64,000 bases of DNA, from the IMG/VR virus record IMGVR_UViG_3300018432_000002, positions 1 through 64,000 of that record, one strand, 5' to 3'. Each line of letters opens with the position of its first letter. Within the stretch, counting starts at the first letter, position 1. Origin of the DNA: a virus. This document shows, piece by piece, positions 1-64,000 of this stretch. The notes under the pieces were generated by a model. That model ran no database searches. It was not told where the DNA came from and saw only the letters and a list, made by a program, of their open reading frames with translations. The position numbers were made by a program, and so were the translations under genes.

Positions 1-99
1 AACTTCCAGTACTTCGTCCACATGCTGCGCGTGGTGGAGGGATTGAGCGCCGGCCTGAACACCGTGCTCTCCCGCCCCGTGACCTTGAAGGAGAACTGA
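1..99 (+). CDS. 3' end of an upstream CDS (partial; ...NFQYFVHMLRVVEGLSAGLNTVLSRPVTLKEN*)
   Basis: Frame is open from the window edge to TGA 97-99, with GC-rich third positions. Confidence 0.4.
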   Translation, partial: NFQYFVHMLRVVEGLSAGLNTVLSRPVTLKEN

Positions 100-100
100 C

Positions 101-1198
101 ATGGCGATCATCGGTTTGCAGCTGTCCCAGGCGGAATCGGGCCGGATCCGGCTCGGCATGAAGGTCGCGTCGGGCCGCGGTACCCGGCCGGCGAAACTCG
201 ACCGGTTCCGTTTCACCTCTCCCCGGAAGAACCTGATCGAGAAGATCGCCGAGCTGTACGGCGGGGCGGTCGAGGAGTGGCAGCCGCCGCGTGGTGCCGG
301 GCAGTGGCAGGTGATCACGAACGCCACGGACATTCCGGTGGTGGTGCCGCCGCAGGACCCGGCGGAGTCGCAGTGGCTTGAGCTGTGGTCGGCGGGTGGC
401 TGCCAGCGTCGCTGTGACGGGCAGACGGAGAAGATTTCCGGGCAGGCCTGCATGTGCGACCCGGACCCCGCGCGGCGGGACTGCAAGATGCACACCCGGC
501 TGCGAGTGATGCTCGAGGACGTTCCCGGTCTGGGGGCGTGGCGGGTCGACACCGGCTCCTACTACGCGGCGACCGAACTGCCGGGTATCGCGCAGCTCCT
601 CGCCCAGGCGCAGGGCGCCATCCCCGGCCGGCTGGTACTGGATCAGCGGACGGTGGTGCGGGACGGCAAGACCAAAAACTTCGTGGTGCCGGTCTTGGAC
701 TGCACTGAGCTCACCCCGAAGGAGTTAATGTCCGGCCGGGTGCAGGAGTTGATGGCGGCCCGCGCGCAGGTCGCGATCGACGGGCGGCTCCAGCAGGCGG
801 CGATCACCGCTGGTGCAACGAAGGACTATCCGTCGCTGATCGATGCGGCGAAGACCCGTGAGGCGCTGGTGGACCTGCACAAGCAGGCACAGCAGGACTT
901 CCAGGGTCAGGTCCCGGAGGCTCTGCTGGCGCTGTTCACCAGCCGTGCCGAGGCGATCAAGCAGCCCGAGCCGTCGCAGCCGGCCGCGTCACCTGTTCCC
1001 GTTCCGGCAACCTCGGACGACCCGATCGGGGAGCTGTGGACGCAGATCCTCGAGGAGTCGCCATGGGACAACGCGGAGCAGCTTGAGCAGCACTTCTGTG
1101 AGCTGGTCGGCCATTCGTCGGATGAGGCGTCGGAGCAGGACATGCGCAAGTTCCTGGACGCGATCCGGCAGGCCAAGACCGCGGGGGTGGCGGCATGA
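101..1198 (+). CDS. phage early-region protein, function unknown (globular N-domain with Cys cluster CQRRCDG..CMCD..C, Q/A/E-rich linker, acidic C-terminus)
   Basis: 365-aa ORF with a GGAG RBS upstream and an ATGA overlap with the next gene; composition is not low-complexity. Confidence 0.75.
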   Translation: MAIIGLQLSQAESGRIRLGMKVASGRGTRPAKLDRFRFTSPRKNLIEKIAELYGGAVEEWQPPRGAGQWQVITNATDIPVVVPPQDPAESQWLELWSAGGCQRRCDGQTEKISGQACMCDPDPARRDCKMHTRLRVMLEDVPGLGAWRVDTGSYYAATELPGIAQLLAQAQGAIPGRLVLDQRTVVRDGKTKNFVVPVLDCTELTPKELMSGRVQELMAARAQVAIDGRLQQAAITAGATKDYPSLIDAAKTREALVDLHKQAQQDFQGQVPEALLALFTSRAEAIKQPEPSQPAASPVPVPATSDDPIGELWTQILEESPWDNAEQLEQHFCELVGHSSDEASEQDMRKFLDAIRQAKTAGVAA

Positions 1199-1413
1199 CC
1201 GCCGGTTTTGGTCCGCCGTCGGAGCAGCGTCCCGAGGATTTCCTCACCGTCACCGACTCGCACGGCGCGTCCATCGTCTTCGAGCGTGACCCGGACGACG
1301 GCGTGGTGAGCGTGTGGATCGCGCCGCCCGGCGAGAGCGACGGCTACTCGGTGCTCCTTGGCGAGGGCTCCCGTGAGCAGATCGCCGGGTTCCTGGCGGG
1401 CGGCAACCGATGA
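1195..1413 (+). CDS. hypothetical protein
   Basis: ATGA coupling at both ends, high GC3. Confidence 0.6.
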   Translation: MTAGFGPPSEQRPEDFLTVTDSHGASIVFERDPDDGVVSVWIAPPGESDGYSVLLGEGSREQIAGFLAGGNR

Positions 1414-1778
1414 CTGACCAGTTGGATCCGCAGGTCGACAACCCGGTCTCGGCGGAGCAGCGCATCCAGTTCTGCATCGACAACATCGAGAAGGCGCCGT
1501 GGGTCATCAAGGAACGCTTGAAGGCGTACCAGGAGGCGAAGCGGATCCTCGACCAGAAAATGGCCCGCACTGCGGCCGGCACCGAGGGTTCGGATGCGGC
1601 GAAGCGCCGGGCGGCAATCCTGGCGTGCGCGGACGAGCAGCAAGAACGCGACGACGCGTACGAGGCGTTGCAGTACGCGAAGGAGCGGTTCAAGGCGTTG
1701 CGTGAGGAACTGTCCGGGTTGCAGACGATCAACCGGTCGGTGTCGGACGCGTACAACACGGCTGGGCGGCGCTGGTGA
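1410..1778 (+). CDS. hypothetical protein, predicted helical/coiled-coil
   Basis: 122-aa ORF, translationally coupled, charged heptad-like sequence. Confidence 0.65.
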   Translation: MTDQLDPQVDNPVSAEQRIQFCIDNIEKAPWVIKERLKAYQEAKRILDQKMARTAAGTEGSDAAKRRAAILACADEQQERDDAYEALQYAKERFKALREELSGLQTINRSVSDAYNTAGRRW

Positions 1779-2293
1779 AGAGGTCGCCGGCTCCGAAGAG
1801 GAAGACGTCGCTCAAGACCCTTCCCAGCCTTGAGCGGAAGGTGGGTTGGAGCGTGCCGGAGCGGGCGCGTTCCACCCTCCACAACCAGGCTGCACGGCAG
1901 TCCCGGACGAAGCGCCCGACGGCTTCCCGCCCGACGATCCCGGCCACCGTCCGGGCTGCTCTGGCCGCCCGGTCCGATGGTATCTGCGAGATGGCGCTGC
2001 CTGCCTGCACCGGCCTGGCCGTTGACCCGGCTCACCGGATCCGGACGGGCATGGGTGGCCGTAAGCGTGAGGCGAAGATCGCCCATGACGTGCTCTCCAA
2101 CTTGATCCACTCGTGTCGTTCTTGCCACAGATGGACGCATTCCGAGCCGACCGCGTCCGACGGTATGGGCCTGATCGTCCGCGACGGTTCGGACCCGCTG
2201 AAGCGGCCCGTCTTGTACCGCGGTTCCTGGCGCCTGCTCGACGACTGCGGCTCCGTGACCCCCACCGACAAGCCTGAGGAGGCTGCTGCATGA
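1775..2293 (+). CDS. HNH endonuclease
   Basis: C-terminal motif HRIRTG...N.IHSCRSCHRWTH (His-Asn-His with Cys pairs); GTGA overlap start. Confidence 0.8.
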   Translation: MKRSPAPKRKTSLKTLPSLERKVGWSVPERARSTLHNQAARQSRTKRPTASRPTIPATVRAALAARSDGICEMALPACTGLAVDPAHRIRTGMGGRKREAKIAHDVLSNLIHSCRSCHRWTHSEPTASDGMGLIVRDGSDPLKRPVLYRGSWRLLDDCGSVTPTDKPEEAAA

Positions 2294-2436
2294 CCACGCC
2301 CGTGATTCCCCTGCTCGCCGACGAAGACGTGCAGCTGGTCGACGTCGACACTGCTCTGATCCTCGACACCGTCCTTGACCTGCAGCCCGTGGACTGGAAC
2401 GACGAGGACCAGTACGACCGGGACGGGGCTGCCTGA
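2290..2436 (+). CDS. small acidic hypothetical protein (48 aa, below ORF-track cutoff)
   Basis: ATG 2290 overlaps the previous stop (ATGA); its TGA overlaps the next ATG (TGATG); high GC3. Confidence 0.4.
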   Translation: MTTPVIPLLADEDVQLVDVDTALILDTVLDLQPVDWNDEDQYDRDGAA

Positions 2437-2789
2437 TGGGCTACCTGAACCCCCACACCCACAACCTGGATGGCCACCGCCCGCTGGTGGTGACGATCTG
2501 CGGCTCAACCCGCTTCCGCACCGAGATGGCCGAGGCCAACCGGGTGCTGACCCTGGCCGGCCACATCGTGCTGGCGCCGGGCGTGTTCGCCCACGACGGC
2601 GATGAGATCACCGAGGAGCAGAAGCGCGAGCTGGACGACCTGCACTTCGCCAAGATCCGCATGTCGGACGGCGTCTACATCGTCAACGTCGGCGGCTACG
2701 TGGGCGAGTCGACCGGTCGGGAGATCGAGTATGCCCGGCAGCTGGGCAAGCTGATCACGCATCTGGTTCCGGTCGGGGCTGCGGCGTGA
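2436..2789 (+). CDS. nucleoside 2-deoxyribosyltransferase-like (Rossmann-like) protein
   Basis: Pattern ICGSTRF...LHxxKIxxSDxVYIVNxxGYxGxSTxxEIxYA is typical of the NDT-like phage family; the family call is from memory. Confidence 0.55.
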   Translation: MGYLNPHTHNLDGHRPLVVTICGSTRFRTEMAEANRVLTLAGHIVLAPGVFAHDGDEITEEQKRELDDLHFAKIRMSDGVYIVNVGGYVGESTGREIEYARQLGKLITHLVPVGAAA

Positions 2790-2965
2790 TGGGCGACTTC
2801 CTGATCCGGCTCATGTGGGCCGCCGTCGTCGCCCTGGTCGTGAAGGGTGGGGTGGCGCTGCTCGGCAGCACAGCCCCGTGGTGGCTCGCCGCTGGGCTCG
2901 GCGGGGTGCTGCTGTTCCTGATCGTTCCGTGGTGGAGTCGCAGCGCTGGGGCAGGCGTCCGGTGA
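2789..2965 (+). CDS. small membrane protein (58 aa, two hydrophobic segments)
   Basis: TGATG coupling with the previous gene; sequence MGDFLIRLMWAAVVALVV...LLFLIVPWW; ends 5 nt before the rusA start. Confidence 0.45.
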   Translation: MGDFLIRLMWAAVVALVVKGGVALLGSTAPWWLAAGLGGVLLFLIVPWWSRSAGAGVR

Positions 2966-2970
2966 CAGCC

Positions 2971-3372
2971 ATGACCATCACCCGAAGCTGGCAGCTCACC
3001 ATTCCCGCCCCGGCGATCTGGCTGAACGCGAACCAGCGCACCGACCTGCGACGGCAGACCCCGGACCGTCGGGCGTGGCGTGACGCCGGCCGGGTGTATG
3101 CGATGCAGGCGAAGCTACCCAAGCTTCAGCGGGCGCACATCCTCGCCGAGTTGTGCTTTGCGGATGCGCGCCGCCGGGATGTCCACAACCTGTATCCGAC
3201 GATCAAAGCGCTGGTCGACGGCCTGATCGATTTCGGGCTCCTCCCCGATGACGACCACCTGCACCTGGTCGGCCCGGACCTGCGTTATGGGCCGCGGATC
3301 GCCAAGCGGGTGGGTGGCGTGTCCGGTGAGGTTCGTCTGACCGTCACTGACCTGAGCGGTGAGCAGCCATGA
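2971..3372 (+). CDS. rusA: RusA-family Holliday junction resolvase
   Basis: Motif RRRDVHNLYPTIKALVDGLIDFGLLPDDD (D-x2-N...K..D.L...DD). Start moved to ATG 2971 within ORF 2815..3372. Confidence 0.85.
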   Translation: MTITRSWQLTIPAPAIWLNANQRTDLRRQTPDRRAWRDAGRVYAMQAKLPKLQRAHILAELCFADARRRDVHNLYPTIKALVDGLIDFGLLPDDDHLHLVGPDLRYGPRIAKRVGGVSGEVRLTVTDLSGEQP

Positions 3373-3800
3373 CTGGCCTGCTGTGTCGCTCGGTGCCCGC
3401 CGAGTACTTCGACACGGGCGACGCCGGCAACAGTCTCGCGGTGCGGATCTGTGCCCGCTGCACAGGCTGCCCCGACGACGACCCGGAACCGCACGGTGTG
3501 ATCCGCCACGGCGTGGCCTACTCGGACGCGGGCAAGCCGCTGCCGCCGTGCTCGAACTGCGGCAACCCGAACGTCACGTTCAGCGGCGGAGACCCGTCCA
3601 CGAAACGGTGCGCCAACTGCGCGGACCCGCAGATCAGCATTCCGGACGCGCGCCTGTCGCGGCAGCGGTGGGTCGGGAAGCTAGCCCGGCGCGGGTTCAC
3701 CACTGAACAGATCGCCGCCGAGGCCGGTGTGGGGGTGCGCAACGCCGAACGGCTGCGTGCCGCCGCTAACCGGGCCGCACTGCTGGGAGCGGCGGCATGA
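3369..3800 (+). CDS. Cys-rich (CxxCxxC + CxxC-x16-CxxC zinc-ribbon) protein with C-terminal HTH
   Basis: Cys spacing read from the translation; C-terminal segment GFTTEQIAAEAGVGVRNAERL looks like an HTH. Confidence 0.6.
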   Translation: MTGLLCRSVPAEYFDTGDAGNSLAVRICARCTGCPDDDPEPHGVIRHGVAYSDAGKPLPPCSNCGNPNVTFSGGDPSTKRCANCADPQISIPDARLSRQRWVGKLARRGFTTEQIAAEAGVGVRNAERLRAAANRAALLGAAA

Positions 3801-4645
3801 GACTCCTGACCGCGCATGTCCCGTACGGCACTGACTTGGGTCGCCTCGACGCCACCTGCCCTGCCGACAAGCACGGCACCTATACCGCGTACGCCCGCGG
3901 ATGTCGCTGTCCGCACGCCCGCGAAGCGGAACGTCTGTACCGCAAGCGCCGTCGGTTCGGTGTGCAGCCGGCTGGCCTGGTCGATGCTTGCGGCACCCGC
4001 CGCCGGATCGAGGCGTTACACGCGATTGGGCACACCGGGGCGGACATCGCCGCGAAAATGGGCCCGCCTTACGACGCGGCTTGGCTGCGTAAGGTCCGCA
4101 GCCGCAACTCGTCGGTGACGATCCGTTCGCATCATGCGGTGAAGGCGGCGTACGCCACGCTGGCGTCGGTGCCGGGTAGCTCTGCGGTCACTCGCAGGCG
4201 AGCGGCGGCGAGTGGTTTCCCGACTCCCGGCCAGTGGGGTGCCGACATCGACGACCCGAAGGCTGTTCCGGATCTGGGTGAACCTGACCTGTTGGACCCG
4301 GCGGACCTGTCGGTGGTTGACGAGCAGGTGGTGGAACGTGCCCTTGCCGGGGAGCGGGTTTTCCTGACGGACGTCGAGTTGGTCGTCGCCCTGCGCATGG
4401 GCACGGCCCGCGGCGGTTCAGTGTCGGCGGTGTCTGCCCTGCTCGGCTTGAACCATGTGGCGGCGAAGCGGCTGCTGGCGGGCGAGTCCACGCCGAGCCG
4501 GGCGCGGTGGTCGCTGATCGCCGCCGAGTTATGCCGGGACCCAAACGTGCAGGCCGGCGCTTTAGCTGCCCGTCTCGGTGTCCGTGTTTCCGCTGTCGCC
4601 GGCGTGCGTGACCGGCTGCGTTCCCGTCTGTCTTTGGCCAGTTAG
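3797..4645 (+). CDS. DNA-binding protein (HGTxxAYxxGCRCxxxR motif, HTH-like segments)
   Basis: HGTYTAYARGCRCPHAREAE motif is common in actinophage HTH proteins; 282-aa coupled ORF. Confidence 0.6.
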   Translation: MRLLTAHVPYGTDLGRLDATCPADKHGTYTAYARGCRCPHAREAERLYRKRRRFGVQPAGLVDACGTRRRIEALHAIGHTGADIAAKMGPPYDAAWLRKVRSRNSSVTIRSHHAVKAAYATLASVPGSSAVTRRRAAASGFPTPGQWGADIDDPKAVPDLGEPDLLDPADLSVVDEQVVERALAGERVFLTDVELVVALRMGTARGGSVSAVSALLGLNHVAAKRLLAGESTPSRARWSLIAAELCRDPNVQAGALAARLGVRVSAVAGVRDRLRSRLSLAS

Positions 4646-4693
4646 TTGCGGGCGCGGCTGCCGGGTCGCGCCCGCCCAACCCTTGGAGGGTCC

Positions 4694-4897
4694 ATGTCTC
4701 ACGTTCAAGTCGTGTTTGACGTGTCGTTGCGGTTCAACGTCCACGACCAGGGTGCTGCTGCCGACCTTGCGGCGAAGTTGGCCCGGATCGCGGTCGGGTT
4801 TGCGGGTGAGCCTGGCGTGTTGGGTTCGACGATCGACGTGGACACGTACGAGCAGGTGTGTCACCACGAGCACGAGCATGACGGGGTTGAGCCGTGA
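4694..4897 (+). CDS. hypothetical protein
   Basis: ATG 4694 preceded by GGAGGG RBS (4685-4690); within ORF 4646..4897. Confidence 0.55.
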   Translation: MSHVQVVFDVSLRFNVHDQGAAADLAAKLARIAVGFAGEPGVLGSTIDVDTYEQVCHHEHEHDGVEP

Positions 4898-5082
4898 CCG
4901 GCCGCTGCCCGATCGACCCCGACTGCGACCGGCATGTCTTCCCCGCGCCGCCGCCTGAGGCTCGGTTGCGGGAGTTCGTGGAGTTGGTGGCCCGCCTGGA
5001 CGAGCCGGGTGTGCCGCCGTTCGGCGACCGGGGCATCACCTCGCATGATCTGGCTGCCGCGGCGCGGGAGGTTCTCGGATGA
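4894..5082 (+). CDS. hypothetical protein
   Basis: GTGA/ATGA coupling, high GC3. Confidence 0.5.
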   Translation: MTGRCPIDPDCDRHVFPAPPPEARLREFVELVARLDEPGVPPFGDRGITSHDLAAAAREVLG

Positions 5083-5864
5083 GGACCTTCAACCTGTTGG
5101 CTGAACCGCGCCGGATCGCCTTCGCCGGCGACTGGCACATGAACGTCCGCTGGGCCGAGCGTGCGATCCGGTGCGCCGTAGACCAAGACGCTGACGTGAT
5201 CGTTCACGTCGGCGACTACGGCTACGACTTCCATCCCGGCTTCGTGCGCAAGGTTGAGGAGGCGCTGACCCGGGCCGGTATTCCGCTGCTGTTCGTCGAC
5301 GGCAACCACGAGGACTTCACCCTGCTGCTTCAGCAGCCGGTCGGCGGGGACGGTCTGCGCCGGATCAGCGGGCATGTGGCGCACTTGCCGCGCGGTTTCC
5401 GCTGGGAGTGGGCTGGCGTGCACTTCCTCGCCATGGGCGGTGCGCATTCGGTTGACCGGCCGTACCGGGTGCCTGGTGTGTCGTGGTGGCCGGAGGAGAC
5501 GATCACGGCCCGGCAGGTGTATGAGGCCGCGGAGCCCGGCACCACGGATGTTCTGATCTCGCACGACTGCCCGCACGGTGTTGTCATCCCCGGCATCGAC
5601 GACCGCACCAGCCCGCCACCGTTCTCGCCGGCCGAGATCGAACGGTCCAACGAGCATCGGAAGTTGCTGCGGGTGCTGGTGGAGCAGGTGCAGCCGTCGG
5701 TGATCTGGCACGGCCACTACCACGTCGGCTATCAGGCGGTCGCTGACCTCGGGTACGGCCCGGTTGTGGTGAACGGCCTGGACTGTGACGAGACGACGCT
5801 GGACGCGAACGTCCGGGTAGTTGATGTGGCTGACCTACTGGTACGCCCGGGAGGTGGGCTGTGA
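5079..5864 (+). CDS. calcineurin-like metallophosphoesterase
   Basis: Motifs GDWH, HVGDYG, DGNHED, GGAH, SHD, GHYH in canonical order. Confidence 0.85.
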   Translation: MRTFNLLAEPRRIAFAGDWHMNVRWAERAIRCAVDQDADVIVHVGDYGYDFHPGFVRKVEEALTRAGIPLLFVDGNHEDFTLLLQQPVGGDGLRRISGHVAHLPRGFRWEWAGVHFLAMGGAHSVDRPYRVPGVSWWPEETITARQVYEAAEPGTTDVLISHDCPHGVVIPGIDDRTSPPPFSPAEIERSNEHRKLLRVLVEQVQPSVIWHGHYHVGYQAVADLGYGPVVVNGLDCDETTLDANVRVVDVADLLVRPGGGL

Positions 5865-6151
5865 CCGCCCTCGGCCCAAACGACCTTCAGGCCTGCCCGT
5901 CGCTGGGCCGCCTGAAGTCGCACCGCGCCCATGGGATCACGTGCTTCGAGTGTGAGCCGGATTTGCGGCAGGACGTGCGCTGCCCGCTGTGCCTGGACAT
6001 GGTGCCCGCGGTCGGTGCGGTGATCGAGCCGCACGACGTTGAAGGGCGCGGGCGCGGGTTTCCGGGTTTCGAGTGCCCCGGTTCGGGTGCGGTCGTGGAG
6101 CTGCCGGTCCCGGTCGAGCAGCCGTTGCGCCTGTCGAGGGCCGCCGCATGA
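5861..6151 (+). CDS. hypothetical protein with CxxC..CxxC zinc-finger-like motif
   Basis: CFECEPDLRQDVRCPLCLD; coupled start and stop. Confidence 0.55.
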   Translation: MTALGPNDLQACPSLGRLKSHRAHGITCFECEPDLRQDVRCPLCLDMVPAVGAVIEPHDVEGRGRGFPGFECPGSGAVVELPVPVEQPLRLSRAAA

Positions 6152-6203
6152 TCGTCCGCACTCTCGATGAGATCCGCGCCGAGCGTCCACCGTTGGTGAT
6201 CCG

Positions 6204-6404
6204 GTGACCGCCCGCCAACTCGCCCAGGCATGGCATGACGAGCAGACCGTCGCGGATGCCGTGCATGCGGAGGCGTATTCGTCGTGCTGGTGTTGCTGTA
6301 CGGCCTGCGACCCAGATTGGGTTGAGGGTGGCGGCAACCCGCATTTCGTGGCCGCCTCGGCGGAGGATGTGTCCGGTCAGCCGGGTTCGGGGTCGGCCTC
6401 GTGA
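6204..6404 (+). CDS. hypothetical protein (Cys-rich: CWCCCTAC)
   Basis: GTG start overlapping the stop of a 19-codon micro-ORF (6148..6207); coupled to the next gene. Confidence 0.45.
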   Translation: MTARQLAQAWHDEQTVADAVHAEAYSSCWCCCTACDPDWVEGGGNPHFVAASAEDVSGQPGSGSAS

Positions 6405-6760
6405 GCCAGATTCCTTACGGCTGGGCCGCCGACGTGGACTTCGAGTGCTGCATCGTGTCGCCCACCAACGCGCATCGCATGCTGTGCGGCCGGTGGGTGG
6501 CGTACGCGCCGACGGTGCCGCCGCAGTTCCCGCACGCCGTGCACGACGAGTGCCGGCGCCTGTGGACGGAAGGCGGGCACAAGCCGGTTGAGGTGCTGGA
6601 TGTGTACGGCATCTGCCCGGACTGCGCAGGTGAGACGCCGCTAAAGGGCGGCCTGGTCGGGGCACATGCGGCGTGGCGGATGGGCAGGCATGGGCTGTAT
6701 CCGTCGGCGGAGGCGTGTACCGGTGAGGGCAAGGCACCGGAGCCGGAGGGCGAGCGGTGA
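6401..6760 (+). CDS. hypothetical Cys/His-rich protein
   Basis: 119-aa ORF, GTGA coupling, high GC3. Confidence 0.55.
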   Translation: MSQIPYGWAADVDFECCIVSPTNAHRMLCGRWVAYAPTVPPQFPHAVHDECRRLWTEGGHKPVEVLDVYGICPDCAGETPLKGGLVGAHAAWRMGRHGLYPSAEACTGEGKAPEPEGER

Positions 6761-6765
6761 GGCGG

Positions 6766-7047
6766 CTACTCGGCCGTGTCCCCGGCCTTCTCGACGAGCG
6801 AAGCGACGTACTCGCGTGTGTATCCGGCTCGGCGCCCGACTTCGGACTTCGACATGCCTGACCGTACGGCTGCCACGATCGCGGCGTGCAGCGCAGCCCG
6901 CTGCTTTTCGAGCTGGGCTTCGACGCGTTGGAAGGACTTCGCCGCTTCGTCGAGGGAGAGCGCCTCGGGGGTTTTGGTGAGGCGTGGAGTCCTGGGCATG
7001 GTCGGGATTGTCGCATGACGGTGATCGCGAAGCGAGGTAGCGGACAT
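6766..7047 (-). CDS. small HTH transcriptional regulator (the only reverse-strand gene in the early region)
   Basis: HTH-like MSKSEVGRRAGYTREYVASLV; GGAAGG RBS upstream of ATG 7047; convergent with the 6401..6760 gene and divergent from 7156. Confidence 0.65.
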   Translation of the reverse strand: MSATSLRDHRHATIPTMPRTPRLTKTPEALSLDEAAKSFQRVEAQLEKQRAALHAAIVAAVRSGMSKSEVGRRAGYTREYVASLVEKAGDTAE

Positions 7048-7068
7048 GGTTATCGGCCTTCCGGGGAC

Positions 7069-7097
7069 TTGATAGTGAGAACTGACTCCGCAATACT
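7069..7097 (+). promoter_or_regulatory. candidate sigma70-type promoter (TTGATA-17 nt-AATACT) for the operon starting at 7156
   Basis: Hexamers read directly in the A/T-richer 108-nt intergenic region. Confidence 0.3.
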
Positions 7098-7155
7098 AGT
7101 TCGCGTACCTAGCTGACGTGAAGAGACCGTCGGCACCTCTTCAAAGGAGTTCCAG

Positions 7156-7356
7156 ATGCCCAAGCACGCAGACGACGAGCTGGTCCTGTTCGGCTACAGC
7201 AGCGACTTCAATGTCGGCTTCGAGGATCGCCACGGCGATGACCGGGGGGTGACTTGGGGCGAGTGGCGTCAGATGAACTCGACCGAACGCGAACGGGTCA
7301 TGCAGGAGTACGTCAACGAGCTGGTTGAGGTCTTCGTCGTGGACGGAGAGAACTGA
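7156..7356 (+). CDS. hypothetical acidic protein
   Basis: AAAGGAG RBS upstream; TGATG coupling with the next gene. Confidence 0.6.
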   Translation: MPKHADDELVLFGYSSDFNVGFEDRHGDDRGVTWGEWRQMNSTERERVMQEYVNELVEVFVVDGEN

Positions 7357-8138
7357 TGAGCACCACCAGCAAGATCGAATGGACCGAGAAGACGTGGAAC
7401 CCCACCACCGGATGTGACCGCATCTCCCCCGGGTGCGACAACTGCTACGCCCTCACCCTCGCCAAGCGACTCAAGGGCATGGGCCAGGCCAAATACCAGA
7501 ACGACGGAGACCCGCGAACCTCCGGCCCTGGCTTCGGCCTGAGCGTCCACCCCGACTCCCTGAGCGAGCCGCTGCGCTGGCGCAAGCCCACCGTCGTGTT
7601 CGTCAACTCCATGTCCGACCTGTTCCACGCCCGAGTCCCCCGCGAGTTCATCGCGCAGGTCTGGGACGTCATGGCCCGAACGCCGCAGCACACCTACCAG
7701 GTGCTCACGAAACGGCCCGAGCGCTTGCCCCGAGTGCTCGCTGACCTGCCCGAGCTACCGAACGTGTGGCTCGGCACGTCGATCGAGTCCGACGATTTCA
7801 CCCGTCGCGCAGACTCCCTTCGTGCTGCGCCGGCCGCCGTCCGGTTCATCTCCGCCGAACCGCTGCTCGGCCCGCTCCCGTCGCTCGACCTGAGTGGGAT
7901 CGACTGGCTGATCCTCGGCGGCGAGTCCGGCCCCGGCTCCCGGCCGCTCGACCTGGGCTGGTTCCGCGAGCTAATCGCTATGGCCCGAGATTCGGGTACC
8001 GCCGTGTTCGTCAAGCAACTCGGCTCTGTCTGGGGGCGTGGCGCTGGCGCCGACAACAAGGGCGGCAACTGGTCCCTGTGGTCTGACTGGCTCCGAGTCC
8101 GGGAGTACCCGCGCATTGCCGAGGCGGTGGCCCGATGA
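7356..8138 (+). CDS. phage Gp37/Gp68 family protein (DUF5131)
   Basis: N-terminal IEWTEKTWNPTTGCDRISPGCDNCYA and FVNSMSDLFH / ISAEPLLGP / LILGGESG blocks are characteristic of this family. Confidence 0.85.
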   Translation: MSTTSKIEWTEKTWNPTTGCDRISPGCDNCYALTLAKRLKGMGQAKYQNDGDPRTSGPGFGLSVHPDSLSEPLRWRKPTVVFVNSMSDLFHARVPREFIAQVWDVMARTPQHTYQVLTKRPERLPRVLADLPELPNVWLGTSIESDDFTRRADSLRAAPAAVRFISAEPLLGPLPSLDLSGIDWLILGGESGPGSRPLDLGWFRELIAMARDSGTAVFVKQLGSVWGRGAGADNKGGNWSLWSDWLRVREYPRIAEAVAR

Positions 8139-8359
8139 CTCACTTCCACGCCTGCGACGCGACCTGCGCGATCCAGTCCGACGTCGTCGACAAGGCCGAG
8201 TTCGACGCCTGGGTGAACAACCTGCTGAAGCGCACCCCTGAGTCGTGGGACGGCGACGCGAGCGCCGAGTACATCGTCGGCGAATACCTGCACGAGCTTG
8301 AGCGACGCGTCCTTGCTTTCGGCGGCTCGCTTGAGAAGCACCCTGAGGACGCATCGTGA
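8135..8359 (+). CDS. hypothetical protein
   Basis: Coupled ATGA start, high GC3. Confidence 0.55.
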   Translation: MTHFHACDATCAIQSDVVDKAEFDAWVNNLLKRTPESWDGDASAEYIVGEYLHELERRVLAFGGSLEKHPEDAS

Positions 8360-8553
8360 CCGGTTGGGGCGAGCTGGAACGCGGTGACCTCGCTGCCGGG
8401 GTCACCCGCCACCCGCTGCGCAAAAGCATCGCCGTGACAGTCCGTCGTGGCACAACCGTCTACACCGCCGCGTACTGCCGCAACGAGGAAGAAGCTGACC
8501 GACTGTGGGCGGCCCTGGTCGAGCTGTCCGGCGCCGAACGGGAGGTGTCGTGA
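8356..8553 (+). CDS. hypothetical protein
   Basis: GTGA-coupled ORF. Confidence 0.5.
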   Translation: MTGWGELERGDLAAGVTRHPLRKSIAVTVRRGTTVYTAAYCRNEEEADRLWAALVELSGAEREVS

Positions 8554-8780
8554 CCGCCCCTGACGTCCGAACCACCCCTGACGGCCTGTGCAAGGGCGGT
8601 GAGTGGGTGTGGGCAGGTGACCGGAAACTCGGGCGGATCTTCCCCCGGATCGTGGCCGCCCCGTCCGGTGAGTGGTGGGGCAAACGGTTCGGGGTGGACG
8701 CCCACAAATGCGACAGCCGGCAGGAAGCACTCGACTTCGTGACCAGGACAGCCCGACTCGCATCCGGAGAGACGACATGA
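8550..8780 (+). CDS. hypothetical protein
   Basis: GTG 8550 overlaps the previous TGA; GGGAGG RBS; within ORF 8505..8780. Confidence 0.5.
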   Translation: MTAPDVRTTPDGLCKGGEWVWAGDRKLGRIFPRIVAAPSGEWWGKRFGVDAHKCDSRQEALDFVTRTARLASGETT

Positions 8781-9016
8781 CCACCGAATGGCCGCTCGAA
8801 TCCAAGCGCCTCGAAGCGCTCAAGGAAGCCGTCCGGTACGCCAAGCAGCGCGCCGATGATCTGCACGTCAGTGACCCGGAGGATGCCGCCGAGTGGGCGA
8901 TGGTCGCCGACATCGTCAGCACCGAGGGAGGCGCGATTCAGGGCCGTGACCTGTGGCCGACAATCCGCGACCACCACGCCCGCCTCGCCGCCCAGAACGA
9001 CACGGAGGACTCCTGA
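8777..9016 (+). CDS. hypothetical protein
   Basis: ATGA coupling at 8777; within ORF 8672..9016. Confidence 0.5.
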   Translation: MTTEWPLESKRLEALKEAVRYAKQRADDLHVSDPEDAAEWAMVADIVSTEGGAIQGRDLWPTIRDHHARLAAQNDTEDS

Positions 9017-9017
9017 C

Positions 9018-9221
9018 ATGGCCGACACCGCCGCGATCGTCCGGCTCATGACCCACGCAGCCGACCGCCTCGCCGAAGAGGAACCGCACGACATCGTCCC
9101 GCCCGGCGCGCGCATCGACTACCGGGAACGCGCCGTGTCCGCTGCCGCTGCCATGACCTACGCCGAGGCCATCCTGCGGACTGTCGCGGCCGTGCTCAGC
9201 GAGACCGAGGAGCAGCCGTGA
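9018..9221 (+). CDS. hypothetical protein
   Basis: ATG 9018 lies 2 nt after the previous stop; within ORF 8856..9221. Confidence 0.5.
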   Translation: MADTAAIVRLMTHAADRLAEEEPHDIVPPGARIDYRERAVSAAAAMTYAEAILRTVAAVLSETEEQP

Positions 9222-9517
9222 CCCGCTACCGAGTCGGCGGCAGTTGGCGCCGGCACACGATCGTCCTCGAAGGCGCCCAGTCAGCCGACGAGAATGGGCG
9301 CCGCGCTGACGACCAGGTGGTGGCGTTCGTGGACAGCGCAGCACCCGAAGGGCTCGCCGCACGGATCTGCGACCTGCTCAATGACAGCGTCGGGCCCTGC
9401 TCGTCGTCGCTGCCGCATCTCCACGACAGCGAATTCGGCACCTTCTGCGAGCTGCGCCACGGTCACGCCGGCGACCACGAGGCAGGCCCGACGCGCTGGC
9501 GGGAGGTCCAGCCGTGA
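9218..9517 (+). CDS. hypothetical protein
   Basis: GTGA-coupled 99-aa ORF. Confidence 0.55.
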   Translation: MTRYRVGGSWRRHTIVLEGAQSADENGRRADDQVVAFVDSAAPEGLAARICDLLNDSVGPCSSSLPHLHDSEFGTFCELRHGHAGDHEAGPTRWREVQP

Positions 9518-9768
9518 CCGACCTGCGCGACCAGATCCCCACGGATAACTGCGTGATCCGCATCGTCAACGGCAACCACCTCGGCCCTGCCCTGCGTGAC
9601 ATCCGCCGGGGTGCCGGCCTCACCCAGGCAGACCTCAGTGCGCTCGCCGGCATCAAGCAGCCCAGCGTCAGCGCCCACGAGCGCAGCTGCACCACACCCG
9701 ACGTTCGGACACTGCTGCGGGTGGTCAACGCCCTCGGCTACGACCTGGCCCTGGTGAAAAAGCGGTGA
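9514..9768 (+). CDS. XRE-family helix-turn-helix protein
   Basis: LRDIRRGAGLTQADLSALAGIKQPSVSAHE is a classic XRE/Cro-type HTH. Confidence 0.75.
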   Translation: MTDLRDQIPTDNCVIRIVNGNHLGPALRDIRRGAGLTQADLSALAGIKQPSVSAHERSCTTPDVRTLLRVVNALGYDLALVKKR

Positions 9769-10001
9769 CCGCGGCAAGGATCGCCGTCCATCCGTCGACG
9801 CTGACCGTCGAGTTCGACTGCGAACGCGGCTGCCAGGTCGAGCTGGACCTGTCCGACATGCACATCCGGATGACGCTCGGGATGATGCAGCAGCGTGCGG
9901 AGCATGCGCATAAGGCCGCCCATGAGGCGGAGCCGGTGAAGGTGTTTGCCTTCCGGTCGGGTGTCAACTGCTCGCTGGTCCGGGCGGGAGTGCTGCGGTG
10001 A
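9765..10001 (+). CDS. hypothetical protein
   Basis: Coupled ORF. Confidence 0.5.
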   Translation: MTAARIAVHPSTLTVEFDCERGCQVELDLSDMHIRMTLGMMQQRAEHAHKAAHEAEPVKVFAFRSGVNCSLVRAGVLR

Positions 10002-10198
10002 GCGGGGCCGACGACCTCTACGCCGAACTCCTCCGGGAACGGTTCGGCGCCGGCGTCCCCTACCGCGAACGCACCAACAAGCCGACCAGCGAACACCCCG
10101 AAGACAACGACCTCGTCAAGGCCCAACGCAGGCGCGAACTCAACGACGCGATGGAAGACGTGCACCCGCGCTACCGGCGCGGCTACCACGCTGCTTGA
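9998..10198 (+). CDS. hypothetical protein
   Basis: Coupled ORF. Confidence 0.5.
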   Translation: MSGADDLYAELLRERFGAGVPYRERTNKPTSEHPEDNDLVKAQRRRELNDAMEDVHPRYRRGYHAA

Positions 10199-10232
10199 CC
10201 CCCTGAACGACGACATAGAGCAGGAGGCACGG

Positions 10233-11270
10233 ATGCCTAGAGTGAGTGTTGGTAAGGCCGAACTTGAAACCCGGCCGCACATCCTCTACCGGTTCTACGA
10301 CCGGACCGGAGTGCTCCTGTACGTCGGCATCACCGTCGACCTGGCGGTTCGCATGGCGACCCACGCCAAGGAGAAGACCTGGTGGCTCCGAGTGGACCGT
10401 AGTGCCACTCGGATCGAGTACTACGACAGCCGGCGCGCAGCACTGGATGCCGAACGCGATGCGATCAAGACCGAGAAGCCGTTGGAGAACGACCAGCATA
10501 ACGAGTGGGCAGAAATTGAGCCCGATGGCGAGGGCGATCAAGCGCACGCGCTCGCACGAGAGATCATCTCGTTTCTTGAATCACGCGACCGAGAGGCGGT
10601 CTTGAAGCGAGCGTCCGTCGGCTGGGATGACGAGCCAATTTCCGACCGCGATCGCGACCTAGAAGCAGCCACGGGTGCCGTTTCACTGCTGTGGGGTAAG
10701 CGGTTCGACTTGGCGACGATGATCGATGAGTTGCTCGACCTGATTCCGGATGGTGAAGGGATGGCCTATCGCGATTATGCGCGCGCAGAGTACCGGGAGA
10801 GCGGACAGGCGGACGAATCCATCACGGCGATTTCCGAGCGTGCATTGCGAAAGTTGATTATGGCCAAGGCGGATGCTGTGTTGAGGGTGTTGCCCATCGA
10901 AGAAGCCAGAGAGTGGGTTGCGTCCGGTGCAGTCCTCCTCCCAGGTCAGGAGCACATCGACCACGTCGTCTTTGGAGCACGGTATTGCTCACTGTTCAAG
11001 CAACGTGGGGTCACCTTCCGCAGACTATGCAACGGTCCCGGCCGACATGTGGCTCGATGCGCGAGCAAGGCGAATGTCAAGACCTATTTCGAGCTTTGCG
11101 ACACGTGTCCTGCCGGGCATCCGTGTGAAGGGCATACGCGCTGGTGCTCTCGACACGCTGTTGAAGCTGAGCAGGGCAAGCTTTCCGTCGTAGACGGAAA
11201 CTCCGTTGCACTCCTTCCCATTGCTAGGTCAACCCCTCTCCCTTCCGACTCCGACCCTTGGCCGTTCTGA
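10233..11270 (+). CDS. GIY-YIG nuclease domain protein (N-terminal GIY-YIG, C-terminal Cys/His-rich domain)
   Basis: ILYRFYDRTGVLLYVGIT.DL..R...H ... R..A...E..AI..EKP..N; visibly more A/T-rich codons than its neighbours. Confidence 0.75.
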   Translation: MPRVSVGKAELETRPHILYRFYDRTGVLLYVGITVDLAVRMATHAKEKTWWLRVDRSATRIEYYDSRRAALDAERDAIKTEKPLENDQHNEWAEIEPDGEGDQAHALAREIISFLESRDREAVLKRASVGWDDEPISDRDRDLEAATGAVSLLWGKRFDLATMIDELLDLIPDGEGMAYRDYARAEYRESGQADESITAISERALRKLIMAKADAVLRVLPIEEAREWVASGAVLLPGQEHIDHVVFGARYCSLFKQRGVTFRRLCNGPGRHVARCASKANVKTYFELCDTCPAGHPCEGHTRWCSRHAVEAEQGKLSVVDGNSVALLPIARSTPLPSDSDPWPF

Positions 11271-12226
11271 TGGCCTGGGGACGCATGGACGACGGCTTCG
11301 ACGACCACCCAAAGGTGGTTGCGCTCCTCGACGAGGACGACTTGGTGACTGCCGGGGTGGCGATCGGCCTCTGGACGCTGTGCTGGACGTGGGCGCACCG
11401 CAACACCCGCAAGCGCGGCAAGACGCCCGGCCTGATTCCTGCTGGGCTGCCACGCCGTTTCTTTGGACCGGCCGGGAAGGACGCCGCGCAGCTACTCGTT
11501 AAGCACCGCTTGTGGGATTCGGCTGACGACGGCGGGTGGTTCATCCACGACTTCGAGGACTTCCTGCCGACCGAGGAGACCCGCGAGGCGCGCGCGGAGG
11601 CTGGCCGGCGTGGAGCCGCTAAGCGCTGGGCCGGTCACCAGAAAGCCGCAGAAGCGGACGAAGAGTCTGCCGAGGATGGCAATTTGCCATCGGCTTGCCA
11701 TGACGCTGATAGCAACGCGGTGGCAAGCGATGGCTCGCGCGCGCCGGCGCGCTGGGATTCCCACTCCCATACCCAATCCCAAACCCAAGAAGAAGATCTA
11801 CCTTCGGTAGATCTGTTTGGGGCGGCTGCGCCTGCCAAGAACGATACGAAGCAGAAGCCCGCAAAGGCGGCACCGAAGACGGCGACGCGTATCCCCGATG
11901 ACTTCTCTGTCTCGGAGCCGATGAAGGCTTGGGCGGCCGAGAATGCCAAGCTCGTCGACTGGCCTGCCGAGACTGAACACTTCGTCGACTATTGGCGGGC
12001 ACGGGCAAAGGACGACACTAAGAAAGACTGGGCAGCAGCGTGGCGTACTTGGCTGCGCAATGCCCAGAAGGACCTCGAAGGACGTGGCGTCACCCGGCGA
12101 TGGCAGGCCGGCACAGAAAACCAAGGACGCGCCGGCCCTGAATTGGGTCGCCGGTCCGGAGGCGTCCCGAGTCAGCACAAGCCCTTCAAGAACCCACCCA
12201 TCGACGCCTACCACGGAGAACTGTGA
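11270..12226 (+). CDS. replisome organiser / replication initiation protein (DnaD-like N-domain), tentative
   Basis: Sits directly upstream of the DnaC-like loader; N-domain WGRMDDGFDDHPK...GLWTLCWTWA...; ATG 11270 overlaps the previous TGA. Confidence 0.55.
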   Translation: MAWGRMDDGFDDHPKVVALLDEDDLVTAGVAIGLWTLCWTWAHRNTRKRGKTPGLIPAGLPRRFFGPAGKDAAQLLVKHRLWDSADDGGWFIHDFEDFLPTEETREARAEAGRRGAAKRWAGHQKAAEADEESAEDGNLPSACHDADSNAVASDGSRAPARWDSHSHTQSQTQEEDLPSVDLFGAAAPAKNDTKQKPAKAAPKTATRIPDDFSVSEPMKAWAAENAKLVDWPAETEHFVDYWRARAKDDTKKDWAAAWRTWLRNAQKDLEGRGVTRRWQAGTENQGRAGPELGRRSGGVPSQHKPFKNPPIDAYHGEL

Positions 12227-12966
12227 TGACCCACCCGACCAGTTTCAGCCGCGAGTTCGACCAGGTGATGTCTCCGCGTCAGCGCGCCGAGGCCGAGTTG
12301 GACTCAAGCTGCACCCGCCATCCGGAGCATGCGTTCGTCGGTTGTCCTCGGTGCAAGGTTGAAGAGCGCATCGAGGAGAAGCGGGAGATCGCCGCGGCTG
12401 CTGCGGAGAAGTGCCGGGAGCGTTTCCCGTTGCGCTACCGGGACGCCGAGGTGCAGAACTCGACGGTGGACGAGTGGGTGCGGCAGTTCCAGAACGATTA
12501 CCGGCATGCGCCGTCGCTGCTGCTGATGGGCCCGACGGGGACGGGGAAGACGCATGCTGGCTACGCGGCGCTGCGGATGGCGGTGTCGGTGGCGTGGGTG
12601 GCGCCGTCGGGTGCGATCCGGTCGCCGAATTGGCAGGCGATGACGTACGCGGACCTGTGCGCTTCGCTGCGCCCTCGGGGCCGTGACTACGACACGGAGG
12701 CGGTGCTTAAGACGTACCGGGACACGAGCCTGCTGTTCATCGACGACTTGGGTGCCGGGAAGGTGTCGGAGGCGGTGGAGGAGGTCACATACCGCCTGGT
12801 GAATGACCGGTACAACGACATGCGCCCGTCGATCTTCACCACGAACCTGTCGTTGCAGGCGCTCAAGGACGCAGTCGGCGACCGGATCGCGTCGCGGCTG
12901 GCGGAGACGTGCACGCGGGTTGTTCTCGACGGTCCTGACCGCCGCCGGCAGGTTCGAGCTGCCTGA
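12223..12966 (+). CDS. DnaC/IstB-like AAA+ helicase loader
   Basis: Walker A GPTGTGKTH, Walker B LLFIDDLG, NDRY...IFTTNL. Confidence 0.85.
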   Translation: MMTHPTSFSREFDQVMSPRQRAEAELDSSCTRHPEHAFVGCPRCKVEERIEEKREIAAAAAEKCRERFPLRYRDAEVQNSTVDEWVRQFQNDYRHAPSLLLMGPTGTGKTHAGYAALRMAVSVAWVAPSGAIRSPNWQAMTYADLCASLRPRGRDYDTEAVLKTYRDTSLLFIDDLGAGKVSEAVEEVTYRLVNDRYNDMRPSIFTTNLSLQALKDAVGDRIASRLAETCTRVVLDGPDRRRQVRAA

Positions 12967-13045
12967 CCTGCGCGGGGACCTGCCTGATCAAAGCAAGCAG
13001 GTCCCCGCGCCCCCATCCTGCCCCACTACCCGAACGGAGATCCAC

Positions 13046-13435
13046 ATGACTGGCGAGCCGATGGCCGTCGTCAAGTACGAGTACGCGATGCCTGGCGTCC
13101 CCGTAAGCCCCGAGCAGGATGCCTTGAACCGAGCGATCCGGGAGATCGGAAACCGGGCCGTCGCCGGAATCGGACGCTGGATGAACGCCACCCCTGAGCA
13201 GCGTGCCGAATGGGTGCGAGAACGCGAGCTGCGGGAGGCTGAAGCTGCCTGTGTACGCGCCGGAGAGCGCGCCGCTACCGCCACGGTGCCAGCGACCGTG
13301 GCGGCACTGATCGCGAAGATGGGCTGGTGTCGTGAGTACGCCGAGCACCTGGTGCAGCCGTACTGCGAATGCGGCGACGACATTGACGGGTGGTCGTACT
13401 GCGAACACGCGCAGGATCTGGGGCTGGCGCCGTGA
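13046..13435 (+). CDS. hypothetical protein
   Basis: ATG 13046 with GGAGA RBS; within ORF 12803..13435. Confidence 0.55.
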   Translation: MTGEPMAVVKYEYAMPGVPVSPEQDALNRAIREIGNRAVAGIGRWMNATPEQRAEWVRERELREAEAACVRAGERAATATVPATVAALIAKMGWCREYAEHLVQPYCECGDDIDGWSYCEHAQDLGLAP

Positions 13436-13761
13436 CTGACTGGAACCCGCAGCCCGGCGACTGGGTGACCATCACCGGCAAGATCGTGGAACTGCACCCG
13501 AACCAGATCGACTTGGGCGTCGAGGTGTTCTCGAAGACGGACCAGTACACGGCGTTCGTCCGCCGCGACCTGTGCGCGCCGACCGCGAAGCCGATTCCAG
13601 ATGAACCCGACGAAGGGTCGGTGGCCATGGTCAATGACGTCGCCCACCAGCGTCTCGGTGACGGCCACTGGTATTCGGCAGGCGAGGTAGGCCGTGCTGA
13701 TGGCCTGACGTGGGCCCAGCTGCACATGCTCGGCGACGTCGAGGTGATCCACCATGCCTGA
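13432..13761 (+). CDS. hypothetical protein
   Basis: GTGA coupling at 13432. Confidence 0.5.
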   Translation: MTDWNPQPGDWVTITGKIVELHPNQIDLGVEVFSKTDQYTAFVRRDLCAPTAKPIPDEPDEGSVAMVNDVAHQRLGDGHWYSAGEVGRADGLTWAQLHMLGDVEVIHHA

Positions 13762-14326
13762 CTTCGTGGTGGCCGGCACTGGCCCACGGAGCATCAAGAC
13801 CGCCGACGCCCGGACGCGCGGGCAGGCGTGGGATTTGCTCATCGACCGTTTGGACCACCTGCGCGCCGTCCACCGAGACGACCTGGTGGTGATGAGTGGC
13901 TTCGCGGAGGGCTGGGACGAGGCCGTCGCCAAGGCTGCGATCAAGCTGAACCTGCGCCTGTGGGCTGCTGTGCCGAATCGCGGCTACGGCCGCTGGTACT
14001 GGTCGGCCGAGCACAGCCAGACCCACACGAACCGCCTCGGGGGGTTCGCTGATCTTCTCGGCCGGGCGTGGCGGGTCACGTACGTCATGGAGGACGTGCA
14101 CCGCACCACCGCGCTGAAGCTGGGTGGCAAGCATGCGAACTCGTGGCGCAACGACTTCATGGTGACGGGCGGCTTGGACTTTCCCGGCGCCGATGACTTC
14201 GTCGTGCTCGGGCCGGTGAAGCCGGGCAGCGGCACCGCGCACTGCGTCGCGGCGATCCGGCGGGCCGGGAAGTGGCGCGACGACATGGTGCTGTCGGCCG
14301 CTTCGATTCAGACGGCGCTGCCGTGA
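13754..14326 (+). CDS. SLOG-fold protein (YpsA/DUF1273-like), tentative
   Basis: VVAGTGPRS...LVVMSGFAEGWDEAVAKAAIKLNLRLWAAVP resembles the GhR...G.A.G.D...P pattern of the YpsA-type SLOG family (from memory). Confidence 0.45.
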   Translation: MPDFVVAGTGPRSIKTADARTRGQAWDLLIDRLDHLRAVHRDDLVVMSGFAEGWDEAVAKAAIKLNLRLWAAVPNRGYGRWYWSAEHSQTHTNRLGGFADLLGRAWRVTYVMEDVHRTTALKLGGKHANSWRNDFMVTGGLDFPGADDFVVLGPVKPGSGTAHCVAAIRRAGKWRDDMVLSAASIQTALP

Positions 14327-14517
14327 CGGGCACGAACCAGGCGCCGGCCGACGAACTACAGCGCTGTTCTTCGCTCGTTCGTCTTGCTGCTGACCTGCAC
14401 TGGAGTGATCGTTGATGTTGCCGGGGTCGCCCGGTCCGCGGAAGCAATGGACCTCTCAAGGTGATCGTCCACCCACCGGCGGGCGGCCCGGCACACTCCG
14501 GGATACACCCTGGAACC

Positions 14518-14712
14518 ATGCCGCAGCCCGCTGAGAGCGCCGTACGCCGCCGATGTAGGCGTTGTCGTCGGTGGGTGCACCCCGACCGGTTGCGGGGCGG
14601 ATACGGCCCCGAATGCGCCCGGGTCCTCGGTCTTACCGGCAGCACCCTCGACATCGGCCACGAAGGCCCCGACCTCCTCGACCTGCTCGACACCACCCCC
14701 GAGATCCCCTAA
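14518..14712 (+). CDS. small CxxC...GYGPxC protein (DUF6011-like, tentative)
   Basis: RRCRRCRRWVHPDRLRGGYGPECARV; ATG 14518 within ORF 14461..14712; preceded by about 190 nt of non-coding DNA. Confidence 0.5.
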   Translation: MPQPAESAVRRRCRRCRRWVHPDRLRGGYGPECARVLGLTGSTLDIGHEGPDLLDLLDTTPEIP

Positions 14713-14761
14713 CGGGTGGCCGGACCTGCACAAACCCGACCCCGGCTGATACAACAACGCC

Positions 14762-14953
14762 GTGAGCATCGAAACCCTCGCCTGGCGCAAATCCAGCCGC
14801 TGCGGCTCAGCCACCTGCGTCGAAGTCGCCCCCGCCGGCGAACAGGTGCTGATGCGGGACTCCAAAAACCCCGACCAGCCGCCAATCGCCGTCAGCGCAG
14901 CCGACTGGGCCGGGTTCCTTGAGGCGGTACGCGCCGATGACTACCCCGCCTGA
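14762..14953 (+). CDS. DUF397 (BldB-like) domain protein
   Basis: WRKSSRCGSATCVEVA...MRDSKNPDQPPI...W..F is the DUF397 signature. Confidence 0.85.
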   Translation: MSIETLAWRKSSRCGSATCVEVAPAGEQVLMRDSKNPDQPPIAVSAADWAGFLEAVRADDYPA

Positions 14954-15131
14954 CCTGTCCTGGCATCGGTCCACGCGGTGCACCGCCAGCTCGTGTGTTG
15001 AAGTGGCCGCCACCCGCACAACGGTGTATGTCCGCGACACGAAAGACCCCGACCGGGAGCCGCTCGAATTCACCCACGACCAGTGGGAAGACTTCACCGA
15101 AGGCGTTCGTCGTGGGGACTTCCCCGACTGA
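14937..15131 (+). CDS. DUF397 (BldB-like) domain protein, second copy
   Basis: WHRSTRCTASSCVEVA...VRDTKDPDREPLEF..DQW..F; ATG 14937 overlaps the first copy by 17 nt. Confidence 0.85.
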   Translation: MTTPPDLSWHRSTRCTASSCVEVAATRTTVYVRDTKDPDREPLEFTHDQWEDFTEGVRRGDFPD

Positions 15132-15137
15132 GCAGAA

Positions 15138-15166
15138 GGGCGCCGAACCCCTCCGACCCGGCGCCC
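15138..15166 (+). terminator. stem-loop after the DUF397 pair (GGGCGCCG/CGGCGCCC, 13-nt loop)
   Basis: 8-bp perfect inverted repeat read directly; no clear U-tract. Confidence 0.4.
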
Positions 15167-15241
15167 CACCCCAACCGCGAACCCGCAGATCATCAACGGT
15201 CCGAGCCCGAGGTTAACCCACAGGCCGGAAGGTGATCCACC

Positions 15242-16039
15242 ATGCTGCCCGACACCACCCCAGACGGCTACTGCAACAGCGGGCCAGCATGCAAGTTGCA
15301 CGACGGCCGCACCGCGCACCCCACCACGGAACCGCTGTGCGAAACCTGCCTCGAACGAGCCGGCCAAGACATCCGGGCACTCACCTACGACTACCTCGAC
15401 CTCGCCCAGCTGCACGAGCCGGCCATGTCGCAGGCCATCAGCGAGAAAGCGTCCGGCAGCAAAGACAAGCCCATTCCGATCAACCAGCACGTCGAGGAAC
15501 TCCAAGCCGAAATCCTGCACGTCACCGCCGTCTGGGAGTACGAACTGCGGGTGGCCTGCCGACTGTCCGACCCGTACGTGTCCGCCCCGGTCGCCGACTG
15601 GCACACCACCCTGACCAAACCCACCCCGCTGGCCCTCGTCCGGCCCGGCGCCGCCGTCCAACGCGCGGTTGGGATCATCGGCAACCGGGTGCGGCACCTG
15701 TCCCGCATCCCCGCCACCAACGTCCTGCCCACCGGCGTTGAGGACGCCCCGCAAGACATGCACGGCTGGGAAGCGGTCCTGCAACTGTCTGCCCTGCACG
15801 GACGGGCCAGGGCGATGCTCGGGCGGACTACCCGCCGGTTCTGGATCCCCGGCGAGTGCTGGGCATGCAAAGCCCACCCTGTTCGCGGTGTCGACGGGCC
15901 GCTCTACCGGTCCGAGCCGCGCGACTTTGAAGACCCCATGCAGGTCAACTGCGACAAATGCTCGGCCTACCGGGCGTATCCCGAATACGAGACGTACATG
16001 GCCACCCTGCTATGGCCGGAACTCCAGGAGGCGGCGTGA
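15242..16039 (+). CDS. hypothetical phage protein
   Basis: 265-aa ORF, GGAAGG RBS, high GC3. Confidence 0.65.
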   Translation: MLPDTTPDGYCNSGPACKLHDGRTAHPTTEPLCETCLERAGQDIRALTYDYLDLAQLHEPAMSQAISEKASGSKDKPIPINQHVEELQAEILHVTAVWEYELRVACRLSDPYVSAPVADWHTTLTKPTPLALVRPGAAVQRAVGIIGNRVRHLSRIPATNVLPTGVEDAPQDMHGWEAVLQLSALHGRARAMLGRTTRRFWIPGECWACKAHPVRGVDGPLYRSEPRDFEDPMQVNCDKCSAYRAYPEYETYMATLLWPELQEAA

Positions 16040-16233
16040 GTGCAGGCGGAACACGCGAATGGTGGATGCACCGACTCACCTGGTCGGACGGTCGGGTTGA
16101 AAGATCCCGGCTCCGCGAGGGACGCCCCGGGCAGGCGTGCTTCGCTGGCGCCTCTCAACTGGTCGCCCGCAAGCGCGACCCCGGCGCCACCGTCGAGCAC
16201 GTCGTTTTCGCTCGCGTCGAGGTGGTGGCGTGA
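16036..16233 (+). CDS. hypothetical protein
   Basis: GTGA coupling at 16036. Confidence 0.45.
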   Translation: MSAGGTREWWMHRLTWSDGRVERSRLREGRPGQACFAGASQLVARKRDPGATVEHVVFARVEVVA

Positions 16234-16454
16234 ACGACCAGCCCTGCCCTACCTGCGAAGGTGCCACCCGCGAAACCACCGACATGATCTGCCGGACCTG
16301 TCTGCGCAGCTACAGCCCCGAATCGTGGGCATGGTGGTCCATCGCCGGCGACGAACTGATGAAACTGCTTTACCGGGTCCAGCGGGGCGAAGACCCCGGC
16401 CTCACCTACACCGAGGCGTACGTCAACTCCGACCACGAAGACCACTGGCTGTGA
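16230..16454 (+). CDS. zinc-ribbon protein (CPTC...CRTC)
   Basis: GTGA coupling at 16230; two CxxC pairs. Confidence 0.5.
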   Translation: MNDQPCPTCEGATRETTDMICRTCLRSYSPESWAWWSIAGDELMKLLYRVQRGEDPGLTYTEAYVNSDHEDHWL

Positions 16455-16870
16455 ACCCCGACCTCGACCGGCAACCCCGCCGCGGCGCCTGGCCCAACCC
16501 CGTCGACACCGCCCTCGACCGGGCACGCAGGATCGCCGGCATGTACCGCGCCCACCTGCGGATGCTCGACCGTGACGCCTGCAACACCCTCGACGACACC
16601 ATGACCGCGTTCGGGGAGACGTGGATGCTCGACAAGCCGGACCTTGTCGACGGCGACCGCGAGCTCACCACCCTCGAGGCCGCCGAACTGATCAACGTGC
16701 CGATCCGCAGGATCCGGGACTGGGCTCAAGCCACCCACCCCGAAGACCGAAACCGGCCACTACTGCCCCGCTTCAAGATGCGCGGACGGGAACGCACGTT
16801 CCTCGCTCAGCACGTCCTCGAGGCCGCCGCAGCGATGGCCCGATACCGACACGCCAACGGCGGTGGGTAG
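16451..16870 (+). CDS. HTH (MerR/excisionase-like) DNA-binding protein
   Basis: LTTLEAAELINVPIRRIRDWA; GTGA coupling at 16451 within ORF 16040..16870. Confidence 0.55.
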   Translation: MNPDLDRQPRRGAWPNPVDTALDRARRIAGMYRAHLRMLDRDACNTLDDTMTAFGETWMLDKPDLVDGDRELTTLEAAELINVPIRRIRDWAQATHPEDRNRPLLPRFKMRGRERTFLAQHVLEAAAAMARYRHANGGG

Positions 16871-16988
16871 CAGGACGTGACGGTCGGCTGCTATGTTCGC
16901 CGAGACGCAATGCGTCCACTGCCCGCTGAGCCTTCCGGCCTGGCGGGCTTTTCGCATGTCCGGAAGTGATCAGGCGAGGGCGGGCACG

Positions 16989-17222
16989 ATGTCCAGCCGG
17001 CGCCGCGTCCACATCCACCGGGCAGCAACCGTCGTCTGCGTCCTACTCGCCATTCCGGGCATTCTGTGGTGGAAGACAAGCATTCTCTTCGTGATCATGC
17101 TTTCTCTTGCGACCCAGGCCTACACCAGCTGGTCCAGCGCCGAGGCCGCCGACGATCGCGAACTCTGCGACCGCCTCGACCGCATCGAAGCCCTCCTCGA
17201 GCAGCGGGAGGTCGAGCGGTGA
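16989..17222 (+). CDS. small membrane protein (2 TM) with C-terminal helix
   Basis: ATG 16989 with GAGGG RBS; AATVVCVLLAIPGILWWKTSILFVIMLSLA. Confidence 0.5.
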   Translation: MSSRRRVHIHRAATVVCVLLAIPGILWWKTSILFVIMLSLATQAYTSWSSAEAADDRELCDRLDRIEALLEQREVER

Positions 17223-17410
17223 CCGACCAGGAAATGCCGTTCAGCCTCGAATGGCTGGTTGGTGCGGCGGGCCGGCCAGCGGAAGTGCTGTCGGTCTGTG
17301 ATGACGGGCATCTGGTCGTCCATGGCAGGACTCACTACCAACCGACCCGCCTCTCCGCCGATTTGCATGCGCTGTGGATGCGCTGGGTCGACCACCCTGA
17401 CGACGAGTAG
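17219..17410 (+). CDS. hypothetical protein
   Basis: GTGA coupling. Confidence 0.45.
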   Translation: MTDQEMPFSLEWLVGAAGRPAEVLSVCDDGHLVVHGRTHYQPTRLSADLHALWMRWVDHPDDE

Positions 17411-17425
17411 ACCGGGAGGTGTTCG

Positions 17426-17713
17426 ATGCCCGCGACGCCCCAGCACTTCACCCTCGCAGCGGACACCGAAAAGATCTTCACCTTGGACCGCAACTGCGGC
17501 ATGGTGCGTATCGTCGTCGTCGCCAACCCGGCCGTCATCTACTTCAACACCAAAAACACGGCCGTACCCGCCGTCGCCTCCTCCCAGGACGGCCACCAAG
17601 TCATCCCCGCAGTGATCACCGCCGTTGAGGTCGAAGACGAAACCTCCGGCACCGAAACCATCATCCGCATGCGCTCAGCCGGCACCCCCACCGTCATGGT
17701 CACCGGGTGGTGA
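17426..17713 (+). CDS. hypothetical protein
   Basis: GGGAGG RBS 7 nt upstream of the ATG. Confidence 0.6.
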   Translation: MPATPQHFTLAADTEKIFTLDRNCGMVRIVVVANPAVIYFNTKNTAVPAVASSQDGHQVIPAVITAVEVEDETSGTETIIRMRSAGTPTVMVTGW

Positions 17714-17717
17714 CCTG

Positions 17718-19070
17718 ATGGGCTACGAATTCCTCGCCGGCGGCATCACCGACCCCGCCACCCTCACCGGAAGTGCGGGCGGACCCGGACTCGGCCTGTA
17801 CCCGCCGCCGCGCATGGTGTTTCCCCGCCTCCAAGACAAAGTGATCTCCGCGTTTCAGGCCGCCCATGGCTGGACCCTGTCCGGCACTACCGGCACCACC
17901 TACGCCGACGACACCAGCGACTACCTGCTCGGCTCCCAGTCGATCCGGCTCACGACCGGCGGCACCGGCGGCACCCATGAGATCCGATCCCCCGCGCTGA
18001 GCCTCGACCTGAGCACGTCGAACCTGGTGTTCGCCGTGAAAATCGACGACTACGCGCGGTACTCGGACCTGCAAATCCGGCTGTCATCCAACGGGTTCAC
18101 CGACTTCGCCTACTGCAAGCCTTTGGCCACCGGCGTCTCGCAACGCTGGGTCGAAGCCGGCCAGTGGCAGATCATCACCATCTCCCGGGCTGAGATCGTC
18201 TCCGGGATCTCGTGGGGCAACGGCGGCATCCAATACTCCGGTGTCAAAGCCAACGTGAACTGGTCGGCGATCACCGGGATCAGGTTCAAAGTCACCGACG
18301 ACGCCGCCGGCCCCATCACCGTCCGGCTCAACCTGCTCGGCCATTTTCCGCAGCCGACGAAGCCACTCCTGTCGATCGTGTTCGACGACGGACGGTCCAC
18401 CCACTGGACTGTCGCCAAGGCATACATGGACCGGTATCGGCTGCCCGGCACGTCCGCGGTCATCGTTGACAGCCTCGACTCCGGCTCCCCGTACATGACC
18501 ACCGCCCAGGTCAAAGAGCTGCAGGACAAGTCGAAATGGTCGATCGTCTGCCACGCCAACGAAAACACTGTCGGCAGCCAAGCCCACCAGCTCGGCTATG
18601 ACGGCATCAGCTATCCCGCCGGTGAAGCGGACATCCTGCGGATCAAAAACTGGCTGCACCGCAACGGCCTGACCGGCGGGAACGGGCTGTGCTACCCGCA
18701 CGGCACCTACTCTGTTGGCGGCGTCAACACCAGTGTGGTGCCGATGGTCCGCAAATATTTTGACTGGGCCAGAACCACCTACGCGTCAACCCTCGAAACG
18801 TTCCCGCCGGCAGATCCGTGGCGGCTGCGGTCCTGGTCGGTCAGCAACACCGACACCGCCCAGCAGCTCCTTGACGTCGTCGACCAGGGCATCGCCTCCA
18901 AAGCGTGGACGATCATGCAGTGGCACAACCTGGTCAGCCCGGCCAGCAACAACTCAGACTCCACCCCTGCCGTGTTCCAGGCGTTCATCGACGGCGTCAA
19001 CACCCGCGTCCTGGCCGGCACCATCGCCGTGCGCACCATCCACGAAGTCATCCAGTACGGGGCGGTGTGA
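17718..19070 (+). CDS. polysaccharide deacetylase (NodB/CE4 domain) with N-terminal beta-sandwich-like domain
   Basis: LLSIVFDDGRSTHW...GTSAVIV...MTTAQVKELQ...IVCHAN matches the NodB motif order; ATG 17718 within ORF 17625..19070. Confidence 0.75.
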   Translation: MGYEFLAGGITDPATLTGSAGGPGLGLYPPPRMVFPRLQDKVISAFQAAHGWTLSGTTGTTYADDTSDYLLGSQSIRLTTGGTGGTHEIRSPALSLDLSTSNLVFAVKIDDYARYSDLQIRLSSNGFTDFAYCKPLATGVSQRWVEAGQWQIITISRAEIVSGISWGNGGIQYSGVKANVNWSAITGIRFKVTDDAAGPITVRLNLLGHFPQPTKPLLSIVFDDGRSTHWTVAKAYMDRYRLPGTSAVIVDSLDSGSPYMTTAQVKELQDKSKWSIVCHANENTVGSQAHQLGYDGISYPAGEADILRIKNWLHRNGLTGGNGLCYPHGTYSVGGVNTSVVPMVRKYFDWARTTYASTLETFPPADPWRLRSWSVSNTDTAQQLLDVVDQGIASKAWTIMQWHNLVSPASNNSDSTPAVFQAFIDGVNTRVLAGTIAVRTIHEVIQYGAV

Positions 19071-19071
19071 C

Positions 19072-19314
19072 GTGGACGTACAGCTCATCCCCGCCCCGAA
19101 CGCCTGCTGCAGCAACCTCTCCGGGGCAGACGCCTACATCGGCGCCACGGTGCACCACCGGGACCCGAACGACGACACCAGCCACGAACTGCACGTGTAC
19201 TGGCGCGACACCCCGCCAGGCAGGCAGACCGTCGACCTGGCGACGTTCGAACCGCTGGTCATCGACGGCGAGCTGGCCTGCCCGTGCGGTTGGACCGGCA
19301 CCATCCACGGCTGA
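19072..19314 (+). CDS. hypothetical protein
   Basis: GTG 19072 lies 1 nt after the previous stop; within ORF 18715..19314. Confidence 0.45.
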   Translation: MDVQLIPAPNACCSNLSGADAYIGATVHHRDPNDDTSHELHVYWRDTPPGRQTVDLATFEPLVIDGELACPCGWTGTIHG

Positions 19315-19334
19315 CCGGTGCGGCAACCCCACCC

Positions 19335-19865
19335 GTGAGCACCGCAGTCACCCTCGCGTTCGCCGCCCTGTTCGCGCTCGCCTTCACCGCCGCCTGGCCG
19401 CTCCTCGGCCACCTCGACAACCGGCTGGAGGAACCCATGACCAGCCTCAAGCAGCACCTGCGCACGTACCTCGGTATCGCGGGCCTGCACCACCACATTG
19501 ACGAACTGGAGAGCAACATGGCTGACTGGAACACCGTCCTCAACGGCCTCGTCGAGCAGACCACCGCTACGAGCGCCGCCCAGGCCACCTCGTTCAGCAA
19601 CCTGCAGAACGGCCTCAACGCGCAGGGCGACCAGATCCGCGAGCTGCGCCAGCTCCTGGACGACGCCATCGCGAATCAGGGAACCGTCACGCCGGAGATG
19701 CAGGCCAAGGTCGACGAAATCTCCCAGTCCCTGACCACCATGAAGGACGCCGCCGACTCCGCCGACAACGGCTTCGAGCCGGTCGAGCCGGTCGAGCCGG
19801 AGCAGCCCACCGTGCCGGTCACCCCGGACGACACCACCCCTGCCGGGAACACTTCCCGGCGCTGA
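19335..19865 (+). CDS. membrane-anchored coiled-coil protein
   Basis: N-terminal TM (AVTLAFAALFALAFTAAWPLLG), then heptad-like Q/N/L-rich region. Start is uncertain (GTG 19335 or ATG 19437). Confidence 0.5.
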   Translation: MSTAVTLAFAALFALAFTAAWPLLGHLDNRLEEPMTSLKQHLRTYLGIAGLHHHIDELESNMADWNTVLNGLVEQTTATSAAQATSFSNLQNGLNAQGDQIRELRQLLDDAIANQGTVTPEMQAKVDEISQSLTTMKDAADSADNGFEPVEPVEPEQPTVPVTPDDTTPAGNTSRR

Positions 19866-19874
19866 CGCGTGCGT

Positions 19875-19907
19875 GGGCCGCGTGGGGTTCGACTCCCTGC
19901 GCGGCCC
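19875..19907 (+). other. tRNA-like minihelix / terminator hairpin (8-bp acceptor-like stem stacked on a 5-bp stem with loop TTCGACT)
   Basis: GGGCCGCG-TGGGG-TTCGACT-CCCTG-CGCGGCCC read directly. It contains the GGTTCGAnTCC T-arm consensus but has no D or anticodon arms. Confidence 0.5.
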
Positions 19908-19997
19908 GACTTCAACACAGAGTAATCACTGATGATCTTCAAGCCCGGCCTGAGACCGCCATTGTGACAATGCGTAGATGATCGGCGGTGAAAGCGT

Positions 19998-20477
19998 GTG
20001 CCTCCTCGCCTACCCGACGACAAACGCGCCGCGATCCTCGCCGACATCCAGGCAGCCCGAAAGAGCCGCGCCCAGATCGGACGCGACCACGGCGTAAGCG
20101 CCTGGACGGTCGGCAACATCGCCAAGGAAGCGCAGATCGATGGTGCGTTCTCTCGGGAGAAGACCCAAAACGCGACCGCCGCGGCGGTGGCTGACAGTCG
20201 GGCGATGCGAGCGGCCGAGGCGATGGCGGCAATGGCCGCCGCGCCGCAACTGCGTTTGAATGTGCTGGCGTCGGAGACTGGGCGCGACGCTCAAGGTTGG
20301 GCAGTCGCTTACGGAATCATGATCGACAAGCACGCGATGCTGGAGAAGCACGACTCCGGCAGCAGTGACGCGGCGACTTCGCTGCTTGACGCTGTTGCGA
20401 ATGGGTTGCAGGCCGCGTTCGACGCAACCACGGCCGCAAGTGATCAAGGCGCGGAAAAGGTAGAATCAGAGCAATAA
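19998..20477 (+). CDS. terS: terminase small subunit (HTH type)
   Basis: Position upstream of TerL; N-terminal HTH RAQIGRDHGVSAWTVGNIAK; follows a 130-nt non-coding region. Confidence 0.65.
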   Translation: MPPRLPDDKRAAILADIQAARKSRAQIGRDHGVSAWTVGNIAKEAQIDGAFSREKTQNATAAAVADSRAMRAAEAMAAMAAAPQLRLNVLASETGRDAQGWAVAYGIMIDKHAMLEKHDSGSSDAATSLLDAVANGLQAAFDATTAASDQGAEKVESEQ

Positions 20478-20538
20478 AGGGCCCGGCGGGTGCGCTAACA
20501 CCCCCGGGCTGTGGCCGATCCTCTTCAGAAGGAACGAC

Positions 20539-21279
20539 GTGCCTGACGATACCTGCTGCGTGCAGGAATGTACGCGACCCATCAAGGTCAAGAGCCGCAA
20601 ACTCTGCGGCATGCACGACATGCGCCGACGCCGTACTGGCGATCTTCAACCCAACCGGCCATGCCGCCACGACCGCCGCGCGGACGGGCACCTCTGGTGT
20701 TCACGCTGCGAGACCCACAAGGAACCCAGCGGCTTCTACCGCAACCGGGCAACCAAGACGGGCCACGACGGTGTTTGCATTGCATGCACCGTCCAGCGAC
20801 GGGCCGAAACTTCGGTTGGCCGCTCCGTCACTCGGAAGGCATGGCTGAGTCGGCCAGGCGTGCATGATCGAGTTAAGGCCAACAAACGGCGCTACTACCA
20901 GTCGGCGGACCGGGAACGTTCGACTGAGATCAAGCGCATGTGGCGGAAGAACAACCCCGAGCGCCTGAGACTTCAGATTCGTGCCCAGAACGCCGCTCGA
21001 TACGCCCGGTTCAAAAACGCACCGGGCAGGGCCAATGCGACCCAGATCGCGGCCCGATGGGACTACTACGGCGGGCGGTGCTGGATATGCGGCGCCTCAG
21101 CCACCGACACGGACCACGTCAAGCCGCTCGCGGCGGGTGGCTCGAACTGGCCTGCGAACCTGCGTCCCTCGTGCAGTCCATGCAATCGCAGCAAGTCGGA
21201 TGCATGGCCCTATGAACCCCGCACCCACGCTCGCGCTCTCGCCGAAGCAGATCGCCTCGATTGTCCAGTCGCGGCATAG
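20539..21279 (+). CDS. HNH endonuclease (terminase-associated)
   Basis: C-terminal DTDHVKPLAAGGSNWPANLRPSCSPCNRSK; several CxxC pairs; lies between terS and terL. Confidence 0.85.
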   Translation: MPDDTCCVQECTRPIKVKSRKLCGMHDMRRRRTGDLQPNRPCRHDRRADGHLWCSRCETHKEPSGFYRNRATKTGHDGVCIACTVQRRAETSVGRSVTRKAWLSRPGVHDRVKANKRRYYQSADRERSTEIKRMWRKNNPERLRLQIRAQNAARYARFKNAPGRANATQIAARWDYYGGRCWICGASATDTDHVKPLAAGGSNWPANLRPSCSPCNRSKSDAWPYEPRTHARALAEADRLDCPVAA

Positions 21280-22527
21280 CCGCATTGCCCTGTGGTCTGG
21301 GGCAGTCCGCTCGGGAAAACGATCGCCTCTCTGATCGCCTTCGTGCTTGCGGTCAGAGAGGCCCCCCACTCGGGCCTGATCATCATTGCGGGGAGAACCC
21401 TGCAGACGATCGAGCGAAACCTGCTTGACCCGCTTCAGGACCTCGCGCTGTTCGGCGCTGTCGCAGACACGGTCCAGCACACCCGAGGATCGAACGTTGC
21501 CGTCATCCTCGGCCGCACCGTGCACCTCATCGGCGCGAACGACTCGCGTAGCGAAGGCCGTCTTCGAGGACTCACTGCCTGCCTCGGCATGATTGACGAG
21601 GCCACGCTGGTACCGAAGGCCTTCTTCACGCAGTTCCTGGCCCGGCTCTCCGTTCCCGGTGCACGCCTACTCCTTACAACCAACCCTGATTCACCTGCGC
21701 ATTGGCTGCGCAAGGAATTCATCCAGCGGGCCGGCGAACTCGACCTTGCCCACTTCCACTTCACTCTCGACGACAACCCGTCCCTGGCCCCTGAGTACGT
21801 CGCCGCCATCAAGGCCGAGTTCACCGGCATGTGGTTCAAGCGAATGGTCCTTGGACTCTGGGTTTCCGCCGAGGGCGCCGTCTACGACATGTGGGATTCG
21901 GACCGCCACGTCATCGACATCATCCCGCCGATCTGGCGGTGGATCTGCGCCTCCGTCGACTATGGGACGTCAAATCCGCTGCATGCGCTCCTGCTCGGCA
22001 TCGACGCCTCCCAGACGATCTACGTGGCGTCGGAGTGGCGCCACAGTGCTCGGGATACCCGGCGTTCCCTGACGGACGCCGAATACTCGGCCGAACTGAA
22101 GAAGTGGCTCGCCGACTACCGGCAGCCCGGACTTCAGGCGACCGGAGTGACGCCCGAGGCGATCGTGGTGGACCCGTCCGCCGCATCGTTCATCGAGCAA
22201 CTGTGGCGCGACCGGATGACCCCCACGCCAGCCGACAACAGCGTGGCCGACGGCATCCGCCTCGTCTCCTCGGTGCTCGGCGCCGGGAAGTTGAAAGTCC
22301 ACCGCTCATGCAAGGCGCTCATCGATGAGTTCCCCGGCTACTCGTGGGACGACAAGAAGGCGCTGCGCGGCGTGGACGCGCCGATCAAGGTTGATGACCA
22401 CGGGCTGGACGCGCTGAGGTACGGCGTAAAGACCACCGAGAGTGCCTGGCGCCGACCGAACGGCTTCCAGATGCCACATACGCCCCGCCCGTTCGACGAG
22501 GTCGACCTTATGGGCGCCGCTATGTAG
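21212..22527 (+). CDS. terL: terminase large subunit. It reads intact only with a -1 shift at 21313-21319 (frame A 21212..21319, frame B 21319..22527)
   Basis: Frame A gives MNPAPTLALSPKQ...LWSGAVRSGK and frame B continues TIASLIAF...; together they form Walker A GAVRSGKT and a protein of about 438 aa. Confidence 0.8.
21313..21362 (+). promoter_or_regulatory. candidate -1 programmed ribosomal frameshift signal (G_GGA_AAA + 5-nt spacer + 10-bp stem-loop)
   Basis: The heptamer is in the correct 0-frame phase; GCCTCTCTGA (21325-21334) pairs with TCAGAGAGGC (21353-21362); 0-frame TGA at 21332-21334. Confidence 0.55.
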
Positions 22528-22545
22528 TCGAGGCGGTGGTCTTCC

Positions 22546-23979
22546 GTGACCGCACCGACCTCCGTCAAGGGCTATGTCGACCCGTATGCGCTGGGCAACA
22601 GTTGGGGTTCGCTGTACAGCGATCTGCTCGAGCATGTCCCAGACCTGACGTTCCCCATGTCCATTCCGGTGTATTCGCGGATGCGGCGTGACCCGAAACT
22701 GTCCTCGATCAATCAGGGCTGGACGCTCAACCTGCGGCGCTGCCAGTGGCAGCTAGATCCGGCCGGCTGCCGGCCCGAGGTCGTGGGCCTGGTCGCTGAC
22801 GGCATGGGCCTGGCGATCAAGGGTGCGGACAAGCCCGGCGCTGCCCGCCTGCGTGGTGTCTCCTGGGGTGACCATCTCGCTGCGGCGCTGCGGATGGTGC
22901 CGTTCGGCTTCGCCGCGTTCGAGATCGAAGCTGAGGCCGGCGACAAGGCTCAACTGTCCGGGCTGTGGGAGCGCCCGCAGTGGACGATCTCCCACCTGCA
23001 CGTCAACGGGAAGACCGGCCTGCTTGAAGGCGTCACCCAGGATCAGGCGGGCAAGCTTGAATCGCCGCAGATCCTGGCGAAGAACATGGCGTTCTACGTG
23101 CGGGAGCGCGAAGGCAGTAACTGGGCGGGTACAAGCCTGCTGCGAGCTTCATATGCTTCCTGGCTGATCAAGGAAGAGGTCCGGCGAGCCTACGGGGTCG
23201 CAAACGTCCGCTGGTCTGCCGGTGTGCCGGTAATGGAAGCACTGCCCGGGACCAACCCGACACCCGCCCAGATGGGTGAGGCTGCGCAGATGGCGCAGGC
23301 CTCCCGGGCGGGAATCGCCGCGGGTGCCGCATCGCCGCCAGGATTCACTCTGCGGATCAAAGGCATCGAGGGTGGCCTGCCGAACTCGCAGGAGTTTCTT
23401 CGCTACCTCGATCAGCAGATGACAGCGTCCACGCTGATGGGCGCATTCGACCTGGGTGATACCCCGAACGGGTCGCGGGCGCTCGGGCAAGTGTTCATGG
23501 ACTCGTTCCTGCTTGCCCTGGAGTCCGAGGCCGAACTGGTCGCCGACGTCGCTACCCGGCAGATCGCTGCCCGAATCGTGGACTGGAACTACGGCGAAGA
23601 CGAACCTGTCCCGCGTGTGGTGGCGTCCGGTGTCGGTTCTCGCCGTGAGGTGACCGCCGAGTCCCTGCAGCTGCTCCTGTCATCTGGGGCTCTCGCGGCC
23701 GACCCTCGCCTTGAGGCGTGGGTGCGCCGCGAATACCGGCTACCCGAACGTGACGGTATGGCTTTGCCGAAGGTGACCGCTCCGGGAGTTGAGCTCAAGC
23801 CCGACGAAGACGAGCCGGCCACCGACACGGACCCGGACGACCTGCCTGCTGATGTCGCAGCACGGCAGGCCGACCTGGACTGGGGCCTGTTCGGCGGGGC
23901 CAAAGCCGACCAGCCGGAACAGCCGTCACTGTTCGACGACGACGAAGCCGTTGATCTCGGGGCCTTCGCCCCGGCCTGA
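22546..23979 (+). CDS. portal protein
   Basis: 477 aa immediately after TerL; acidic C-terminus; the sequence pattern recalls Mu gp29/DUF935-type portals. Confidence 0.8.
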   Translation: MTAPTSVKGYVDPYALGNSWGSLYSDLLEHVPDLTFPMSIPVYSRMRRDPKLSSINQGWTLNLRRCQWQLDPAGCRPEVVGLVADGMGLAIKGADKPGAARLRGVSWGDHLAAALRMVPFGFAAFEIEAEAGDKAQLSGLWERPQWTISHLHVNGKTGLLEGVTQDQAGKLESPQILAKNMAFYVREREGSNWAGTSLLRASYASWLIKEEVRRAYGVANVRWSAGVPVMEALPGTNPTPAQMGEAAQMAQASRAGIAAGAASPPGFTLRIKGIEGGLPNSQEFLRYLDQQMTASTLMGAFDLGDTPNGSRALGQVFMDSFLLALESEAELVADVATRQIAARIVDWNYGEDEPVPRVVASGVGSRREVTAESLQLLLSSGALAADPRLEAWVRREYRLPERDGMALPKVTAPGVELKPDEDEPATDTDPDDLPADVAARQADLDWGLFGGAKADQPEQPSLFDDDEAVDLGAFAPA

Positions 23980-23994
23980 CCGTGCGGGGGTGCT

Positions 23995-26325
23995 GTGGCC
24001 GCCCGCAAGTTCGACCCGGCACGACACCCGAGGGACCGGTTCGGCCGCTTCACAAAATCCCGGACGGTCAAAGCGTCGGCGAAGGACAAGGCCGCGGCCC
24101 GGGAGGTTGCCGAAGGCTTCCAGCCGCAGGCGGTCGGCCGCCAGGAACGTGCCGCCTACCTGCAGCGGATTGCCGGCAGTCAGCCCACCGACGCGTTCGG
24201 GGATGTGCTCGAGGCGAACAAGGCGCTGCGTTCGGGTAAGGACTCGGACGCTGCCGAACGGCTCAAGGCCGCTGCGGTTGAACTTCCGGACGACATGCTG
24301 CTGTCCCGGGCGGTCCCCCTGTCGGTGTTTGGTCGCACTGACCCGCAGTCGCTGCAGGGCATGAAGGTCCGCGACGCAGGGTTCGCACCGGCGCAGCTCG
24401 GCACCGTCCGGCCCGTCGCCGACCACGTGCGCATGCACATGGCGGTTCCTGCGGGCACGCGTGCCGTGGTGAACCCGGAGACAGGCGAGATTGCCCTCGA
24501 CCACGACACCGAGATGGTCGTGGCGAAGGTCGCGGTAAACGATGCAGGCGGCGTCGACATGTGGCTGACTGTCCTGCCGAAGCAAAGCGTGCAGCGATCC
24601 GAGGACGACGGTGAGGGAGGCGACAAAACCAGCCCCACCGCAGACGGTGAGGCTGTCGAAGCGGACGACGCAGGACGCGCCGAGCTGATGAAGCTGAAGT
24701 TGCCTGAGCTGCGTGAACGGATGCGGGAACGTGGGCTGAAGCCGGGCCGTATGCGTAAATCCCAGATGGTCGACGCGCTCGTAGCTGACGAAACTGGCAA
24801 CGACGAGCCGGCAGGCGACACGCCCCCAGAACCCGAACCGCAGGCCGCACCGGATCCGGGGCCGGCCTCGGTCCCGGGCGACCAGACCGCAGCGCCGGCC
24901 ACGGATGCCCGATCGTTCGACGAACGAATCAAAGCCGCCGCCAAGGGCCGTAAAGCCCTCGACGCGATGCCGCTGTCGCTGCTACCCCGCAGCCGCGGCA
25001 ACCCGGACCTGACACCGGAACGCGCGAAGATCCTCCGGAGTCACCTGGTCGGTGAGACCGGGGATATCGACAGGGCACTCCAGAAGGGCGGCGACACCCC
25101 GAAGGCCACCGCCGACCGTGTCGCCGTTTTCGACGGCATCATGCAGGCATCGCCGCTCGGGCAGGACGCCGTCTACTACCGGGGCGCATCCACAACCCGC
25201 GGCATCTTCGGCGACGCAGCGACAGGGGATCTGACCGGCCACGAGTGGGTGGAGCACCGCTTCGCCGAGGTTTCCCCCTCTGACCAGACAGCACAAAACA
25301 TGGCCGGGGGGCGCGGAGCGGTCCTGCGGATCCTCGCCCCTCAGGGCACTGGTGCTGCCGCCATTTCCGGTGGCGCTTCCCAGGAAGTGCTGCTGGACCG
25401 CGGGCACACATGGCGGGTCGTCAAGGATTCGGGGCCCCGACAGAACGCGCCGCGCCTGATCGACGTGGAAATCGTCCCGAAGACCGGTGATGAACCAGCC
25501 CGGATCAAGCCGGTCGAAGTCGAGGTCACCACGGCCGACAATCCACTGTCGGCAGAGCAGGTGGCGGCACTGCCGGACACCCCGCTAGGCCGCAGTATCG
25601 CCTCTGGTGTCGCTTCGTCGAAGACCCTGTCGGGTGGCGCCGTCGGTGATGTGCGGCTGGTGACGTTCGGCGACGGCAGTAAAGCCATCCAAAAGATCGC
25701 CAAGGCCGACTTTGCCGGCTCGTCGCAAACCGACCTGACCGACGGTGAAGTTCTCGCAGGTCGGCTGGGGCGGGCAATCGGCGCCCCCGTGCCGGAGGTT
25801 GTTCACACCCGCCAGTACGAGATTTTCATGGAGTACGTGCCGGCCGCGAAACCCGGCATGGCCGTCCTGAACAGGTACACGGACCTGGTGGAGCGTGCCG
25901 GCAAGTGGGAAGAGTTCGTCGACTCCCGCGACGGACGGCTGCTCGGTGTCCTCGACCTGGTCACGGCGAACGCTGACCGGCATGCCGGTAACTGGCTGGT
26001 CCGTAAGGACGGCACGATCACCGGTATCGACCACGGCCTGGTGTGGTCGAAGCGGCTGACTGGTGCTCCGGATGTGCGCTCCTCCAACCCGGAGTTCGAC
26101 AGCCCGTTCGCCGGAAGGTTCTTCGGCGACAACTTCTCGGAGCGGCGCGGCTGGCAACCGAACGATCTGAGCCCGGCGGACGTTTTGTGGATGCGCCGGC
26201 AGGCCGAAGGGTTGCGGGAAGAGTTTGACCGGCGTGGGCGTGGCGACTGGCTGGACTTCACCCTGACCCGCATTGATCAGCTCGGCGAGTATGCGCGCGG
26301 AACGACGGACAGGGTGGCGACGTGA
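23995..26325 (+). CDS. multi-domain putative virion-associated effector: ART-like domain, SAP/Rho_N-like motif, second ART domain (R, SxS, E present), C-terminal PI3/PI4-kinase-like domain
   Basis: N-terminal HPRDRFGRF motif; ANKALRSG...LSRAV...GEIALD; LKLPELRERMRERGL; ILRSHL...VYYRGAS...VSPSD...SQEVLLDRG; KAIQK...DRHAGNWLV...GIDHG. Confidence 0.7.
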   Translation: MAARKFDPARHPRDRFGRFTKSRTVKASAKDKAAAREVAEGFQPQAVGRQERAAYLQRIAGSQPTDAFGDVLEANKALRSGKDSDAAERLKAAAVELPDDMLLSRAVPLSVFGRTDPQSLQGMKVRDAGFAPAQLGTVRPVADHVRMHMAVPAGTRAVVNPETGEIALDHDTEMVVAKVAVNDAGGVDMWLTVLPKQSVQRSEDDGEGGDKTSPTADGEAVEADDAGRAELMKLKLPELRERMRERGLKPGRMRKSQMVDALVADETGNDEPAGDTPPEPEPQAAPDPGPASVPGDQTAAPATDARSFDERIKAAAKGRKALDAMPLSLLPRSRGNPDLTPERAKILRSHLVGETGDIDRALQKGGDTPKATADRVAVFDGIMQASPLGQDAVYYRGASTTRGIFGDAATGDLTGHEWVEHRFAEVSPSDQTAQNMAGGRGAVLRILAPQGTGAAAISGGASQEVLLDRGHTWRVVKDSGPRQNAPRLIDVEIVPKTGDEPARIKPVEVEVTTADNPLSAEQVAALPDTPLGRSIASGVASSKTLSGGAVGDVRLVTFGDGSKAIQKIAKADFAGSSQTDLTDGEVLAGRLGRAIGAPVPEVVHTRQYEIFMEYVPAAKPGMAVLNRYTDLVERAGKWEEFVDSRDGRLLGVLDLVTANADRHAGNWLVRKDGTITGIDHGLVWSKRLTGAPDVRSSNPEFDSPFAGRFFGDNFSERRGWQPNDLSPADVLWMRRQAEGLREEFDRRGRGDWLDFTLTRIDQLGEYARGTTDRVAT

Positions 26326-27269
26326 ACGGCCGGTTCGAGCTGGTTGACGCCGAAACGGGCGATGTCCTGGACCTGGTGACGTTCACCGACGGTGAGGTTA
26401 CCTACGAGTCGGGGCTGGCCGAGTCGATTGTCGGCACCCGCCGCCGGCTCATCCCTGCCACCGGTGAGCTGCTGGCGTCGTTTGACGGCTGGTCCAACGG
26501 CTACCTGATCACCCGCCTTATTGGCGGTGAAGTTCAGGCAGCTGCGGGCGACACGGACGCCGAACGGATTCAGGCGCAGTGGGATGCGGCGAAAGCCCGT
26601 CTGCTGCGGCGCTGGCCGAAACTCGCGAAGCCGATGGTCGACGAACTCGCATCGCAAGCGGAAGGCCTGGTCGAGACGGGGGATCTGGCCCGGCTCGGTG
26701 AGCTGCAGGCCTCCGCCGGCGTGGTCGCCGCGGTTGCCGTGCCACTACGTCAGTCCGGCACGGACCTTGCAGCCGAGGCGGCTGCGGGCGTGGTGGAGGA
26801 AGCCGCCGTGCAAGACGTGTCGATCGCCGCCCCGGACGCGCCTGGTGTTGAGCGGGTGCGGCAGCACGCCGACGTGGTCGCCCGGATCATCGCGAACGGC
26901 TACGCCTCGGGTGCGGCACGAACGGCCCTGCAGCTGTCGGGCGCCGGGCCGCAGGAAGTCCGCGACGAGGTCGAACGGCACCTGACCGAACTCGGGCAGT
27001 CCACGAACGGTCTCGTCGGTACCGAGATCGGCGGGCTGCTGTCGGCGGCCCAGCACGCCGGACGGCTCGCGGTGCTCGAGCAAGAACCCGGTAACACCGT
27101 GCAGGCGATAGAGATCAACGACCTCAATCGGTGTGAACCCTGCAGCGAGGACTCGAACCGCGTCTTCCCTGATCTACGAGCCGCACTTCAGGTGTACGTC
27201 GTGGCCGGCAACCGGCATTGTCTCGGAAGATCGCGTTGTCGCGGGTACCTCCGCATGATCTGGCGCTGA
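26322..27269 (+). CDS. MuF-like head morphogenesis / minor capsid protein (tentative)
   Basis: Position after the portal; C-terminal D..NRCEPC....V....H.C....RCRG resembles the Mu F/SPP1 gp7 C-terminal motif. Confidence 0.55.
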   Translation: MNGRFELVDAETGDVLDLVTFTDGEVTYESGLAESIVGTRRRLIPATGELLASFDGWSNGYLITRLIGGEVQAAAGDTDAERIQAQWDAAKARLLRRWPKLAKPMVDELASQAEGLVETGDLARLGELQASAGVVAAVAVPLRQSGTDLAAEAAAGVVEEAAVQDVSIAAPDAPGVERVRQHADVVARIIANGYASGAARTALQLSGAGPQEVRDEVERHLTELGQSTNGLVGTEIGGLLSAAQHAGRLAVLEQEPGNTVQAIEINDLNRCEPCSEDSNRVFPDLRAALQVYVVAGNRHCLGRSRCRGYLRMIWR

Positions 27270-27303
27270 TCTGAGCGCTCCCTCGACCCGAAAGGAGGTC
27301 GAG

Positions 27304-27597
27304 GTGGAGCAGAAGCCCAGCGTCGGCCGCATCGTTCGATACGTCGGCAAGCACGGAGTGAACGCCGTACGGCCCGCCATCGTCACCGTCGACACCAGCA
27401 CCTACGTCGAGCACGACGAGGGCGTACCTCTCGACTCCGACCAGCACGTGCACCTGTGGGTGTTCACCACCAAGACCCGCACCGTCCACGAGGTGCACGG
27501 CAACGCGGACCCCGGACTGCCCGGCTTCCACGAAATGAACATCCCGCACGACGCTGACAAGGCACCCGGCACGTGGCATTGGCCGGCACGGTCGTGA
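27304..27597 (+). CDS. hypothetical protein
   Basis: GTG start with AAAGGAGG RBS. Confidence 0.55.
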   Translation: MEQKPSVGRIVRYVGKHGVNAVRPAIVTVDTSTYVEHDEGVPLDSDQHVHLWVFTTKTRTVHEVHGNADPGLPGFHEMNIPHDADKAPGTWHWPARS

Positions 27598-27609
27598 GGC
27601 GGGTGAGCG

Positions 27610-29364
27610 ATGCCTGACGTCGAACTCGCGCGCCGTGAAGGCGTAGAGCTTGTGAACTCCGGTTCGTGGCAGCTCCTCTCCGGCAGCTGGAACCCGAACA
27701 GCAAAGACATCGCCGACGCTGTTGAAGCGTCCAAATGCCCCGCCGTACGCCGTCCCCGACTCAAACTGGGACACCTGGACGAGCGGTTCAATCCCGCAGA
27801 CAATGCGGTCCTCGACGGCACACCGGCGCTCGGTTGGTTCGACAACCTGCGCGCCAGCGCCGACGGCAACACCCTTGTCGGGGATCAGGTGGCGCTGCCA
27901 TGGCTGTCAGCCGTCCAGCCTGCCGCATGGCCCGACCGGTCGATTGAGGGCAAGTATCAGTCGCAGTGCGCTTTGGGCCATACCCACCCGTTTGTGGTGA
28001 CGGCGGTGTCGCTGCTAGGTGAAACCCCGCCGGGCATCCCGACACTGAAGTCCATCAAGACTCTCGACGATCTGCCCGCCGCCCTTGGTGTGGCGGCCTC
28101 CGGCGAAGCGTCCGAGGGCGGCGAAAGCGTCCAGGCGATCATCCGTGCTTCCGTCGAGGTGCACACCGGCACGATGGTGGCGCTGATCCCCACCGCCGAG
28201 GATGCGGCACGGCTAGCGGTCGGCGGGGGCGAGCCGGCCGACGAGCTGCACTGCACCTTGGCCTACCTGGGTGACGCCGCAGCCCTGGGCGCCGGTGGCC
28301 GCCAGGATGTCCTCGACGGCGTGACCCGTGCGGCGAACGGCCTGCCCGAGATCGAGGCGGACGCTTTCAGCCTGAACGTTTTCAACCCCGGAACGGCCAG
28401 CGACCGGGACACGTGCATTGTGCTCGGCCTGTCCGGCGATCCGATCGACGCCGTTCACGATCTGGTGTCGGAGGCGCTGCGGGAAGCCCTGTGGGATCGG
28501 CTGCTGGAACTGCCGCCCCCGCACCGCCCTTGGCACGCGCACATGACCTTGGAGTACACCGAGGACCTGGCGCGTCTGACCGCCCTCACCGACCGGATCG
28601 GCCCGGTCCGGTTCGACCGGATCCGGATCGCGTTCGGCGGTGAACGCATCGACATTCCGCTGATCCCGCCCAGCGAGGACGAGACGGTGGCCGCGTCGGC
28701 TGCCATCCGGGACCGCATCGCACCGATCCGCGAGCGACTGGCCCGGCTCGAAACCGTCGCCGCTGCGGCAAGCCCCACCTCTGATCTCCCGGCCGCCGAG
28801 CCGGAGCAAGAAATCAACCCCGAACCGATTGAGGAGGACTTTGTGTCCACCGAACTGAGCGGTCTCCGCTCACGGCTCGGCCTGCCCGACGACGCCGACC
28901 TTGCCGCCATTGAGGCGAAGGTCGACGCGATCAAGGCGGACGCCGAGAAGACCCCCGAGCCGACCCCCGAGATGGTCGCTGCTTCCGCCGCCGCCGTCGA
29001 GCAGGCCACCAAGGCTGAGGCGGAGAAGGACGAGCTCCGCAAGGAAGTCCAGGTCCTTGCCTCGCAGATGCAGCAGGTCACCACGGAGCTGTCCGCGGCG
29101 AAGGCAGCCCAGGCTGCCACCGTCAAGGCCAGCGTGTTCGACGCTGCGATCAAGGACGGCAAGCTGAAGCCCGCCGACCGCGAGCAGTGGGAGAAGGACT
29201 ACGACGAGGCGCCGGGCGCGATCACCCGCGTCCTGGCGTCCATCGCTGTCGGCACCGCCGTTCCGGTGATGGCGTCCGGCACCGTCGGTGACCCGGAGCC
29301 GCAAGGCTCCGACGACGACTGGGACGCCATCGTTTCCCGCCTCGACAGCCCGAAGGCGGTCTGA
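27610..29364 (+). CDS. Mu gpI-like protease/scaffolding protein with an embedded 2H phosphoesterase (LigT-like) domain
   Basis: N-domain LGH...ALGWFDNL...DGNTL...SIEG...AVSLLGETPPGIP; two HxT motifs, HCTLAY (nt 28249) and HMTLEY (nt 28540); C-terminal coiled coil ...AAIKDGKLKPADREQWEKDY. Confidence 0.7.
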   Translation: MPDVELARREGVELVNSGSWQLLSGSWNPNSKDIADAVEASKCPAVRRPRLKLGHLDERFNPADNAVLDGTPALGWFDNLRASADGNTLVGDQVALPWLSAVQPAAWPDRSIEGKYQSQCALGHTHPFVVTAVSLLGETPPGIPTLKSIKTLDDLPAALGVAASGEASEGGESVQAIIRASVEVHTGTMVALIPTAEDAARLAVGGGEPADELHCTLAYLGDAAALGAGGRQDVLDGVTRAANGLPEIEADAFSLNVFNPGTASDRDTCIVLGLSGDPIDAVHDLVSEALREALWDRLLELPPPHRPWHAHMTLEYTEDLARLTALTDRIGPVRFDRIRIAFGGERIDIPLIPPSEDETVAASAAIRDRIAPIRERLARLETVAAAASPTSDLPAAEPEQEINPEPIEEDFVSTELSGLRSRLGLPDDADLAAIEAKVDAIKADAEKTPEPTPEMVAASAAAVEQATKAEAEKDELRKEVQVLASQMQQVTTELSAAKAAQAATVKASVFDAAIKDGKLKPADREQWEKDYDEAPGAITRVLASIAVGTAVPVMASGTVGDPEPQGSDDDWDAIVSRLDSPKAV

Positions 29365-29366
29365 TC

Positions 29367-29726
29367 ATGGGTGCCTACGAACCGCAGTTCCTGTACGGCG
29401 ATGTCATCACCGGCACCGCCTCGGCGACGATCGTCGGCGGGCAGACCCTGATCGTGTCCGGCAACGGCACCGTCGGCCCCGCCACGGCCACTTCCCCGGC
29501 CGTCATCGGTGTCGCCGCGTATGACGCCGCGAACACCGAGGACGTGTCGTACTTCCCCCGCGGGAAAGTCCACATCTCCACCGCGTCGGGCTCCATCACC
29601 GCTGGTGCCCGCGTCGACTCCGGTGCCGCCGGCACGGTCGCCTCGGGCGCGGCGTCGGTGAACAACATCGGGATCGCCCTGACCACCGCCGCGGACACCG
29701 CGCTGGTGACGTGGATGGAGATCTGA
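29367..29726 (+). CDS. DUF2190-type head decoration-like protein
   Basis: 119 aa, Gly/Ala/Val-rich beta pattern (VIGVAAYDA...GKVHI...IGIALT); lies between scaffold and capsid. Confidence 0.6.
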   Translation: MGAYEPQFLYGDVITGTASATIVGGQTLIVSGNGTVGPATATSPAVIGVAAYDAANTEDVSYFPRGKVHISTASGSITAGARVDSGAAGTVASGAASVNNIGIALTTAADTALVTWMEI

Positions 29727-29740
29727 CCCGCACCACCGTG

Positions 29741-29778
29741 GCGGCGCCCTTCCTGACGGGCGGGCGCCGCACTTTCTG
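29741..29778 (+). terminator. rho-independent terminator-like hairpin
   Basis: GCGGCGCCC (29741-49) pairs with GGGCGCCGC (29762-70), followed by ACTTTCTG. Confidence 0.6.
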
Positions 29779-29816
29779 AACATCGTCTTTCCAGGCCCCA
29801 CGCATCGCGTGCGGGT

Positions 29817-29834
29817 CTTTTCGTCATGCCCGGA
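29817..29834 (+). repeat. intergenic motif copy 1 (hairpin + CTTTTCGTCATGCCCGGA) upstream of the major capsid gene
   Basis: Shares the exact 16-mer TTTCGTCATGCCCGGA with copy 3. Confidence 0.7.
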
Positions 29835-29861
29835 TACCGGGCGCAAGAAAGGACTACCACC

Positions 29862-30797
29862 GTGCCCGGTGCCTACCCCCCAAGCGGCCCGTCGCTGACG
29901 GGTGACCTGCTCTCCGTCCACCGCCTCCTGCAGAACCCCACCTACCTGCAGCGCCGGCTGCGCGGCATCCCGGACCTGCGGTTCATCGCCGACCGTGTCC
30001 TGACGCAGCGGCTGCGGACCTCCGGCGGTGCGGTGGCGTACGAGATCGGTGAGCCGATCGTGAACGCCCGCCCGATCCGGGCGGTGTCGCCGGGTGCCGA
30101 GTACCCGCGTGACAGCCCGGCCGACGGCACTGCCGCCCTGGCGAAGGTGTCGAAGTGGGGCGAGGCGGTCCCGCTGACCGACGAGAAGCTGAAGCGGTCG
30201 GTGTACATGGGTGACGAGGTGAACCGCACCCTGCGCAAGGCGGCGAACACCATCATCAGCAAGGTCGACAAGCTGACCACGACCGCCGCGGCTTCGGCGA
30301 TCACGGCGACGTCGGCTGCGGCGCAGACGTGGGACAACGCGTCGGCGCTGCTGTTCCGTGACGTGGAGAAGGCCGCGGCGAAGATCGTCGACGCGAACCA
30401 GGGCTACCGCCCCAACACGATCATGATGTCGACGACGAAGTACGCGATGCTCGTCACCGACCCGGCGATCGCCGCCCTCCGCAAGCGGGAGGACTCGACG
30501 AACCCGATCTACGGCGGGTCGATCGAGTCTCTCGGCAAGTACAACATCGTGGCGACGGCGCTGGCGAACCTGCCCTCCGACGACGTGTGGATCTTCGACG
30601 ACAACGAGCTCGGCGGCATGGCCGACGAGAACGAGGTCGACCCGGGCTACGCGACGATGGACAACAACCTGCAGTTCAAGGTCATCCGGAAGGAGTCCCG
30701 CGATGCGTGGGACATCCAGTGCCGGCGGATCACCGTCCCGGTCGTGCTGGAGCCGGCCGCCGGTGTGAAGATCACCGGTACTGGGGCGCTGGGCTGA
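29862..30797 (+). CDS. major capsid protein (HK97-fold type)
   Basis: Position, size, and AAGAAAGGA RBS before GTG 29862 (the ORF-track ATG 29826 lies inside a repeated intergenic motif). Confidence 0.8.
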   Translation: MPGAYPPSGPSLTGDLLSVHRLLQNPTYLQRRLRGIPDLRFIADRVLTQRLRTSGGAVAYEIGEPIVNARPIRAVSPGAEYPRDSPADGTAALAKVSKWGEAVPLTDEKLKRSVYMGDEVNRTLRKAANTIISKVDKLTTTAAASAITATSAAAQTWDNASALLFRDVEKAAAKIVDANQGYRPNTIMMSTTKYAMLVTDPAIAALRKREDSTNPIYGGSIESLGKYNIVATALANLPSDDVWIFDDNELGGMADENEVDPGYATMDNNLQFKVIRKESRDAWDIQCRRITVPVVLEPAAGVKITGTGALG

Positions 30798-31285
30798 TGA
30801 GCGTCTACCAGGTGGTCGCTGAGTGCGCCCACGTCACCATGGATGGCCCGACTGGTCGGGCGGTGAACCTGCTGATGAAGGGTGCGCACGTCCCGGCGGA
30901 CGCCCCGGAACTGAAGCGGCTGCTGGCGGACAAGTTCGTTGCCGAGGTCGGTAAGGACGACACCGGTGGTGTGGACGCCTATGGAATCCCGGCGGGTGCT
31001 TACGGGGCGGATGTCCCGGCGAACCTGACGACGACTCCGCTGGAGAAGTCCGAGGAGCAGCGCAAGGCCGAGGCGGAAGCCGAGGCCAACTACCGCGCCG
31101 CCGCCGACCTGGCGGAGAAGCGTCAGGCGGCGAAGGCGAAGCTGCCCGAGGACGGTTCGGAGCCGGATGGCCGCGCCGGCCAGGACGTCTGGGTGGAGTA
31201 CCTCGTCGCCCGCGGAAGCATGTACGAGGACGTGAAGGACGCGTCGAAGGCTGATCTGCGGAAGCTCGCCGAGCAGCAGTCGTAG
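30797..31285 (+). CDS. hypothetical head-module protein (E/A/K-rich centre)
   Basis: TGATG coupling to the capsid gene; within ORF 30587..31285. Confidence 0.6.
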   Translation: MSVYQVVAECAHVTMDGPTGRAVNLLMKGAHVPADAPELKRLLADKFVAEVGKDDTGGVDAYGIPAGAYGADVPANLTTTPLEKSEEQRKAEAEAEANYRAAADLAEKRQAAKAKLPEDGSEPDGRAGQDVWVEYLVARGSMYEDVKDASKADLRKLAEQQS

Positions 31286-31375
31286 CAGTCGTGGGGGTGC
31301 CGGCTCCGGACGGCCGGCATCCCCGCCCACCTTCGGGGGTGTTGCGTGCAGCCTTCACGTCTGCAGGAGCAGGAC

Positions 31376-31522
31376 ATGATCGCCCGGCAGTTGGCGCAGC
31401 AGGCCAAGGACATGGCGGCGCAGAGTGTGGCGGGCATGGCTGCTGTCACCCCGTCGTTCGGGACGGCGCTGCTGGCTGTCGGCGCGGGCGCCGTCGTGCA
31501 GGTACTCGCGTTCCGGGTGTAG
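31376..31522 (+). CDS. small hydrophobic-tailed protein (48 aa; alternative GTG 31346)
   Basis: GGAG RBS before ATG 31376; high GC3; below the ORF-track cutoff. Confidence 0.35.
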   Translation: MIARQLAQQAKDMAAQSVAGMAAVTPSFGTALLAVGAGAVVQVLAFRV

Positions 31523-31550
31523 CCCGAGCCCCTTCTTTCCGTTTCGTGAA

Positions 31551-31586
31551 GCCGCTCCGGGCGGCCTTTTGCCATGCCCGAAGGAG
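31551..31586 (+). repeat. intergenic motif copy 2 (hairpin GCCGC/GCGGC + CTTTTGCCATGCCCGAAGGAG)
   Basis: Read directly upstream of ATG 31592. Confidence 0.6.
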
Positions 31587-31591
31587 CCGCG

Positions 31592-31909
31592 ATGCGCAGC
31601 CCGATCCTGCTCGAGCCACCCGTCACCCGATGGGAATGCGGCTCCTGCTCCTACAAGGACGTCACGCGCACCCACGGCCCTCACTCGCGCTTCCATCCGT
31701 GCGCCGGCCTGGGTGGGCTGACCGCGCCGATGGTCCCCGAAGGCGAAAGCCGGAAGGTCACCACGCTGGAGCGCGAGGACTACATCGGCGGTGAAGACGT
31801 CCAGTACGCCAACGGACGGCCTGTGATGCAAACCGTGACCGAGCACGACGACGGGCACACCGACGTGATCGTGTACGCGCCCACCGCGCATTCAAGGAGC
31901 GTGGGATGA
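31592..31909 (+). CDS. hypothetical protein
   Basis: GAAGGAG RBS before ATG 31592; within ORF 31574..31909. Confidence 0.55.
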   Translation: MRSPILLEPPVTRWECGSCSYKDVTRTHGPHSRFHPCAGLGGLTAPMVPEGESRKVTTLEREDYIGGEDVQYANGRPVMQTVTEHDDGHTDVIVYAPTAHSRSVG

Positions 31910-32175
31910 CCAGCAGCAACGGCGTCGGCGCATACAACGCGACCGTACGGGCAGCCGAACCGCACCACATCGTTCAGGCTGCCCGCGAGCAGCGGGTGAC
32001 AGACGCGGCGGCTGCGGTTACACACCTCGAAGAGAAGATCGCCTCCGTCGAAGCCGACTGTGAAGCGGACCCGAAGTGGCGTAAGACGCGACTGGCCGCA
32101 CTGAACACCAATCTTGAGACAGCTACGGCCGAGGCCGATAACGCGCGCTGCGAGGCGCAGGAAGGTGCGGAGTAA
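31906..32175 (+). CDS. hypothetical helical protein
   Basis: ATGA coupling. Confidence 0.5.
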   Translation: MTSSNGVGAYNATVRAAEPHHIVQAAREQRVTDAAAAVTHLEEKIASVEADCEADPKWRKTRLAALNTNLETATAEADNARCEAQEGAE

Positions 32176-32657
32176 TGGCATTCGGCAGCACTAGCTCGGT
32201 GTTCCGTGAGTGGAACGTCATGATGCTCAACAACTCGGGTACCTCGTACACCGGAATCGACAGTGACACGATCTTGGCGGCGTTGTTCAACAACTCCGTC
32301 ACTCCCGACAAAGACGCCGTGGTTGGCTCGACCGGCTACAACACCGGCACGTGGGTGACCGCCAACGAGCTGACGGACGCCAACTGGGCTGCGAAGGGCC
32401 GGGCGCTCGCGTCCAAGACGATCACCACCCCGACGACGGGTGTTGTCATGTTCGACGCGGCGGACACGGCCGGCGCGGGCAACGTCACCATCTCCAACGC
32501 GTACGGGGTGTTGGTTTTGGACGACAGCGTCACGGGAGGCAGCGTGGTGGATCAAGGGATCTGCTTCAACGCCTTCGGTGGTGCGGCATCGGTCACGGCC
32601 GGTTCGTTCACGGTGGCCTGGAATGCCAACGGCGTTGCTCGTTGGACCTCCTCCTGA
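32175..32657 (+). CDS. hypothetical structural protein (beta-rich)
   Basis: TAATG coupling; 160 aa. Confidence 0.6.
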   Translation: MAFGSTSSVFREWNVMMLNNSGTSYTGIDSDTILAALFNNSVTPDKDAVVGSTGYNTGTWVTANELTDANWAAKGRALASKTITTPTTGVVMFDAADTAGAGNVTISNAYGVLVLDDSVTGGSVVDQGICFNAFGGAASVTAGSFTVAWNANGVARWTSS

Positions 32658-32687
32658 TCAGCGGTTCCTACTGACGGGAGGTGAGCC

Positions 32688-33209
32688 ATGGCTACCGGAT
32701 CAATCTTGCTCACGCCTGGCGCCGCGATCCTGCCGGACGGGTCGGCGTCGAATGCGGCCCCCGGTCTCGCTCGAGTGAAGTCCTCGGCAACCGCGCCGGG
32801 TATCTACTTCCTGCATTTGCTGTTCGACACCACGACGGAAGAGTGGTGTACCTGGCAGTTCCGGATGCCCGCCGACTATGCGTCAGCCCCCGTGGCGGTG
32901 GTGCAGTACAAGATGGCGTCGGCCACATCGGGTGGCGTGGCGTGGGATGTGCGGGTCGCGGCGGTGTCGGATGGCGACAGTGTTGACGTGGACGCGAAGG
33001 GCTTCGGATCCGCGAACACCGGCACCGCAACAGTGCCGGGGACGGCGGGCTACCTCGACGAGGTGTCGGTGACTCTGTCTAACGCGGACAGTGTGGCAGC
33101 CGGGGACTTCGTGGTGATCCGGCTGGCGCGGGCGGTCGCGAACGGGGCCGACACGGCCTCCGGTGACGCCGAATGCGTAGGGATTTCCGTTCAGTACACG
33201 ACCACCTAG
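32688..33209 (+). CDS. hypothetical structural protein (beta-sandwich-like)
   Basis: GGGAGG RBS; 173 aa. Confidence 0.6.
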   Translation: MATGSILLTPGAAILPDGSASNAAPGLARVKSSATAPGIYFLHLLFDTTTEEWCTWQFRMPADYASAPVAVVQYKMASATSGGVAWDVRVAAVSDGDSVDVDAKGFGSANTGTATVPGTAGYLDEVSVTLSNADSVAAGDFVVIRLARAVANGADTASGDAECVGISVQYTTT

Positions 33210-33221
33210 CAGGGGGTCGGT

Positions 33222-35792
33222 GTGGCACGTAACTTCAACGGGTCCTCCTACCTCGACTTCTCGGCCGGCGGCGCACCGCCGAACAATCATTTCACTTGGG
33301 CGGCCCTGTACCGCCCTACCGTGGTCACCGGCACTAAGACTCTGCTCGCGATTGGCTTCTCCTCGCCAGGCGGAAACCTAAGAATTCTTTCCGGCGCTCT
33401 GACTGCATCCATCGGTGGCACTGCCATTGCGCCTGCGGTGTCCATTCCGATCACATTGTCGGACGGTTGGTGCATTGCCGCACTGACCAAGCCACTGTCC
33501 GGATCAGCCCCGTTCCGTTTCCACCTGTACAAGTACGACACTGACACGTGGCTGCGGGAAGACAGCGCGACGACCACGGGTGGATCGGGTGCCGCCCGCT
33601 CCGAGATTCGAATCGGCGACTCGACCAGCGGCGGCGAGCGGTTCACCGGCGACATGGCAGCCGTCGGAATGTTCGACACGGCCCTCAGTGATGACCAGCT
33701 CTCTACTCTGCCGTATTCGCTGAACGCTTGGCTGTCGGCTCGTCCGACCGTCATGTTCGTCTTCGACCAGCATGCGACCACGCAGACGGTCCGGGACTGG
33801 ACGGGTGGCGGAGCAAACCAGACTGGGATCACCGGAACCACGGTTTCGACCGTCAGTGTTCCGATCCTGACCTACGGCCACCCGGTCATCCTGCCCACCC
33901 GCACGGGTGGCGCACCGGCCGCAGTGCCCATCTCTACAGTGTCGGACAACTTCGACGACAACGCCGTTGACCCGACTCTGTGGTCGGGTGACTCCGGCAC
34001 TGTCGGCGAGTCCGGCGGCGTAGCGACGATCACCGCCGACACTGGCTACAACGCCAAGCGCACCGGGTCCGTCTACACGTTTGACGACGCCTACTCCAAG
34101 GTCAACCCGTTTCCGGCAGGCACCTCGACTGGTGCCGCCATGGACTGGGGTGTCGCTTCGGCTGCGGAGGCGGCCGGCACCGACCTGGTCTTCTACCTCG
34201 ACGTCGTCGCTGGAACCCTGTACTTCGCGAACCGGGTCGGCTACACCGACGGCGGCGCAACGTCGGTCACCTACAACTCGACCAGCCACGCGTGGTGGCG
34301 GCTCCAGCGCAGCGCCGGGAACGTACTCTGGCAGACCAGCCCGGACGGCGCCACCTGGACGACACAGCGCACCCTCACCGAGCCATCGTGGGTGTCGGCG
34401 AACCCGGCCGACATTTCGTTCCACTCGGAAGCGCACCGCAACGACGGCTCCGGCGGCGGCGCCACCCTCGACAACTTCAACGTTGCCCCGGCTGCAACGA
34501 CAGCGAATGCTGGCCAGGCTGCGGTCGGCGTTGACGCCCACAACGCAACGACCGCCACTGCGGTCACCGCCACGGCAGGCGTTGCGCAGGTCGGCGTCAA
34601 CGGCTACAACCCGGCGCCGGTTCTCACCTCCACGGCGACCGCCGGGCAGGCCGACGTCACGGCAACGGGGCATGACCCCGCTGCGGTCACGACTTCTCAG
34701 ACCACCGCCAACGCCGGTACCGCCGACGTGGGCGTGGACGCCTACAGCGCCAGCGCGGTCATCGCGGTCACTGCCGACGCCGGGCATGCGGCAGTCCAGG
34801 CCGACGGGCACAACCCGACGGCGGTCACCGTCCCCACGGTCGTCGCCGATGCGGGTGTCGCCCTCGTCGGGGTGGACGGCCTCAATCCGACGGCAACCAC
34901 TTCGGCCAGCGTCACAGCTGGAACCGCGGAGGTCACCGCTGCCGCCCACAGCGTCATGGCAGTCATGGCCGGAACGCCAGACGCCGGTACTGCTGCTGTC
35001 GGGGTCGACGCGTACAACCCGGCCGCCCTGGTCACCTACACCGCCGACGCCGGAACAGCCACGGTCGGAACGGACGCCCACAACGCGACCACCGCACTGG
35101 CCAGCATCGCCACGGCAGGTAACGCCCTAGTGGATGTGTCGGCCATCAACCCGACCGTCTCCACGTCCTCGTCGGTCACCGTCAACGTCGACGTTGCGTC
35201 GGTCGGGGTCAGCGCCGACAACCCGACGCAGGACATCACCCAGCCCGCCGGGCTGGCAGCAGTCGACAGCACGGCCTACAACGCCACCGCTGTCACCGTT
35301 GCCGCCGGGGTCGCCAACGCGGGCACCGCTGAAGTCGCCGCGACTGCCCACGACCCGGCGGCCCAGCCGGCGCTCACCGCCACAGCCGGGCAGGCCGCGG
35401 TCACGGCGGACGGCTACAACGCGTCGGTGTCCACGGAGGCCAGCTACACGGCACAGGCAGGTGTCGCCGAAGTCGGGGCCGACGGGCACAACCCGCAAGC
35501 CCTGACCATCCTGATTGCCGCACCCGGCGCCGCTGAAGTCGGGGCCGAGGCGTACGGGGCGACAGTCTCGACCGCAGCGGCAACCGAGGCTCAGGCACTC
35601 GAAGCACTCGCTGGGGCGCAAGCGTTCAACGCGCTCGTCATCATCGGCGTCAGCGCTGGAACCGCTGAGGTCACAGCTGCGGCGTTCGACGTGCCGAAGA
35701 AGCGGACACCCGGTGTTCTCGTTGCCGGCACCATCCGATCCCGGCTCACCGCAGGCACCATGCGCGGACCCACCTACATGAGCGGGGGCTGA
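33222..35792 (+). CDS. LamG/concanavalin-like domain protein with about 18 tandem 22-aa Ala/Thr/Gly-rich repeats
   Basis: N-terminal ARNFNGSSYLDF...FTWAALYRP...GDMAAVGMFDTALSDDQL (LamG-like); repeats such as A[ND]AG.A.VGVDA[HY]N. Confidence 0.75.
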   Translation: MARNFNGSSYLDFSAGGAPPNNHFTWAALYRPTVVTGTKTLLAIGFSSPGGNLRILSGALTASIGGTAIAPAVSIPITLSDGWCIAALTKPLSGSAPFRFHLYKYDTDTWLREDSATTTGGSGAARSEIRIGDSTSGGERFTGDMAAVGMFDTALSDDQLSTLPYSLNAWLSARPTVMFVFDQHATTQTVRDWTGGGANQTGITGTTVSTVSVPILTYGHPVILPTRTGGAPAAVPISTVSDNFDDNAVDPTLWSGDSGTVGESGGVATITADTGYNAKRTGSVYTFDDAYSKVNPFPAGTSTGAAMDWGVASAAEAAGTDLVFYLDVVAGTLYFANRVGYTDGGATSVTYNSTSHAWWRLQRSAGNVLWQTSPDGATWTTQRTLTEPSWVSANPADISFHSEAHRNDGSGGGATLDNFNVAPAATTANAGQAAVGVDAHNATTATAVTATAGVAQVGVNGYNPAPVLTSTATAGQADVTATGHDPAAVTTSQTTANAGTADVGVDAYSASAVIAVTADAGHAAVQADGHNPTAVTVPTVVADAGVALVGVDGLNPTATTSASVTAGTAEVTAAAHSVMAVMAGTPDAGTAAVGVDAYNPAALVTYTADAGTATVGTDAHNATTALASIATAGNALVDVSAINPTVSTSSSVTVNVDVASVGVSADNPTQDITQPAGLAAVDSTAYNATAVTVAAGVANAGTAEVAATAHDPAAQPALTATAGQAAVTADGYNASVSTEASYTAQAGVAEVGADGHNPQALTILIAAPGAAEVGAEAYGATVSTAAATEAQALEALAGAQAFNALVIIGVSAGTAEVTAAAFDVPKKRTPGVLVAGTIRSRLTAGTMRGPTYMSGG
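34503..35695 (+). repeat. in-frame degenerate tandem repeat (about 66-nt unit) inside CDS 33222..35792
   Basis: Recurrent ...AGTA.VGVDAYNP.A.T... units read in the translation. Confidence 0.8.
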
Positions 35793-35793
35793 G

Positions 35794-36561
35794 GTGGCTT
35801 CGGATCTGAGTCTGGGGGACGTCGAGACCCCGTTCATCGTGGTCTCCCCCGCCGACGCCGACACCCAAGTCACCCTCGAAGTCCGGCCACCCAACGCCGA
35901 CCCTTACCCGCTCGTCATGGCCGGCGGGGACCTCGAACCCATCGCCAACTCCAGCCCGCAGCAGTACAGCCAGCGGTGGGAAGCCGTCAGCCCCGTCACC
36001 TACGACGCGGCCAGCAAATGGGTGCTGCACTTCGACGTCACCGGCACCGGCGAAGGCGACGAAGACCTTGAGATCTACGTTGTTCCGTCGCCGGTTGCGG
36101 GCGGGCCAGCTTGGTGGCCGGGACGCAGTCGCGTGGCCGCATACGTTCCTCATCGCACTCTCGTCAGGTCCGTCGCCAGCACCATCAACTCCCAAGACGG
36201 CTACGCGATGACCTTCGACTCGACCACAGTGCCCGACGGCCTGACCGTTTCAAGGCTGATCGCCGACGGGGGCGCCTGGGTGGGCGCGCTGATCAGCCCG
36301 CTGCACGCCAAGAGCGAAGGACTGGCGAGCCTACTCGTTGCCCTCTGGGCTGCCATCGCTGTAGAACGCGGATATCCCGACGACGACCAGTCGCTGCAGC
36401 GGGCCAACGACATGGAGAAACAACTCAACACCATGCTCGGGCAGCTCACCGAAGCGAACAACGCCGCGAACGGGACTGATTCGTACGGCCTGGATCTGGC
36501 CTACCCGGTGTACAGCTTTCCGCCCGCCGACCTGCGCTACGACTACTCGACCTACTGGTGA
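35794..36561 (+). CDS. head-tail connector/adaptor candidate
   Basis: Position between the head genes and the gp10-like gene; GTG start 2 nt after the previous stop. Confidence 0.45.
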   Translation: MASDLSLGDVETPFIVVSPADADTQVTLEVRPPNADPYPLVMAGGDLEPIANSSPQQYSQRWEAVSPVTYDAASKWVLHFDVTGTGEGDEDLEIYVVPSPVAGGPAWWPGRSRVAAYVPHRTLVRSVASTINSQDGYAMTFDSTTVPDGLTVSRLIADGGAWVGALISPLHAKSEGLASLLVALWAAIAVERGYPDDDQSLQRANDMEKQLNTMLGQLTEANNAANGTDSYGLDLAYPVYSFPPADLRYDYSTYW

Positions 36562-36572
36562 GGCGGTGAGCC

Positions 36573-36962
36573 GTGGCGCAAGTCAAGGTCACTTTCCGTC
36601 CGAACCGGGCAGGCGTGAACGCCGCAGGTCGGTCGAACGCCGTTTACCGCGAGCTTGAGCGCCGCGCTGACAAGGTGATTGCGCTCGCCCAGGCCATCGC
36701 GCCTGTCGACACCGGCGTCTACCGGGCCAGTTTCGCCAAAGAACGAACCCGCGTCCGAGGCCAGGCCGCGGTACAGGTCACCAACACTGCCCCCTACGCG
36801 GCGGTGGTTGAGCACGGGTCGCGGCCCCACGTCATCGAGTCCACCGGGCCGTGGCCACTGCGTAACGCCAAGACCGGGCAGGTGTTCGGCCGCAAGGTCA
36901 ACCACCCCGGCACGCCCGCCTTCCATGTCCTGCGGCGTGCACTCCGGGCGGCCGGCCGGTGA
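36573..36962 (+). CDS. HK97 gp10-family head-tail joining protein
   Basis: APVDTGVYRASF...APYAAVVEHGS pattern. Confidence 0.7.
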   Translation: MAQVKVTFRPNRAGVNAAGRSNAVYRELERRADKVIALAQAIAPVDTGVYRASFAKERTRVRGQAAVQVTNTAPYAAVVEHGSRPHVIESTGPWPLRNAKTGQVFGRKVNHPGTPAFHVLRRALRAAGR

Positions 36963-37348
36963 CCGGATACGCCGACCCGGAACTGCTGATCACCGAGTGG
37001 ATGCGGGACACCATAGGCGGGAAGTTCTGGACCAGCTATCACCTGCCCCCGAACGAACGGTACGTCGCCCCGCTTACCCATGTGCTTCGCGACATCAGCC
37101 CGAACGATCTGCCGTTGACACTCGATGACGTGCTCCTAGACGCCAACACGTACGCGGCGGACGAGGACCGGTGCAAGGCCGTGTCCCTGGATATCTGGAA
37201 CGCGATGGTGTTCAAGCTTCCGGGCACGGTCTTCGGCAACGGCGTCCTGGTCAAGCATTGCCGGGCGACGCCGCCGATCTGGGCGCCTGACCCGTCTGTC
37301 TACCGACGCACCGCGGCCTACCGCGTGATCCTGCACGGCGTCATCTGA
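36959..37348 (+). CDS. tail terminator / tail completion candidate
   Basis: Position and size only; GTGA coupling. Confidence 0.45.
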   Translation: MTGYADPELLITEWMRDTIGGKFWTSYHLPPNERYVAPLTHVLRDISPNDLPLTLDDVLLDANTYAADEDRCKAVSLDIWNAMVFKLPGTVFGNGVLVKHCRATPPIWAPDPSVYRRTAAYRVILHGVI

Positions 37349-37366
37349 TCCCAGCTCACCCCTGCA

Positions 37367-37404
37367 CCCGGCGATAACCGCCGGGCTTTCGTCATGCCCG
37401 GAGG
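37367..37404 (+). repeat. intergenic motif copy 3 (hairpin CCCGGCG/CGCCGGG + CTTTCGTCATGCCCGGAGG)
   Basis: Read directly upstream of ATG 37410. Confidence 0.7.
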
Positions 37405-37409
37405 TTGCC

Positions 37410-37748
37410 ATGCCCCGCACTGCCCTGACCGCCGTCGAATCGTCCAAGGCGGGCACTGTGCTCGCCGCGGGCACTGCCGCTGATGTGGCGAACGGCAACA
37501 GCGTCGCCCACGACGGCCGGTCGGTCATCATCATCGCCACCAATGCTGGTGCGTCGCCACGCACGATCACGATCACGCCGACCGCGACGGTCGATGGCCT
37601 GGTTCCGGCAGCGCGAACGGTGTCGCTGGCCGCGAGCGCCGTGAAGGTGCTCGGCCCGTATGACCTAGCCAGCTATTCGAGCGTGCTGCAGATCTCCGGC
37701 GATCACGCCGACGTGAAGTTCCAGGTCATCCGGGTTCCCGGTATCTGA
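37410..37748 (+). CDS. hypothetical structural protein
   Basis: Preceded by a hairpin + CATGCCCGGAGG motif; 112 aa. Confidence 0.55.
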   Translation: MPRTALTAVESSKAGTVLAAGTAADVANGNSVAHDGRSVIIIATNAGASPRTITITPTATVDGLVPAARTVSLAASAVKVLGPYDLASYSSVLQISGDHADVKFQVIRVPGI

Positions 37749-37774
37749 CCGCCTCTTCTGGCTTTTCCCTCTCA

Positions 37775-37808
37775 CCCGGCGACCGCCGGGCCTTCACCAT
37801 GCAAGGAG
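37775..37808 (+). repeat. intergenic motif copy 4 (hairpin CCCGGC/GCCGGG + CCTTCACCATGCAAGGAG)
   Basis: Read directly upstream of the major tail gene ATG 37816. Confidence 0.6.
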
Positions 37809-37815
37809 ATGACCC

Positions 37816-38382
37816 ATGGCGGTCGATGTCACCAAGATCCGCGCCTATCAGAACGGGCTCGTCGCGGTTTCGGGGTTCGGTGTCACCAACCCTGTTTTGC
37901 CGACCGATCCAACCACGTCGATCAACTCGGCGATCTACTCCGAGGTTGGGGCGCTGACTGACGAAGGCGTGACTGACGCAACCTCGCAGGATTCGACGGA
38001 CATCTTCATGTGGCAGGGCAACGCTCTGGCCGCGTCGATCCCCGGCGAAGTCACCAAGACGTTCGCGTTCGGAGCCATGGAGACCAACCTGGTCACCCTC
38101 GGCATCCAGTACGCCGGCTCCACCATCACGCAGACCGCCTATGGCGTCTCCATCGCCGAAAAGGCGCCAGTCAAGGACGTGCGGACGTGGATCCTGCACG
38201 GCATTTCCGACTCCGGCAAGGCGCAGCGTGTCGTTGTGCCGCTCGGTCAGGTGTCGGAGCGCGGTGACGTCCTTTGGTCGTCACAGGAAACGACTGTGTA
38301 CGCCTGGACGATCAAGGCGTTCCCTGACGCCAGTAATAACGTGGCTTATAGGTACATTTTGGACAGTTCGCTCGCGGTCTGA
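37816..38382 (+). CDS. major tail protein
   Basis: Position upstream of the chaperones and tape measure; 188 aa; AAGGAG RBS; followed by a strong hairpin. Confidence 0.7.
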   Translation: MAVDVTKIRAYQNGLVAVSGFGVTNPVLPTDPTTSINSAIYSEVGALTDEGVTDATSQDSTDIFMWQGNALAASIPGEVTKTFAFGAMETNLVTLGIQYAGSTITQTAYGVSIAEKAPVKDVRTWILHGISDSGKAQRVVVPLGQVSERGDVLWSSQETTVYAWTIKAFPDASNNVAYRYILDSSLAV

Positions 38383-38399
38383 CCTGCCTACCCCTGAAC

Positions 38400-38436
38400 G
38401 ACGCAGCCGGCCCTCGGGCGGGTGGCCGGCTGCGTC
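38400..38436 (+). terminator. strong stem-loop after the major tail gene (13-bp stem)
   Basis: GACGCAGCCGGCC pairs with GGCCGGCTGCGTC, 11-nt loop. Confidence 0.6.
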
Positions 38437-38467
38437 TCTACCCGCCCACACCCGCCAAGGAGAAACC

Positions 38468-38983
38468 ATGAACAGCCCTTCCCGAGTGGAACTCGTACGC
38501 GTCGAAGAGTCCGCCGACCCCAGAACTGTCGCCGACCGCGAGTCCACGGTGCAGCGCCTCGCCGAGCTGGGCCACATCGACCCGGCAGCGGGTGAGGTCA
38601 ACACGGTGTCGGCCGGTAGTTGGCAAGCACGCATCAACGGCGGCACCCCTATCGAAGTCCAGGACTTCGCGGTCTCCCCCGACGGCGAAGGGGGCGTGGT
38701 CCTGAACCTCGTCATGCCGGTAGATGCGCTGACGATCGGCGATGCCTCGCTCGGCCAGGAAGCACCCAACGTGCGCCCCGCCGTTCCGGCGCAGCCGATC
38801 TCGATGTGGGGTGGCATTCCGCAGCCGGACGGGCTCGGCTCGCAGGTTGCCGCGAACGCGGAACAGAACACGCACGATCACACGCTTAAGCGGTGGACGT
38901 GCGGATGCGACCCGGTGCTGCTCGGCATTCAGGACGCTGCGGCGAAGACCGGCAACATCGACCTTCGGGTGGTGCAGTCGTGA
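38468..38983 (+). CDS. hypothetical tail-module protein
   Basis: AAGGAGA RBS before ATG 38468; within ORF 38141..38983. Confidence 0.55.
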   Translation: MNSPSRVELVRVEESADPRTVADRESTVQRLAELGHIDPAAGEVNTVSAGSWQARINGGTPIEVQDFAVSPDGEGGVVLNLVMPVDALTIGDASLGQEAPNVRPAVPAQPISMWGGIPQPDGLGSQVAANAEQNTHDHTLKRWTCGCDPVLLGIQDAAAKTGNIDLRVVQS

Positions 38984-39312
38984 CCACCGATGTGAGTGTG
39001 GATTGGGCGCCGGGAGACGACGGCGACCAGCTGCTCAACGCCCTGCGCGACATCATCCAGAAGCACTACCACGGCGATGTCCTCGCAGCGCTCGGTGGCC
39101 TGCCCGTCAGGCCGAAGCCCGCGCCTTGGTCGACGGAGGCCCTGCTGCTTGCGCGGGTCGAGCACCGCCTGGCGCGCATGGAGTGGACCCAGAATGGCCG
39201 GAAGGGCCCGGAGCCGAAGCTTCTGACTTCGGCGGACGATGCGGCTGAGCGTCTGCGTCGTATCGGTCTGCTGCCGGACGAAGACGAAGGCACGACGGGG
39301 GTGACGGCATGA
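38980..39312 (+). CDS. hypothetical protein
   Basis: GTGA coupling at 38980. Confidence 0.5.
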   Translation: MTTDVSVDWAPGDDGDQLLNALRDIIQKHYHGDVLAALGGLPVRPKPAPWSTEALLLARVEHRLARMEWTQNGRKGPEPKLLTSADDAAERLRRIGLLPDEDEGTTGVTA

Positions 39313-39893
39313 GCGAGACCCCAGAGGACGAGACCATCCAGGGTGTCCCGGTCCTGAAGCCCGCCAAGGCCAACCCCAAACCGAGCCCCGTCCTTGGTCG
39401 CACCGTCGCCGACGATCTGGATGCCGCCTACGCGGAGATCCGCCGCGAGCCGTATTTCTTCACCTGGTCTGGCCGTGAGTGGTCCCTGCCGCACATCGGC
39501 GACCTGGACTACCGCGTGCTGGCCGAGATCGAGTCGATGGACGCCATCGACACCGAGCAGGTCCTCAGCCTTTTCTCCCGCATGTTCACCGCCGACCAGG
39601 TTGCGGCGTGGGCCGAAGTGCAGGTCCCCACCCCCGTCCTGTTCATGCTGTTCGAGCGGTGGGTGGCGCACGGCGGCGGCAAGTTGGGGGAAGCGCCGGC
39701 CTCGAGCGGCTCCTCCGGGAGCATTGGAAAGAGCTCGAGGCGGACTTCCGGTTCAAGTACGGTCTCCGCCTCTCGGAAGTCGTCTTCGGCCAAACCGAAG
39801 AAGGCCGCGGCGAAGCGCACACCGCGCAAGGCTGCCGCGGCACCTGCGGTTGTGGAACTGGCCGACTCCCCGCCAGGGAGCTCCTCAACCTGA
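39309..39893 (+). CDS. tail assembly chaperone (G-like, 0-frame product)
   Basis: Position before the tape measure; WSLPHIGDLDYRVLAEI... Confidence 0.7.
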   Translation: MSETPEDETIQGVPVLKPAKANPKPSPVLGRTVADDLDAAYAEIRREPYFFTWSGREWSLPHIGDLDYRVLAEIESMDAIDTEQVLSLFSRMFTADQVAAWAEVQVPTPVLFMLFERWVAHGGGKLGEAPASSGSSGSIGKSSRRTSGSSTVSASRKSSSAKPKKAAAKRTPRKAAAAPAVVELADSPPGSSST

Positions 39894-40174
39894 TCCAAGG
39901 GTTGGCCGGGTACGAGGATTCACTGCTGCACAAGAAGCTGCGCGGACCGATGGCGTCGTGGGACATGACCGCCCTACTGCTGCGGCAGATCGACCTGCGG
40001 CTTGCCGGTGCGAACTGGCAGCGGGCGGGCGGCAAAGGACAGAAGCCCAAGCCGATCGATCTGCCGTCTACGACGAGCCGCGGCAACCAGCCGGCCAGAG
40101 GCAAGCCGTCGGGTGACGACCTCGCCCAGCGGCTGCGGAACCTGAACCTGATCCCTCCCGGAGCCTCTGACTGA
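39309..40174 (+). CDS. tail assembly chaperone GT-like fusion via -1 frameshift at G_GGG_GAA (39686-39692)
   Basis: The -1 frame continues ...GGSAGLERLLREHWKELEADFRFKYGL...WDMTALLLRQIDLRLAGANW (T-like) and ends at TGA 40172-40174, 20 nt before the tape measure gene. Confidence 0.7.
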
Positions 40175-40194
40175 TTGCGGCCGGGGGTGTCTTC

Positions 40195-43100
40195 GTGACC
40201 TCTCCGACGAGCGTTGGCCAGGTCAGTGTCGAGGTGGTCGCCGAACTGCGATCCCTCGTGAAGGACATCCGCAAGCGCGTCGAGGAAGGCCTCCGGAACC
40301 TCGACGTTGGCAGGCGGATCCGCGACTCCATCGGCCAGGACCCCATCTCGGTGCCGGTTGAGATGGACGTCGACACCAGCGCCATCAACCAGCAGCTGCG
40401 CAACCTGAACGGCCTGCGCGTGCCGGTCGAGGTCGAACCGGAGACTGGTAGCTTCGCCGGCCGGTTGCGGTCGCAGTTGGCGCGCGTGACGTCGCAGGTG
40501 CGGTCAGCCGTCACCGTCGATGTCGACGTTGACCAGAACCGGTCGTCGTCAAGGCTCGGAAGTCTTCTGCAGGGCGCTGTCGGTGCTGCAGGCGCGGTGG
40601 GTGGGGCACTGACCGGGGCGGCGGGTGCCGCAGGTTCACTGCTGGGCGCACTCGGCCCGGTGGTCGGTGTTGTCGGCGCGATCGCTGCCGGCCTGACGTT
40701 GCTGCCGCCTCTGCTGGCAGCGGCGGCAGGTGCGGCGGCGGCGATTCCCGGTGCAATGGCCGGCATCGGTGCGGCGGTCGGCACCCTGGCGCTCGGATTC
40801 AAAGGCATCTCCGAAGCATTCAAGCCGTCCGCAGGTGGCGGCGGCGGCGGCGGTGGTGGGGCGGCCGGCCAGGCGGCGAACCAGGCCCGCCAGATCGCGT
40901 CCGCGTCCCGGCAGGTGGAGGCAGCGCGGCGGGGTATCGCCGCGGCGAACCGCCAGTATTTGGCGTCGCTGCGGTCGGTGGCCGCCGCAGAGCGTGGCCT
41001 GGTGGCGGCGCAACGCGCTGTCGGCGAGTCGCAGGACACGCTCATCGAAGCCCAGCAGCGCGCCATCCGTAGCCAGGAGGCCGTGAATCGGGCCCGCCGT
41101 GAGGCCCGCGAGGACATTGAAGACCTCGGCCGGGCGTTGCGCGGGGCGGTCATCTCCGAGGCGGAGGCGGCTCAGGCCGTCAACGATGCCTTGTTCGCCT
41201 TGAACGAGGCGAAACTGACCGGCGACCTGAAAGCGATCGCCCGCGCGTCGAACGCCTACGACCGTTCGGTGTTGTCGTTGGAGGATGCCAAGGATTCCGT
41301 CGAGGATTTGACGGAGGAGTCGCAGGAGTTCGCGGCGAAGGGCGTCGAGGGCAGCGACAAGGTTCAGGGCGCCCTTGAGGACCAGGTATCGGCGTGGGAT
41401 GCGGTCAAGGACGCGCAGCAGGGTGTTCGGGACGCACAGAACGGTGTCATTGACGCCACCGACTCTCTGATCTCCGCGCAGGACGGCGTCAAGTCGGCCC
41501 TGGACGGCCAGAAGTCCGCCACGGATGGGCTGATCGCGGCGCAGGAGTCGCTGGCGGCGGCGCAGCAGAAAGTTGCTGCCGGTTCTGGCGGGGTGGCCAA
41601 AGAGGTCATCAAGCTCGCCCCGGCGGCGCAGAGGTTCGTCAACGCGATCAAGGCACTCAAGCCGGCGTTCGAGAACCTGCGACTTGATGTGCAGCAGAGG
41701 CTGTTCGAGGGCCTTGACAAGACGGTGACCCGGGTAGGTGAGGCGTGGATTCCGCGGCTGCGGGAGACGCTGGGCAGCTACGCGGACACGTTCAACGGAT
41801 TTTTCAAAAACCTCGGCAAGAGCATCACCACGCCGAAGTTCATGGACGATATCCAGGCCGGCGCGGAGGGGTTCCGGCAGCTGCTGGACAAGCTCGGCGC
41901 GTCGATCACTACCAGTCTGGTACCGGCGTTCGGTGCCCTGTCGAAGGCGGCCGGGCCGTTCCTGTCGAAGCTCGGCGACGAACTGGCCGGGATCGTCACC
42001 GAGTTCTCGAACTGGGTGCTTCAGGGCGAGAAGACCGGCGGCCTGGAATCGTTTTTCGACAAGGCCGCGAAGGCGATGCACGACATCTTCGACATTGGCA
42101 GGTCCGTCGGGTCGATCATCGCCAGCCTGTTCGAGATCATCACCGGGGACAACACGAACACCGGCAAGACCCCACTGGAGTCCTTCAAGCAGGCGCTCGA
42201 CAAGGTCGCCGTGTGGCTGAAGGACCCTGACAATCAGCAGCGCATCCGCCAGCTGATCGACGACGTAAAAGAGGCAGGCCAGCAGTTCCTGGAGTTCGCC
42301 AACACGGTCCGTCGTGCCTTCGACCGCGTCCAGGAAGCGTTCTTCCGCCTCCAAACCTTCATCTACCAGCTGTCCGACATTTTCGGCCTGAGCGGTTCGG
42401 CCGGCGGCGAGGTCGGCAAAGCGATCAGCGGTGCCGTGACCGGCAACGACGGTGGCAGCCTGGTCGAGCAGTTCCGCGAGGGCGGCCGGAACATCATTGA
42501 TGGCCTGATCGAAGGCATCGAGGAACGTCTCGGCCAGTTCTCGATCGCCGGCCTGCTGTGGGAGGGCCCTGATTCTCTGCTGGGCCGGATCCGGGCCGGG
42601 TTCGGGATCGCGTCGCCGTCAACGGTCATGGCTGAGGTCGGCCGGAACCTGATTGACGGGCTTGTCCTCGGAATTGGGGAGAAGTTCGGGCAGCTGGTGG
42701 ACAAGGTGCGGGAGATCCCGGACCGGGTCCGGGGCGCCCTTTCCGGTGCCGGTACGTGGCTTCAGCAGCATGGTCAGAGTGCGATCAACGGCCTGAGCTC
42801 GGGTGTCTCGTCGAGGATGGCGGACCTGCGTAGTCGTGCCGGCCAGGCCCGAACAACAGTGCAGAACGCCCTGTCGAATGCGGGCACGTGGCTCTCCACC
42901 CATGGGCGCAACGCGATTATCGGCCTTGCCAACGGCATGACCTCCTGGTTCGGGAACCTGCGCGCCTACGCGGGCAACGCCCGGGTGACGGTGCAGAACG
43001 CTCTGGCCAACGCCGGGTCGTGGCTGGTGAATCATGGACGCGCCGTGATTTCCGGCCTTATGCAAGGCATTTCGTCGATGTTCAACACGCTCGGCTCGTT

Positions 43101-43458
43101 CCTCGGCGGGGTCGGCCGGTTCATTCAGGCCAACAAGGGGCCGATCGAGAAGGACCGGGTACTGCTCCGCCCGGCTGGTGCCGCGATCATGTCTGGCTTG
43201 ATCACCGGGATTGCGGACCGGAAATCCGCGCTGGCTGCGGAACTGAGCGACGTGACCTCGATCGTCGCAGGGACGAACCTGCCGGCGCTCGGCGCCGACA
43301 TGGACGCGTCGATCCGGTCCAGCCTGTCGGTGGCGGACAACAAGACGATCACCGCGGAGTGGAAGACCGGCAGCTCGGGAGACCCGGTGCTTGACTCGCT
43401 GCGGGACATGATCGGGTTCCGGTTCCGGGGAGACCCCGTCGCGGCGCTGTCGAGCTGA
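40195..43458 (+). CDS. tape measure protein
   Basis: 1087 aa, extended coiled-coil A/Q/E-rich segments, hydrophobic Gly/Ala-rich region, poly-Gly; canonical position. Confidence 0.9.
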   Translation: MTSPTSVGQVSVEVVAELRSLVKDIRKRVEEGLRNLDVGRRIRDSIGQDPISVPVEMDVDTSAINQQLRNLNGLRVPVEVEPETGSFAGRLRSQLARVTSQVRSAVTVDVDVDQNRSSSRLGSLLQGAVGAAGAVGGALTGAAGAAGSLLGALGPVVGVVGAIAAGLTLLPPLLAAAAGAAAAIPGAMAGIGAAVGTLALGFKGISEAFKPSAGGGGGGGGGAAGQAANQARQIASASRQVEAARRGIAAANRQYLASLRSVAAAERGLVAAQRAVGESQDTLIEAQQRAIRSQEAVNRARREAREDIEDLGRALRGAVISEAEAAQAVNDALFALNEAKLTGDLKAIARASNAYDRSVLSLEDAKDSVEDLTEESQEFAAKGVEGSDKVQGALEDQVSAWDAVKDAQQGVRDAQNGVIDATDSLISAQDGVKSALDGQKSATDGLIAAQESLAAAQQKVAAGSGGVAKEVIKLAPAAQRFVNAIKALKPAFENLRLDVQQRLFEGLDKTVTRVGEAWIPRLRETLGSYADTFNGFFKNLGKSITTPKFMDDIQAGAEGFRQLLDKLGASITTSLVPAFGALSKAAGPFLSKLGDELAGIVTEFSNWVLQGEKTGGLESFFDKAAKAMHDIFDIGRSVGSIIASLFEIITGDNTNTGKTPLESFKQALDKVAVWLKDPDNQQRIRQLIDDVKEAGQQFLEFANTVRRAFDRVQEAFFRLQTFIYQLSDIFGLSGSAGGEVGKAISGAVTGNDGGSLVEQFREGGRNIIDGLIEGIEERLGQFSIAGLLWEGPDSLLGRIRAGFGIASPSTVMAEVGRNLIDGLVLGIGEKFGQLVDKVREIPDRVRGALSGAGTWLQQHGQSAINGLSSGVSSRMADLRSRAGQARTTVQNALSNAGTWLSTHGRNAIIGLANGMTSWFGNLRAYAGNARVTVQNALANAGSWLVNHGRAVISGLMQGISSMFNTLGSFLGGVGRFIQANKGPIEKDRVLLRPAGAAIMSGLITGIADRKSALAAELSDVTSIVAGTNLPALGADMDASIRSSLSVADNKTITAEWKTGSSGDPVLDSLRDMIGFRFRGDPVAALSS

Positions 43459-43469
43459 AAGGCGGACTG

Positions 43470-43643
43470 ATGTCGATCGTCCACGTTCTCCCGGTCAACG
43501 ACCTCATCGAGCATGAGGACGAAGGCGAAGACTGCCCGTGCGGGGTCCGTACCGAGCCGGTCAAGGACGAGGAGACCGGGGCGGTCGGCTGGCTGGTCGT
43601 GCACAGTTCGCTCGACGGCCGGGAGCGATTCGAGAAGGCGTAG
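43470..43643 (+). CDS. small conserved-looking protein (57 aa; HVLPVNDLIEH...CPCG...VVHSSLDGRE)
   Basis: ATG 43470 lies 11 nt after the TMP stop; high GC3; below the ORF-track cutoff. Confidence 0.5.
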   Translation: MSIVHVLPVNDLIEHEDEGEDCPCGVRTEPVKDEETGAVGWLVVHSSLDGRERFEKA

Positions 43644-43644
43644 A

Positions 43645-43682
43645 GCAGGGCGGGTGCGGCCTCGCGGCGACACCCGCCCTGC
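43645..43682. terminator. bidirectional terminator hairpin between convergent genes
   Basis: GCAGGGCGGGTG pairs with CACCCGCCCTGC, 12-bp perfect stem. Confidence 0.6.
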
Positions 43683-43701
43683 AGCCACCGGAAGTCGACT
43701 C

Positions 43702-44043
43702 CTACTGGCCAAGCCAAGACGGCTCGGTCAGGTCGACTACAAGCGGGTTCCCATCAAACGGATCGCGGGTCTTGCGGGACGGCGGCGGGGTTTCCTGCCG
43801 CAGTCGATCAACCCGATCCGCAGCCTCAAGCCGCATGAGCTCCTCCACCTCGTCGAGAAACGACCAGTCGGCGGACTTCACGGCGCGCCCGTCGGCAAAC
43901 TGGATACCGAGCGGTACGCCCTGACTGTCGTCGCGGAGACAGACAGCGAACCGGGCCGCCTCCTCCTCGGTGGCACACAGTTCGTATTCGATGTTGTAGT
44001 AGCGCATGTACCAGACAGCGCAGGTGTACGACGGGTCGGTCAT
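43702..44043 (-). CDS. hypothetical protein (reverse-strand cassette gene 2)
   Basis: GAGGAGAA RBS; 113 aa; more A/T-rich than its flanks. Confidence 0.6.
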   Translation of the reverse strand: MTDPSYTCAVWYMRYYNIEYELCATEEEAARFAVCLRDDSQGVPLGIQFADGRAVKSADWSFLDEVEELMRLEAADRVDRLRQETPPPSRKTRDPFDGNPLVVDLTEPSWLGQ

Positions 44044-44079
44044 TCGCTTCTCCTCGGTGCATCTTTGAGCTTCAACTAC

Positions 44080-44763
44080 TCATCGGTATGCCTTGCCGTT
44101 GTAGTACGGCAGAGGTTGAGCGGATCGAAGCAACAGGTCTTCCGCCACGTAGGCCGCCTCGCGATCGACGTGCGGTTCGGCCATCCAGGATTCGAAGATC
44201 TTCCCGTCGTCCTTGTGCCACTTCAGCCGATCACGCAGGTTGCCGCTGCTTCCGATATAGCAGCAAGCCCCAGATCCGTCATAGAGGTAGTAGACAACGG
44301 CTTGGCGGGCGGCGGGGAGTGACAGGCCAGAGTAAAGCGGCCAAGGCCCGCGCCACCTCCCGTCCGAGTCGGGCTCGTTGTACATCTGCCCGATCACAAG
44401 ACTCGACTTGAACGAAACGGTCTCATCCCAGCGAGCGCTGTGCCCTGGACGGGCAAGTGGTCGGTATCCCTCGTAGATCTGACGAAGGTCGCGCTGGGTG
44501 AACCTGCCCGACCGGTACCCGGCTTCCACGTCTTTCAGGAAGCGGCGCTCAGCGTGATCGAGAAGACGCTCCGCCTCGGCTAAATCGTTGACCATGCGCT
44601 CAGGGTCGAGACCCATCGGCGCAAGTCGTGCAATAGCCGCCTCGGCGGGAAGAACAACCAGCGCGGGCGGGCGCCGAGGATCCGGGGGCTCCTGCACGGT
44701 GTGCTTGGGCTCAAAGCCAGGTGCGCAGACTGTTTGCCGAAACTCGGCGATAGCATTACCCAT
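44080..44763 (-). CDS. protein with C-terminal GIY-YIG nuclease domain (reverse-strand cassette gene 1)
   Basis: VVYYLYDGSGACCYIGSSGNLRDRLKWH...REAAYVAEDLLL...YYN; GGAGGG RBS. Confidence 0.7.
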   Translation of the reverse strand: MGNAIAEFRQTVCAPGFEPKHTVQEPPDPRRPPALVVLPAEAAIARLAPMGLDPERMVNDLAEAERLLDHAERRFLKDVEAGYRSGRFTQRDLRQIYEGYRPLARPGHSARWDETVSFKSSLVIGQMYNEPDSDGRWRGPWPLYSGLSLPAARQAVVYYLYDGSGACCYIGSSGNLRDRLKWHKDDGKIFESWMAEPHVDREAAYVAEDLLLRSAQPLPYYNGKAYR

Positions 44764-44909
44764 TGGGTCGCCCTCCGTTGGCGATCAAGAGCCCGGCACG
44801 GCGGTGTAGGAGTCGCCATGTCGGGCTCGTTTCTGCTCTCTATTGTCTCATTCCTGAATGATCAATAGAGCTGCGGATTGCCTCCCGAACTAGTGAAAGG
44901 GAGGCGGCA

Positions 44910-46721
44910 ATGGCGCGTTCTTCATACGGCGGCGGCGCCGACGATGTGATCGTCTCCGAAGTCACCATCTCCGGCCAGCAAGTCGCCGGACTCCCCGCAG
45001 CACAAACCTTCCAAGTCTGGAACCTCGCGAACACCGTCCAGCTCACCGGCATTGTCGACGGCGTCGGTTCGGCCCTCCCGTCGAACCTGGTCACCTCCAC
45101 CACGCTCGGGCAGATCCCCGTCTTCCAAGGCCCCGACGGGTTCATCGGCTCCCTACGCCTGAAACACGTCGGCACGGGCGTGTCCTGGATTCTCGACCCC
45201 CACGACAACGGCATCAGCGCCTCCGGCATGGTCAACGTCCGGGCGTTCGGTGCCCGCGGTGACGGCACCACCGACGACGCGGCAGCGATCAACGCCGCCA
45301 TCACCTACGCGGCAGCGTTGGGCGCATCCGGGACCGGCTCGGCAGGCCAGAGCCTGACCGGCGGGACCGTGTTCTTCCCGGCCGGCGTGTACCTGCACTC
45401 GCAGACCATCGCCCTGAAGTCGCAGGTCCGGCTGATGGGCGCGTCCCGCGAAGCCGTCACACTGCGCCGCACCGCCAACGTCGTGTCGTTGGGTATCTAC
45501 GGCACCGGCTCGGCTGATGTGAACCGCAACTGGTACGCGTCGGTGGAGCACCTGACGATCGACGGCGACGGCGAAACCGCGACCGGCGTCGACATGGTGT
45601 ACGCCTCCCAGGTCGTGTTCAACTCGGTGTTCATCTTCAACGTGTCCGGCATTGGCATGGACCTCGTCGAAGTCTGGGACTCCCAGTTCTACAGCCTGTG
45701 GATGCAGTACTGCTCCGGTATCGGCGTCACCGAACAACCAGCCCTGTACGTCCGCTCCAAGCGGGCCAGTTCCGGGTTCGGCTCATCGGTCGACAGCTCG
45801 AATGAAATCGTCTTCACGGGCTTGCACATCGAGCATTTCCGGGCGGGCGCGGTCCGGATCGGGCCGGGTTTCGCGGGGTACAGCAACGGCCCGAACGGCA
45901 TCTACATCCAGAAGCTGAAGACCGAGTCGCCGTTCATCTCCTTCGGCGAACCCGTCGTGATGATCGAAGCGAACACGGAACGGATCCACCTTGAACGGCA
46001 TTACGCGTTCTGCGCGGACCTGTCCGACGGCGGGCCGGTCACGGTCATCCAGAACAACAGCTTGGGCATGACGAGCCTGCGGGACATTTTCGTCGCCAAC
46101 GCCGGCGTGGACACCATCTCGACGGCGGTCACCCTGTCCTGCGATGACGGGTATCCGATCGTCGACGGGGTGTACGGCAACTACGGCACCGCCCCGTCGA
46201 CTGCGCATGTGCAGGTCGATTCCCTGTTCGCGGGCTCGATCACGAACCTGCGCACCAACCTGGGCACGCTGATCGCCAACCATGAGCAGGCGTCACACTC
46301 CCGCGGTAAAGCGCTGACGTCGGACTTGACGACCACGTCGACGACGACGGCGAACATCACCGGTCTAACGTTCAACGACGTCCCACCGGGCACCTACCGG
46401 GTGTCCTTGGAGGGCCTGTTCCAGTCGTCGTCGACCACGAACGGACCGCGGTTCGGGGTGGGCGGTAGCGCGACGACCACGGTCAACTCGGGTTTCGTGA
46501 CCATGTGGACGTCCCCGACCGCATCCACCACCACGGCGATGACCGCCTGGAACACGGCGGTGGGTACAAGCCCGGCTGCGACCGCGACCAGCTACCGCGT
46601 TGACCTTGTATTCGTCATGACGGTCACCGCGATCGGCACGGCCGGGATCCGCTGGAACGTCAACGCGTCGGCCACCGGCACCCTGAAAGCCGGGGCGGTC
46701 GCCACCCTCACCCGCCTCTAA
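44910..46721 (+). CDS. tailspike / depolymerase with pectate-lyase-like right-handed beta-helix
   Basis: VNVRAFGARGDGTTDDAAAINAAI...GGTVFFPAGVY signature of the Pectate_lyase_3-type domain; GGGAGG RBS. Confidence 0.75.
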   Translation: MARSSYGGGADDVIVSEVTISGQQVAGLPAAQTFQVWNLANTVQLTGIVDGVGSALPSNLVTSTTLGQIPVFQGPDGFIGSLRLKHVGTGVSWILDPHDNGISASGMVNVRAFGARGDGTTDDAAAINAAITYAAALGASGTGSAGQSLTGGTVFFPAGVYLHSQTIALKSQVRLMGASREAVTLRRTANVVSLGIYGTGSADVNRNWYASVEHLTIDGDGETATGVDMVYASQVVFNSVFIFNVSGIGMDLVEVWDSQFYSLWMQYCSGIGVTEQPALYVRSKRASSGFGSSVDSSNEIVFTGLHIEHFRAGAVRIGPGFAGYSNGPNGIYIQKLKTESPFISFGEPVVMIEANTERIHLERHYAFCADLSDGGPVTVIQNNSLGMTSLRDIFVANAGVDTISTAVTLSCDDGYPIVDGVYGNYGTAPSTAHVQVDSLFAGSITNLRTNLGTLIANHEQASHSRGKALTSDLTTTSTTTANITGLTFNDVPPGTYRVSLEGLFQSSSTTNGPRFGVGGSATTTVNSGFVTMWTSPTASTTTAMTAWNTAVGTSPAATATSYRVDLVFVMTVTAIGTAGIRWNVNASATGTLKAGAVATLTRL

Positions 46722-46764
46722 CTCACCGCCCTGAGCTCGCTCCTACGAGTCGCGGGGGTGGACT

Positions 46765-49635
46765 GTGCCGATCCTCATCCCAGGCCTCCTGTCGAGCACA
46801 CCGGGGGTGGACATGCCGTCTTTCGTCGACGGCGGCGACCTCGAAATGACGTTGGAGCTGGCGTTCGGCGCCGACCTCAACGCGTCCCCCGCCAGCTGGG
46901 ATTTCGTCGACTTCTCCGACCGCATCACCACCGTCTCCCCCATCCAGATTTCCCGTGGTGTGACCGTCGGGGCGGGCACCCGCAAAACCGCCTCCTGCAC
47001 CGGGTTGACGCTGCTCAACGACGACGGCGCTTTGACGCCGGAACTGGTCACCTCCCCGTACTGGCCGTACGTCGACCTCGGGGTGCCCGCCCGGCTGTCC
47101 ATCCGCACCGACGCCAGCGTGTGGCTGTCCGACACGTTCACCCGGACTGTCGCCTCCGGCTGGGGCACCGCCGACGTCGGCGGTGCGTGGGCGGGAATCA
47201 CCGGCACATCCGTGTCCGCCGGCGCCGGAAAGCTGGCGTTCTCGGCAACCAACCAGATCCGGCTGATGCGCGCCGGTATCCCGCACCGCGACGTCGACCT
47301 GACGTTTGATTCGTCGGTTGCGGCTGTGACGACGGGCGCCCCGATCACCGTCGGCCCGGCCCTGCGATCCAGCATGACCATGAGCGACTTCGTGTGGCCG
47401 ATGGTCGAATTCGATCCGGCCGGCACCATCCGGATCGGCCTGTGGCGGCGAACCGGCGGCACCTACTCGCAGATCACCTCCATCGTCCAGCCCGGCCTCA
47501 CCTACACCGGCGGCACCGCCATCCGCTGCCGGATCCTGCACGTCGGCAACCGGCTGCGGGCGAAAGCATGGCTAGCGGCGGGCACCGAGCCCGACAACTG
47601 GCTGTTCGACCTGGTCGTGGACACGCACACCACCGGCACCGACTATCTCGGGGTGGCGTCGTGGTGCCTGCCCGGCAACACCAACGTCACACCCGTCGTG
47701 TCCGTCGACAATGTGACGGCGCAGCAGCCCCGCTACCCACGCATCGAAGGATTCATCGCCGACATCCGGGCGACGTTCCGGCCGATCGGTGACGGCACCA
47801 CCCACAGCCTTGTACAGCTCGACATCGGCGGGGTGTCGACCCGCCTGGAACGGCGCACCGCCGACGCGATTTCACCACTGCGGCGGTCGATGGAGAAAGC
47901 ACCGATCCCGCCGATCGCCTACTGGCCACTCGAAGACAAAGCGCAGTCCACGTCGGCCGCCTCGGCGTTCCCGGATCAGCCGCCGATGGTGCCCACCGGC
48001 CCCGTCGGATTCGCCTTCGACCTTGGCGTGCCCGACGACACCATCATCAGCCAGTTCGGATCCAGCGCCCTCGTCTCCCTCGCGGCCGGTGCCCGCCTGT
48101 CCGGGCCGGTACCGCTGTCCGCGACCGGCGAATGGACAGTGTCTGCGGAACTGCAAACCCTCGCCCCACTGGCGGGCGGCGGCATCACCGAAATCCGCAC
48201 CATGGAATGGTCAACCCCGTCCGGCACCCACCAGCGCTGGGCTTTGGTCAACACGGCTACGGGTTTCCAGGTGCGCGCCTACAACGACACCACCGCCACG
48301 GTCACCAACGTCGTCACCTACGGAACCCTGTTTTCCAGCCTGGTCAACTATTCGGTGACGGCGGAACAAAACGGCGCCAACATCGACGTCGTCCTGTACG
48401 GCAATGCCTCCTCCCTCGCCGTCGGGTCGGTGGCGGGCACCCTCGGCGCGGTAGGCCGGCTGAACCTGAACCCGGACCAGAAGAACACCACCGCGTCGGT
48501 GGACCCGTTCGGTATCCGCTTCCTGGCCGGGCATGCCACCGTCCACGACCAGGTCGCCACCGCCCTGCCGTTCTACTACGACGGGTTGCTCGCGGTCCGC
48601 GCGGACCGGGGGTGGGCGTACGAGCGGCTGCACATGCGGGCGGCGCGGCTGGCCGATGAGGAGAATGTGCCGCTCCGGTGGGTCGGTGACGTCGAGCAGG
48701 TGACGTCGTTGAATGCCCAGCCGGAGGGTGCGTTCATCGATTTGATGACGGCCACCGTCGACTCCGGCAGCGGATCGTTGCTGTGGGAGGCGGAGTTCGG
48801 GTACCTGTACCGGGACCGCACCGACCGGTACAACCAAGACCCGGCGTTGGTTGTCGACTTGGGGGCGTTCGCCCATTCCGGGTCAGTGGATCCAGCGGAC
48901 GTGCTCGTCCCGAAGTTGAATGTCGGCAGCCCCAACTTCTGGACGGTAGAACGCCGCAACGGGTCTGCCTCGACTGCCGCCGCGGCCAAGGAGTTCCGGG
49001 ACCGCAGAGGGACCGTCGCCGACAAAGCCACCCTGGACGTGCTGTACGACGCCGACACCGGCCCGCACGCCCAATGGCGGGTCCACACCTCCGTTGACGG
49101 TAAAGGCGCCCACTACCCCGCCTTTACCGTCGAACTGCACGCCAATCCGGATCTGATCGACGACTGGCTGCTGTGCGACATCGGCTCCCGCGCCCAATGG
49201 CCGAACGCACCCACCATCGCCGGGCTGTCCACGATCGACCAGATCGTTGACGGGATCACCGAACGGTTCAGCGCCCGGCAGTCGGGTGACGGCATCACCT
49301 GGACCGCAGGCTTGGACACGTCGCCCGCTTCGGTGTGGGACGTAGGGGTGTGGGACGGCGACTCGGTGTGGGAGCCCTCCAACACCGTCCTGTCGTCGGG
49401 TGTGATCAGCTCCGCGACGTCGTGGTCGATGAACTCCAACGGCGAACCCTGGACCACCGGCGCGGTGAGCCTGCGGGCGCAGCTCGGCAAAGAAGAAGTC
49501 CTCATCACCAACATCTCCGGCTCCGGGTCGGCGTGGACGTTCACCGTCACCCGGGCCGTCAACGGCGTCTCGACCGCACACACGGCGGGCGCCGACAAGG
49601 TGACCCTGCTCGACGCCGGCGCCTGGGCGCTATGA
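46765..49635 (+). CDS. minor tail protein (Dit-like N-terminus fused to a large distal domain)
   Basis: N-terminal ...WDFVDFSDRITTVSPIQISRG...LTLLNDDGALTP... resembles a siphovirus distal tail protein. Start is GTG 46765 or ATG 46810. Confidence 0.7.
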   Translation: MPILIPGLLSSTPGVDMPSFVDGGDLEMTLELAFGADLNASPASWDFVDFSDRITTVSPIQISRGVTVGAGTRKTASCTGLTLLNDDGALTPELVTSPYWPYVDLGVPARLSIRTDASVWLSDTFTRTVASGWGTADVGGAWAGITGTSVSAGAGKLAFSATNQIRLMRAGIPHRDVDLTFDSSVAAVTTGAPITVGPALRSSMTMSDFVWPMVEFDPAGTIRIGLWRRTGGTYSQITSIVQPGLTYTGGTAIRCRILHVGNRLRAKAWLAAGTEPDNWLFDLVVDTHTTGTDYLGVASWCLPGNTNVTPVVSVDNVTAQQPRYPRIEGFIADIRATFRPIGDGTTHSLVQLDIGGVSTRLERRTADAISPLRRSMEKAPIPPIAYWPLEDKAQSTSAASAFPDQPPMVPTGPVGFAFDLGVPDDTIISQFGSSALVSLAAGARLSGPVPLSATGEWTVSAELQTLAPLAGGGITEIRTMEWSTPSGTHQRWALVNTATGFQVRAYNDTTATVTNVVTYGTLFSSLVNYSVTAEQNGANIDVVLYGNASSLAVGSVAGTLGAVGRLNLNPDQKNTTASVDPFGIRFLAGHATVHDQVATALPFYYDGLLAVRADRGWAYERLHMRAARLADEENVPLRWVGDVEQVTSLNAQPEGAFIDLMTATVDSGSGSLLWEAEFGYLYRDRTDRYNQDPALVVDLGAFAHSGSVDPADVLVPKLNVGSPNFWTVERRNGSASTAAAAKEFRDRRGTVADKATLDVLYDADTGPHAQWRVHTSVDGKGAHYPAFTVELHANPDLIDDWLLCDIGSRAQWPNAPTIAGLSTIDQIVDGITERFSARQSGDGITWTAGLDTSPASVWDVGVWDGDSVWEPSNTVLSSGVISSATSWSMNSNGEPWTTGAVSLRAQLGKEEVLITNISGSGSAWTFTVTRAVNGVSTAHTAGADKVTLLDAGAWAL

Positions 49636-49648
49636 ACGGAGGTATCCG

Positions 49649-50167
49649 GTGACGGCACCTGTGGCCGGCGGGAAGACGTTCCTCGCCAACCTGATGTCGG
49701 TGATCGCCGGGACGACGGCGAAACCGCTCGTCCGGTTGAAACAGTCGGCGGCGCAGACCGGCATCGCCAACAACACGGCGACGACCATCCTGTTCGACAC
49801 CGAAGACTTCGACACCCACGGCTACCACTCCACGTCGAGCAATACGGGCCGGATCACCCCGTTGAAGGCCGGCTACTACCGGGTGGCGGGCACCGTGATC
49901 TGGCAGAACCGCACGGACTGGCAACTGCTGTATTGCTTCCTGCGGTTGAACGGGTCGACGCAGATCCCGCCCGGCGGCCGTAATCCGGGTACGACCCAGT
50001 CGTTCGCGCATGCCGTGTCCTGCACCGCACTGATCGCGTTCAACGGCACCACCGACTACGTCGAACTGATGGGCCAGGCGGCCATCCTCGCCGGTGGCAC
50101 CCATTCGACGGTGGTGGGTGGCGCCCAGAACTCGGTCCTCGAACTCGAGTTTGTCCGCGACCTCTGA
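49649..50167 (+). CDS. minor tail / receptor-binding candidate (jelly-roll-like)
   Basis: Position; 172 aa, beta-rich. Confidence 0.5.
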   Translation: MTAPVAGGKTFLANLMSVIAGTTAKPLVRLKQSAAQTGIANNTATTILFDTEDFDTHGYHSTSSNTGRITPLKAGYYRVAGTVIWQNRTDWQLLYCFLRLNGSTQIPPGGRNPGTTQSFAHAVSCTALIAFNGTTDYVELMGQAAILAGGTHSTVVGGAQNSVLELEFVRDL

Positions 50168-50299
50168 GTCGCCCCTGTTCGGGGTGTTCCGGGCGTGGTT
50201 CTCTTCGTGCCCCCACGATGCGCGCCGGCCCTGCGAAGTCACGGTCTTCGGGCCGTCCGGAACACCCTCTTCAACCCGCCTGATCGAAAGACCAAGGTC

Positions 50300-50434
50300 A
50301 TGAACGACGTCTTCAGTACGGACGGCTGGACCGTCATCGGCTGTCACGAGGCCCATCCGGGACAGAGCTGCTCCGAATATGAGGCGTGGCTTGACCGGAT
50401 TGAGAAGGAAGGCGAGGCCGACGATGCAGCTTGA
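50300..50434 (+). CDS. small hypothetical protein (44 aa)
   Basis: AAGG RBS before ATG 50300; within ORF 50195..50434. Confidence 0.35.
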   Translation: MNDVFSTDGWTVIGCHEAHPGQSCSEYEAWLDRIEKEGEADDAA

Positions 50435-50624
50435 CAGTGACGACCTGATCGCACGGTTCCGGCAGCAGTACCCGGTCGAGTTTGAATTGTGCCGCCTCTC
50501 CCTTCTGGCCGAGGTGCAGGCCGCCCGCATCCAGGAACTCGAGGCTCTCCTGCCGACCAGCTACTCGGCGTCCACGGCCCGCCCGTACGTGACCGCCCAC
50601 GAGCAGGACCACCGCCATGAGTGA
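50424..50624 (+). CDS. hypothetical protein
   Basis: ATG 50424 within ORF 50379..50624. Confidence 0.4.
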   Translation: MQLDSDDLIARFRQQYPVEFELCRLSLLAEVQAARIQELEALLPTSYSASTARPYVTAHEQDHRHE

Positions 50625-50937
50625 GGCTGTGACCGCCTGGTGCGAGGAGGGCCCGCTCAACGGCAAGCAGGTTACGGTCACCTCACCGGATGGGTTCATC
50701 GCCACCGACCGCGCCGCCGGCAAGGCGTGGATCTACAAGCGCAGCAGCTCAGACCGGTTCACGCTTTGCTTCGATCATGACAACTCGCTGGTCTACCCGC
50801 AGGGCGTGGACACCGGTGAGCGTCGCATCGACTGGGACCGGCTGCCGCTGGCCACCGACCCGATGAACGAGATCAAGCTGGGCGACAGTGCTGAAGCCCT
50901 GTCTGGGGATCCGGTCGACGACGGCTGGGGGCAATGA
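50617..50937 (+). CDS. hypothetical protein
   Basis: Overlapping-coupled 106-aa ORF. Confidence 0.5.
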   Translation: MSEAVTAWCEEGPLNGKQVTVTSPDGFIATDRAAGKAWIYKRSSSDRFTLCFDHDNSLVYPQGVDTGERRIDWDRLPLATDPMNEIKLGDSAEALSGDPVDDGWGQ

Positions 50938-51494
50938 CCATGCGCTACTTCTACGACTGCGAATTCCTCGAGGACGGCAAGACGATCGAGCTGATCTCGA
51001 TCGGCATTGTCGCTGAGGACGGCCGGGAGCTGTACCTGGTTAGCCGGGACGCCCCGTGGAAGCGGATCAAGAAGGACGAGTGGCTGATGGCCAACGTCGT
51101 GCCGAAGCTCCCGCAGCCGCATGGCGACCGGCGCAACCAGGTGCCGAAGAGCTGGCTGATCGACTTCCACGACCCGGCCGTCCGCGAGCGGGAAGCCATT
51201 GCCAACCGGGTGGCCGCCTTCCTGCTCGGCAACGACCTGGAGACCTACACCGACCTGGAGCTGTGGGCGGACTACGGCGCTTATGACCACGTCGTGCTCT
51301 GCCAACTCTTCGGGCCGATGGTCGCCCTGCCGTCCGGCATCCCGATGTTCACCCACGACTTCCAGCAGGCGCTGCGAGCGGCAGGCAATCCGCCGATCCC
51401 GGAGCAGGCCGCCGGGCAGCACAACGCGCTGGACGACGCACGGCACCTGCGCGCTTGCTTCAACGCTTTGCATGCGACGGCAAGCCATGGCTAG
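50934..51494 (+). CDS. DEDDh 3'-5' exonuclease (DnaQ-like/exoribonuclease-like)
   Basis: YDCEFLEDG (DxE), YGAYDHVVL (D), HNALDDAR (H-x4-D). Confidence 0.8.
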   Translation: MTMRYFYDCEFLEDGKTIELISIGIVAEDGRELYLVSRDAPWKRIKKDEWLMANVVPKLPQPHGDRRNQVPKSWLIDFHDPAVREREAIANRVAAFLLGNDLETYTDLELWADYGAYDHVVLCQLFGPMVALPSGIPMFTHDFQQALRAAGNPPIPEQAAGQHNALDDARHLRACFNALHATASHG

Positions 51495-52314
51495 CTGGTC
51501 GCTTGTGCCATGCCTGGTAGCGCTGCGGTCCGAGGTCAACACCCTCGCGCCGGGGCGAGACAAAGGCAGCGACGGAGCCGTCGGCGATCTTCGGCACCAG
51601 GCGACGAAGTCAGACCACAACCCGGACTCCCGTGGCTGGGTACACGCTCTGGACCTTGACAAAGACCTTCGCAAGCCGGGCTGGCCGATGGACCGGATCG
51701 TGCAGATCCTTGTCACCCGCTGTCGAGCCGGTCTCGAAGATCGCATCCAGTACATCATCTGGAACGGCCGGATCTGGTCACGCTCGTGGGGCTGGACCGC
51801 CCGCACCTACACCGGACCGAACCCGCACGACAAGCATGCACACGTGTCTGCCCGTGACCTGGTCGCGCTCGAACAGAACACCCGCCCGTGGGGGCTGCTG
51901 GCCGCCGCACCCGCCAAGCAGGAGGACGACGACATGACCACCAAGGCCGAGTTCACGACCTGGCTCAAAGACCCCGATGTCCGCAAAGCCCTCTGCTCCG
52001 CCGTCCTCGGCACCGACGGCGTCCTCGCCGCACCCGGCAAACCCGCACCGGGCAAGAACGCGGACGGCTCCGAGGTCAACACACATTGGGCTGGGGTGTC
52101 GTGGCTCGAACAGATCTACGCCCACGTGCTGGTGCTGCGGCAGTACGCCGGCCTCGAAGCCGCCGAAGTCCCGCCCAGCGCCGCGCAGAACGCCGCCGCG
52201 GTCATCGAAGCCCTCGGCGCAGGCGATCGGACGCCCGTGCAGATCGCTGACGCTCTGCGGGCCGCGCTCGGCACGAAAGCAGCCGACGTGGGGCGCATCC
52301 TCGCCTCCATCTAG
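51487..52314 (+). CDS. endolysin candidate: LAS-type zinc peptidase (M15-like) N-domain + C-terminal domain
   Basis: KSDHNPDSRGWVHALDLD and NPHDKHAHVS (H-x-D...H-x-H arrangement); sits upstream of the holin-like genes. Confidence 0.6.
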   Translation: MASWSLVPCLVALRSEVNTLAPGRDKGSDGAVGDLRHQATKSDHNPDSRGWVHALDLDKDLRKPGWPMDRIVQILVTRCRAGLEDRIQYIIWNGRIWSRSWGWTARTYTGPNPHDKHAHVSARDLVALEQNTRPWGLLAAAPAKQEDDDMTTKAEFTTWLKDPDVRKALCSAVLGTDGVLAAPGKPAPGKNADGSEVNTHWAGVSWLEQIYAHVLVLRQYAGLEAAEVPPSAAQNAAAVIEALGAGDRTPVQIADALRAALGTKAADVGRILASI

Positions 52315-52350
52315 CTCCAGCAGAACACTGCGCCATCACGGGGGACGGCC

Positions 52351-52875
52351 ATGCATGATCCAGGTGAACTCCAGCATGACCTCGACAACCTGCGGCACAG
52401 CCTCGCATCAGTCGGCCGAGACCTGACCGACCTGACCGAGCATCAGCGCCGCTCCACCACCGGCAGGCTGTCGCTGCTGCACATCCACGCCATCACCGCT
52501 GTGCTCGTCGGCGGCGCGGTTATTGCGAACGGGCCGGCCGGCATCGCAACACCTGCGTACGCCGGCATCCGGATAGTGCCGGGCGCCCCGTTCACCGTCG
52601 GTGCCGTCTTGGTCATCCTCGGCCTGGTGCTGGGTGTCGCAACGTGGCGGCGCCACGTCCAGACGGAGATGGTTGCCGCCGCAGGCATCGTGATCTGGTA
52701 TTTGATGTTCGCGACCAGCTTTGCCGGAGCCATGATCGCCTGGCAGATAAATCCGGACGGCCAGAAGCCGTCTTGGCAGGGCATGTTTTCGTACTACGGA
52801 TGGGCGGCACTACTTATCGCCCACCTGCGCATCCTCACCTGGGTGCGCGCCACCCGGGTTCGGGTAAAGAAGTGA
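52351..52875 (+). CDS. holin candidate (4 TM membrane protein)
   Basis: Four hydrophobic segments, basic C-terminus, position after the lysin. Confidence 0.55.
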   Translation: MHDPGELQHDLDNLRHSLASVGRDLTDLTEHQRRSTTGRLSLLHIHAITAVLVGGAVIANGPAGIATPAYAGIRIVPGAPFTVGAVLVILGLVLGVATWRRHVQTEMVAAAGIVIWYLMFATSFAGAMIAWQINPDGQKPSWQGMFSYYGWAALLIAHLRILTWVRATRVRVKK

Positions 52876-53450
52876 CAGCAGCACCAGCGCTGGAAAGCAC
52901 CGTCTGGATTCCAGCGCTGATCGTTCTGGCCGGCACCATCATCACAGCGGGGTTGGGTTTCTTGGGCACAGTGCTGGTGAAGCGGATGTCCCGCTCGAGT
53001 GAGACGGCGACGGCCCGCCGCATGGAGGCGGAGGCCCGCAAGCTCGAGGTGGAGGCGGGGGTGTTGACGGAGCGGGAACGCGACGACGACGCCGACCGGG
53101 ACCTGGCCCGCATGCAGAAAACCCTCGCGTTCGCGTTCGACACGCTGGACCGGCTGACGCAGCAGGTCGCCGCCCAGTCGGCTGCCTACGACCAGCTGGT
53201 GGCACAGGAACGCGCGGACCGGACGGCGCAGTTCGCGGCGCATGTGGAGTCCGCGGACCAGCGGATCAGTGCGTTGCAGGAGCAGGCGGACCGGCGGTTC
53301 GAGTTCATGCGTTCCGAGGTGCAGGAGCTGCGCGAGGAACTCGGGGCGACCCGGACCAGGATCCGCGGGCATAGGCCCTGGGACGAGAAGGTCGCGAAGA
53401 TGGTCCGCGACAACTTGGACCACGAGTTCCCCGACCCACCTGACCTGTAG
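52872..53450 (+). CDS. N-terminally anchored coiled-coil protein (lysis accessory candidate)
   Basis: GTGA coupling; TM WIPALIVLAGTIITAGLGFLGTVLV, then charged coiled coil. Confidence 0.5.
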   Translation: MTAAPALESTVWIPALIVLAGTIITAGLGFLGTVLVKRMSRSSETATARRMEAEARKLEVEAGVLTERERDDDADRDLARMQKTLAFAFDTLDRLTQQVAAQSAAYDQLVAQERADRTAQFAAHVESADQRISALQEQADRRFEFMRSEVQELREELGATRTRIRGHRPWDEKVAKMVRDNLDHEFPDPPDL

Positions 53451-53461
53451 GGGGTGCGGTC

Positions 53462-53698
53462 GTGGGCATCCAGTTTGAGGAGCATCTGGCTGGCCTGGTC
53501 GGTCCGGGCCATTCGACGTCCAGCCATTACCTGCTGGGCTGGTGCGCGAAGTGCCCCGGCTACTCCCACGTGCAGGAATGCGATGCGTGGCGCAGGTGGG
53601 CGATCAGGAACGTGCCTGAAGTGATGGATCTGATCGGGCCTGGTGTTCGGCTGCCTGCTTCAACTCCTGCCACATCCCTGGTCCGCCCCGGCGCCTGA
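53462..53698 (+). CDS. hypothetical protein (uncertain)
   Basis: GTG start with G-rich RBS. GC3 is high only in the first two thirds; the 3' end overlaps the reverse gene. Confidence 0.35.
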   Translation: MGIQFEEHLAGLVGPGHSTSSHYLLGWCAKCPGYSHVQECDAWRRWAIRNVPEVMDLIGPGVRLPASTPATSLVRPGA

Positions 53699-53903
53699 TC
53701 CATGACGTGACGGCGTCGCAGGCCTGCCGTTCACTGTGCGCCGCCCATGCCTGGTTGCGGCCATGCTCGGCGCGGGCGGCGAACCATGTGCCGTCGATGG
53801 TTTGGCCGAGCCCGATGGCGGCATGGCCGATCTCGCCGGGTTGGCCTCTGATCCACCAGCGGTGAACAACGTGTTCGACGGACCCCAGGTCGATGCGCTG
53901 CAT
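53604..53903 (-). CDS. hypothetical protein
   Basis: High GC3 across the reverse frame; ATG 53903 within ORF 53604..53960. Confidence 0.5.
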   Translation of the reverse strand: MQRIDLGSVEHVVHRWWIRGQPGEIGHAAIGLGQTIDGTWFAARAEHGRNQAWAAHSERQACDAVTSWIRRRGGPGMWQELKQAAEHQARSDPSLQARS

Positions 53904-54085
53904 GCCCGCATTCTGGCGGCGGGGTCTGACATCTTTCCGGCCTAACCTTTCTTTGATCATGGCCGGATGGAACCTTACGGCCGATCCTTTTGATCCACAT
54001 GAAATCCGGCAGCTGAATCTCTCGCCAAAGCCGACCTACTTCAAAACCGCCCTTGCGGCGGCACTCAACCCTGCAAGGAGCACCC

Positions 54086-54457
54086 ATGGACTCGATCGTC
54101 TTTCCCACGTTGCCGACCTACCTGTTCGAGCCGTCGCTGGCCGGCGTCCTCAGCCTCGCGCTGACCGTGATCCTGCCGCTGCTCGCCGCCGTGCTGATGC
54201 GCTCCAACTGGGGCAGCTTCAAGAAGGGGCTCGTGCTTCTGGCGATGGCTGCAGTGAAGGCATTCCTCGAGGCGTGGATCGGCTCCGTCGAATCCGGCGA
54301 GTTCTTCGACTTCGCTCGCACCGCCTACAGCGTCCTCATCAACTTCGGCATCGCGGTGATCTTCTACTTCGGCATCCTCAAGGGATCCGACATCCAGAAG
54401 TCGGCGCTCAACTCCGGCGTCCAGCCCAAGACCATCGACGGTCACGTCGTCAACTAA
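54086..54457 (+). CDS. integral membrane protein (3-4 TM)
   Basis: AAGGAG RBS before ATG 54086; hydrophobic segments LAGVLSLALTVILPLLAAVL, LVLLAMAAV, VLINFGIAVIFYFGIL. Confidence 0.6.
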   Translation: MDSIVFPTLPTYLFEPSLAGVLSLALTVILPLLAAVLMRSNWGSFKKGLVLLAMAAVKAFLEAWIGSVESGEFFDFARTAYSVLINFGIAVIFYFGILKGSDIQKSALNSGVQPKTIDGHVVN

Positions 54458-54472
54458 CCGGAAAGGCTCCCG

Positions 54473-54793
54473 TTGAGCTTCGACAACTGCGCCCAGGCAT
54501 ACGACGCCGGCCAGTCACACATCAAGAAGACCAGCCCGCTGTACGCCAAGCATCTCGACCGCGACCGGGACGGGATCGCCTGCGACAACCCGCCCGAAGG
54601 GTTCGTCGCCAAGCCTGCTGTGACGAAGACCGCGAAGCCGCAGCCGACCGCCACCACCACAGCGCAGGCCGGTGTCGGCACCGCGGACCGGCTGCCGGTG
54701 ACCGGGCCTGGCGAGGTCGGGGGTGTCGCTGCGCTGCTGCTGGTTATCGGCGTTGCTGTTCTTGCGGTGACCCGGCGCCGCCGTCGTTCCTGA
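54473..54793 (+). CDS. Excalibur calcium-binding domain protein with LPXTG cell-wall sorting signal
   Basis: FDNCAQAYDAG...LDRDRDGIACD (Excalibur); LPVTG + hydrophobic stretch + RRRRRS; TTG start with GAAAGG RBS. Confidence 0.75.
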   Translation: MSFDNCAQAYDAGQSHIKKTSPLYAKHLDRDRDGIACDNPPEGFVAKPAVTKTAKPQPTATTTAQAGVGTADRLPVTGPGEVGGVAALLLVIGVAVLAVTRRRRRS

Positions 54794-54863
54794 TCCACCG
54801 CACCACCCATGATCACGCCGGTCGGCGTTTTCGTCCCCAGCGTCCCGCCGACCGGCGTCTAGC

Positions 54864-54907
54864 AGCCCGTCCTCCGCCTCACGCGGAGGACGGGCTCTTT
54901 TTGTTTG
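54864..54907 (+). terminator. rho-independent terminator
   Basis: 14-bp stem AGCCCGTCCTCCGC/GCGGAGGACGGGCT, 5-nt loop, then CTTTTTGTTTG. Confidence 0.85.
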
Positions 54908-55030
54908 TGCGTTTCGGGGCCGCTTGGGCGACCCCTATCTAGCGACTATTCGGAAAGAGGCGATAGCCCTACGTTTGTGTCGTTGCCGAGGAAACAGCTC
55001 GGACCACCACCTAATAGGAGAACCATTCTT

Positions 55031-55606
55031 ATGTCGCTGTACCAGGACGAGACCGCATTCATCGCCGCGAAGACCGCCGAGGCCGAGAAGATCGCTGCCG
55101 GCGCCGCGAAGAAGAAGTCCCGCAAGATCTGGGCGTTCGCCGCCGTCGGCACCGTTTTCGCAGGTGGCGCCGCGTTCGCCGCCGTGCAGCTGTTCGGCTT
55201 CGGCACCCTCGACCAGGGCCCGGCCACCATGAAGAACCTCGCAGTCGCCAGCCCGAAGCTCACCGGGTCGCTGGTTCCCGGCCAGTCTGTCGGCGGTTCG
55301 GTCGACGTCGGCAACGAGAACGACTTCCCCGTCAAGGTCACCGGTGTGATCATCCAGGACTCGAGCCTGCAGGTCAGCGGTGACGGCTGCGACCCGGCCA
55401 GCCTCAGCCTCAACGGCAGCGCGGCCACCTACCCGGGTCAGAACGGTGGACCCGGTCACCAGATCAACCTGACCACCCCGATCACCCTGAACCCGGGCGA
55501 GGGCAAGACCATCACCGTGCAGAACGTGGTGTCGCAGAACGCCGGTGCGACCAAGCTGTGTGGCGTCAAGGCCAACTTCGCGGTCGTCGCGTCCGTGGGA
55601 AACTGA
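55031..55606 (+). CDS. signal-anchored/secreted beta-sandwich protein
   Basis: AGGAGA RBS; TM IWAFAAVGTVFAGGAAFAAVQLF, then a beta-rich domain with a Cys pair. Confidence 0.65.
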   Translation: MSLYQDETAFIAAKTAEAEKIAAGAAKKKSRKIWAFAAVGTVFAGGAAFAAVQLFGFGTLDQGPATMKNLAVASPKLTGSLVPGQSVGGSVDVGNENDFPVKVTGVIIQDSSLQVSGDGCDPASLSLNGSAATYPGQNGGPGHQINLTTPITLNPGEGKTITVQNVVSQNAGATKLCGVKANFAVVASVGN

Positions 55607-55720
55607 CCCGGCCTGCCGCACTTGCTTTAACCGGCGGACGCCCGTCGCTCCTTCTGGGGGCGGCGGGCGTCGCCGTCGTTGTGGCGGACCTACTCCTGTA
55701 CCGAACACCCCGGAAACGGC

Positions 55721-55756
55721 GATGAGCGCCAGTCCCGGGACCTGGACTGGCGCTCA
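55721..55756. other. 14-bp perfect inverted repeat (hairpin/operator candidate)
   Basis: ATGAGCGCCAGTCC-8 nt-GGACTGGCGCTCAT read directly, in the intergenic region upstream of the PadR-like gene. Confidence 0.6.
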
Positions 55757-55860
55757 TCTGTGCCGTTCAAACCATCCACCTGCTACAAGCGTAGGCAGCA
55801 ACCAAGCGAACCGGTGTCGGTCGTGCGGGCGACCCCGACTGGGTGCCTACGGGAGGCCTC

Positions 55861-56256
55861 GTGTCTGAGATCAAGTTGACGCCGTCAACCCAGGCGGTTC
55901 TGCAGGCCATCTGGGGCGGCTACAACTGGGGCGTCGCCATCATCAAAGAGTCCGGGGTGTCCATGACCACCGTCTACGACACCCTCCGGCGCCTACGCAA
56001 GGCAGGCTGGGTGACCGAACAGCTCGAACCCGTCGAACTGATGCACGAACTCGGCCGGCCGCGGCGGCGCATCTACCACCTGTCCCCCACCGCCCTCGAG
56101 GCACTGGGCTGGACTGAGAACGTCGCCCTACCTGCTGGCGTTGCTACGCCGCCGCCCCACATCGATCAGCCAACGGCGGAGCTGGACTTCATCCTCGACG
56201 CTCAAGTCTACGAGACCACCGGCGGCGTTGATCCAGACGGTTCCGCCGGGTCGTAG
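55861..56256 (+). CDS. PadR-like winged-helix transcriptional regulator
   Basis: ...VYDTLRRLRKAGWVTEQ...GRPRRRIYHLSPTALEAL; GGGAGG RBS before GTG 55861. Confidence 0.65.
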   Translation: MSEIKLTPSTQAVLQAIWGGYNWGVAIIKESGVSMTTVYDTLRRLRKAGWVTEQLEPVELMHELGRPRRRIYHLSPTALEALGWTENVALPAGVATPPPHIDQPTAELDFILDAQVYETTGGVDPDGSAGS

Positions 56257-56336
56257 CCCTGCACGCAGCTGCCCGCCGTCAACCGGGTCACCCACGACCA
56301 GTTCCCGCGGCGAGTGCCGCTCATTCGTCGGCCGGG

Positions 56337-57143
56337 TCACCGGACGCCGCCAAGCATGGACGCTGCCGCAAACCCGATCGCGGCCATCAAAGCGACCACC
56401 ACGGTCTCGGTGCGAGATCCGGTGCGGAACCGCAGCCACCTCGGAGCTCCCACCCGGGCCCAGCGGCAGCCACGGATCCGAGCCGGCCAGAGTAGCGGCA
56501 CTCGCGAATAGGTGAGCGCGTCGCCGAGGCTGTGTGCCAGGCATCCCCAGCCGACGGCCAACCCGAGCCACCAGCCGATCTGCTGGTCGGCGACCAGGGC
56601 GACAGCGAGCAGCCCGACGAGGGCGGCGCCGACGGCCGCGGTGAACCGGAAAGCCGTCCTGTTGAGCCGCCGGAACTTGCCCGGCAGGATCAGGTCGCCG
56701 AGCTGGGCGCGAACTTTGGAACTGAGGGCGGTGTGGGCGAGCAGCCACACCGCGAACCCGATCACCGCGAGGGCGAACCCGCGGCCGGCCAGCAGGACGC
56801 CTGCCGTGACGGCGAGACCGGTCGTCAGCGCACCTGCAGCGGTGTGGGTCAACCCGCGGTGCCCGCCCGATTCGGGATCTCGGCCGCAGTGGGTGCAGGA
56901 CACCTGCTGGCTTTGTCGGGCCACCCACACCACCGCTGCCGACAATCCTCGGGTGATCGGGCCGAGCGTGCGTGACACGGTCGAGCCGGGGTGGTCAAGG
57001 TCGGGCAGCAGCGCCAGCCCGGCGGACACTGCGGCACCCATCCAGACGGTGGCCGGTTCGAGGTCGACGCCGCAGGTGGTGAGCACTGCCGAGCCGGCCA
57101 GCCAACCGACCGCCCCGGACAGGGCATGAGATTTCCCCATCAC
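56337..57143 (-). CDS. YdjM-family membrane-bound metal-dependent hydrolase (DUF457)
   Basis: SHALSG...LLPDLDHPGS...HRGLTHT...HSLGDALT motifs and multiple TM segments. Confidence 0.75.
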   Translation of the reverse strand: MMGKSHALSGAVGWLAGSAVLTTCGVDLEPATVWMGAAVSAGLALLPDLDHPGSTVSRTLGPITRGLSAAVVWVARQSQQVSCTHCGRDPESGGHRGLTHTAAGALTTGLAVTAGVLLAGRGFALAVIGFAVWLLAHTALSSKVRAQLGDLILPGKFRRLNRTAFRFTAAVGAALVGLLAVALVADQQIGWWLGLAVGWGCLAHSLGDALTYSRVPLLWPARIRGCRWARVGAPRWLRFRTGSRTETVVVALMAAIGFAAASMLGGVR

Positions 57144-57172
57144 CGGGCATCACCGCGCAGATCGTCATTCAG

Positions 57173-57185
57173 CGAACGAGCGTTT
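57173..57185. promoter_or_regulatory. weak LexA/SOS-box-like element CGAAC-GAGC-GTTT upstream of the YdjM-like gene
   Basis: Partial match to the Gram-positive CGAAC-N4-GTTCG consensus, 30 nt upstream of start 57143. Confidence 0.2.
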
Positions 57186-57196
57186 ACCCTGATCGC

Positions 57197-57457
57197 ATGG
57201 TCACGGTGCAGCTGCGCGACGAATCCAACCCGGAACGGCTCCTGATCGACCACATCATGCTGCCGTTCGAACCGAAACTCGGCACCCCGATCTACGTCTT
57301 CGACCGGTTCGAGCAGGCCAAACTGAGCTTCTTCAGCTTCCGCAGCAAAGGTAAACAGCGCTGCTACATCGCCACCGAAGTGCTGCAGTACGAGATCTCC
57401 CTCGACGACCCTGCCCAGTCCGGGATCGTCTACCTGGCCCGCGAAGTTAAGCCGTAG
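57197..57457 (+). CDS. hypothetical protein
   Basis: 86-aa ORF, convergent with the translocase gene (stops 1 nt apart); somewhat A/T-richer. Confidence 0.45.
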   Translation: MVTVQLRDESNPERLLIDHIMLPFEPKLGTPIYVFDRFEQAKLSFFSFRSKGKQRCYIATEVLQYEISLDDPAQSGIVYLAREVKP

Positions 57458-57458
57458 C

Positions 57459-59504
57459 TCACGCATCCGCGTCCACCTCGACCAGCACATACGCGCCGTG
57501 CCCGTCACGCTTCACCGCACCGAACTCGTCCATCAGCTCGTCAAGGATCTGATGGACTCGCCGCACCGAATAGCTGGTGGCCTCAGCGATCGGGGTCGGT
57601 GATGTGATGCCCACCTTCACCGCGTCGAGGACTTTGCGATGCCCGTCGTGCATCTGCCGGGCCTGCACCTTCTGCGTCGCCGGATTCCACACCGGGAACT
57701 CCGCCACCGCAGGCAGGTCCCCCAGCCCGGCGGCGCCGTCTGTGCCCCTGGCCGCTGCGAAGATCCGGTCAGTGTCACCACCGATGTAAGTACCGTTGCG
57801 CCGTTCCTTGACTCGGCGCCGGATCTCCTCACGGGCCATCTCCGCGAGTTGCGCGCGCATCAGGTACACCACGCCGGCGGCGTTGCCGGAGCCGGTGTCC
57901 AGCGACCGCCACCGGATCTTCGCGGGCCACTCCTTGCGCTGATCGTTGGTCAGTTCGTACGCCCGGAACGGCGCGTCCCGCCCGCCGGAGTCGCCGGCCA
58001 CGAACCGGCCGTAGCCGGGCAGCTCGGGGAACTGCGACGGGTCGTCGTCGACTTTGAACACCTGCCGGGCGTTCGCGTCCATCGAACGCATCATGATCCC
58101 GTTGCCCATGAGCAGGTTCGAACGGATCATCTCGGCGGCGTTGCCTGCCCCACCGAACGCACCCAGCGTGGACTCCTGCGTCTCGAGGATCTCGGCGACG
58201 CCGACCTTCTGCCCCTCACGGGCGATCTGCATGATGATTTTCTGGAGACCTTCCCACATCTCTGGGTTCTCGGCCTTCATCAGCGGCTTGTGGCACTCCG
58301 AAAGGATCAGCAGGAGACCAGGCCGGTCCTCACGTGGCGTGAACCCGATCAGCTCCTCAAGACCGTTCTCGTCCTGCCGCAACTCCATCACCAGCTGCGC
58401 CGCGGCGAACTGGGTGCAGATCTGCTCGTGGGTCTGCGCACCCCAATCGGAGTACTTCATCAGCGTCGGGCTCGACGAGTTGCCCTGCCCGTCGCCGTAC
58501 CAGACCACCGTCGGATAGTCCTCCGACGCGGCCACACTCATGGCGATGATCTCGATCAGGCGGGTCTTCCCGGCGTTGCTACCGCCTTGGACGAAACCGC
58601 CCTTCATCCGCTGATGCTCGAGGTTGTACACCGTCCACGAGGCGGTGCCCTCACCGTCGACGTACGGGCCGAGCCGCACCTTCCCGTCGACGAACACCGA
58701 CGGACCGGGCCACTGGTGCGAGTCCTTGATCTGAGGTTTCGTCACCACGGTCAGCAGAACCGCAGGCTCCTCGAGAACGGGGTGCCGTTCGGCGATGACG
58801 TCCTGCTCGATGGTCAGGCCCAGCCCGCCGCGGACAAGGATCATCACCGACATAAGGGCGGCGATGGACTGCTTGCCGGGGACGAGGCGCAGCACGTACC
58901 GCCAGCCGGCTTTGACCTGTTCCGGCGATTCGAGCCGCGAACCTGCGAGGGTGCCGTTCGGGCAGCCGAGGTACTTGTCCCAGCGGGCGGTGTACCGGTC
59001 CACGGTCGGCTCAGCCTGGCTTTCCGCGACGGGGGTGGCCGGGGTGCTGTTGGGGATGCGGTGCTTGCGCCACCAGTGCAACGACAGCGCCGACCCGAGA
59101 GCGGTCAGGATGCCGACGGCGTTCCAGGACAGCCCCCACGCCGTGGTGGTGGTCAGCCACGTCGCGGCGACTGCTACGAACGCGAGGCCACGGTGCAGGC
59201 TTTTGCGGTCATCGAGGCGCTTACGCATCTGGTGCGCGGCGACAACGGCGACCACCACGCACACCGCGGCGGTCCCGCCGAGGATCTCCGCGTCATTGGT
59301 GCTCGCGGTCTTCGCCGCGTTCAGGGCGGCCGACGCCAGTACGAGCAGGCCCATGCCGGCGAACGGCGCGACCTGCTTCTGCACGCCACGGGTGTGGGTG
59401 TGGGCGGTCTGCGCGTAAGCCCGGTAGCGGACGGCACGCTGCCGGTACGTCTCGGGAGGCTGCGGCGTCGCCTGAGTCTTCGAGTTGGTCTGCTTGGTCG
59501 GCAT
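57459..59504 (-). CDS. FtsK/SpoIIIE-family DNA translocase (TraB-like)
   Basis: N-terminal TM helices, Walker A GGSNAGKT, Walker B LLLILSECH, C-terminal wHTH-like region. Confidence 0.9.
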   Translation of the reverse strand: MPTKQTNSKTQATPQPPETYRQRAVRYRAYAQTAHTHTRGVQKQVAPFAGMGLLVLASAALNAAKTASTNDAEILGGTAAVCVVVAVVAAHQMRKRLDDRKSLHRGLAFVAVAATWLTTTTAWGLSWNAVGILTALGSALSLHWWRKHRIPNSTPATPVAESQAEPTVDRYTARWDKYLGCPNGTLAGSRLESPEQVKAGWRYVLRLVPGKQSIAALMSVMILVRGGLGLTIEQDVIAERHPVLEEPAVLLTVVTKPQIKDSHQWPGPSVFVDGKVRLGPYVDGEGTASWTVYNLEHQRMKGGFVQGGSNAGKTRLIEIIAMSVAASEDYPTVVWYGDGQGNSSSPTLMKYSDWGAQTHEQICTQFAAAQLVMELRQDENGLEELIGFTPREDRPGLLLILSECHKPLMKAENPEMWEGLQKIIMQIAREGQKVGVAEILETQESTLGAFGGAGNAAEMIRSNLLMGNGIMMRSMDANARQVFKVDDDPSQFPELPGYGRFVAGDSGGRDAPFRAYELTNDQRKEWPAKIRWRSLDTGSGNAAGVVYLMRAQLAEMAREEIRRRVKERRNGTYIGGDTDRIFAAARGTDGAAGLGDLPAVAEFPVWNPATQKVQARQMHDGHRKVLDAVKVGITSPTPIAEATSYSVRRVHQILDELMDEFGAVKRDGHGAYVLVEVDADA

Positions 59505-59583
59505 CGCTGCCTCCCTCCTTCACATGGTGAGGCCCGGCCCTCGGAGGCTCAGGGGGTGAGGGCCGGGCCGGTACAGGGTTGGG

Positions 59584-59913
59584 TTACTCGTTGGTGTTGG
59601 CGTGCTTGTTCGCCGCGTTCGGGCTGGCCGAGTACGCCTCGGCGACGGGCATGTTGTTCTGCCGCACCCCGTCCGCGGTCATCTGCCACCAGTCACCGGC
59701 CGCCTGCGACTGCGCCATGGCCTGCTGCACCAGATCGACGTCGGACTGGCCGACCTCCATCGTGTTCAGCGACCCGGCGAACCCTTCGTTGCCGGCGACC
59801 TGACGGTTCTGGTTGGCGACACCCTCGAGGTAGGCGATCAAACCCCGAACACTGGTGATCTCGTCGTTGGACTGGGTGGCGGGCTGCGTCATCGAGGTCT
59901 CCTCGCTGCTCAT
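59584..59913 (-). CDS. hypothetical helical protein, paralogous to the C-terminus of the upstream gene product
   Basis: ATGA coupling at 59913 (alternative ATG 59892); shared ending V.EAY.A.P.AA.K. Confidence 0.55.
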   Translation of the reverse strand: MSSEETSMTQPATQSNDEITSVRGLIAYLEGVANQNRQVAGNEGFAGSLNTMEVGQSDVDLVQQAMAQSQAAGDWWQMTADGVRQNNMPVAEAYSASPNAANKHANTNE

Positions 59914-61295
59914 TCGGCGGTCTGGTACTGCTTCTCGGCGGCACCCGGCGCGGCACCGTACGCCTCCCGCACACCCTGGTTGTGCAGCTCGATCGCGTCG
60001 GCGGCCGTCTCCCACGCGGCGGCGGCCTTCTCGGACGCCTCCTTCGCGGTGGCCAGGTTGTTCTCGTCGCTGCCGGTGACCGTCATCTTCTGCATGGCGT
60101 GGCCGGCCTGTTCGGCACTGGCGGCGTGGGTGCGGTGGATCGCCGCGACCTGCCGCATGTAGTGGATCGCGGACGGGATACCGGTGACTTCACCGGACAT
60201 GGCTGCGGTCATGTCGTCTCCTCGGGTGATCGTGTCGAGCGGGTTGGCCGGGTAGCCGGGCGCCGGGTCGTAGTTGACGCCGAACAGTTCCTGAACGTGT
60301 TGCGGGTCGACCGGTGCGGTGGCGGTTGCTTCGTCCCAGCAGGCCTGATCGGCGGGGCAGGCGAACGGCGGATGTTGGGTGCCGCACAGGTCGCAGATGC
60401 TGTGGCGCGGCCCTTGGCACAGCCCGGCATGGACTTTCTCCGCCGCGGCTGCGTCGGCCGGGTGCTGCAGGTACTGGAACGTCCGATCACACTTCGGGCA
60501 GTGGAAGCCGAAGTTCGGCGACGGGCCGTTGGCTGGGTTCTTCGGGCAGTCCCGTTCATGCCGGTCGACGCCGACCTTCGCGCTGACCGGATGGGTGGAG
60601 GTGACCGGGTGTCCGCAGAACTGGCAGTTCAGCGTGGTGGTCAGCGACTGCAGCGGCTTCCGGGGCTCCGCGGGAACTGGCTTGCGGTGGGCCTTCGGGC
60701 AGTTGCTGCCCGCTGGGTGCTCCCAGGCGCCTTCGGGCAGCGTGACGCCGCACTCGTCGCACGCAATGACCGGCTCGTCAGGCTTGGGCCGGTCATCCAA
60801 GTCAAGGTCTAGCCCCATCGGACCGTCGACACTGTCGGCCTTGTCGGCCGGCTGCGGTTCTTTCTTCTCCCCCACCGGCCGGACCAGGGCGTTGTCGAGC
60901 AGCCACTGCCATATGGCCCTCTTCTCCGACTTCACCGTCGGCTTCGCGGGCGGCGCCGTGCCCTCGGCGACGGCTTTCGCCTTGTCGGCCATGTACTGCT
61001 CATGCCGGGCTTTGTGGTCGGCGGCGAGGCCTTCCCACAGCGCCCGCCAGCGCTGCCACGCGTAAGCCCACATGCCCGGCTTGGCGACCTTCGCCGACGC
61101 GGGGGCCTTCCCCCGCGCTTTGCGGCCTTCCAGCCACTTCTCGACCAGGCCGTACGAGGCGGGCGGCTTCCCTTGCTTCGCCAGCTCCCGGTCGACGGTT
61201 GCCACCTTCAACCCGGTGGTGATCGCCGCGGACATGAGCAAGACCGCACCGAGGAGCGGATTGGCGAGGAACACCAGCGCCGAGATACCCCACAT
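59910..61295 (-). CDS. membrane-anchored protein with four zinc-ribbon/C2HC-like repeats
   Basis: N-terminal TM hairpin; ACDECG...NCPKAH, NCQFCGH...HERDCP, HCPKCDR...HAGLC, ICDLCG...ACP. Confidence 0.7.
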   Translation of the reverse strand: MWGISALVFLANPLLGAVLLMSAAITTGLKVATVDRELAKQGKPPASYGLVEKWLEGRKARGKAPASAKVAKPGMWAYAWQRWRALWEGLAADHKARHEQYMADKAKAVAEGTAPPAKPTVKSEKRAIWQWLLDNALVRPVGEKKEPQPADKADSVDGPMGLDLDLDDRPKPDEPVIACDECGVTLPEGAWEHPAGSNCPKAHRKPVPAEPRKPLQSLTTTLNCQFCGHPVTSTHPVSAKVGVDRHERDCPKNPANGPSPNFGFHCPKCDRTFQYLQHPADAAAAEKVHAGLCQGPRHSICDLCGTQHPPFACPADQACWDEATATAPVDPQHVQELFGVNYDPAPGYPANPLDTITRGDDMTAAMSGEVTGIPSAIHYMRQVAAIHRTHAASAEQAGHAMQKMTVTGSDENNLATAKEASEKAAAAWETAADAIELHNQGVREAYGAAPGAAEKQYQTAE

Positions 61296-61804
61296 CAGCG
61301 GCCACCCCCGCCCTGTGCTTTCGCCGCAGACTGCTTCGCCAGAACCCGCTTGGCGGTGACAGTCGCGATCAGGATGCAGATGATGCCCAACCCGGACGCG
61401 CCGATGTCACCGATCCAGGCGGCCAACTGACCGCCGACCTTGCCTTGCAGCGCCGTTGACCAGCCCTCAACCCTGTCGGCAAGCTTCGCCGGGTGCGGAC
61501 CGTTGTTGACGATCACCGCGATGATCGGTGCGAGGATCGCGGAGCTGACGGCTCCCTGGTTGGGTGTCATGTCGCCGACCAAGTCGAGGAATGTGACGAC
61601 GAAGCCGACTGCGAGCAGGGCGTGCGGCAGGTAGTCCCACGGCACGATGCCGAGAATGAAGCCGACGGTGTCGCCGATCCACGTGCTTGCGGCGAACGTG
61701 CCGCCGACGATGGCGAGGCCGAAGGACATCCAGCCGAGAATGTAGATCCCGGCTTCCTGCTTCTGCTTGACGCCCTGGCGCTCGGTGAGGAGGTTGCGGC
61801 CCAC
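61295..61804 (-). CDS. polytopic membrane protein (Spd-like candidate)
   Basis: GTG 61804 with AAAGGA RBS after the upstream stop; four hydrophobic segments. Confidence 0.6.
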   Translation of the reverse strand: MGRNLLTERQGVKQKQEAGIYILGWMSFGLAIVGGTFAASTWIGDTVGFILGIVPWDYLPHALLAVGFVVTFLDLVGDMTPNQGAVSSAILAPIIAVIVNNGPHPAKLADRVEGWSTALQGKVGGQLAAWIGDIGASGLGIICILIATVTAKRVLAKQSAAKAQGGGGR

Positions 61805-61818
61805 AGCGGTGGTCCTTT

Positions 61819-62397
61819 CTAGAGGAGGATGTGGCCCGCGATGCGCGCGGCCGGGTAGACGATGTGGTCGACGACCCAGATGCCTGGGCCGGTCAGGGAG
61901 AACACTTTGATGCCGCCAGCCAGGGCGGCGAGGCGCAGCGGGCGCTGCACCAGCCACTCCCGGTAGCGGGAGATGACGGTGTAGGGGATGGCGACGGTGT
62001 GCTGGTAGCCGACACCGGCTTTGCGGAGGATCCCGGCCTGCTGGTGGGTCCACGGCGCGTGGCGGGCGTATACGGCGAGGTCAGTGAGGGCGGGCGGCCG
62101 TTCGGTGAAGATGGCCGGCGGGGTCCAGTAGGCCCGGCTGGCGGCCCGGAACTCTGCAATCCGCGACCGTACGGGGGCCGGGATTGCACTATCTGCGGTT
62201 CCCGGCACATCGCTGACCTGCGAATCTTCACTGCGGGGGGTGTTCTTGGCGGCTGCAGTTTCAGGTTGCAGAGTCGGCTCGGGCACAACGTGCAGGTGGG
62301 CCGAGTCCGGGCGTGACTGACCCGCCGGCCGGGGACGCGGGCTGGGCCGGTACACCCCGGCAGTAGCAGCGGTTTCAGTCACAGCGGACTCCTTCAT
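61819..62397 (-). CDS. hypothetical protein (P/A/S-rich N-terminus)
   Basis: 192-aa ORF co-oriented in the operon. Confidence 0.55.
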   Translation of the reverse strand: MKESAVTETAATAGVYRPSPRPRPAGQSRPDSAHLHVVPEPTLQPETAAAKNTPRSEDSQVSDVPGTADSAIPAPVRSRIAEFRAASRAYWTPPAIFTERPPALTDLAVYARHAPWTHQQAGILRKAGVGYQHTVAIPYTVISRYREWLVQRPLRLAALAGGIKVFSLTGPGIWVVDHIVYPAARIAGHILL

Positions 62398-62413
62398 CAG
62401 ATGTTTCCGCAGG

Positions 62414-62602
62414 TCAGACGCTCGACAGCAGGAAGCCGGCGAAGAACACGGCCAGCAGGATCAACACGAACGCGGTCAGCGCCCCGCCGAGGGTCGGACC
62501 ACCGCGGACAGCGCGGTACCGGCCGTCGATCGTGCGGCCGTCATCGGCGGCGGGCAGGGTGGTCACGTTGGCGGGCCGCTTGCGGGCCAGCTCGCGGGGC
62601 AT
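62414..62602 (-). CDS. small tail-anchored membrane protein
   Basis: ATG 62602; C-terminal TM LGGALTAFVLILLAVFFAGFLL. Confidence 0.45.
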   Translation of the reverse strand: MPRELARKRPANVTTLPAADDGRTIDGRYRAVRGGPTLGGALTAFVLILLAVFFAGFLLSSV

Positions 62603-62607
62603 GGTGG

Positions 62608-62808
62608 TCACAGGACTTCCTTCCGCTGGTAGGCGACGTACTGGTTGACCAGCAAGGCTCCTGCCGCGACGAACCCGTCGAACAGGCCGAAGATGGCGAA
62701 TGACGCGTTGCTGCCGAAGAAGGCGACGATGAGCAAAAGGCACGCCGCGACGATCAGGCCGGCGGCAACACTGCGCAGATCAAAAGGGCCGAAGTGGGTG
62801 GTGGCCAT
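62608..62808 (-). CDS. small 2-TM membrane protein
   Basis: GAGGAG RBS before ATG 62808; two hydrophobic segments. Confidence 0.5.
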   Translation of the reverse strand: MATTHFGPFDLRSVAAGLIVAACLLLIVAFFGSNASFAIFGLFDGFVAAGALLVNQYVAYQRKEVL

Positions 62809-62852
62809 GAGTGCTCCTCGGAGGGGGTTCGGGTGGGTCTCTGGCGTGCTGC

Positions 62853-64000
62853 TCACTGGTTCACCGCGCGGTCTTCGGAGGCGTCCTCCGCGGTGAGGTT
62901 TCGCTGCGCCTCCGTGACGGCCTCCAAGAGCCGGGGTGCCCTCGACCAGCCCACCGGGAGGGTGTCGACGATGGCCTGCTGTGACCATTCGCGGACGTCG
63001 CCGGAGGGCAGGTTTCTGACCGGGTCGGGGGGCGCCTCCAACAGGCGCTGAACTGCTTCTTCGTCGGTGAGGCGGGCACGGTTGGAGGGCTTGAGGTTGG
63101 CCCTCCCGGTGGTGGCCCTCCGCCCGCCGGAGATGTTCGGGATCTTCGCCTCGGCCTTGGCTTTGCGGAGGGCGTCCGTGTGCTCTTTGGCGGTGTCGCG
63201 GAGGCGCTCCTCCAACCCGCCGACCTTGGTGGTCAGAGAGGCCACTTCGGAGGTGCGCTCCTTCAGGTCGGAGGTGGCCTCCGACAGTCGTTCGGTGGCG
63301 GTGTCGAGCTTGCTCTGGAGGTCCCCCAGCGTCCCCTCCGCGGCGGTGAGCCGGGTGGTCGTGGAGGACACCTCCGAGCGGAGGTCCTCAAGCTCGCGGA
63401 GGTGCTCTTCCCGTTCGGCGGAGAGGGTTGCCACGGAGGCGTCGGCCGCCTCGAGGAGGTGCGCGGCGGATGCCAGCTCCGCCCGGTTCTGATCGAGCGC
63501 GGAGGTCGCCTCGGCCAGCCGCGTCTCCAGGTCGGTGATGCGGGAGGCCTGCCCGGCGTTGATGGTGCGCTGCTCGGTGAGCCCGGCGGTCAACTGCCGG
63601 ACCCGGGCGACCGGGTTGACCCGCATCCACCAGCCGGGTGTGTCGACGCTGCGCGCCCACCGCTGCCGCAGCTCCGCGTTGTAGCCCTCCCACGCCTGCT
63701 TGGGGTCGGTGACGTAGTTGTCGATGGACCAGCGGCGGGCGGCGTAGGCACGGAACGGGAACGAGCGGACCCGCTCGCCGGAGAACGTGGCGCCGGTGGC
63801 GTCGACGACGCCTTCTTTGCGCAGCTGCACGTGCTGCATGCGCCGGGTGTGCAGCCCCCACAGCCACGGGGACAGCAGGGACAGCAGCCCGAACGCGAGG
63901 GACGCGGCGGTGAGGCCGAGCCGGTTGTCGTCGGCGGGGTTGGCGAAGTGGGCGTAGTTGATGCCGGCGACGAGCGCGGCGATGACGTAGGAGGCGCGGC
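62853..64000 (-). CDS. membrane + long coiled-coil protein (5' end outside the window; possibly DUF2637-like N-domain)
   Basis: The reading frame stays open upstream of the ORF-track Met (…YAHFANPADDNRLGLTAASLAFGLLSLLSPWLWGLHTRRMQHV…); central heptad-rich region. Confidence 0.65.
   Translation of the reverse strand, partial: RASYVIAALVAGINYAHFANPADDNRLGLTAASLAFGLLSLLSPWLWGLHTRRMQHVQLRKEGVVDATGATFSGERVRSFPFRAYAARRWSIDNYVTDPKQAWEGYNAELRQRWARSVDTPGWWMRVNPVARVRQLTAGLTEQRTINAGQASRITDLETRLAEATSALDQNRAELASAAHLLEAADASVATLSAEREEHLRELEDLRSEVSSTTTRLTAAEGTLGDLQSKLDTATERLSEATSDLKERTSEVASLTTKVGGLEERLRDTAKEHTDALRKAKAEAKIPNISGGRRATTGRANLKPSNRARLTDEEAVQRLLEAPPDPVRNLPSGDVREWSQQAIVDTLPVGWSRAPRLLEAVTEAQRNLTAEDASEDRAVNQ

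Follow-up and report, generated by a model that had tools for sequence, protein, structure and literature searches.

A candidate programmed -1 ribosomal frameshift inside the Walker A motif of the large terminase gene in a clade of soil actinobacterial phages

In tailed phages, -1 frameshifting is taken almost as a signature of the tail-chaperone genes, and annotation pipelines therefore call a split large terminase gene (terL) truncated and devoid of its ATP-binding loop, which is how terL is annotated in all eight database entries of the clade considered here. The locus described below lies in a stretch of 64,000 nucleotides from a viral metagenome record (IMG/VR IMGVR_UViG_3300018432_000002, positions 1 to 64,000; hereafter the window), and the question that it raises is whether such a terL is broken or whether its two pieces are joined during translation, within the very motif that binds ATP.

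From the ATG at 21212, the 0 frame encodes MNPAPTLALSPKQIASIVQSRHSRIALWSGAVRSGK, followed by RSPL and a TGA, so that ribosomes staying in this frame yield a peptide of 40 aa (Table 1). The long downstream ORF (21292-22527, 411 aa) lies in the -1 frame relative to this ATG, a frame that is open from 21280 and across the heptamer site. Segment 1 encodes the Walker A motif up to its seventh residue, and segment 2 the remainder of the ATPase domain together with the nuclease domain. The -1 fusion product has 438 aa, an intact P-loop GAVRSGKT and the junction peptide ...AVRSGKTIASL... (WSGAVRSGKTIASLIAF); a Walker A motif (GxxxxGK[ST]) near the N-terminus is present in this fusion only and in neither stand-alone ORF, the GSPLGKT of the stand-alone downstream ORF having the wrong spacing. 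An earlier note on this DNA had located the split, heptamer, spacer, stem and stop and had claimed that only the joined product has a proper P-loop; all of its coordinates are confirmed from the sequence, and GAVRSGKT is indeed restored by the -1 fusion alone. No obvious Shine-Dalgarno sequence is seen before the 0-frame ATG of the window; this ATG is kept in the window's subgroup of relatives, and in the other subgroup the start is a GTG, preceded at 5 nt by a GGAGG Shine-Dalgarno sequence.

Table 1. Features at and around the split terL gene (coordinates of the window)
Feature	Position	Strand	Description
TerS-like helix-turn-helix gene	19998..20477	+	phrog_5536 match
HNH endonuclease ORF, 246 aa	20539..21279	+	Pfam HNH and HNH_5 above cut-off
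terL segment 1	21212..21319	+	0 frame, 36 codons, MNPAP...GAVRSGK; from translation
Slippery heptamer G_GGA_AAA (X_XXY_YYZ)	21313..21319	+	in 0-frame phase
terL segment 2	21319..22527	+	-1 frame, 402 codons, from ACG (Thr of GK-T) to TAG
Spacer CGATC, 5 nt	21320..21324	+	heptamer to stem
Stem-loop	21325..21362	+	core of 10 bp, two variable pairs, two to three apical G/C pairs
0-frame stop TGA	21332..21334	+	four codons past heptamer, within 5' arm of stem

Profile searches place the joined protein among the PBSX-family large terminases (TIGR01547, 115.3 bits against a cut-off of 105.05), with further matches to Pfam Terminase_6N (38.4 against a cut-off of 22) and to the TerL family phrog_2 (6.7e-49). 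Its alignment with the D6E large terminase (PDB 5OE8, 2.5e-69) covers residues 27-408 and crosses the junction, the P-loop of the fusion aligning to GSIRAGKT. The nuclease part matches PHROG TerL C-terminal families at 4e-32, with the scores of Pfam Terminase_6C and Terminase_3C remaining under cut-off. The joined product is hence predicted to be a PBSX-family TerL with a C-terminal RNase H-like nuclease domain.

The sequence around the junction has the canonical architecture expected of a -1 frameshift site, with a phase-correct heptamer, a short spacer, a predicted stable structure and the appropriate frame layout. The phase of the heptamer is right for X_XXY_YYZ because the 0-frame codons read TCG|GGA|AAA. 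The core of the stem is formed by GCCTCTCTGA (21325-21334), which is perfectly complementary to TCAGAGAGGC (21353-21362), and up to 14 pairs can form in total, with arms 21325-21338 and 21349-21362 enclosing a loop of 10 nt. In the predicted fold of 21305-21375 the hairpin is dominant (-34 kcal/mol, z = -3.4, none of 200 shuffles being as stable). The heptamer uses codons GGA and AAA, which account for 7.5% of the Gly and 25% of the Lys codons in this phage, and the stem is built with rare codons such as TCT (4%) and AGA and AGG (1.2% and 3.6% of the Arg codons). GGGAAAA occurs twice in the window against 3.3 expected and is thus not enriched; exact inverted repeats of at least 10 bp within 40 nt number ~98 in 64 kb, many of them overlapping palindromes, and therefore the probability that one starts 4-9 nt past a given heptamer in a single genome is ~0.01 or less. 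We regard the conservation of the element in relatives, rather than this single-genome estimate, as the decisive evidence.

Several additional components were considered. An Rfam search of the element gave no match, the sole hit being a chance-level sRNA (E = 2.2), and no tRNA genes that might tune slippage are encoded in the 64-kb window. A GGAG (from TGG AGC) lies 15 nt ahead of the heptamer in six of the seven split sequences, the window being the exception; an upstream Shine-Dalgarno-like stimulator is not claimed, as this motif is absent from the window and its spacing exceeds that of dnaX. A pseudoknot is likewise unsupported, the loop positions being free to vary at synonymous sites.

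The reading that we favor, with a probability of roughly 0.87, is that a programmed -1 ribosomal frameshift is obligatory for synthesis of the large terminase. Initiating at ATG 21212, ribosomes would read the 36 codons of segment 1 in the 0 frame, until GGA occupies the P site and AAA the A site with the hairpin, 5 nt downstream, at the mRNA entrance. A fraction of them would then slip with both tRNAs back by one base, placing the Gly tRNA on GGG and the Lys tRNA on AAA, and continue in the -1 frame with ACG ATC GCC... to give the 438-aa TerL with its Walker A motif GAVRSGK-T intact. Ribosomes that do not slip would stop at the TGA, their 40-aa peptide being probably discarded. We infer the slippage itself, its efficiency and its purpose in terL, including the throttling or gating of TerL synthesis that the earlier note had suggested; a likely consequence would be a TerL output held at a fixed share of the initiation events.

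All seven distinct sequences of the split clade, which is a group of soil actinobacterial phages, show this split together with an invariant TCGGGAAAAC and the hairpin. These sequences share 78-83% nt identity with each other and come from independent samples and assemblers (JGI 3300044811 and 3300062558; ENA ERZ27336835/29, ERZ27313809 and ERZ923669; Logan SRR30224795 and SRR6958552); the sample is small with a star-like tree, drawn entirely from metagenomes, and it includes a viral genome of 76 kb from IMG/VR. When IMG/VR was scanned with two patterns, one for the upstream sequence that did not require the heptamer and one for heptamer and stem, nothing beyond this known 76-kb contig came up. 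Searches seeded with the protein in genome, metagenome and viral collections yielded further relatives that are all unsplit and more distant, so that the clade comprises seven distinct sequences and the uninformative fragment L024. The 180 tblastn matches in cultured phages are all in a single piece, so the arrangement occurs in no isolate among them.

Within the clade, G_GGA_AAA and the 5-nt length of the spacer are identical in all seven distinct sequences, as is the position of the 0-frame TGA four codons past the heptamer; a conserved TAG, 34 nt upstream of it, marks where the -1 frame opens. Of the eight codons of the signal six do not vary, where the background is 0.20 (P = 0.0013); the remaining two co-vary, and the rare codons of the signals are fixed. 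Compensatory, synonymous double changes occur at two stem pairs, 128:155 (U:A to C:G) and 134:149 (C:G to U:A), of which the latter is found in non-sister lineages and the former may represent a single event because its carriers, L008 and L023, are weakly sister (37% bootstrap). In the stem alignment 95.9% of the cells are paired, and sliding the partner by 1-3 columns lowers this to 36-49%; the observed covariation score is attained by 3 of 500 shuffles, a control of only moderate strength, and RNAalifold independently recovers the hairpin from the alignment of the relatives. The four pairs by which the earlier note had extended the core stem hold in part, in that the two apical ones (G:C and C:G) are invariant and the two adjoining the core are variable and sometimes mismatched. 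It has to be noted that a sliding-window scan of synonymous rates did not single out the region, because the variable loop and the compensatory changes were scored as differences, whereas the codon-targeted test did. The programmed -1 frameshift proposed in that note is supported by the retention of split, heptamer and hairpin in the seven relatives, with the compensatory changes that comparison of the related terL loci revealed.

Relatives with a continuous terL ORF are no more than 76% identical and have neither heptamer nor hairpin. In 111 of the 120 best homologues, GA[VI][RS]SGKT is found near residue 28, and among these 120 a single-frame version of it is missing only in the split clade and in one fragment. 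Segment 1 is homologous to the N-termini of unsplit TerL proteins, and the homology switches frame exactly at S-G-K|T. The Walker A codons of the unsplit relatives are mostly the non-slippery GGC/GGT AAG, and the minimum free energy of their downstream 60 nt is -15 to -29 kcal/mol, as against -30 to -40 kcal/mol in the split members.

In the reading adopted by the gene callers (P0001-P0008), no recoding takes place and the downstream ORF is translated from an internal start to give a truncated TerL, with or without a role in trans for the 40-aa peptide. The window, L008 and L009 would allow this, as each has a GTG or TTG seven codons ahead of GKT, but in four of the seven sequences the -1 frame has no ATG, GTG or TTG upstream of GKT, and its first start there lies 9-21 codons past the P-loop lysine. 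Moreover, the peptide ahead of GKT is conserved among the split relatives in the 0 frame and not in the -1 frame, an internally started product would carry the misspaced GSPLGKT in place of the motif that all other complete homologues among the top 120 have, and the conserved heptamer, spacer and covarying hairpin would be left unexplained. This explanation is therefore very improbable and, judged by their reading frames, most split members are shown to have no other apparent route to a P-loop-containing TerL.

About as improbable is transcriptional slippage, in which RNA polymerase would add a base within the G3 or A4 run so that some of the mRNAs are continuous, and from which the same protein would result. 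The known cases of programmed transcriptional realignment have longer A or T runs (about 7 or more), with any stimulatory hairpin lying upstream in the nascent RNA (Atkins et al. 2016, PMC5009743). The runs here are just 3 and 4 nt, however, and a conserved hairpin 5 nt downstream corresponds to the geometry of ribosomal -1 frameshifting.

A terL inactivated by a frameshift, i.e., a pseudogene in a decaying or domesticated prophage, is less probable still. The phage has temperate features, such as a Gp3-like recombination directionality factor (101-1198), and the evidence is metagenomic only; against that stand the substitution rates. With each half taken in its own frame, dN/dS is 0.09 for terL overall at a dS of about 0.93, and 0.065 for segment 1 in the 0 frame (29 aligned codons), i.e., 0.07-0.09 in both segments, and by these estimates both are under strong purifying selection. 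The synonymous sites of heptamer and stem are conserved, with compensatory changes. By domain and PHROG annotation the structural module around terL looks intact and complete, a 76-kb viral genome is among the relatives, and the genes flanking the split loci are mosaic, which points to actively recombining phages.

Of similarly low probability is that the inverted repeat is primarily a DNA-level element (cos/pac-related, an endonuclease site or a terminator) and shares its position with the split by coincidence. The repeat is ~100 nt into terL and adjoins the HNH gene, and related Streptomyces phages have a genome end at the start of terL. A search for intrinsic-terminator-like or promoter-like sites at the hairpin found none; it is not terminator-like because no T-tract follows the repeat. 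The pairing-preserving changes and the fixed distance of 5 nt from an invariant in-phase heptamer rather fit an RNA stimulator, and a DNA element, even if real, would leave the expression of the split gene unexplained. Finally, a sequencing or assembly error, i.e., a one-base homopolymer deletion in G3A4 of a truly continuous terL, for which the short homopolymer at the junction and the single metagenome contig of the window might speak, can practically be dismissed, since seven diverged sequences have the same one-base deficit although their samples and assemblers differ (MEGAHIT k127/k141 assemblies of Illumina data are among them), and no clade member has a continuous ORF.

The earlier note had offered an error or an inactivating deletion in the A-run as the competing account, and it is not borne out by the closest relatives, which are never A5 or continuous. 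That one base is missing is correct; compared with the unsplit homologues, which read TCN GGN AAR ACN, its assignment to the A-run is not possible, the third base of the Gly or Ser codon fitting equally well. The split likely originated by a one-base deletion in a Walker A coding sequence of the form TCN-GGG-AAA-ACN. Such a deletion would automatically yield a slippery heptamer in phase, to which selection would afterwards add a hairpin of rare synonymous codons.

The 5' half of terL has a further peculiarity, absent from the earlier note: its association with an HNH gene and its modular history. The HNH ORF, which also matches PHROG HNH and endonuclease VII families, is in the frame of the terL body and overlaps the terL 5' segment, in the other frame, by 68 nt; its stop (TAG 21277-21279) sits inside an invariant GCATAGCCG. 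Read-through of this stop into the same-frame terL body was rejected, the peptide in between not being conserved and the P-loop of the product being expected to be defective. An HNH gene is located directly upstream of terL in seven of seven split loci, compared to none of eight unsplit relatives, which also lack the recoding element. In unsplit relatives a homologue of the TerS-like gene abuts terL, and the copy in L003 (2511-3005) overlaps the terL start as ATGCCTGA. Two HNH types, 38-40% identical, accompany the same terL allele, and HNH homologues in cultured phages occupy scattered, non-packaging positions. The module of HNH gene, frameshift and ATPase domain is monophyletic; the nuclease domain is not, and the window is sister to the unsplit L003 with 100% bootstrap, the two halves of terL being phylogenetically incongruent. 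The ATPase domains of the unsplit relatives are only 43-67% identical in aa sequence, and because of that the ends of the insert are not mappable.

This arrangement resembles, by analogy, the homing-endonuclease-plus-recoding cassette of T4 mobA/gene 60, in which an HNH homing endonuclease and a 50-nt translational bypass element move as a unit (Bonocora 2011, as summarized in bioRxiv 10.1101/2022.08.31.505936). In both cases the HNH gene is directly upstream and overlaps the 5' end of the recoded gene out of frame, the recoding element follows shortly into the gene, endonuclease-free relatives, which in the case of terL are rather diverged ones, do not have the element, and the 5' module has a history different from the rest of the gene. 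The terL recoding differs in being a -1 frameshift and not a bypass, and its target is not split into two proteins; there is also no near-identical endonuclease-free terL allele available from which the ends of an insert could be read. A tentative and rather unlikely reading is that the HNH gene, the one-base lesion with its frameshift cassette and the ATPase-coding DNA of terL together form a selfish, homing-type module. The HNH enzyme would then target the conserved P-loop-coding DNA of endonuclease-free terL alleles, the missing base and the recoded hairpin region would render the carrier immune to its own nuclease, and programmed frameshifting would be the cost of keeping an essential gene working. 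The strict co-occurrence of HNH gene and frameshift, the out-of-frame overlap of the HNH ORF with terL, the incongruent halves of terL and the scattered positions of the HNH homologues in cultured phages would agree with it. If true, the module would be a second, mechanistically distinct case of an endonuclease combined with a recoding element.

The -1 frameshifts of phage lambda G/GT and of other tail-assembly chaperones, reportedly described by Levin in 1993 and by Xu, Hendrix and Duda in 2004, belong to the same mechanism class, with the -1 slip again placed in a tailed phage's late structural operon, and the lambda heptamer G_GGA_AAG is almost identical to the G_GGA_AAA of terL. They differ from the proposed terL shift, which lies 36 codons into an enzyme gene, leaves a 40-aa stub as the 0-frame product, can give function only to the shifted product and has a strong covarying downstream hairpin. 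The terL site is 19 kb upstream of the tape-measure gene (40195-43458) and is not a frameshift of the chaperone-pair type; a separate chaperone-type overlap is present in the same phage at 39309-40174. In E. coli, G_GGA_AAG is reported to be highly prone to shifting (PMC5009743); the tabulated E. coli frameshift data that could be consulted did not list G_GGA_AAA itself. The cassettes of IS3/IS1-family OrfAB and dnaX likewise consist of a heptamer, a 5-6 nt spacer and a stem-loop. In the IS elements, as proposed for terL, the enzyme is catalytically active only as the frameshift fusion, so that frameshifting would set its level; unlike the terL stub, for which no role is evident, OrfA is itself a functional regulator. 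The host gene in the present case differs from both in encoding an essential virion-assembly ATPase, with the shift inside its P-loop.

A search of the literature turned up no terminase with an established -1 frameshift; its sole yield was the bypass hypothesis for Hau3 and a single speculative remark. For terL of Streptomyces phage Hau3 and prophage StrepC.1, UUA-triggered translational bypassing has been proposed, with three known occurrences, partial experimental support and a suggested role in gating terminase production (PMC10732093; PMC5009743). There, too, recoding would be needed for TerL synthesis in an actinobacterial phage, and the first Hau3 junction (…KGWG|KDPLL…) may likewise correspond to a P-loop position, judged by the quoted sequence. 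The Hau3 system differs in its TerL family (about 560 aa), its 10-nt inserts starting with UUA and its hopping mechanism; in the window, 21212-21362 contains no TTA, and a single base, without any insert compared to the homologues, separates the two frames. Two further actinobacterial phages, Microbacterium prophage vB_MoxS-R1 and Gordonia phage Nyceirae, have terL as two ORFs, for which the authors speculated on a -1 frameshift (PMC9030533). Each case is a single genome that lacks both a canonical slippery site and comparative support, and the Nyceirae terL was rejected as a precedent, as it is split at the ATPase/nuclease boundary with no heptamer seen.

On this comparative evidence, terL is a well-supported candidate for a new home of programmed frameshifting. 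In practical terms, the element would be of use for reporter work in Actinomycetota as a natural frameshift cassette that is compact and high in GC, and its layout as a rule by which "broken" terminases in viromes may be rescued. The linkage to HNH genes adds a candidate second mobile cassette of the endonuclease-plus-recoding kind and, together with the Hau3 bypass hypothesis, the terminase would emerge as a recurrent target of recoding in actinobacterial phages. As a one-base deletion in GGG-AAA-ACN codons for "GKT" makes its own slippery site, the same could hold for P-loop genes generally. A conserved and obligatory frameshift within Walker A would mean that recoding can gate an essential, low-copy enzyme whose non-shifted product is apparently useless.

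The terL gene of the window is divided between two frames (table below). The earlier note's account of the split, heptamer, spacer and stem proves exact on re-reading the sequence, and its proposal of a programmed −1 frameshift is upheld by the conserved split, a covarying hairpin and invariant signal codons, making ribosomal frameshifting very probably (about 0.87) the means of TerL expression. A slip on the heptamer yields a joined TerL of 438 aa containing GAVRSGK-T. Four further pairs, up to 21338/21349, lengthen the stem and leave a loop of 10 nt, and the predicted hairpin folds at −34 kcal/mol (z = −3.4). The heptamer GGGAAAA is not enriched within the window, and an inverted repeat of such quality at such a position has a chance of about 1% per single genome, so that one sequence alone is insufficient to settle the question.

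Features of the window bearing on recoding
Feature	Coordinates	Details
HNH endonuclease ORF	20539-21279	between TerS-like gene and terL in all split loci
0-frame terL segment	ATG 21212 to TGA 21332-21334	translation MNPAPTLALSPKQIASIVQSRHSRIALWSGAVRSGK, then RSPL
Long terL ORF	21292-22527	411 aa, −1 frame
Slippery heptamer G_GGA_AAA	21313-21319	X_XXY_YYZ in the right phase; 0-frame codons TCG GGA AAA
Stem core	21325-21334 with 21353-21362	GCCTCTCTGA with TCAGAGAGGC; perfect pairing, 5-nt spacer from heptamer
Tail-chaperone pair	39309-40174	ORF 39309-39893 and −1-frame ORF 39479-40174, ending just before the tape-measure gene (40195)

When the fused product was used as query against 5.8 billion proteins, none of the best eight clusters (85-100% identity, 381-411 aa) had the N-terminus, and all matches at ≤72% identity were full length. 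With duplicates merged (contig L008 is the same as IMG/VR entry L017, and L009 the same sequence as L010), the split clade comprises seven distinct sequences, namely the window and the relatives L008, L009, L011, L021, L022 and L023, drawn from different JGI, ENA and SRA samples, several of them MEGAHIT Illumina assemblies; the window sequence itself was found identical in the Logan assembly of SRR6958552. They share 78-83% nucleotide and 85-91% amino acid identity in a star-like tree, and split, heptamer and hairpin are kept in all seven, together with the one-base offset and the invariant string TCGGGAAAAC. Such sharing by diverged sequences from different samples and assemblies excludes a sequencing error, which the earlier note had offered, along with an inactivating mutation in a decaying prophage, as the competing explanation. 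The second option is not tenable either: by the Nei-Gojobori method, dN/dS across the seven comes to 0.09 over the whole fused terL (dS ~0.93), and the 29 upstream codons that can be aligned, read in the 0 frame, give 0.065; of the two peptides encoded from the upstream −1-frame stop up to the heptamer, the 0-frame one (R-I-[AS]-L-W-S-G-A-V-R-S-G-K) is conserved and the −1-frame one is not; and the gene lies in a siphovirus late region that is complete (TerS-like HTH, HNH, terL, Mu-like portal, protease, capsid, major tail, chaperone pair, tape measure), preceded by early genes of a temperate phage.

Selection on the RNA itself is evident in the gap-free alignment (A1) of all seven split sequences, in which the proposed helix is 95.9% paired, a figure that drops to 36-49% once the 3′ side is shifted by 1-3 columns; RNAalifold recovers the same helix without prior constraint. 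The compensatory stem changes for which the earlier note had suggested looking are present at two pairs, 128:155 (U:A to C:G in L008 and L023) and 134:149 (C:G to U:A in L011 and L022), and none of them alters the −1-frame protein (TCT/TCC for Ser with AGA/AGG for Arg). L008 and L023 are possibly sisters (37% bootstrap); L011 and L022 are not (0.3%), and the 134:149 change therefore arose more than once. Six of the eight codons lying wholly within the heptamer or a stem arm are invariant; for comparable codons elsewhere the figure is 20% (P = 0.0013). The covarying pair accounts for the remaining two, and loop codons vary freely. The signal codons are rare ones (GGA 7.5% of Gly; TCT 4% of Ser; AGA 1.2% and AGG 3.6% of Arg). 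A Shine-Dalgarno-like GGAG, formed by Trp-Ser codons TGG AGC/AGT, is found 15 nt before the heptamer in six of the seven (A1 columns 92-96, equivalent to window 21294-21298), where the window instead has TGG TCT GGG G; it is possibly a non-essential 5′ stimulator.

Other routes to a functional TerL fare poorly. Four of the seven sequences have no ATG, GTG or TTG in the −1 frame from the upstream TAG to the GKT codons, their first −1-frame start lying 9-21 codons past the P-loop lysine. The motif GA[VI][RS]SGKT occurs around residue 28 in 111 of the 120 best homologues and is missing only in the split clade and one contig-end fragment. The fused TerL scores above the cut-off of the PBSX-family profile TIGR01547, and its residues 27-408 align with 5OE8, a large terminase of solved structure (E = 2.5e-69), LWSGAVRSGKTIASL facing ICDGSIRAGKTIVMS across the junction. 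In the L009/L011/L021 subgroup the 0-frame start is a GTG with a GGAGG Shine-Dalgarno 5 nt upstream. Transcriptional slippage could in principle supply a continuous terL message, but it does not fit, the runs being G3/A4 and the hairpin lying downstream rather than upstream, at odds with the known process.

The unsplit relatives examined (Paractinoplanes prophages L003 and L004; metagenomic L012, L013, L018, L028 and L029; Streptomyces phages Austintatious and Alderaan) carry a continuous TCN GGN AAR ACN, the Lys codon being AAG in 11 of 14 unsplit loci, and none has a comparable hairpin (60-nt MFE −15 to −29 kcal/mol versus −30 to −40 in the split clade). Austintatious has TCC GGG AAA ACG, in which a one-base deletion just before or within GGG produces an in-phase G_GGA_AAA at once, from which we infer that the codons for the Walker A 'GKT' were already suited to frameshifting. 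The original deletion would have been partly self-rescuing, and the hairpin would have evolved afterwards, raising frameshift efficiency.

The HNH ORF runs out of frame into the 5′ end of terL, sharing the frame of the terL body, and this part of terL specifies the tail of its product beyond the HNH domain; the TAG stop of the ORF (21277-21279 in the window) lies inside invariant GCATAGCCG (CAT AGC). Unsplit relatives have no HNH gene at this junction, the TerS-like gene overlapping terL directly, and homologues of the HNH protein in cultured phages occupy scattered positions away from packaging genes. Taken with the chimeric terL described next, the pattern resembles the mobA/gene 60 element of T4, which combines an HNH homing endonuclease with a translational bypass cassette as one travelling unit whose recoding part shields its carrier from cleavage (bioRxiv 10.1101/2022.08.31.505936). 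That the split loci hold an analogous pairing of endonuclease and protective recoding seems unlikely. Against it stand two HNH types only 38-40% identical (246 aa versus 260-335 aa with extra Cys-rich N-terminal repeats; window, L008, L009, L011, L021 and L022 compared) that accompany the same terL allele.

The gene is also a mosaic. Compared with six unsplit loci, the window loses nucleotide homology in the TerS-like gene and regains it at 21505; segment by segment, the split clade shares only 43-67% amino acid identity with unsplit relatives in the ATPase domain, and 87-96% with Paractinoplanes-type relatives in the nuclease domain. Window terL (21212-22527) and that of L003 (2998-4302), the Paractinoplanes polyasparticus prophage, share 96-97% of amino acids (~90% of nucleotides) in the nuclease domain from about residue 213 onward, and only 45-63% of amino acids in the ATPase domain, which suggests recombination where the two domains meet. 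Trees of codons 1-205 recover the split clade as monophyletic (100% bootstrap); trees of codons 206-400 never do, and there the window joins the unsplit Paractinoplanes polyasparticus prophage at 100%. Ordinary phage mosaicism could produce this incongruence, a further point against the mobA-like reading. A Micromonosporaceae-like actinomycete is the probable host, given a nuclease domain almost identical to that in Paractinoplanes.

Elsewhere in the window, the tail chaperones form a −1 overlapping pair. The sole candidate slip site that the earlier note points to there (ttG_GGG_GAA, near 39686-39692, with five consecutive G) departs from a strict X_XXY_YYZ, since GAA in the A site would have to re-pair on GGA, and it deserves the word "conventional" less than the note implies. 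A 10-bp palindrome, CCGGATCCGG, is present at 142, 2035, 24850, 28617 and 42585 (five copies versus 0.27 expected; five reached in 0 of 100 shuffles) and may serve in protein binding, restriction or methylation. Following the portal, the large gene (23995-26325, 776 aa) encodes a C-terminal PI3/PI4-kinase-like domain (Pfam 1.1e-07); in L008 the equivalent slot (6795-8930) encodes 711 aa that include an ADP-ribosylating toxin domain (PF03496); the position looks like one for variable 'cargo' domains, as in MuF-type polymorphic toxins. In the head-maturation slot, the 584-aa product of 27610-29364 is unusual in that a 2′-5′ RNA ligase-superfamily region (just under the Pfam cut-off) is fused to a Mu-like prophage protease/scaffold domain.

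Full-text searching of the literature turned up no terminase gene with an established −1 frameshift; the PRFect paper lists several non-chaperone frameshift genes, terminase not among them, and all 180 cultured-phage matches to the window TerL are continuous. Of the two nearest cases, one is a speculative remark on the split terL of Microbacterium prophage vB_MoxS-R1, in which Gordonia phage Nyceirae is cited as well (PMC9030533); the terL of Nyceirae (L027, 1339-3010) is annotated as an ATPase ORF (1339-2382) and a nuclease ORF (2363-3010), split at the domain boundary with no obvious slippery heptamer in the 20-nt overlap. The closely similar G_GGA_AAG is the lambda chaperone site, called highly shift-prone in E. 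coli (PMC5009743). The other nearest case is the UUA-triggered bypassing hypothesized for terL of Hau3/StrepC.1 (PMC10732093, PMC5009743), which belongs to a different terL family; the first junction proposed for the Streptomyces phage Hau3, …RLKGWG followed by KDPLL… (sequences in PMC10732093), looks like a P-loop G-K, and if it is one, two unrelated actinophage terL families would be recoded at the same motif. The terL site is a real −1 frameshift cassette, conserved and canonical, in a gene where its presence is new and surprising. It may serve to hold TerL at a fixed, reduced level or as a physiological gate, or it may be what a selfish HNH element has left behind.

Follow-up and report, generated by a model that had tools for sequence, protein, structure and literature searches.

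What is a large multidomain gene doing in the middle of the head module of an actinobacterial phage? The question is raised by a 64,000-nucleotide stretch of viral DNA (positions 1 to 64,000 of IMG/VR record IMGVR_UViG_3300018432_000002; hereafter, the window), in which a 776-aa protein is encoded at 23995..26325, from a GTG start to a TGA stop. This gene and the other features of the window whose coordinates are given here lie on the plus strand. It follows the Mu-type portal gene (22546..23979; PF06074, Portal_Mu, E = 3.1e-38; phrog_113, E = 1e-44) after a gap of 15 nt, with an RBS-like run of G at 23986-23990, 4 nt 5' of the start. With 55 homologues it is a real gene, as the initial annotation had proposed for this large ORF beside the portal. 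The large terminase subunit is encoded upstream of the portal (21292..22527; Terminase_6N, E = 1.2e-8). On the other side, the TGA stop (26323-26325) overlaps by 4 nt the GTG start (26322) of a 315-aa gene, and the portal-to-protease block ends with a head protease/scaffold gene (Mu-like_Pro; 27610..29364; PF10123, E = 8.7e-10), beyond which lies the gene for the major capsid protein (29826..30797; NCBIfam capsid_Caudo_1, E = 9.7e-23). The N-terminal region of the protease/scaffold is 2H-phosphoesterase-like (PF13563, E = 8.1e-6, 26.4 bits, slightly below the cut-off of 27), and the same fusion is found in locus L002. In all five loci compared for gene order (the window, L001, L002, L008 and L009) the terminase and portal genes precede the gene of this family, and the genes for protease, cement protein and capsid come after it. 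An identical protein (P0001) is encoded on a 112,563-bp JGI contig, and prophages in genomes of Paractinoplanes, Phytohabitans and Actinoplanes carry relatives of the gene. A temperate lifestyle is suggested by a Gp3-like recombination directionality factor that is also encoded in the window.

The domain calls made earlier from the sequence (two domains like ADP-ribosyltransferases, ARTs, a SAP-like motif and a PI3/PI4-kinase-like domain) were confirmed in profile and structure searches, with qualifications for individual copies. The N-terminal segment (aa 1-45; 23995..24129) carries the previously noticed motif HPRDRFGRF at aa 11-19 (nt 24025-24051), which is nearly invariant in 53 of the 55 homologues; no further in-frame copy was found within the window. 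Kindred motifs, LHPRxxxGRF/W and PHQRRGPDGRW, occur N-terminally or just ahead of kinase domains in 109 of the 203 proteins collected; Gordonia phage GodonK gp67 has a related motif, too. The segment is followed by ART1 (aa 46-200; 24130..24594), a non-canonical ADP-ribosyltransferase-fold domain modelled by AF2 with pLDDT of about 90-97. Profile comparison makes ART1 a true paralogue of ART2, the second ART domain (hhalign probability 98.5%, E = 3.9e-15), and the corresponding region of homologue P0047 clears the threshold of PF03496 (ADPrib_exo_Tox) with E = 8.3e-6, so that the proposed ART-like domain near the N-terminus stands. Its Ser motif had been called degenerate, and Ser-Thr-Ser is indeed replaced by Pro-Ala-Gln, with Thr-Gly-Glu165 at the Glu-x-Glu position. 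However, the word may understate this domain because Arg105 and Glu165 are invariant across 38 sequences. Since these residues are the catalytic equivalents, ART1 may itself have enzymatic activity instead of serving as an adaptor.

Between disordered linkers on either side lies a helix-extended-helix domain of the SAP/Rho_N type (aa 223-268; 24661..24798). The SAP-like motif suggested earlier is supported at the level of the family: Rho_N is matched above threshold in homologue P0045 (E = 4.3e-7), SAP is matched in homologue P0024 (E = 4e-4), and the three helices (223-232, 236-245 and 255-267) are modelled with pLDDT of 93-96. The copy in the window itself is weak, with both Pfam matches under threshold (SAP, E = 0.048; Rho_N, E = 0.2). 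The domain is the most conserved segment of the protein family, with a mean identity of 69%. Searches of the 776-aa protein for a MuF domain (Pfam PF04233/PF06152, PHROG and NCBIfam) gave no match, and hhalign comparison of the N-terminal module with MuF1 and MuF2 sequences gave probabilities below 1%. What points to a carrier role for this module is its constancy and its position.

ART2 (aa 305-500; 24907..25494) is a divergent copy of a VIP2/C3-type ADP-ribosyltransferase. It had been described as a second ART with all three hallmark elements. The fold and the family assignment hold, as do Arg396, Ser427-Pro-Ser429 and Glu464. The set of Arg, Ser-Thr-Ser and Glu(Gln)-x-Glu is incomplete, the first Glu/Gln being replaced by Ser (Ser462-Gln-Glu464), and the match of this copy to PF03496 is below threshold (E = 0.17, 11.6 bits, cut-off 23.4). 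In the family at large PF03496 is passed by 49 of the 55 homologues (best E = 1.4e-35), most ART2 domains have the full canonical set (Arg, Ser-Thr-Ser, Glu-x-Glu), and the family profile matches VIP2 (E = 4e-18) and also Certhrax, CDTa, Ia and C3. The ART fold is modelled with pLDDT above 90 over the domain, and a Foldseek search with the ART model returned CDTa, VIP2, Ia, Certhrax and C3 with probability 1.0 (E of about 1e-12 for CDTa, VIP2 and Ia). Since the first Glu of Glu-x-Glu has been lost, either the target specificity or the activity of ART2 is likely to have changed; judging from this loss and from the sub-threshold Pfam score, the domain may be inactive. ART2 is decaying in the nearest kinase-bearing relatives, and in relative P0006 both Arg and Glu are gone.

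The C-terminal domain (aa 530-776; 25582..26322) is a PI3/PI4-kinase-like atypical kinase, which agrees with what had been read from its motifs. It matches PF00454 above threshold (PI3_PI4_kinase; E = 1.1e-7, 32.4 bits against a gathering cut-off of 27.1), and a profile search of the PDB returned only PI3/PI4 kinases, the best being a type II PI4K (E = 3.6e-4). The catalytic set is intact: Lys567, Glu585, Asp661-Arg-His-x-x-Asn666 and Asp679-His-Gly. Each of these catalytic residues is found in 92-95% of the 202 related domains compared, and because Lys, Glu, Asp, Asn and Asp are retained across very divergent proteins, selection for catalysis is indicated. The AF2 model (pLDDT 78, pTM 0.81) has a bilobal fold, and its top Foldseek matches are all kinases (RIO1/2, PI3K, macrolide phosphotransferase (MPH) and UbiB-like; probability of at least 0.95); their TM-scores are low, 0.3-0.44 (0.3-0.48 over all Foldseek searches with the kinase model), and uninformative on the substrate. 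Sequence identity to solved structures is 11-16%, and weak matches to HipA_2 and ABC1 are seen among the relatives. The domain, of about 250 aa, has neither accessory helical nor lipid-binding domains, and PF00454 includes protein kinases as well as lipid kinases. Proteins are the more likely predicted targets. It is nevertheless tempting to speculate that inositol lipids of the host might be the substrate of an injected kinase instead: phosphatidylinositol is made by few bacteria, Actinobacteria among them. The members of the kinase family that can be named come mostly from Actinobacteria and their phages. The kinase is the best-preserved catalytic unit of the 776-aa protein and probably its main effector.

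All 55 homologues were retrieved through the common N-terminal region, and this module is constant across the family. The C-termini vary, carrying one to three further ARTs, the kinase (7/55) or unknown domains. The combination of ARTs with a kinase is not confined to the window: it recurs in seven family members and also in P0068 and P0071. Identity to the 776-aa protein is a mosaic when considered domain by domain: P0002 is 73% identical in ART1 and 49% in ART2, P0004 is 40% identical in ART1 and 61% in ART2. As read from these patterns, the C-terminal ARTs and the kinase are swapped like cassettes. The kinase itself reaches far beyond this family, with at least 3,501 cluster representatives. 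In Micromonospora phage pMLP1 a kinase of the same family is fused to Phage_min_cap2 (MuF2, E = 1.7e-75), P0071 joins Phage_Mu_F (MuF1) to two kinases, SAP and two ARTs, and stand-alone copies are found in other actinophage head modules. The kinase is also the near-C-terminal domain of a giant WXG100 (type VII secretion) protein, and P0072 combines WXG100_2 with it. In Foldseek searches, a structurally similar kinase-like domain was found in a phage protein annotated as an HK97-type portal; other matches to the kinase model were an 'ADP-ribosyltransferase' of Mycobacterium phage Onyinye and GodonK gp67, whose gene lies directly 3' of the GodonK portal gene. We found no description of such a kinase effector family in the key surveys consulted. 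We may tentatively be looking at a large, undescribed family of PI3/PI4-kinase-like effectors whose cassettes move among head carriers (MuF1, MuF2 and the ART-SAP module, perhaps also portal fusions) and type VII WXG100 toxins, with LHPRxxxGRF/W as the matching head-incorporation signal, although we consider this broader proposal somewhat less probable than its converse.

The downstream gene (26322..27269) is a conserved, translationally coupled partner with 71 homologues, and these share contigs with genes of the ART family. Its protein has a C-terminal four-Cys motif (RCxPC...CLGRxRCRG). In the window, L001, L002 and L009, the gene 3' of the ART-family member is an unannotated one for about 285-320 aa, and such a gene is present alongside every effector variant. 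The initial annotation regarded the partner as MuF-like. This could not be confirmed: none of the 71 homologues has a Pfam domain, hhalign of the 315-aa protein against MuF1 and MuF2 sequences was negative, and the weak hints amount to one family member matching Phage_Mu_F at E = 0.023 and 12 of 25 members matching phrog_595 (best E = 2.8e-5).

Taken together, we would put at about 60% the probability that the 776-aa protein is a polyvalent effector built like a polymorphic toxin, packaged in the virion and ejected together with the DNA. According to this scheme, the N-terminal module (HPRDxxGRF motif, ART-fold domain and the putative DNA-binding domain SAP/Rho_N) would place the protein inside the procapsid close to the portal and would tether it to the packaged DNA; the protein would then exit the head along with the DNA at infection, and its C-terminal effectors would act early on host molecules, modifying them covalently with NAD+ (ART2) and ATP (kinase). 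We infer packaging, ejection, activity and targets from several observations. The position between portal and protease is kept in all of the loci compared, genuine head proteins of the MuF1 and MuF2 types carry kinases of this family as fusions, a portal-annotated phage protein bears a similar kinase fold, the stop codon overlaps the start codon of a head-module gene that is inherited along with it, and a constant N-terminal module is combined with mosaic C-terminal cassettes. There are also precedents: for T4 Alt and MuF/polyvalent effectors, packaging in heads is known or predicted (PMC5512222, PMC5576092, PMC9503650), and MuF-VIP2 fusions are present in actinophages (PMC7302621). Counting against the packaged effector, no MuF domain was detected either in the 776-aa protein or in its 315-aa neighbour.

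The same negative result, extended to any detected capsid-targeting domain in the 776-aa protein, would suit a late cytoplasmic enzyme that is left unpackaged, acts during assembly and never enters the next cell, modifying host or phage proteins (for example, by ADP-ribosylation or phosphorylation of host defence, translation or head components). A late-operon location guarantees late expression only, and ARTs whose genes neighbour those for packaging have been suggested as possible counters to immunity that targets portal or terminase (Iyer et al. 2022; PMC9503650). However, the physical fusion of the kinase family to MuF1 and MuF2, which are virion components, and the similar fold in a portal-annotated protein speak against such an enzyme, as do the invariant N-terminal module and motif, which resemble a trafficking domain, and the SAP domain, which suggests association with DNA. 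We regard a purely cytoplasmic role as unlikely. A different possibility is that the protein serves interbacterial competition as a prophage-borne polymorphic toxin, with virions released by lysogens delivering a growth-arresting kinase or ART to non-immune neighbours while lysogens stay immune. Such a role has been proposed for MuF toxins by Jamet et al. (PMC5576092), and it would fit the relatives in actinobacterial prophages, the recombination directionality factor, the exchange of effector cassettes among relatives and the kinase near the C-terminus of the giant type VII secretion protein. On the other hand, the adjacent downstream gene is a conserved head-module gene of about 280-320 aa, unlike a cognate immunity gene, and one to a few packaged ART or kinase molecules are likelier to modulate a cell than to kill it (PMC5576092), so that this role, too, seems improbable. 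Finally, a mainly structural head-assembly protein, in which pseudoenzyme ART and kinase domains provide scaffolding or portal-plug mass and the tandem ART is an adaptor, could accommodate the missing Ser-Thr-Ser of ART1, the sub-threshold ART2 without Glu-x-Glu, the ART2 of P0006 and the alignment of the tandem ART model with CDTa, VIP2 and Ia, in which a non-catalytic N-domain acts as an adaptor, but is very doubtful in view of the conserved kinase residues in divergent domains, the canonical ART2 in the majority of the family and the variable C-terminal cassettes, which are atypical for a structural protein.

If the 776-aa protein is indeed a packaged effector, it would join the enzymes known or predicted to be injected with phage DNA: T4 Alt, MuF toxins and polyvalent proteins. 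To our knowledge, characterised examples of injected phage cargo are very few, and for Actinobacteria there are almost none. An ART-derived domain, SAP and a short motif would make up a non-MuF carrier, which may define a different route of head loading. The kinases would represent a cargo family with near-invariant catalytic residues that is common to phage heads and type VII secretion toxins, and cassette turnover could be followed within one family, with ART decay where the kinase has been added. Cultured relatives, namely pMLP1 (MuF2-kinase), GodonK (gp67) and Mycobacterium phage Onyinye, offer experimental entry points.

How does the 776-aa protein compare with known systems? With PI3/PI4-like and atypical kinases (type II PI4K, PI3K/VPS34, RIO1/RIO2, HipA and UbiB/ABC1) it shares Asp-Arg-His-x-x-Asn, Asp-His-Gly, the Lys/Glu pair and a predicted protein-kinase-like fold, whereas the helical and accessory domains of lipid kinases are absent from its kinase. 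Phage T7 gp0.7 is an early gene product rather than head cargo. It nonetheless illustrates that a phage kinase is able to reprogramme host transcription and translation factors (PMC5512222). The best structural matches of the tandem ART are the A components of binary toxins (VIP2, CDTa, iota Ia, C2-I and BECa): both ARTs align (E of about 1e-12 over 520-550 columns; ART1 with the N-domain), and in both cases the N-terminal copy is the non-canonical one. In contrast to those toxins, the two ARTs here are split by disordered linkers and SAP, the N-domain keeps Arg and Glu, and the setting is a phage head module rather than a secreted toxin operon. T4 Alt contains one ART, whose catalytic site is canonical, and reaches the head by means of an N-terminal signal that is cleaved by a protease. 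Its ART is likewise of the Arg-Ser-Glu type, but Alt lacks a kinase, a SAP domain and a tandem ART. Alt is packaged in the head, injected with the DNA, and modifies host RNA polymerase and other proteins (PMC5512222, PMC9503650).

MuF polymorphic toxins (PMC5576092) are closer in organisation. Their genes, like the one studied here, lie directly 3' of the portal gene, they combine a constant N-terminal part with variable C-terminal effectors including VIP2-type ARTs, they belong to temperate phages and prophages, and they are predicted to be delivered with the DNA; the E. faecalis EFV toxin (MuF1-ART) and Microbacterium phage Percival gp4 (MuF-VIP2; PMC7302621) are examples. The N-terminus of the 776-aa protein differs in consisting of an ART-fold domain and SAP, with no match to PF04233/PF06152, and an adjacent immunity gene is not evident. 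A further difference is the PI3/PI4-kinase-like domain, as the main text of Jamet et al. (2017) describes no kinase as a MuF toxin domain (PMC5576092). Kinases are found in polyvalent proteins, where they are of the Ser/Thr/Tyr type without the C-terminal subdomain, mainly in elements of Verrucomicrobia/Chlamydia and Bacteroidetes, along with a zeta-toxin kinase (PMC5512222, PMC9503650). The kinase described here is instead PI3/PI4-kinase-like, has C-terminal helices and is actinobacterial, and 776 aa is small for the class. Nevertheless, polyvalent proteins likewise unite several effector domains (ART, kinase, Rho-N/SAP) in a single chain, their genes lie among the late genes for the virion, ART is a hub domain, and early post-injection action is predicted (PMC5512222, PMC9503650); in the window, ART, ART, SAP and kinase are brought together in the same way between portal and head protease.

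To judge from its gene content, the window, which has a G+C content of 66.8%, is phage DNA, since it carries genes for a large terminase (21292..22527), a Mu-type portal (22546..23979; PF06074, E 3e-38), a Mu-like_Pro head protease/scaffold (27610..29364, + strand; E 8.7e-10) and a major capsid protein (29826..30797). The 776-aa gene that the initial annotation had placed behind the portal is indeed present as an ORF at 23995..26325 on the + strand, with a GTG start. It begins 15 nt after the end of the portal gene, with a G-run (23986-23990) 4 nt ahead of the start. Its stop codon, TGA, shares the sequence GTGA with the GTG at which the next gene starts, an overlap that points to translational coupling. 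In a database of 5.8 billion proteins, the product has 55 homologues, one of which is identical and comes from a metagenome contig of 112,563 bp, and the gene is therefore not an artefact. The named hosts of this family are Micromonosporaceae (Paractinoplanes, Phytohabitans and Actinoplanes). In two related loci, L001 and L002, TerL and portal are followed by the ART-family gene, a gene for some 285-320 aa that lacks annotation, and then head genes; in L002 these are protease, cement protein and capsid, and the L001 contig stops sooner. A Phytohabitans prophage (L008) is arranged likewise and has a gene with a weak Phage_Mu_F match a little further downstream, and in locus L009 the portal is followed by a tandem pair of ART genes (5543..8617; 424 aa and 538 aa, with a 56-aa ORF between them). 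The gene order is thus kept in every locus read (L001, L002, L008 and L009), and at the sequence level the portal-to-protease position of the family is fixed. Among 50,697 deposited phage genomes, 10 kb of the window had no megablast match, and neither the ART module nor its 315-aa neighbour had a tblastn match; the kinase domain alone matched deposited phages, namely Micromonospora phage pMLP1 and gp82 of Microbacterium phage Pumpernickel.

As for the rest of the genome, a Gp3-like recombination directionality factor (101..1198, + strand; PF18897, E 5e-46) suggests a temperate phage with a large serine integrase. Two contigs of different origin, one of 112,563 bp (JGI) and one of 112,470 bp (Logan), encode proteins identical to the products of two window genes, and the source may be a complete phage genome close to 112.5 kb in length; relatives have contigs of similar size, namely 107,742, 111,657 and 117,460 bp. 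The window also encodes a DUF5131 protein (7356..8138, + strand; E 2e-84), a pectate-lyase-like protein, probably a tail fibre or depolymerase (44910..46721, + strand; E 1e-20), and an Rv2179c-like 3'-5' exoribonuclease domain (50934..51494, + strand; E 2e-11).

The PI3/PI4-kinase-like domain suspected at the C-terminus of the 776-aa protein (aa 530-776) was borne out by PF00454 PI3_PI4_kinase (E 1.1e-7; 32.4 bits vs the cut-off of 27.1). In the PDB, a profile that included eight stand-alone relatives matched PI3/PI4 kinases and nothing else, with type II PI4K at the top (E 3.6e-4). The AF2 model (pLDDT 78, pTM 0.81) likewise matches only protein-kinase-like folds, among them RIO1/RIO2, PI3K gamma, VPS34, a macrolide phosphotransferase and UbiB-like Rv3197, with probabilities of at least 0.95 and modest TM-scores of 0.3-0.44. 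The domain retains K567, E585, D661, R662, N666 and D679, and by sequence it is the best-preserved enzyme in the window protein. We rejected an identification with the kinase that Iyer et al. 2017 (PMC5512222) describe in polyvalent proteins, because the latter is without a C-terminal subdomain and occurs mainly in other phyla. By analogy with HipA, RIO and T7 gp0.7, the target is most likely a protein. Less probably, the domain performs some other nucleotide-transfer chemistry of kinase-fold enzymes. Since Actinobacteria make phosphatidylinositol, a lipid target is possible as well.

This kinase family is large, and the proteins that carry it mark it as a probable cargo domain. Among 1.84 billion cluster representatives, a profile search found 3,501 with E-values of 1e-3 or below, 553 of them at 1e-30 or below; many are giants of 1,000-6,274 aa, and some have several kinase copies. 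In 202 domains from the best 150 of the 3,501 representatives, the six catalytic residues are kept in 92-95%, which argues for catalysis and against pseudokinases. By sequence, the kinase is fused to proven virion proteins. In pMLP1 (L003, CP058906.1), a 647-aa protein (4705..6648), left without annotation in the deposited record, joins Phage_min_cap2 (E 1.7e-75) to the kinase, and its gene lies downstream of the terminase and of an unannotated 536-aa ORF in the portal position. Phage_min_cap2 corresponds to the 'MuF2' of Jamet et al. (PMC5576092). With pMLP1, kinase packaging could be tested in a cultured phage. One collected protein, P0071, combines Phage_Mu_F with two kinases, SAP and two ARTs. 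Stand-alone kinases lie within head modules, and the 2,235-aa Pumpernickel gp82 has this kinase at its end. Viral structures matched the kinase model with TM-scores of 0.40-0.48, that is, at the level of fold similarity only; among them are a phage protein annotated as HK97-type portal, an 'ADP-ribosyltransferase' of 1,340 aa from Mycobacterium phage Onyinye, and gp67 (1,479 aa) from Gordonia phage GodonK, which is encoded directly downstream of the portal. The kinase is also found near the C-terminus of a WXG100_2 (type VII secretion) protein, P0072.

The part that unites the family lies at the other end of the protein. All homologues were recovered through a shared region, the N-module, which consists of the N-terminal motif (found in 53 of the 55), ART1 and SAP. 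Beyond it, family members carry one to three further ARTs, a kinase (7/55) or domains of roughly 200-280 aa that lack annotation. The combination of ART and kinase, which the initial annotation did not recognise from elsewhere, is accordingly not unique to the window: besides these seven homologues and P0071, it occurs in P0068, an ART with kinases on both sides. Identities to the window protein differ from domain to domain: in ART1, ART2 and kinase they are 73%, 49% and 63% for P0002, and 40%, 61% and 62% for P0004. Such mosaic values point to cassette exchange.

Within the N-module, HPRDRFGRF (aa 11-19; nt 24025..24051) is nearly invariant across the family. The idea that it might be a tag borne by several head proteins of the phage was set aside, since no further in-frame HPRD motif exists in the 64-kb window. 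HPRDxxGRF and its variant PHQRRGPDGRW were found in 109 of the 203 collected proteins, mostly N-terminally or directly before a kinase domain; GodonK gp67 (L005) has LHPRGADGRW near its N-terminus (aa 27-38). In its broader form, LHPRDxxGRF/W stands either at the N-terminus of giant proteins encoded after the portal or directly before kinase domains. We found no prior description of this motif, which is possibly a head-incorporation or processing signal.

ART1 (aa 46-200) is a genuine paralogue of ART2, because the two regions of the 55-sequence alignment match each other in profile-profile comparison with a probability of 98.5% (E 3.9e-15, 132 columns). The ART1 region of P0047 alone exceeds the Pfam ADPrib_exo_Tox threshold (E 8.3e-6). 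Its Ser motif is degenerate, as had been claimed: the Ser-Thr-Ser position reads Pro-Ala-Gln in the window protein and commonly Pro-Thr-Gln or Pro-Thr-Ser elsewhere, with Ser-Thr-Ser retained in two members, and the Glu-x-Glu position is Thr-Gly-Glu. R105 and E165, the equivalents of the catalytic Arg and Glu, are invariant in 38 aligned sequences, which argues that the NAD+ site is still under selection. From sequence, ART1 might be either an adaptor or a non-canonical enzyme. The SAP/Rho_N-like motif that follows (aa 223-268) is weak in the window protein; Rho_N is above threshold in P0045 (E 4.3e-7), and the domain recurs in several members. It is the most conserved segment of the family (mean identity 69%) and is modelled as confident helices between disordered linkers. 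We also considered the N-module as a cryptic MuF, and hhalign against MuF-bearing sequences was negative.

ART2 (aa 305-500) belongs to a well-populated family: the family profile matches VIP2 (E 4e-18), Certhrax, C3larvin, CDTa, iota Ia, C3 and ExoS/T, and 49/55 members pass the PF03496 threshold. Of the complete set of hallmarks ascribed to it in the window protein, Arg396 and Glu464 are present, whereas Ser427-Pro-Ser429 replaces Ser-Thr-Ser and Ser462-Gln-Glu464 replaces Glu-x-Glu; the Pfam E-value is 0.17, and the N-terminal helix motif Y-x-x-x-Y-x-x-I-N-x-x-L-R is eroded. The nearest kinase-bearing relatives follow, by sequence, the same trend of divergence, with Ala-Thr-Ala and Asp-Ala-Glu in P0003, Ser-Ala-Glu in P0004, and the loss of both catalytic residues in P0006 (Arg to Gln, Glu to Asp). 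In this class of ARTs, the first Glu of Glu-x-Glu sets Arg or Asn specificity. ART2 of the window protein lacks this residue, so its activity or target would be shifted. The model of aa 1-520 has a mean pLDDT of 85.5, with each ART domain above 90, and its best PDB matches are the two-domain binary-toxin A components CDTa, VIP2, Ia, BECa and C2-I, aligned over both ART domains (E about 1e-12, 520-550 columns). A secreted binary-toxin A component would have the same tandem; we set this reading aside because the gene lies in a phage head module.

The downstream 315-aa gene (26322..27269, + strand) is tightly co-inherited and always found with the ART-family gene: 71 homologues lie on the same contigs, and 25 aligned members share 46-75% identity and an invariant C-terminal four-Cys motif (C271, C274, C300 and C306; RCxPC...CLGRxRCRG). 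It had been taken for MuF-like. The window copy of this gene has no match in Pfam, PHROGs or NCBIfam, and a PDB profile search gave none. Among 25 homologues there is only one Phage_Mu_F match (E 0.023), and phrog_595 'head maturation protease' is matched by 12/25 (best E 2.8e-5), with phrog_241 at E 0.072; hhalign against three MuF1/MuF2-bearing sequences was negative. As neither profile searches nor hhalign supported the MuF label, we dropped it. The head protease/scaffold (27610..29364, + strand) has an N-terminal 2H-phosphoesterase-like region (PF13563, E 8.1e-6, just below threshold; TIGR02258, E 0.0076), as does the equivalent gene of L002 (14208..16181). Judged by these matches, this region may be a second head-delivered enzyme; Iyer et al. 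propose that enzymes of this type degrade cyclic or 2'-5' nucleotide immune signals.

Binary-toxin A components bind an oligomeric translocation pore through their N-terminal ART copy. The tandem ART of the window protein resembles this arrangement, and by analogy, though by no more than analogy, it might dock onto the portal ring. The N-module is probably a carrier. Its motif and ART-derived domain would provide the docking, either in the procapsid or on the portal, and SAP would tether the protein to the DNA and thereby let it exit with the genome. Host molecules would then be the targets of the effector domains at an early stage of infection, as they are for T4 Alt and T7 gp0.7 (PMC5512222).

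Head-associated ART effectors beside the portal, MuF toxins and polyvalent proteins are already known (PMC5576092, PMC5512222, PMC9503650), and so are MuF-VIP2 fusions in actinophages (PMC7302621). In contrast to MuF toxins, the carrier here would be an ART-derived domain with SAP rather than MuF, and the tandem ART arrangement is like that of binary toxins but unlike that of known head effectors. The cargo also differs from that previously described. Jamet et al. (PMC5576092) do not mention kinases, Iyer et al. (PMC5512222) describe a Ser/Thr/Tyr kinase without the C-terminal subdomain and a zeta toxin, and our literature search found no description of a PI3/PI4-kinase-like phage head cargo. 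The 776-aa protein thus extends an established theme without overturning it, and does so in a well supported and experimentally tractable way.
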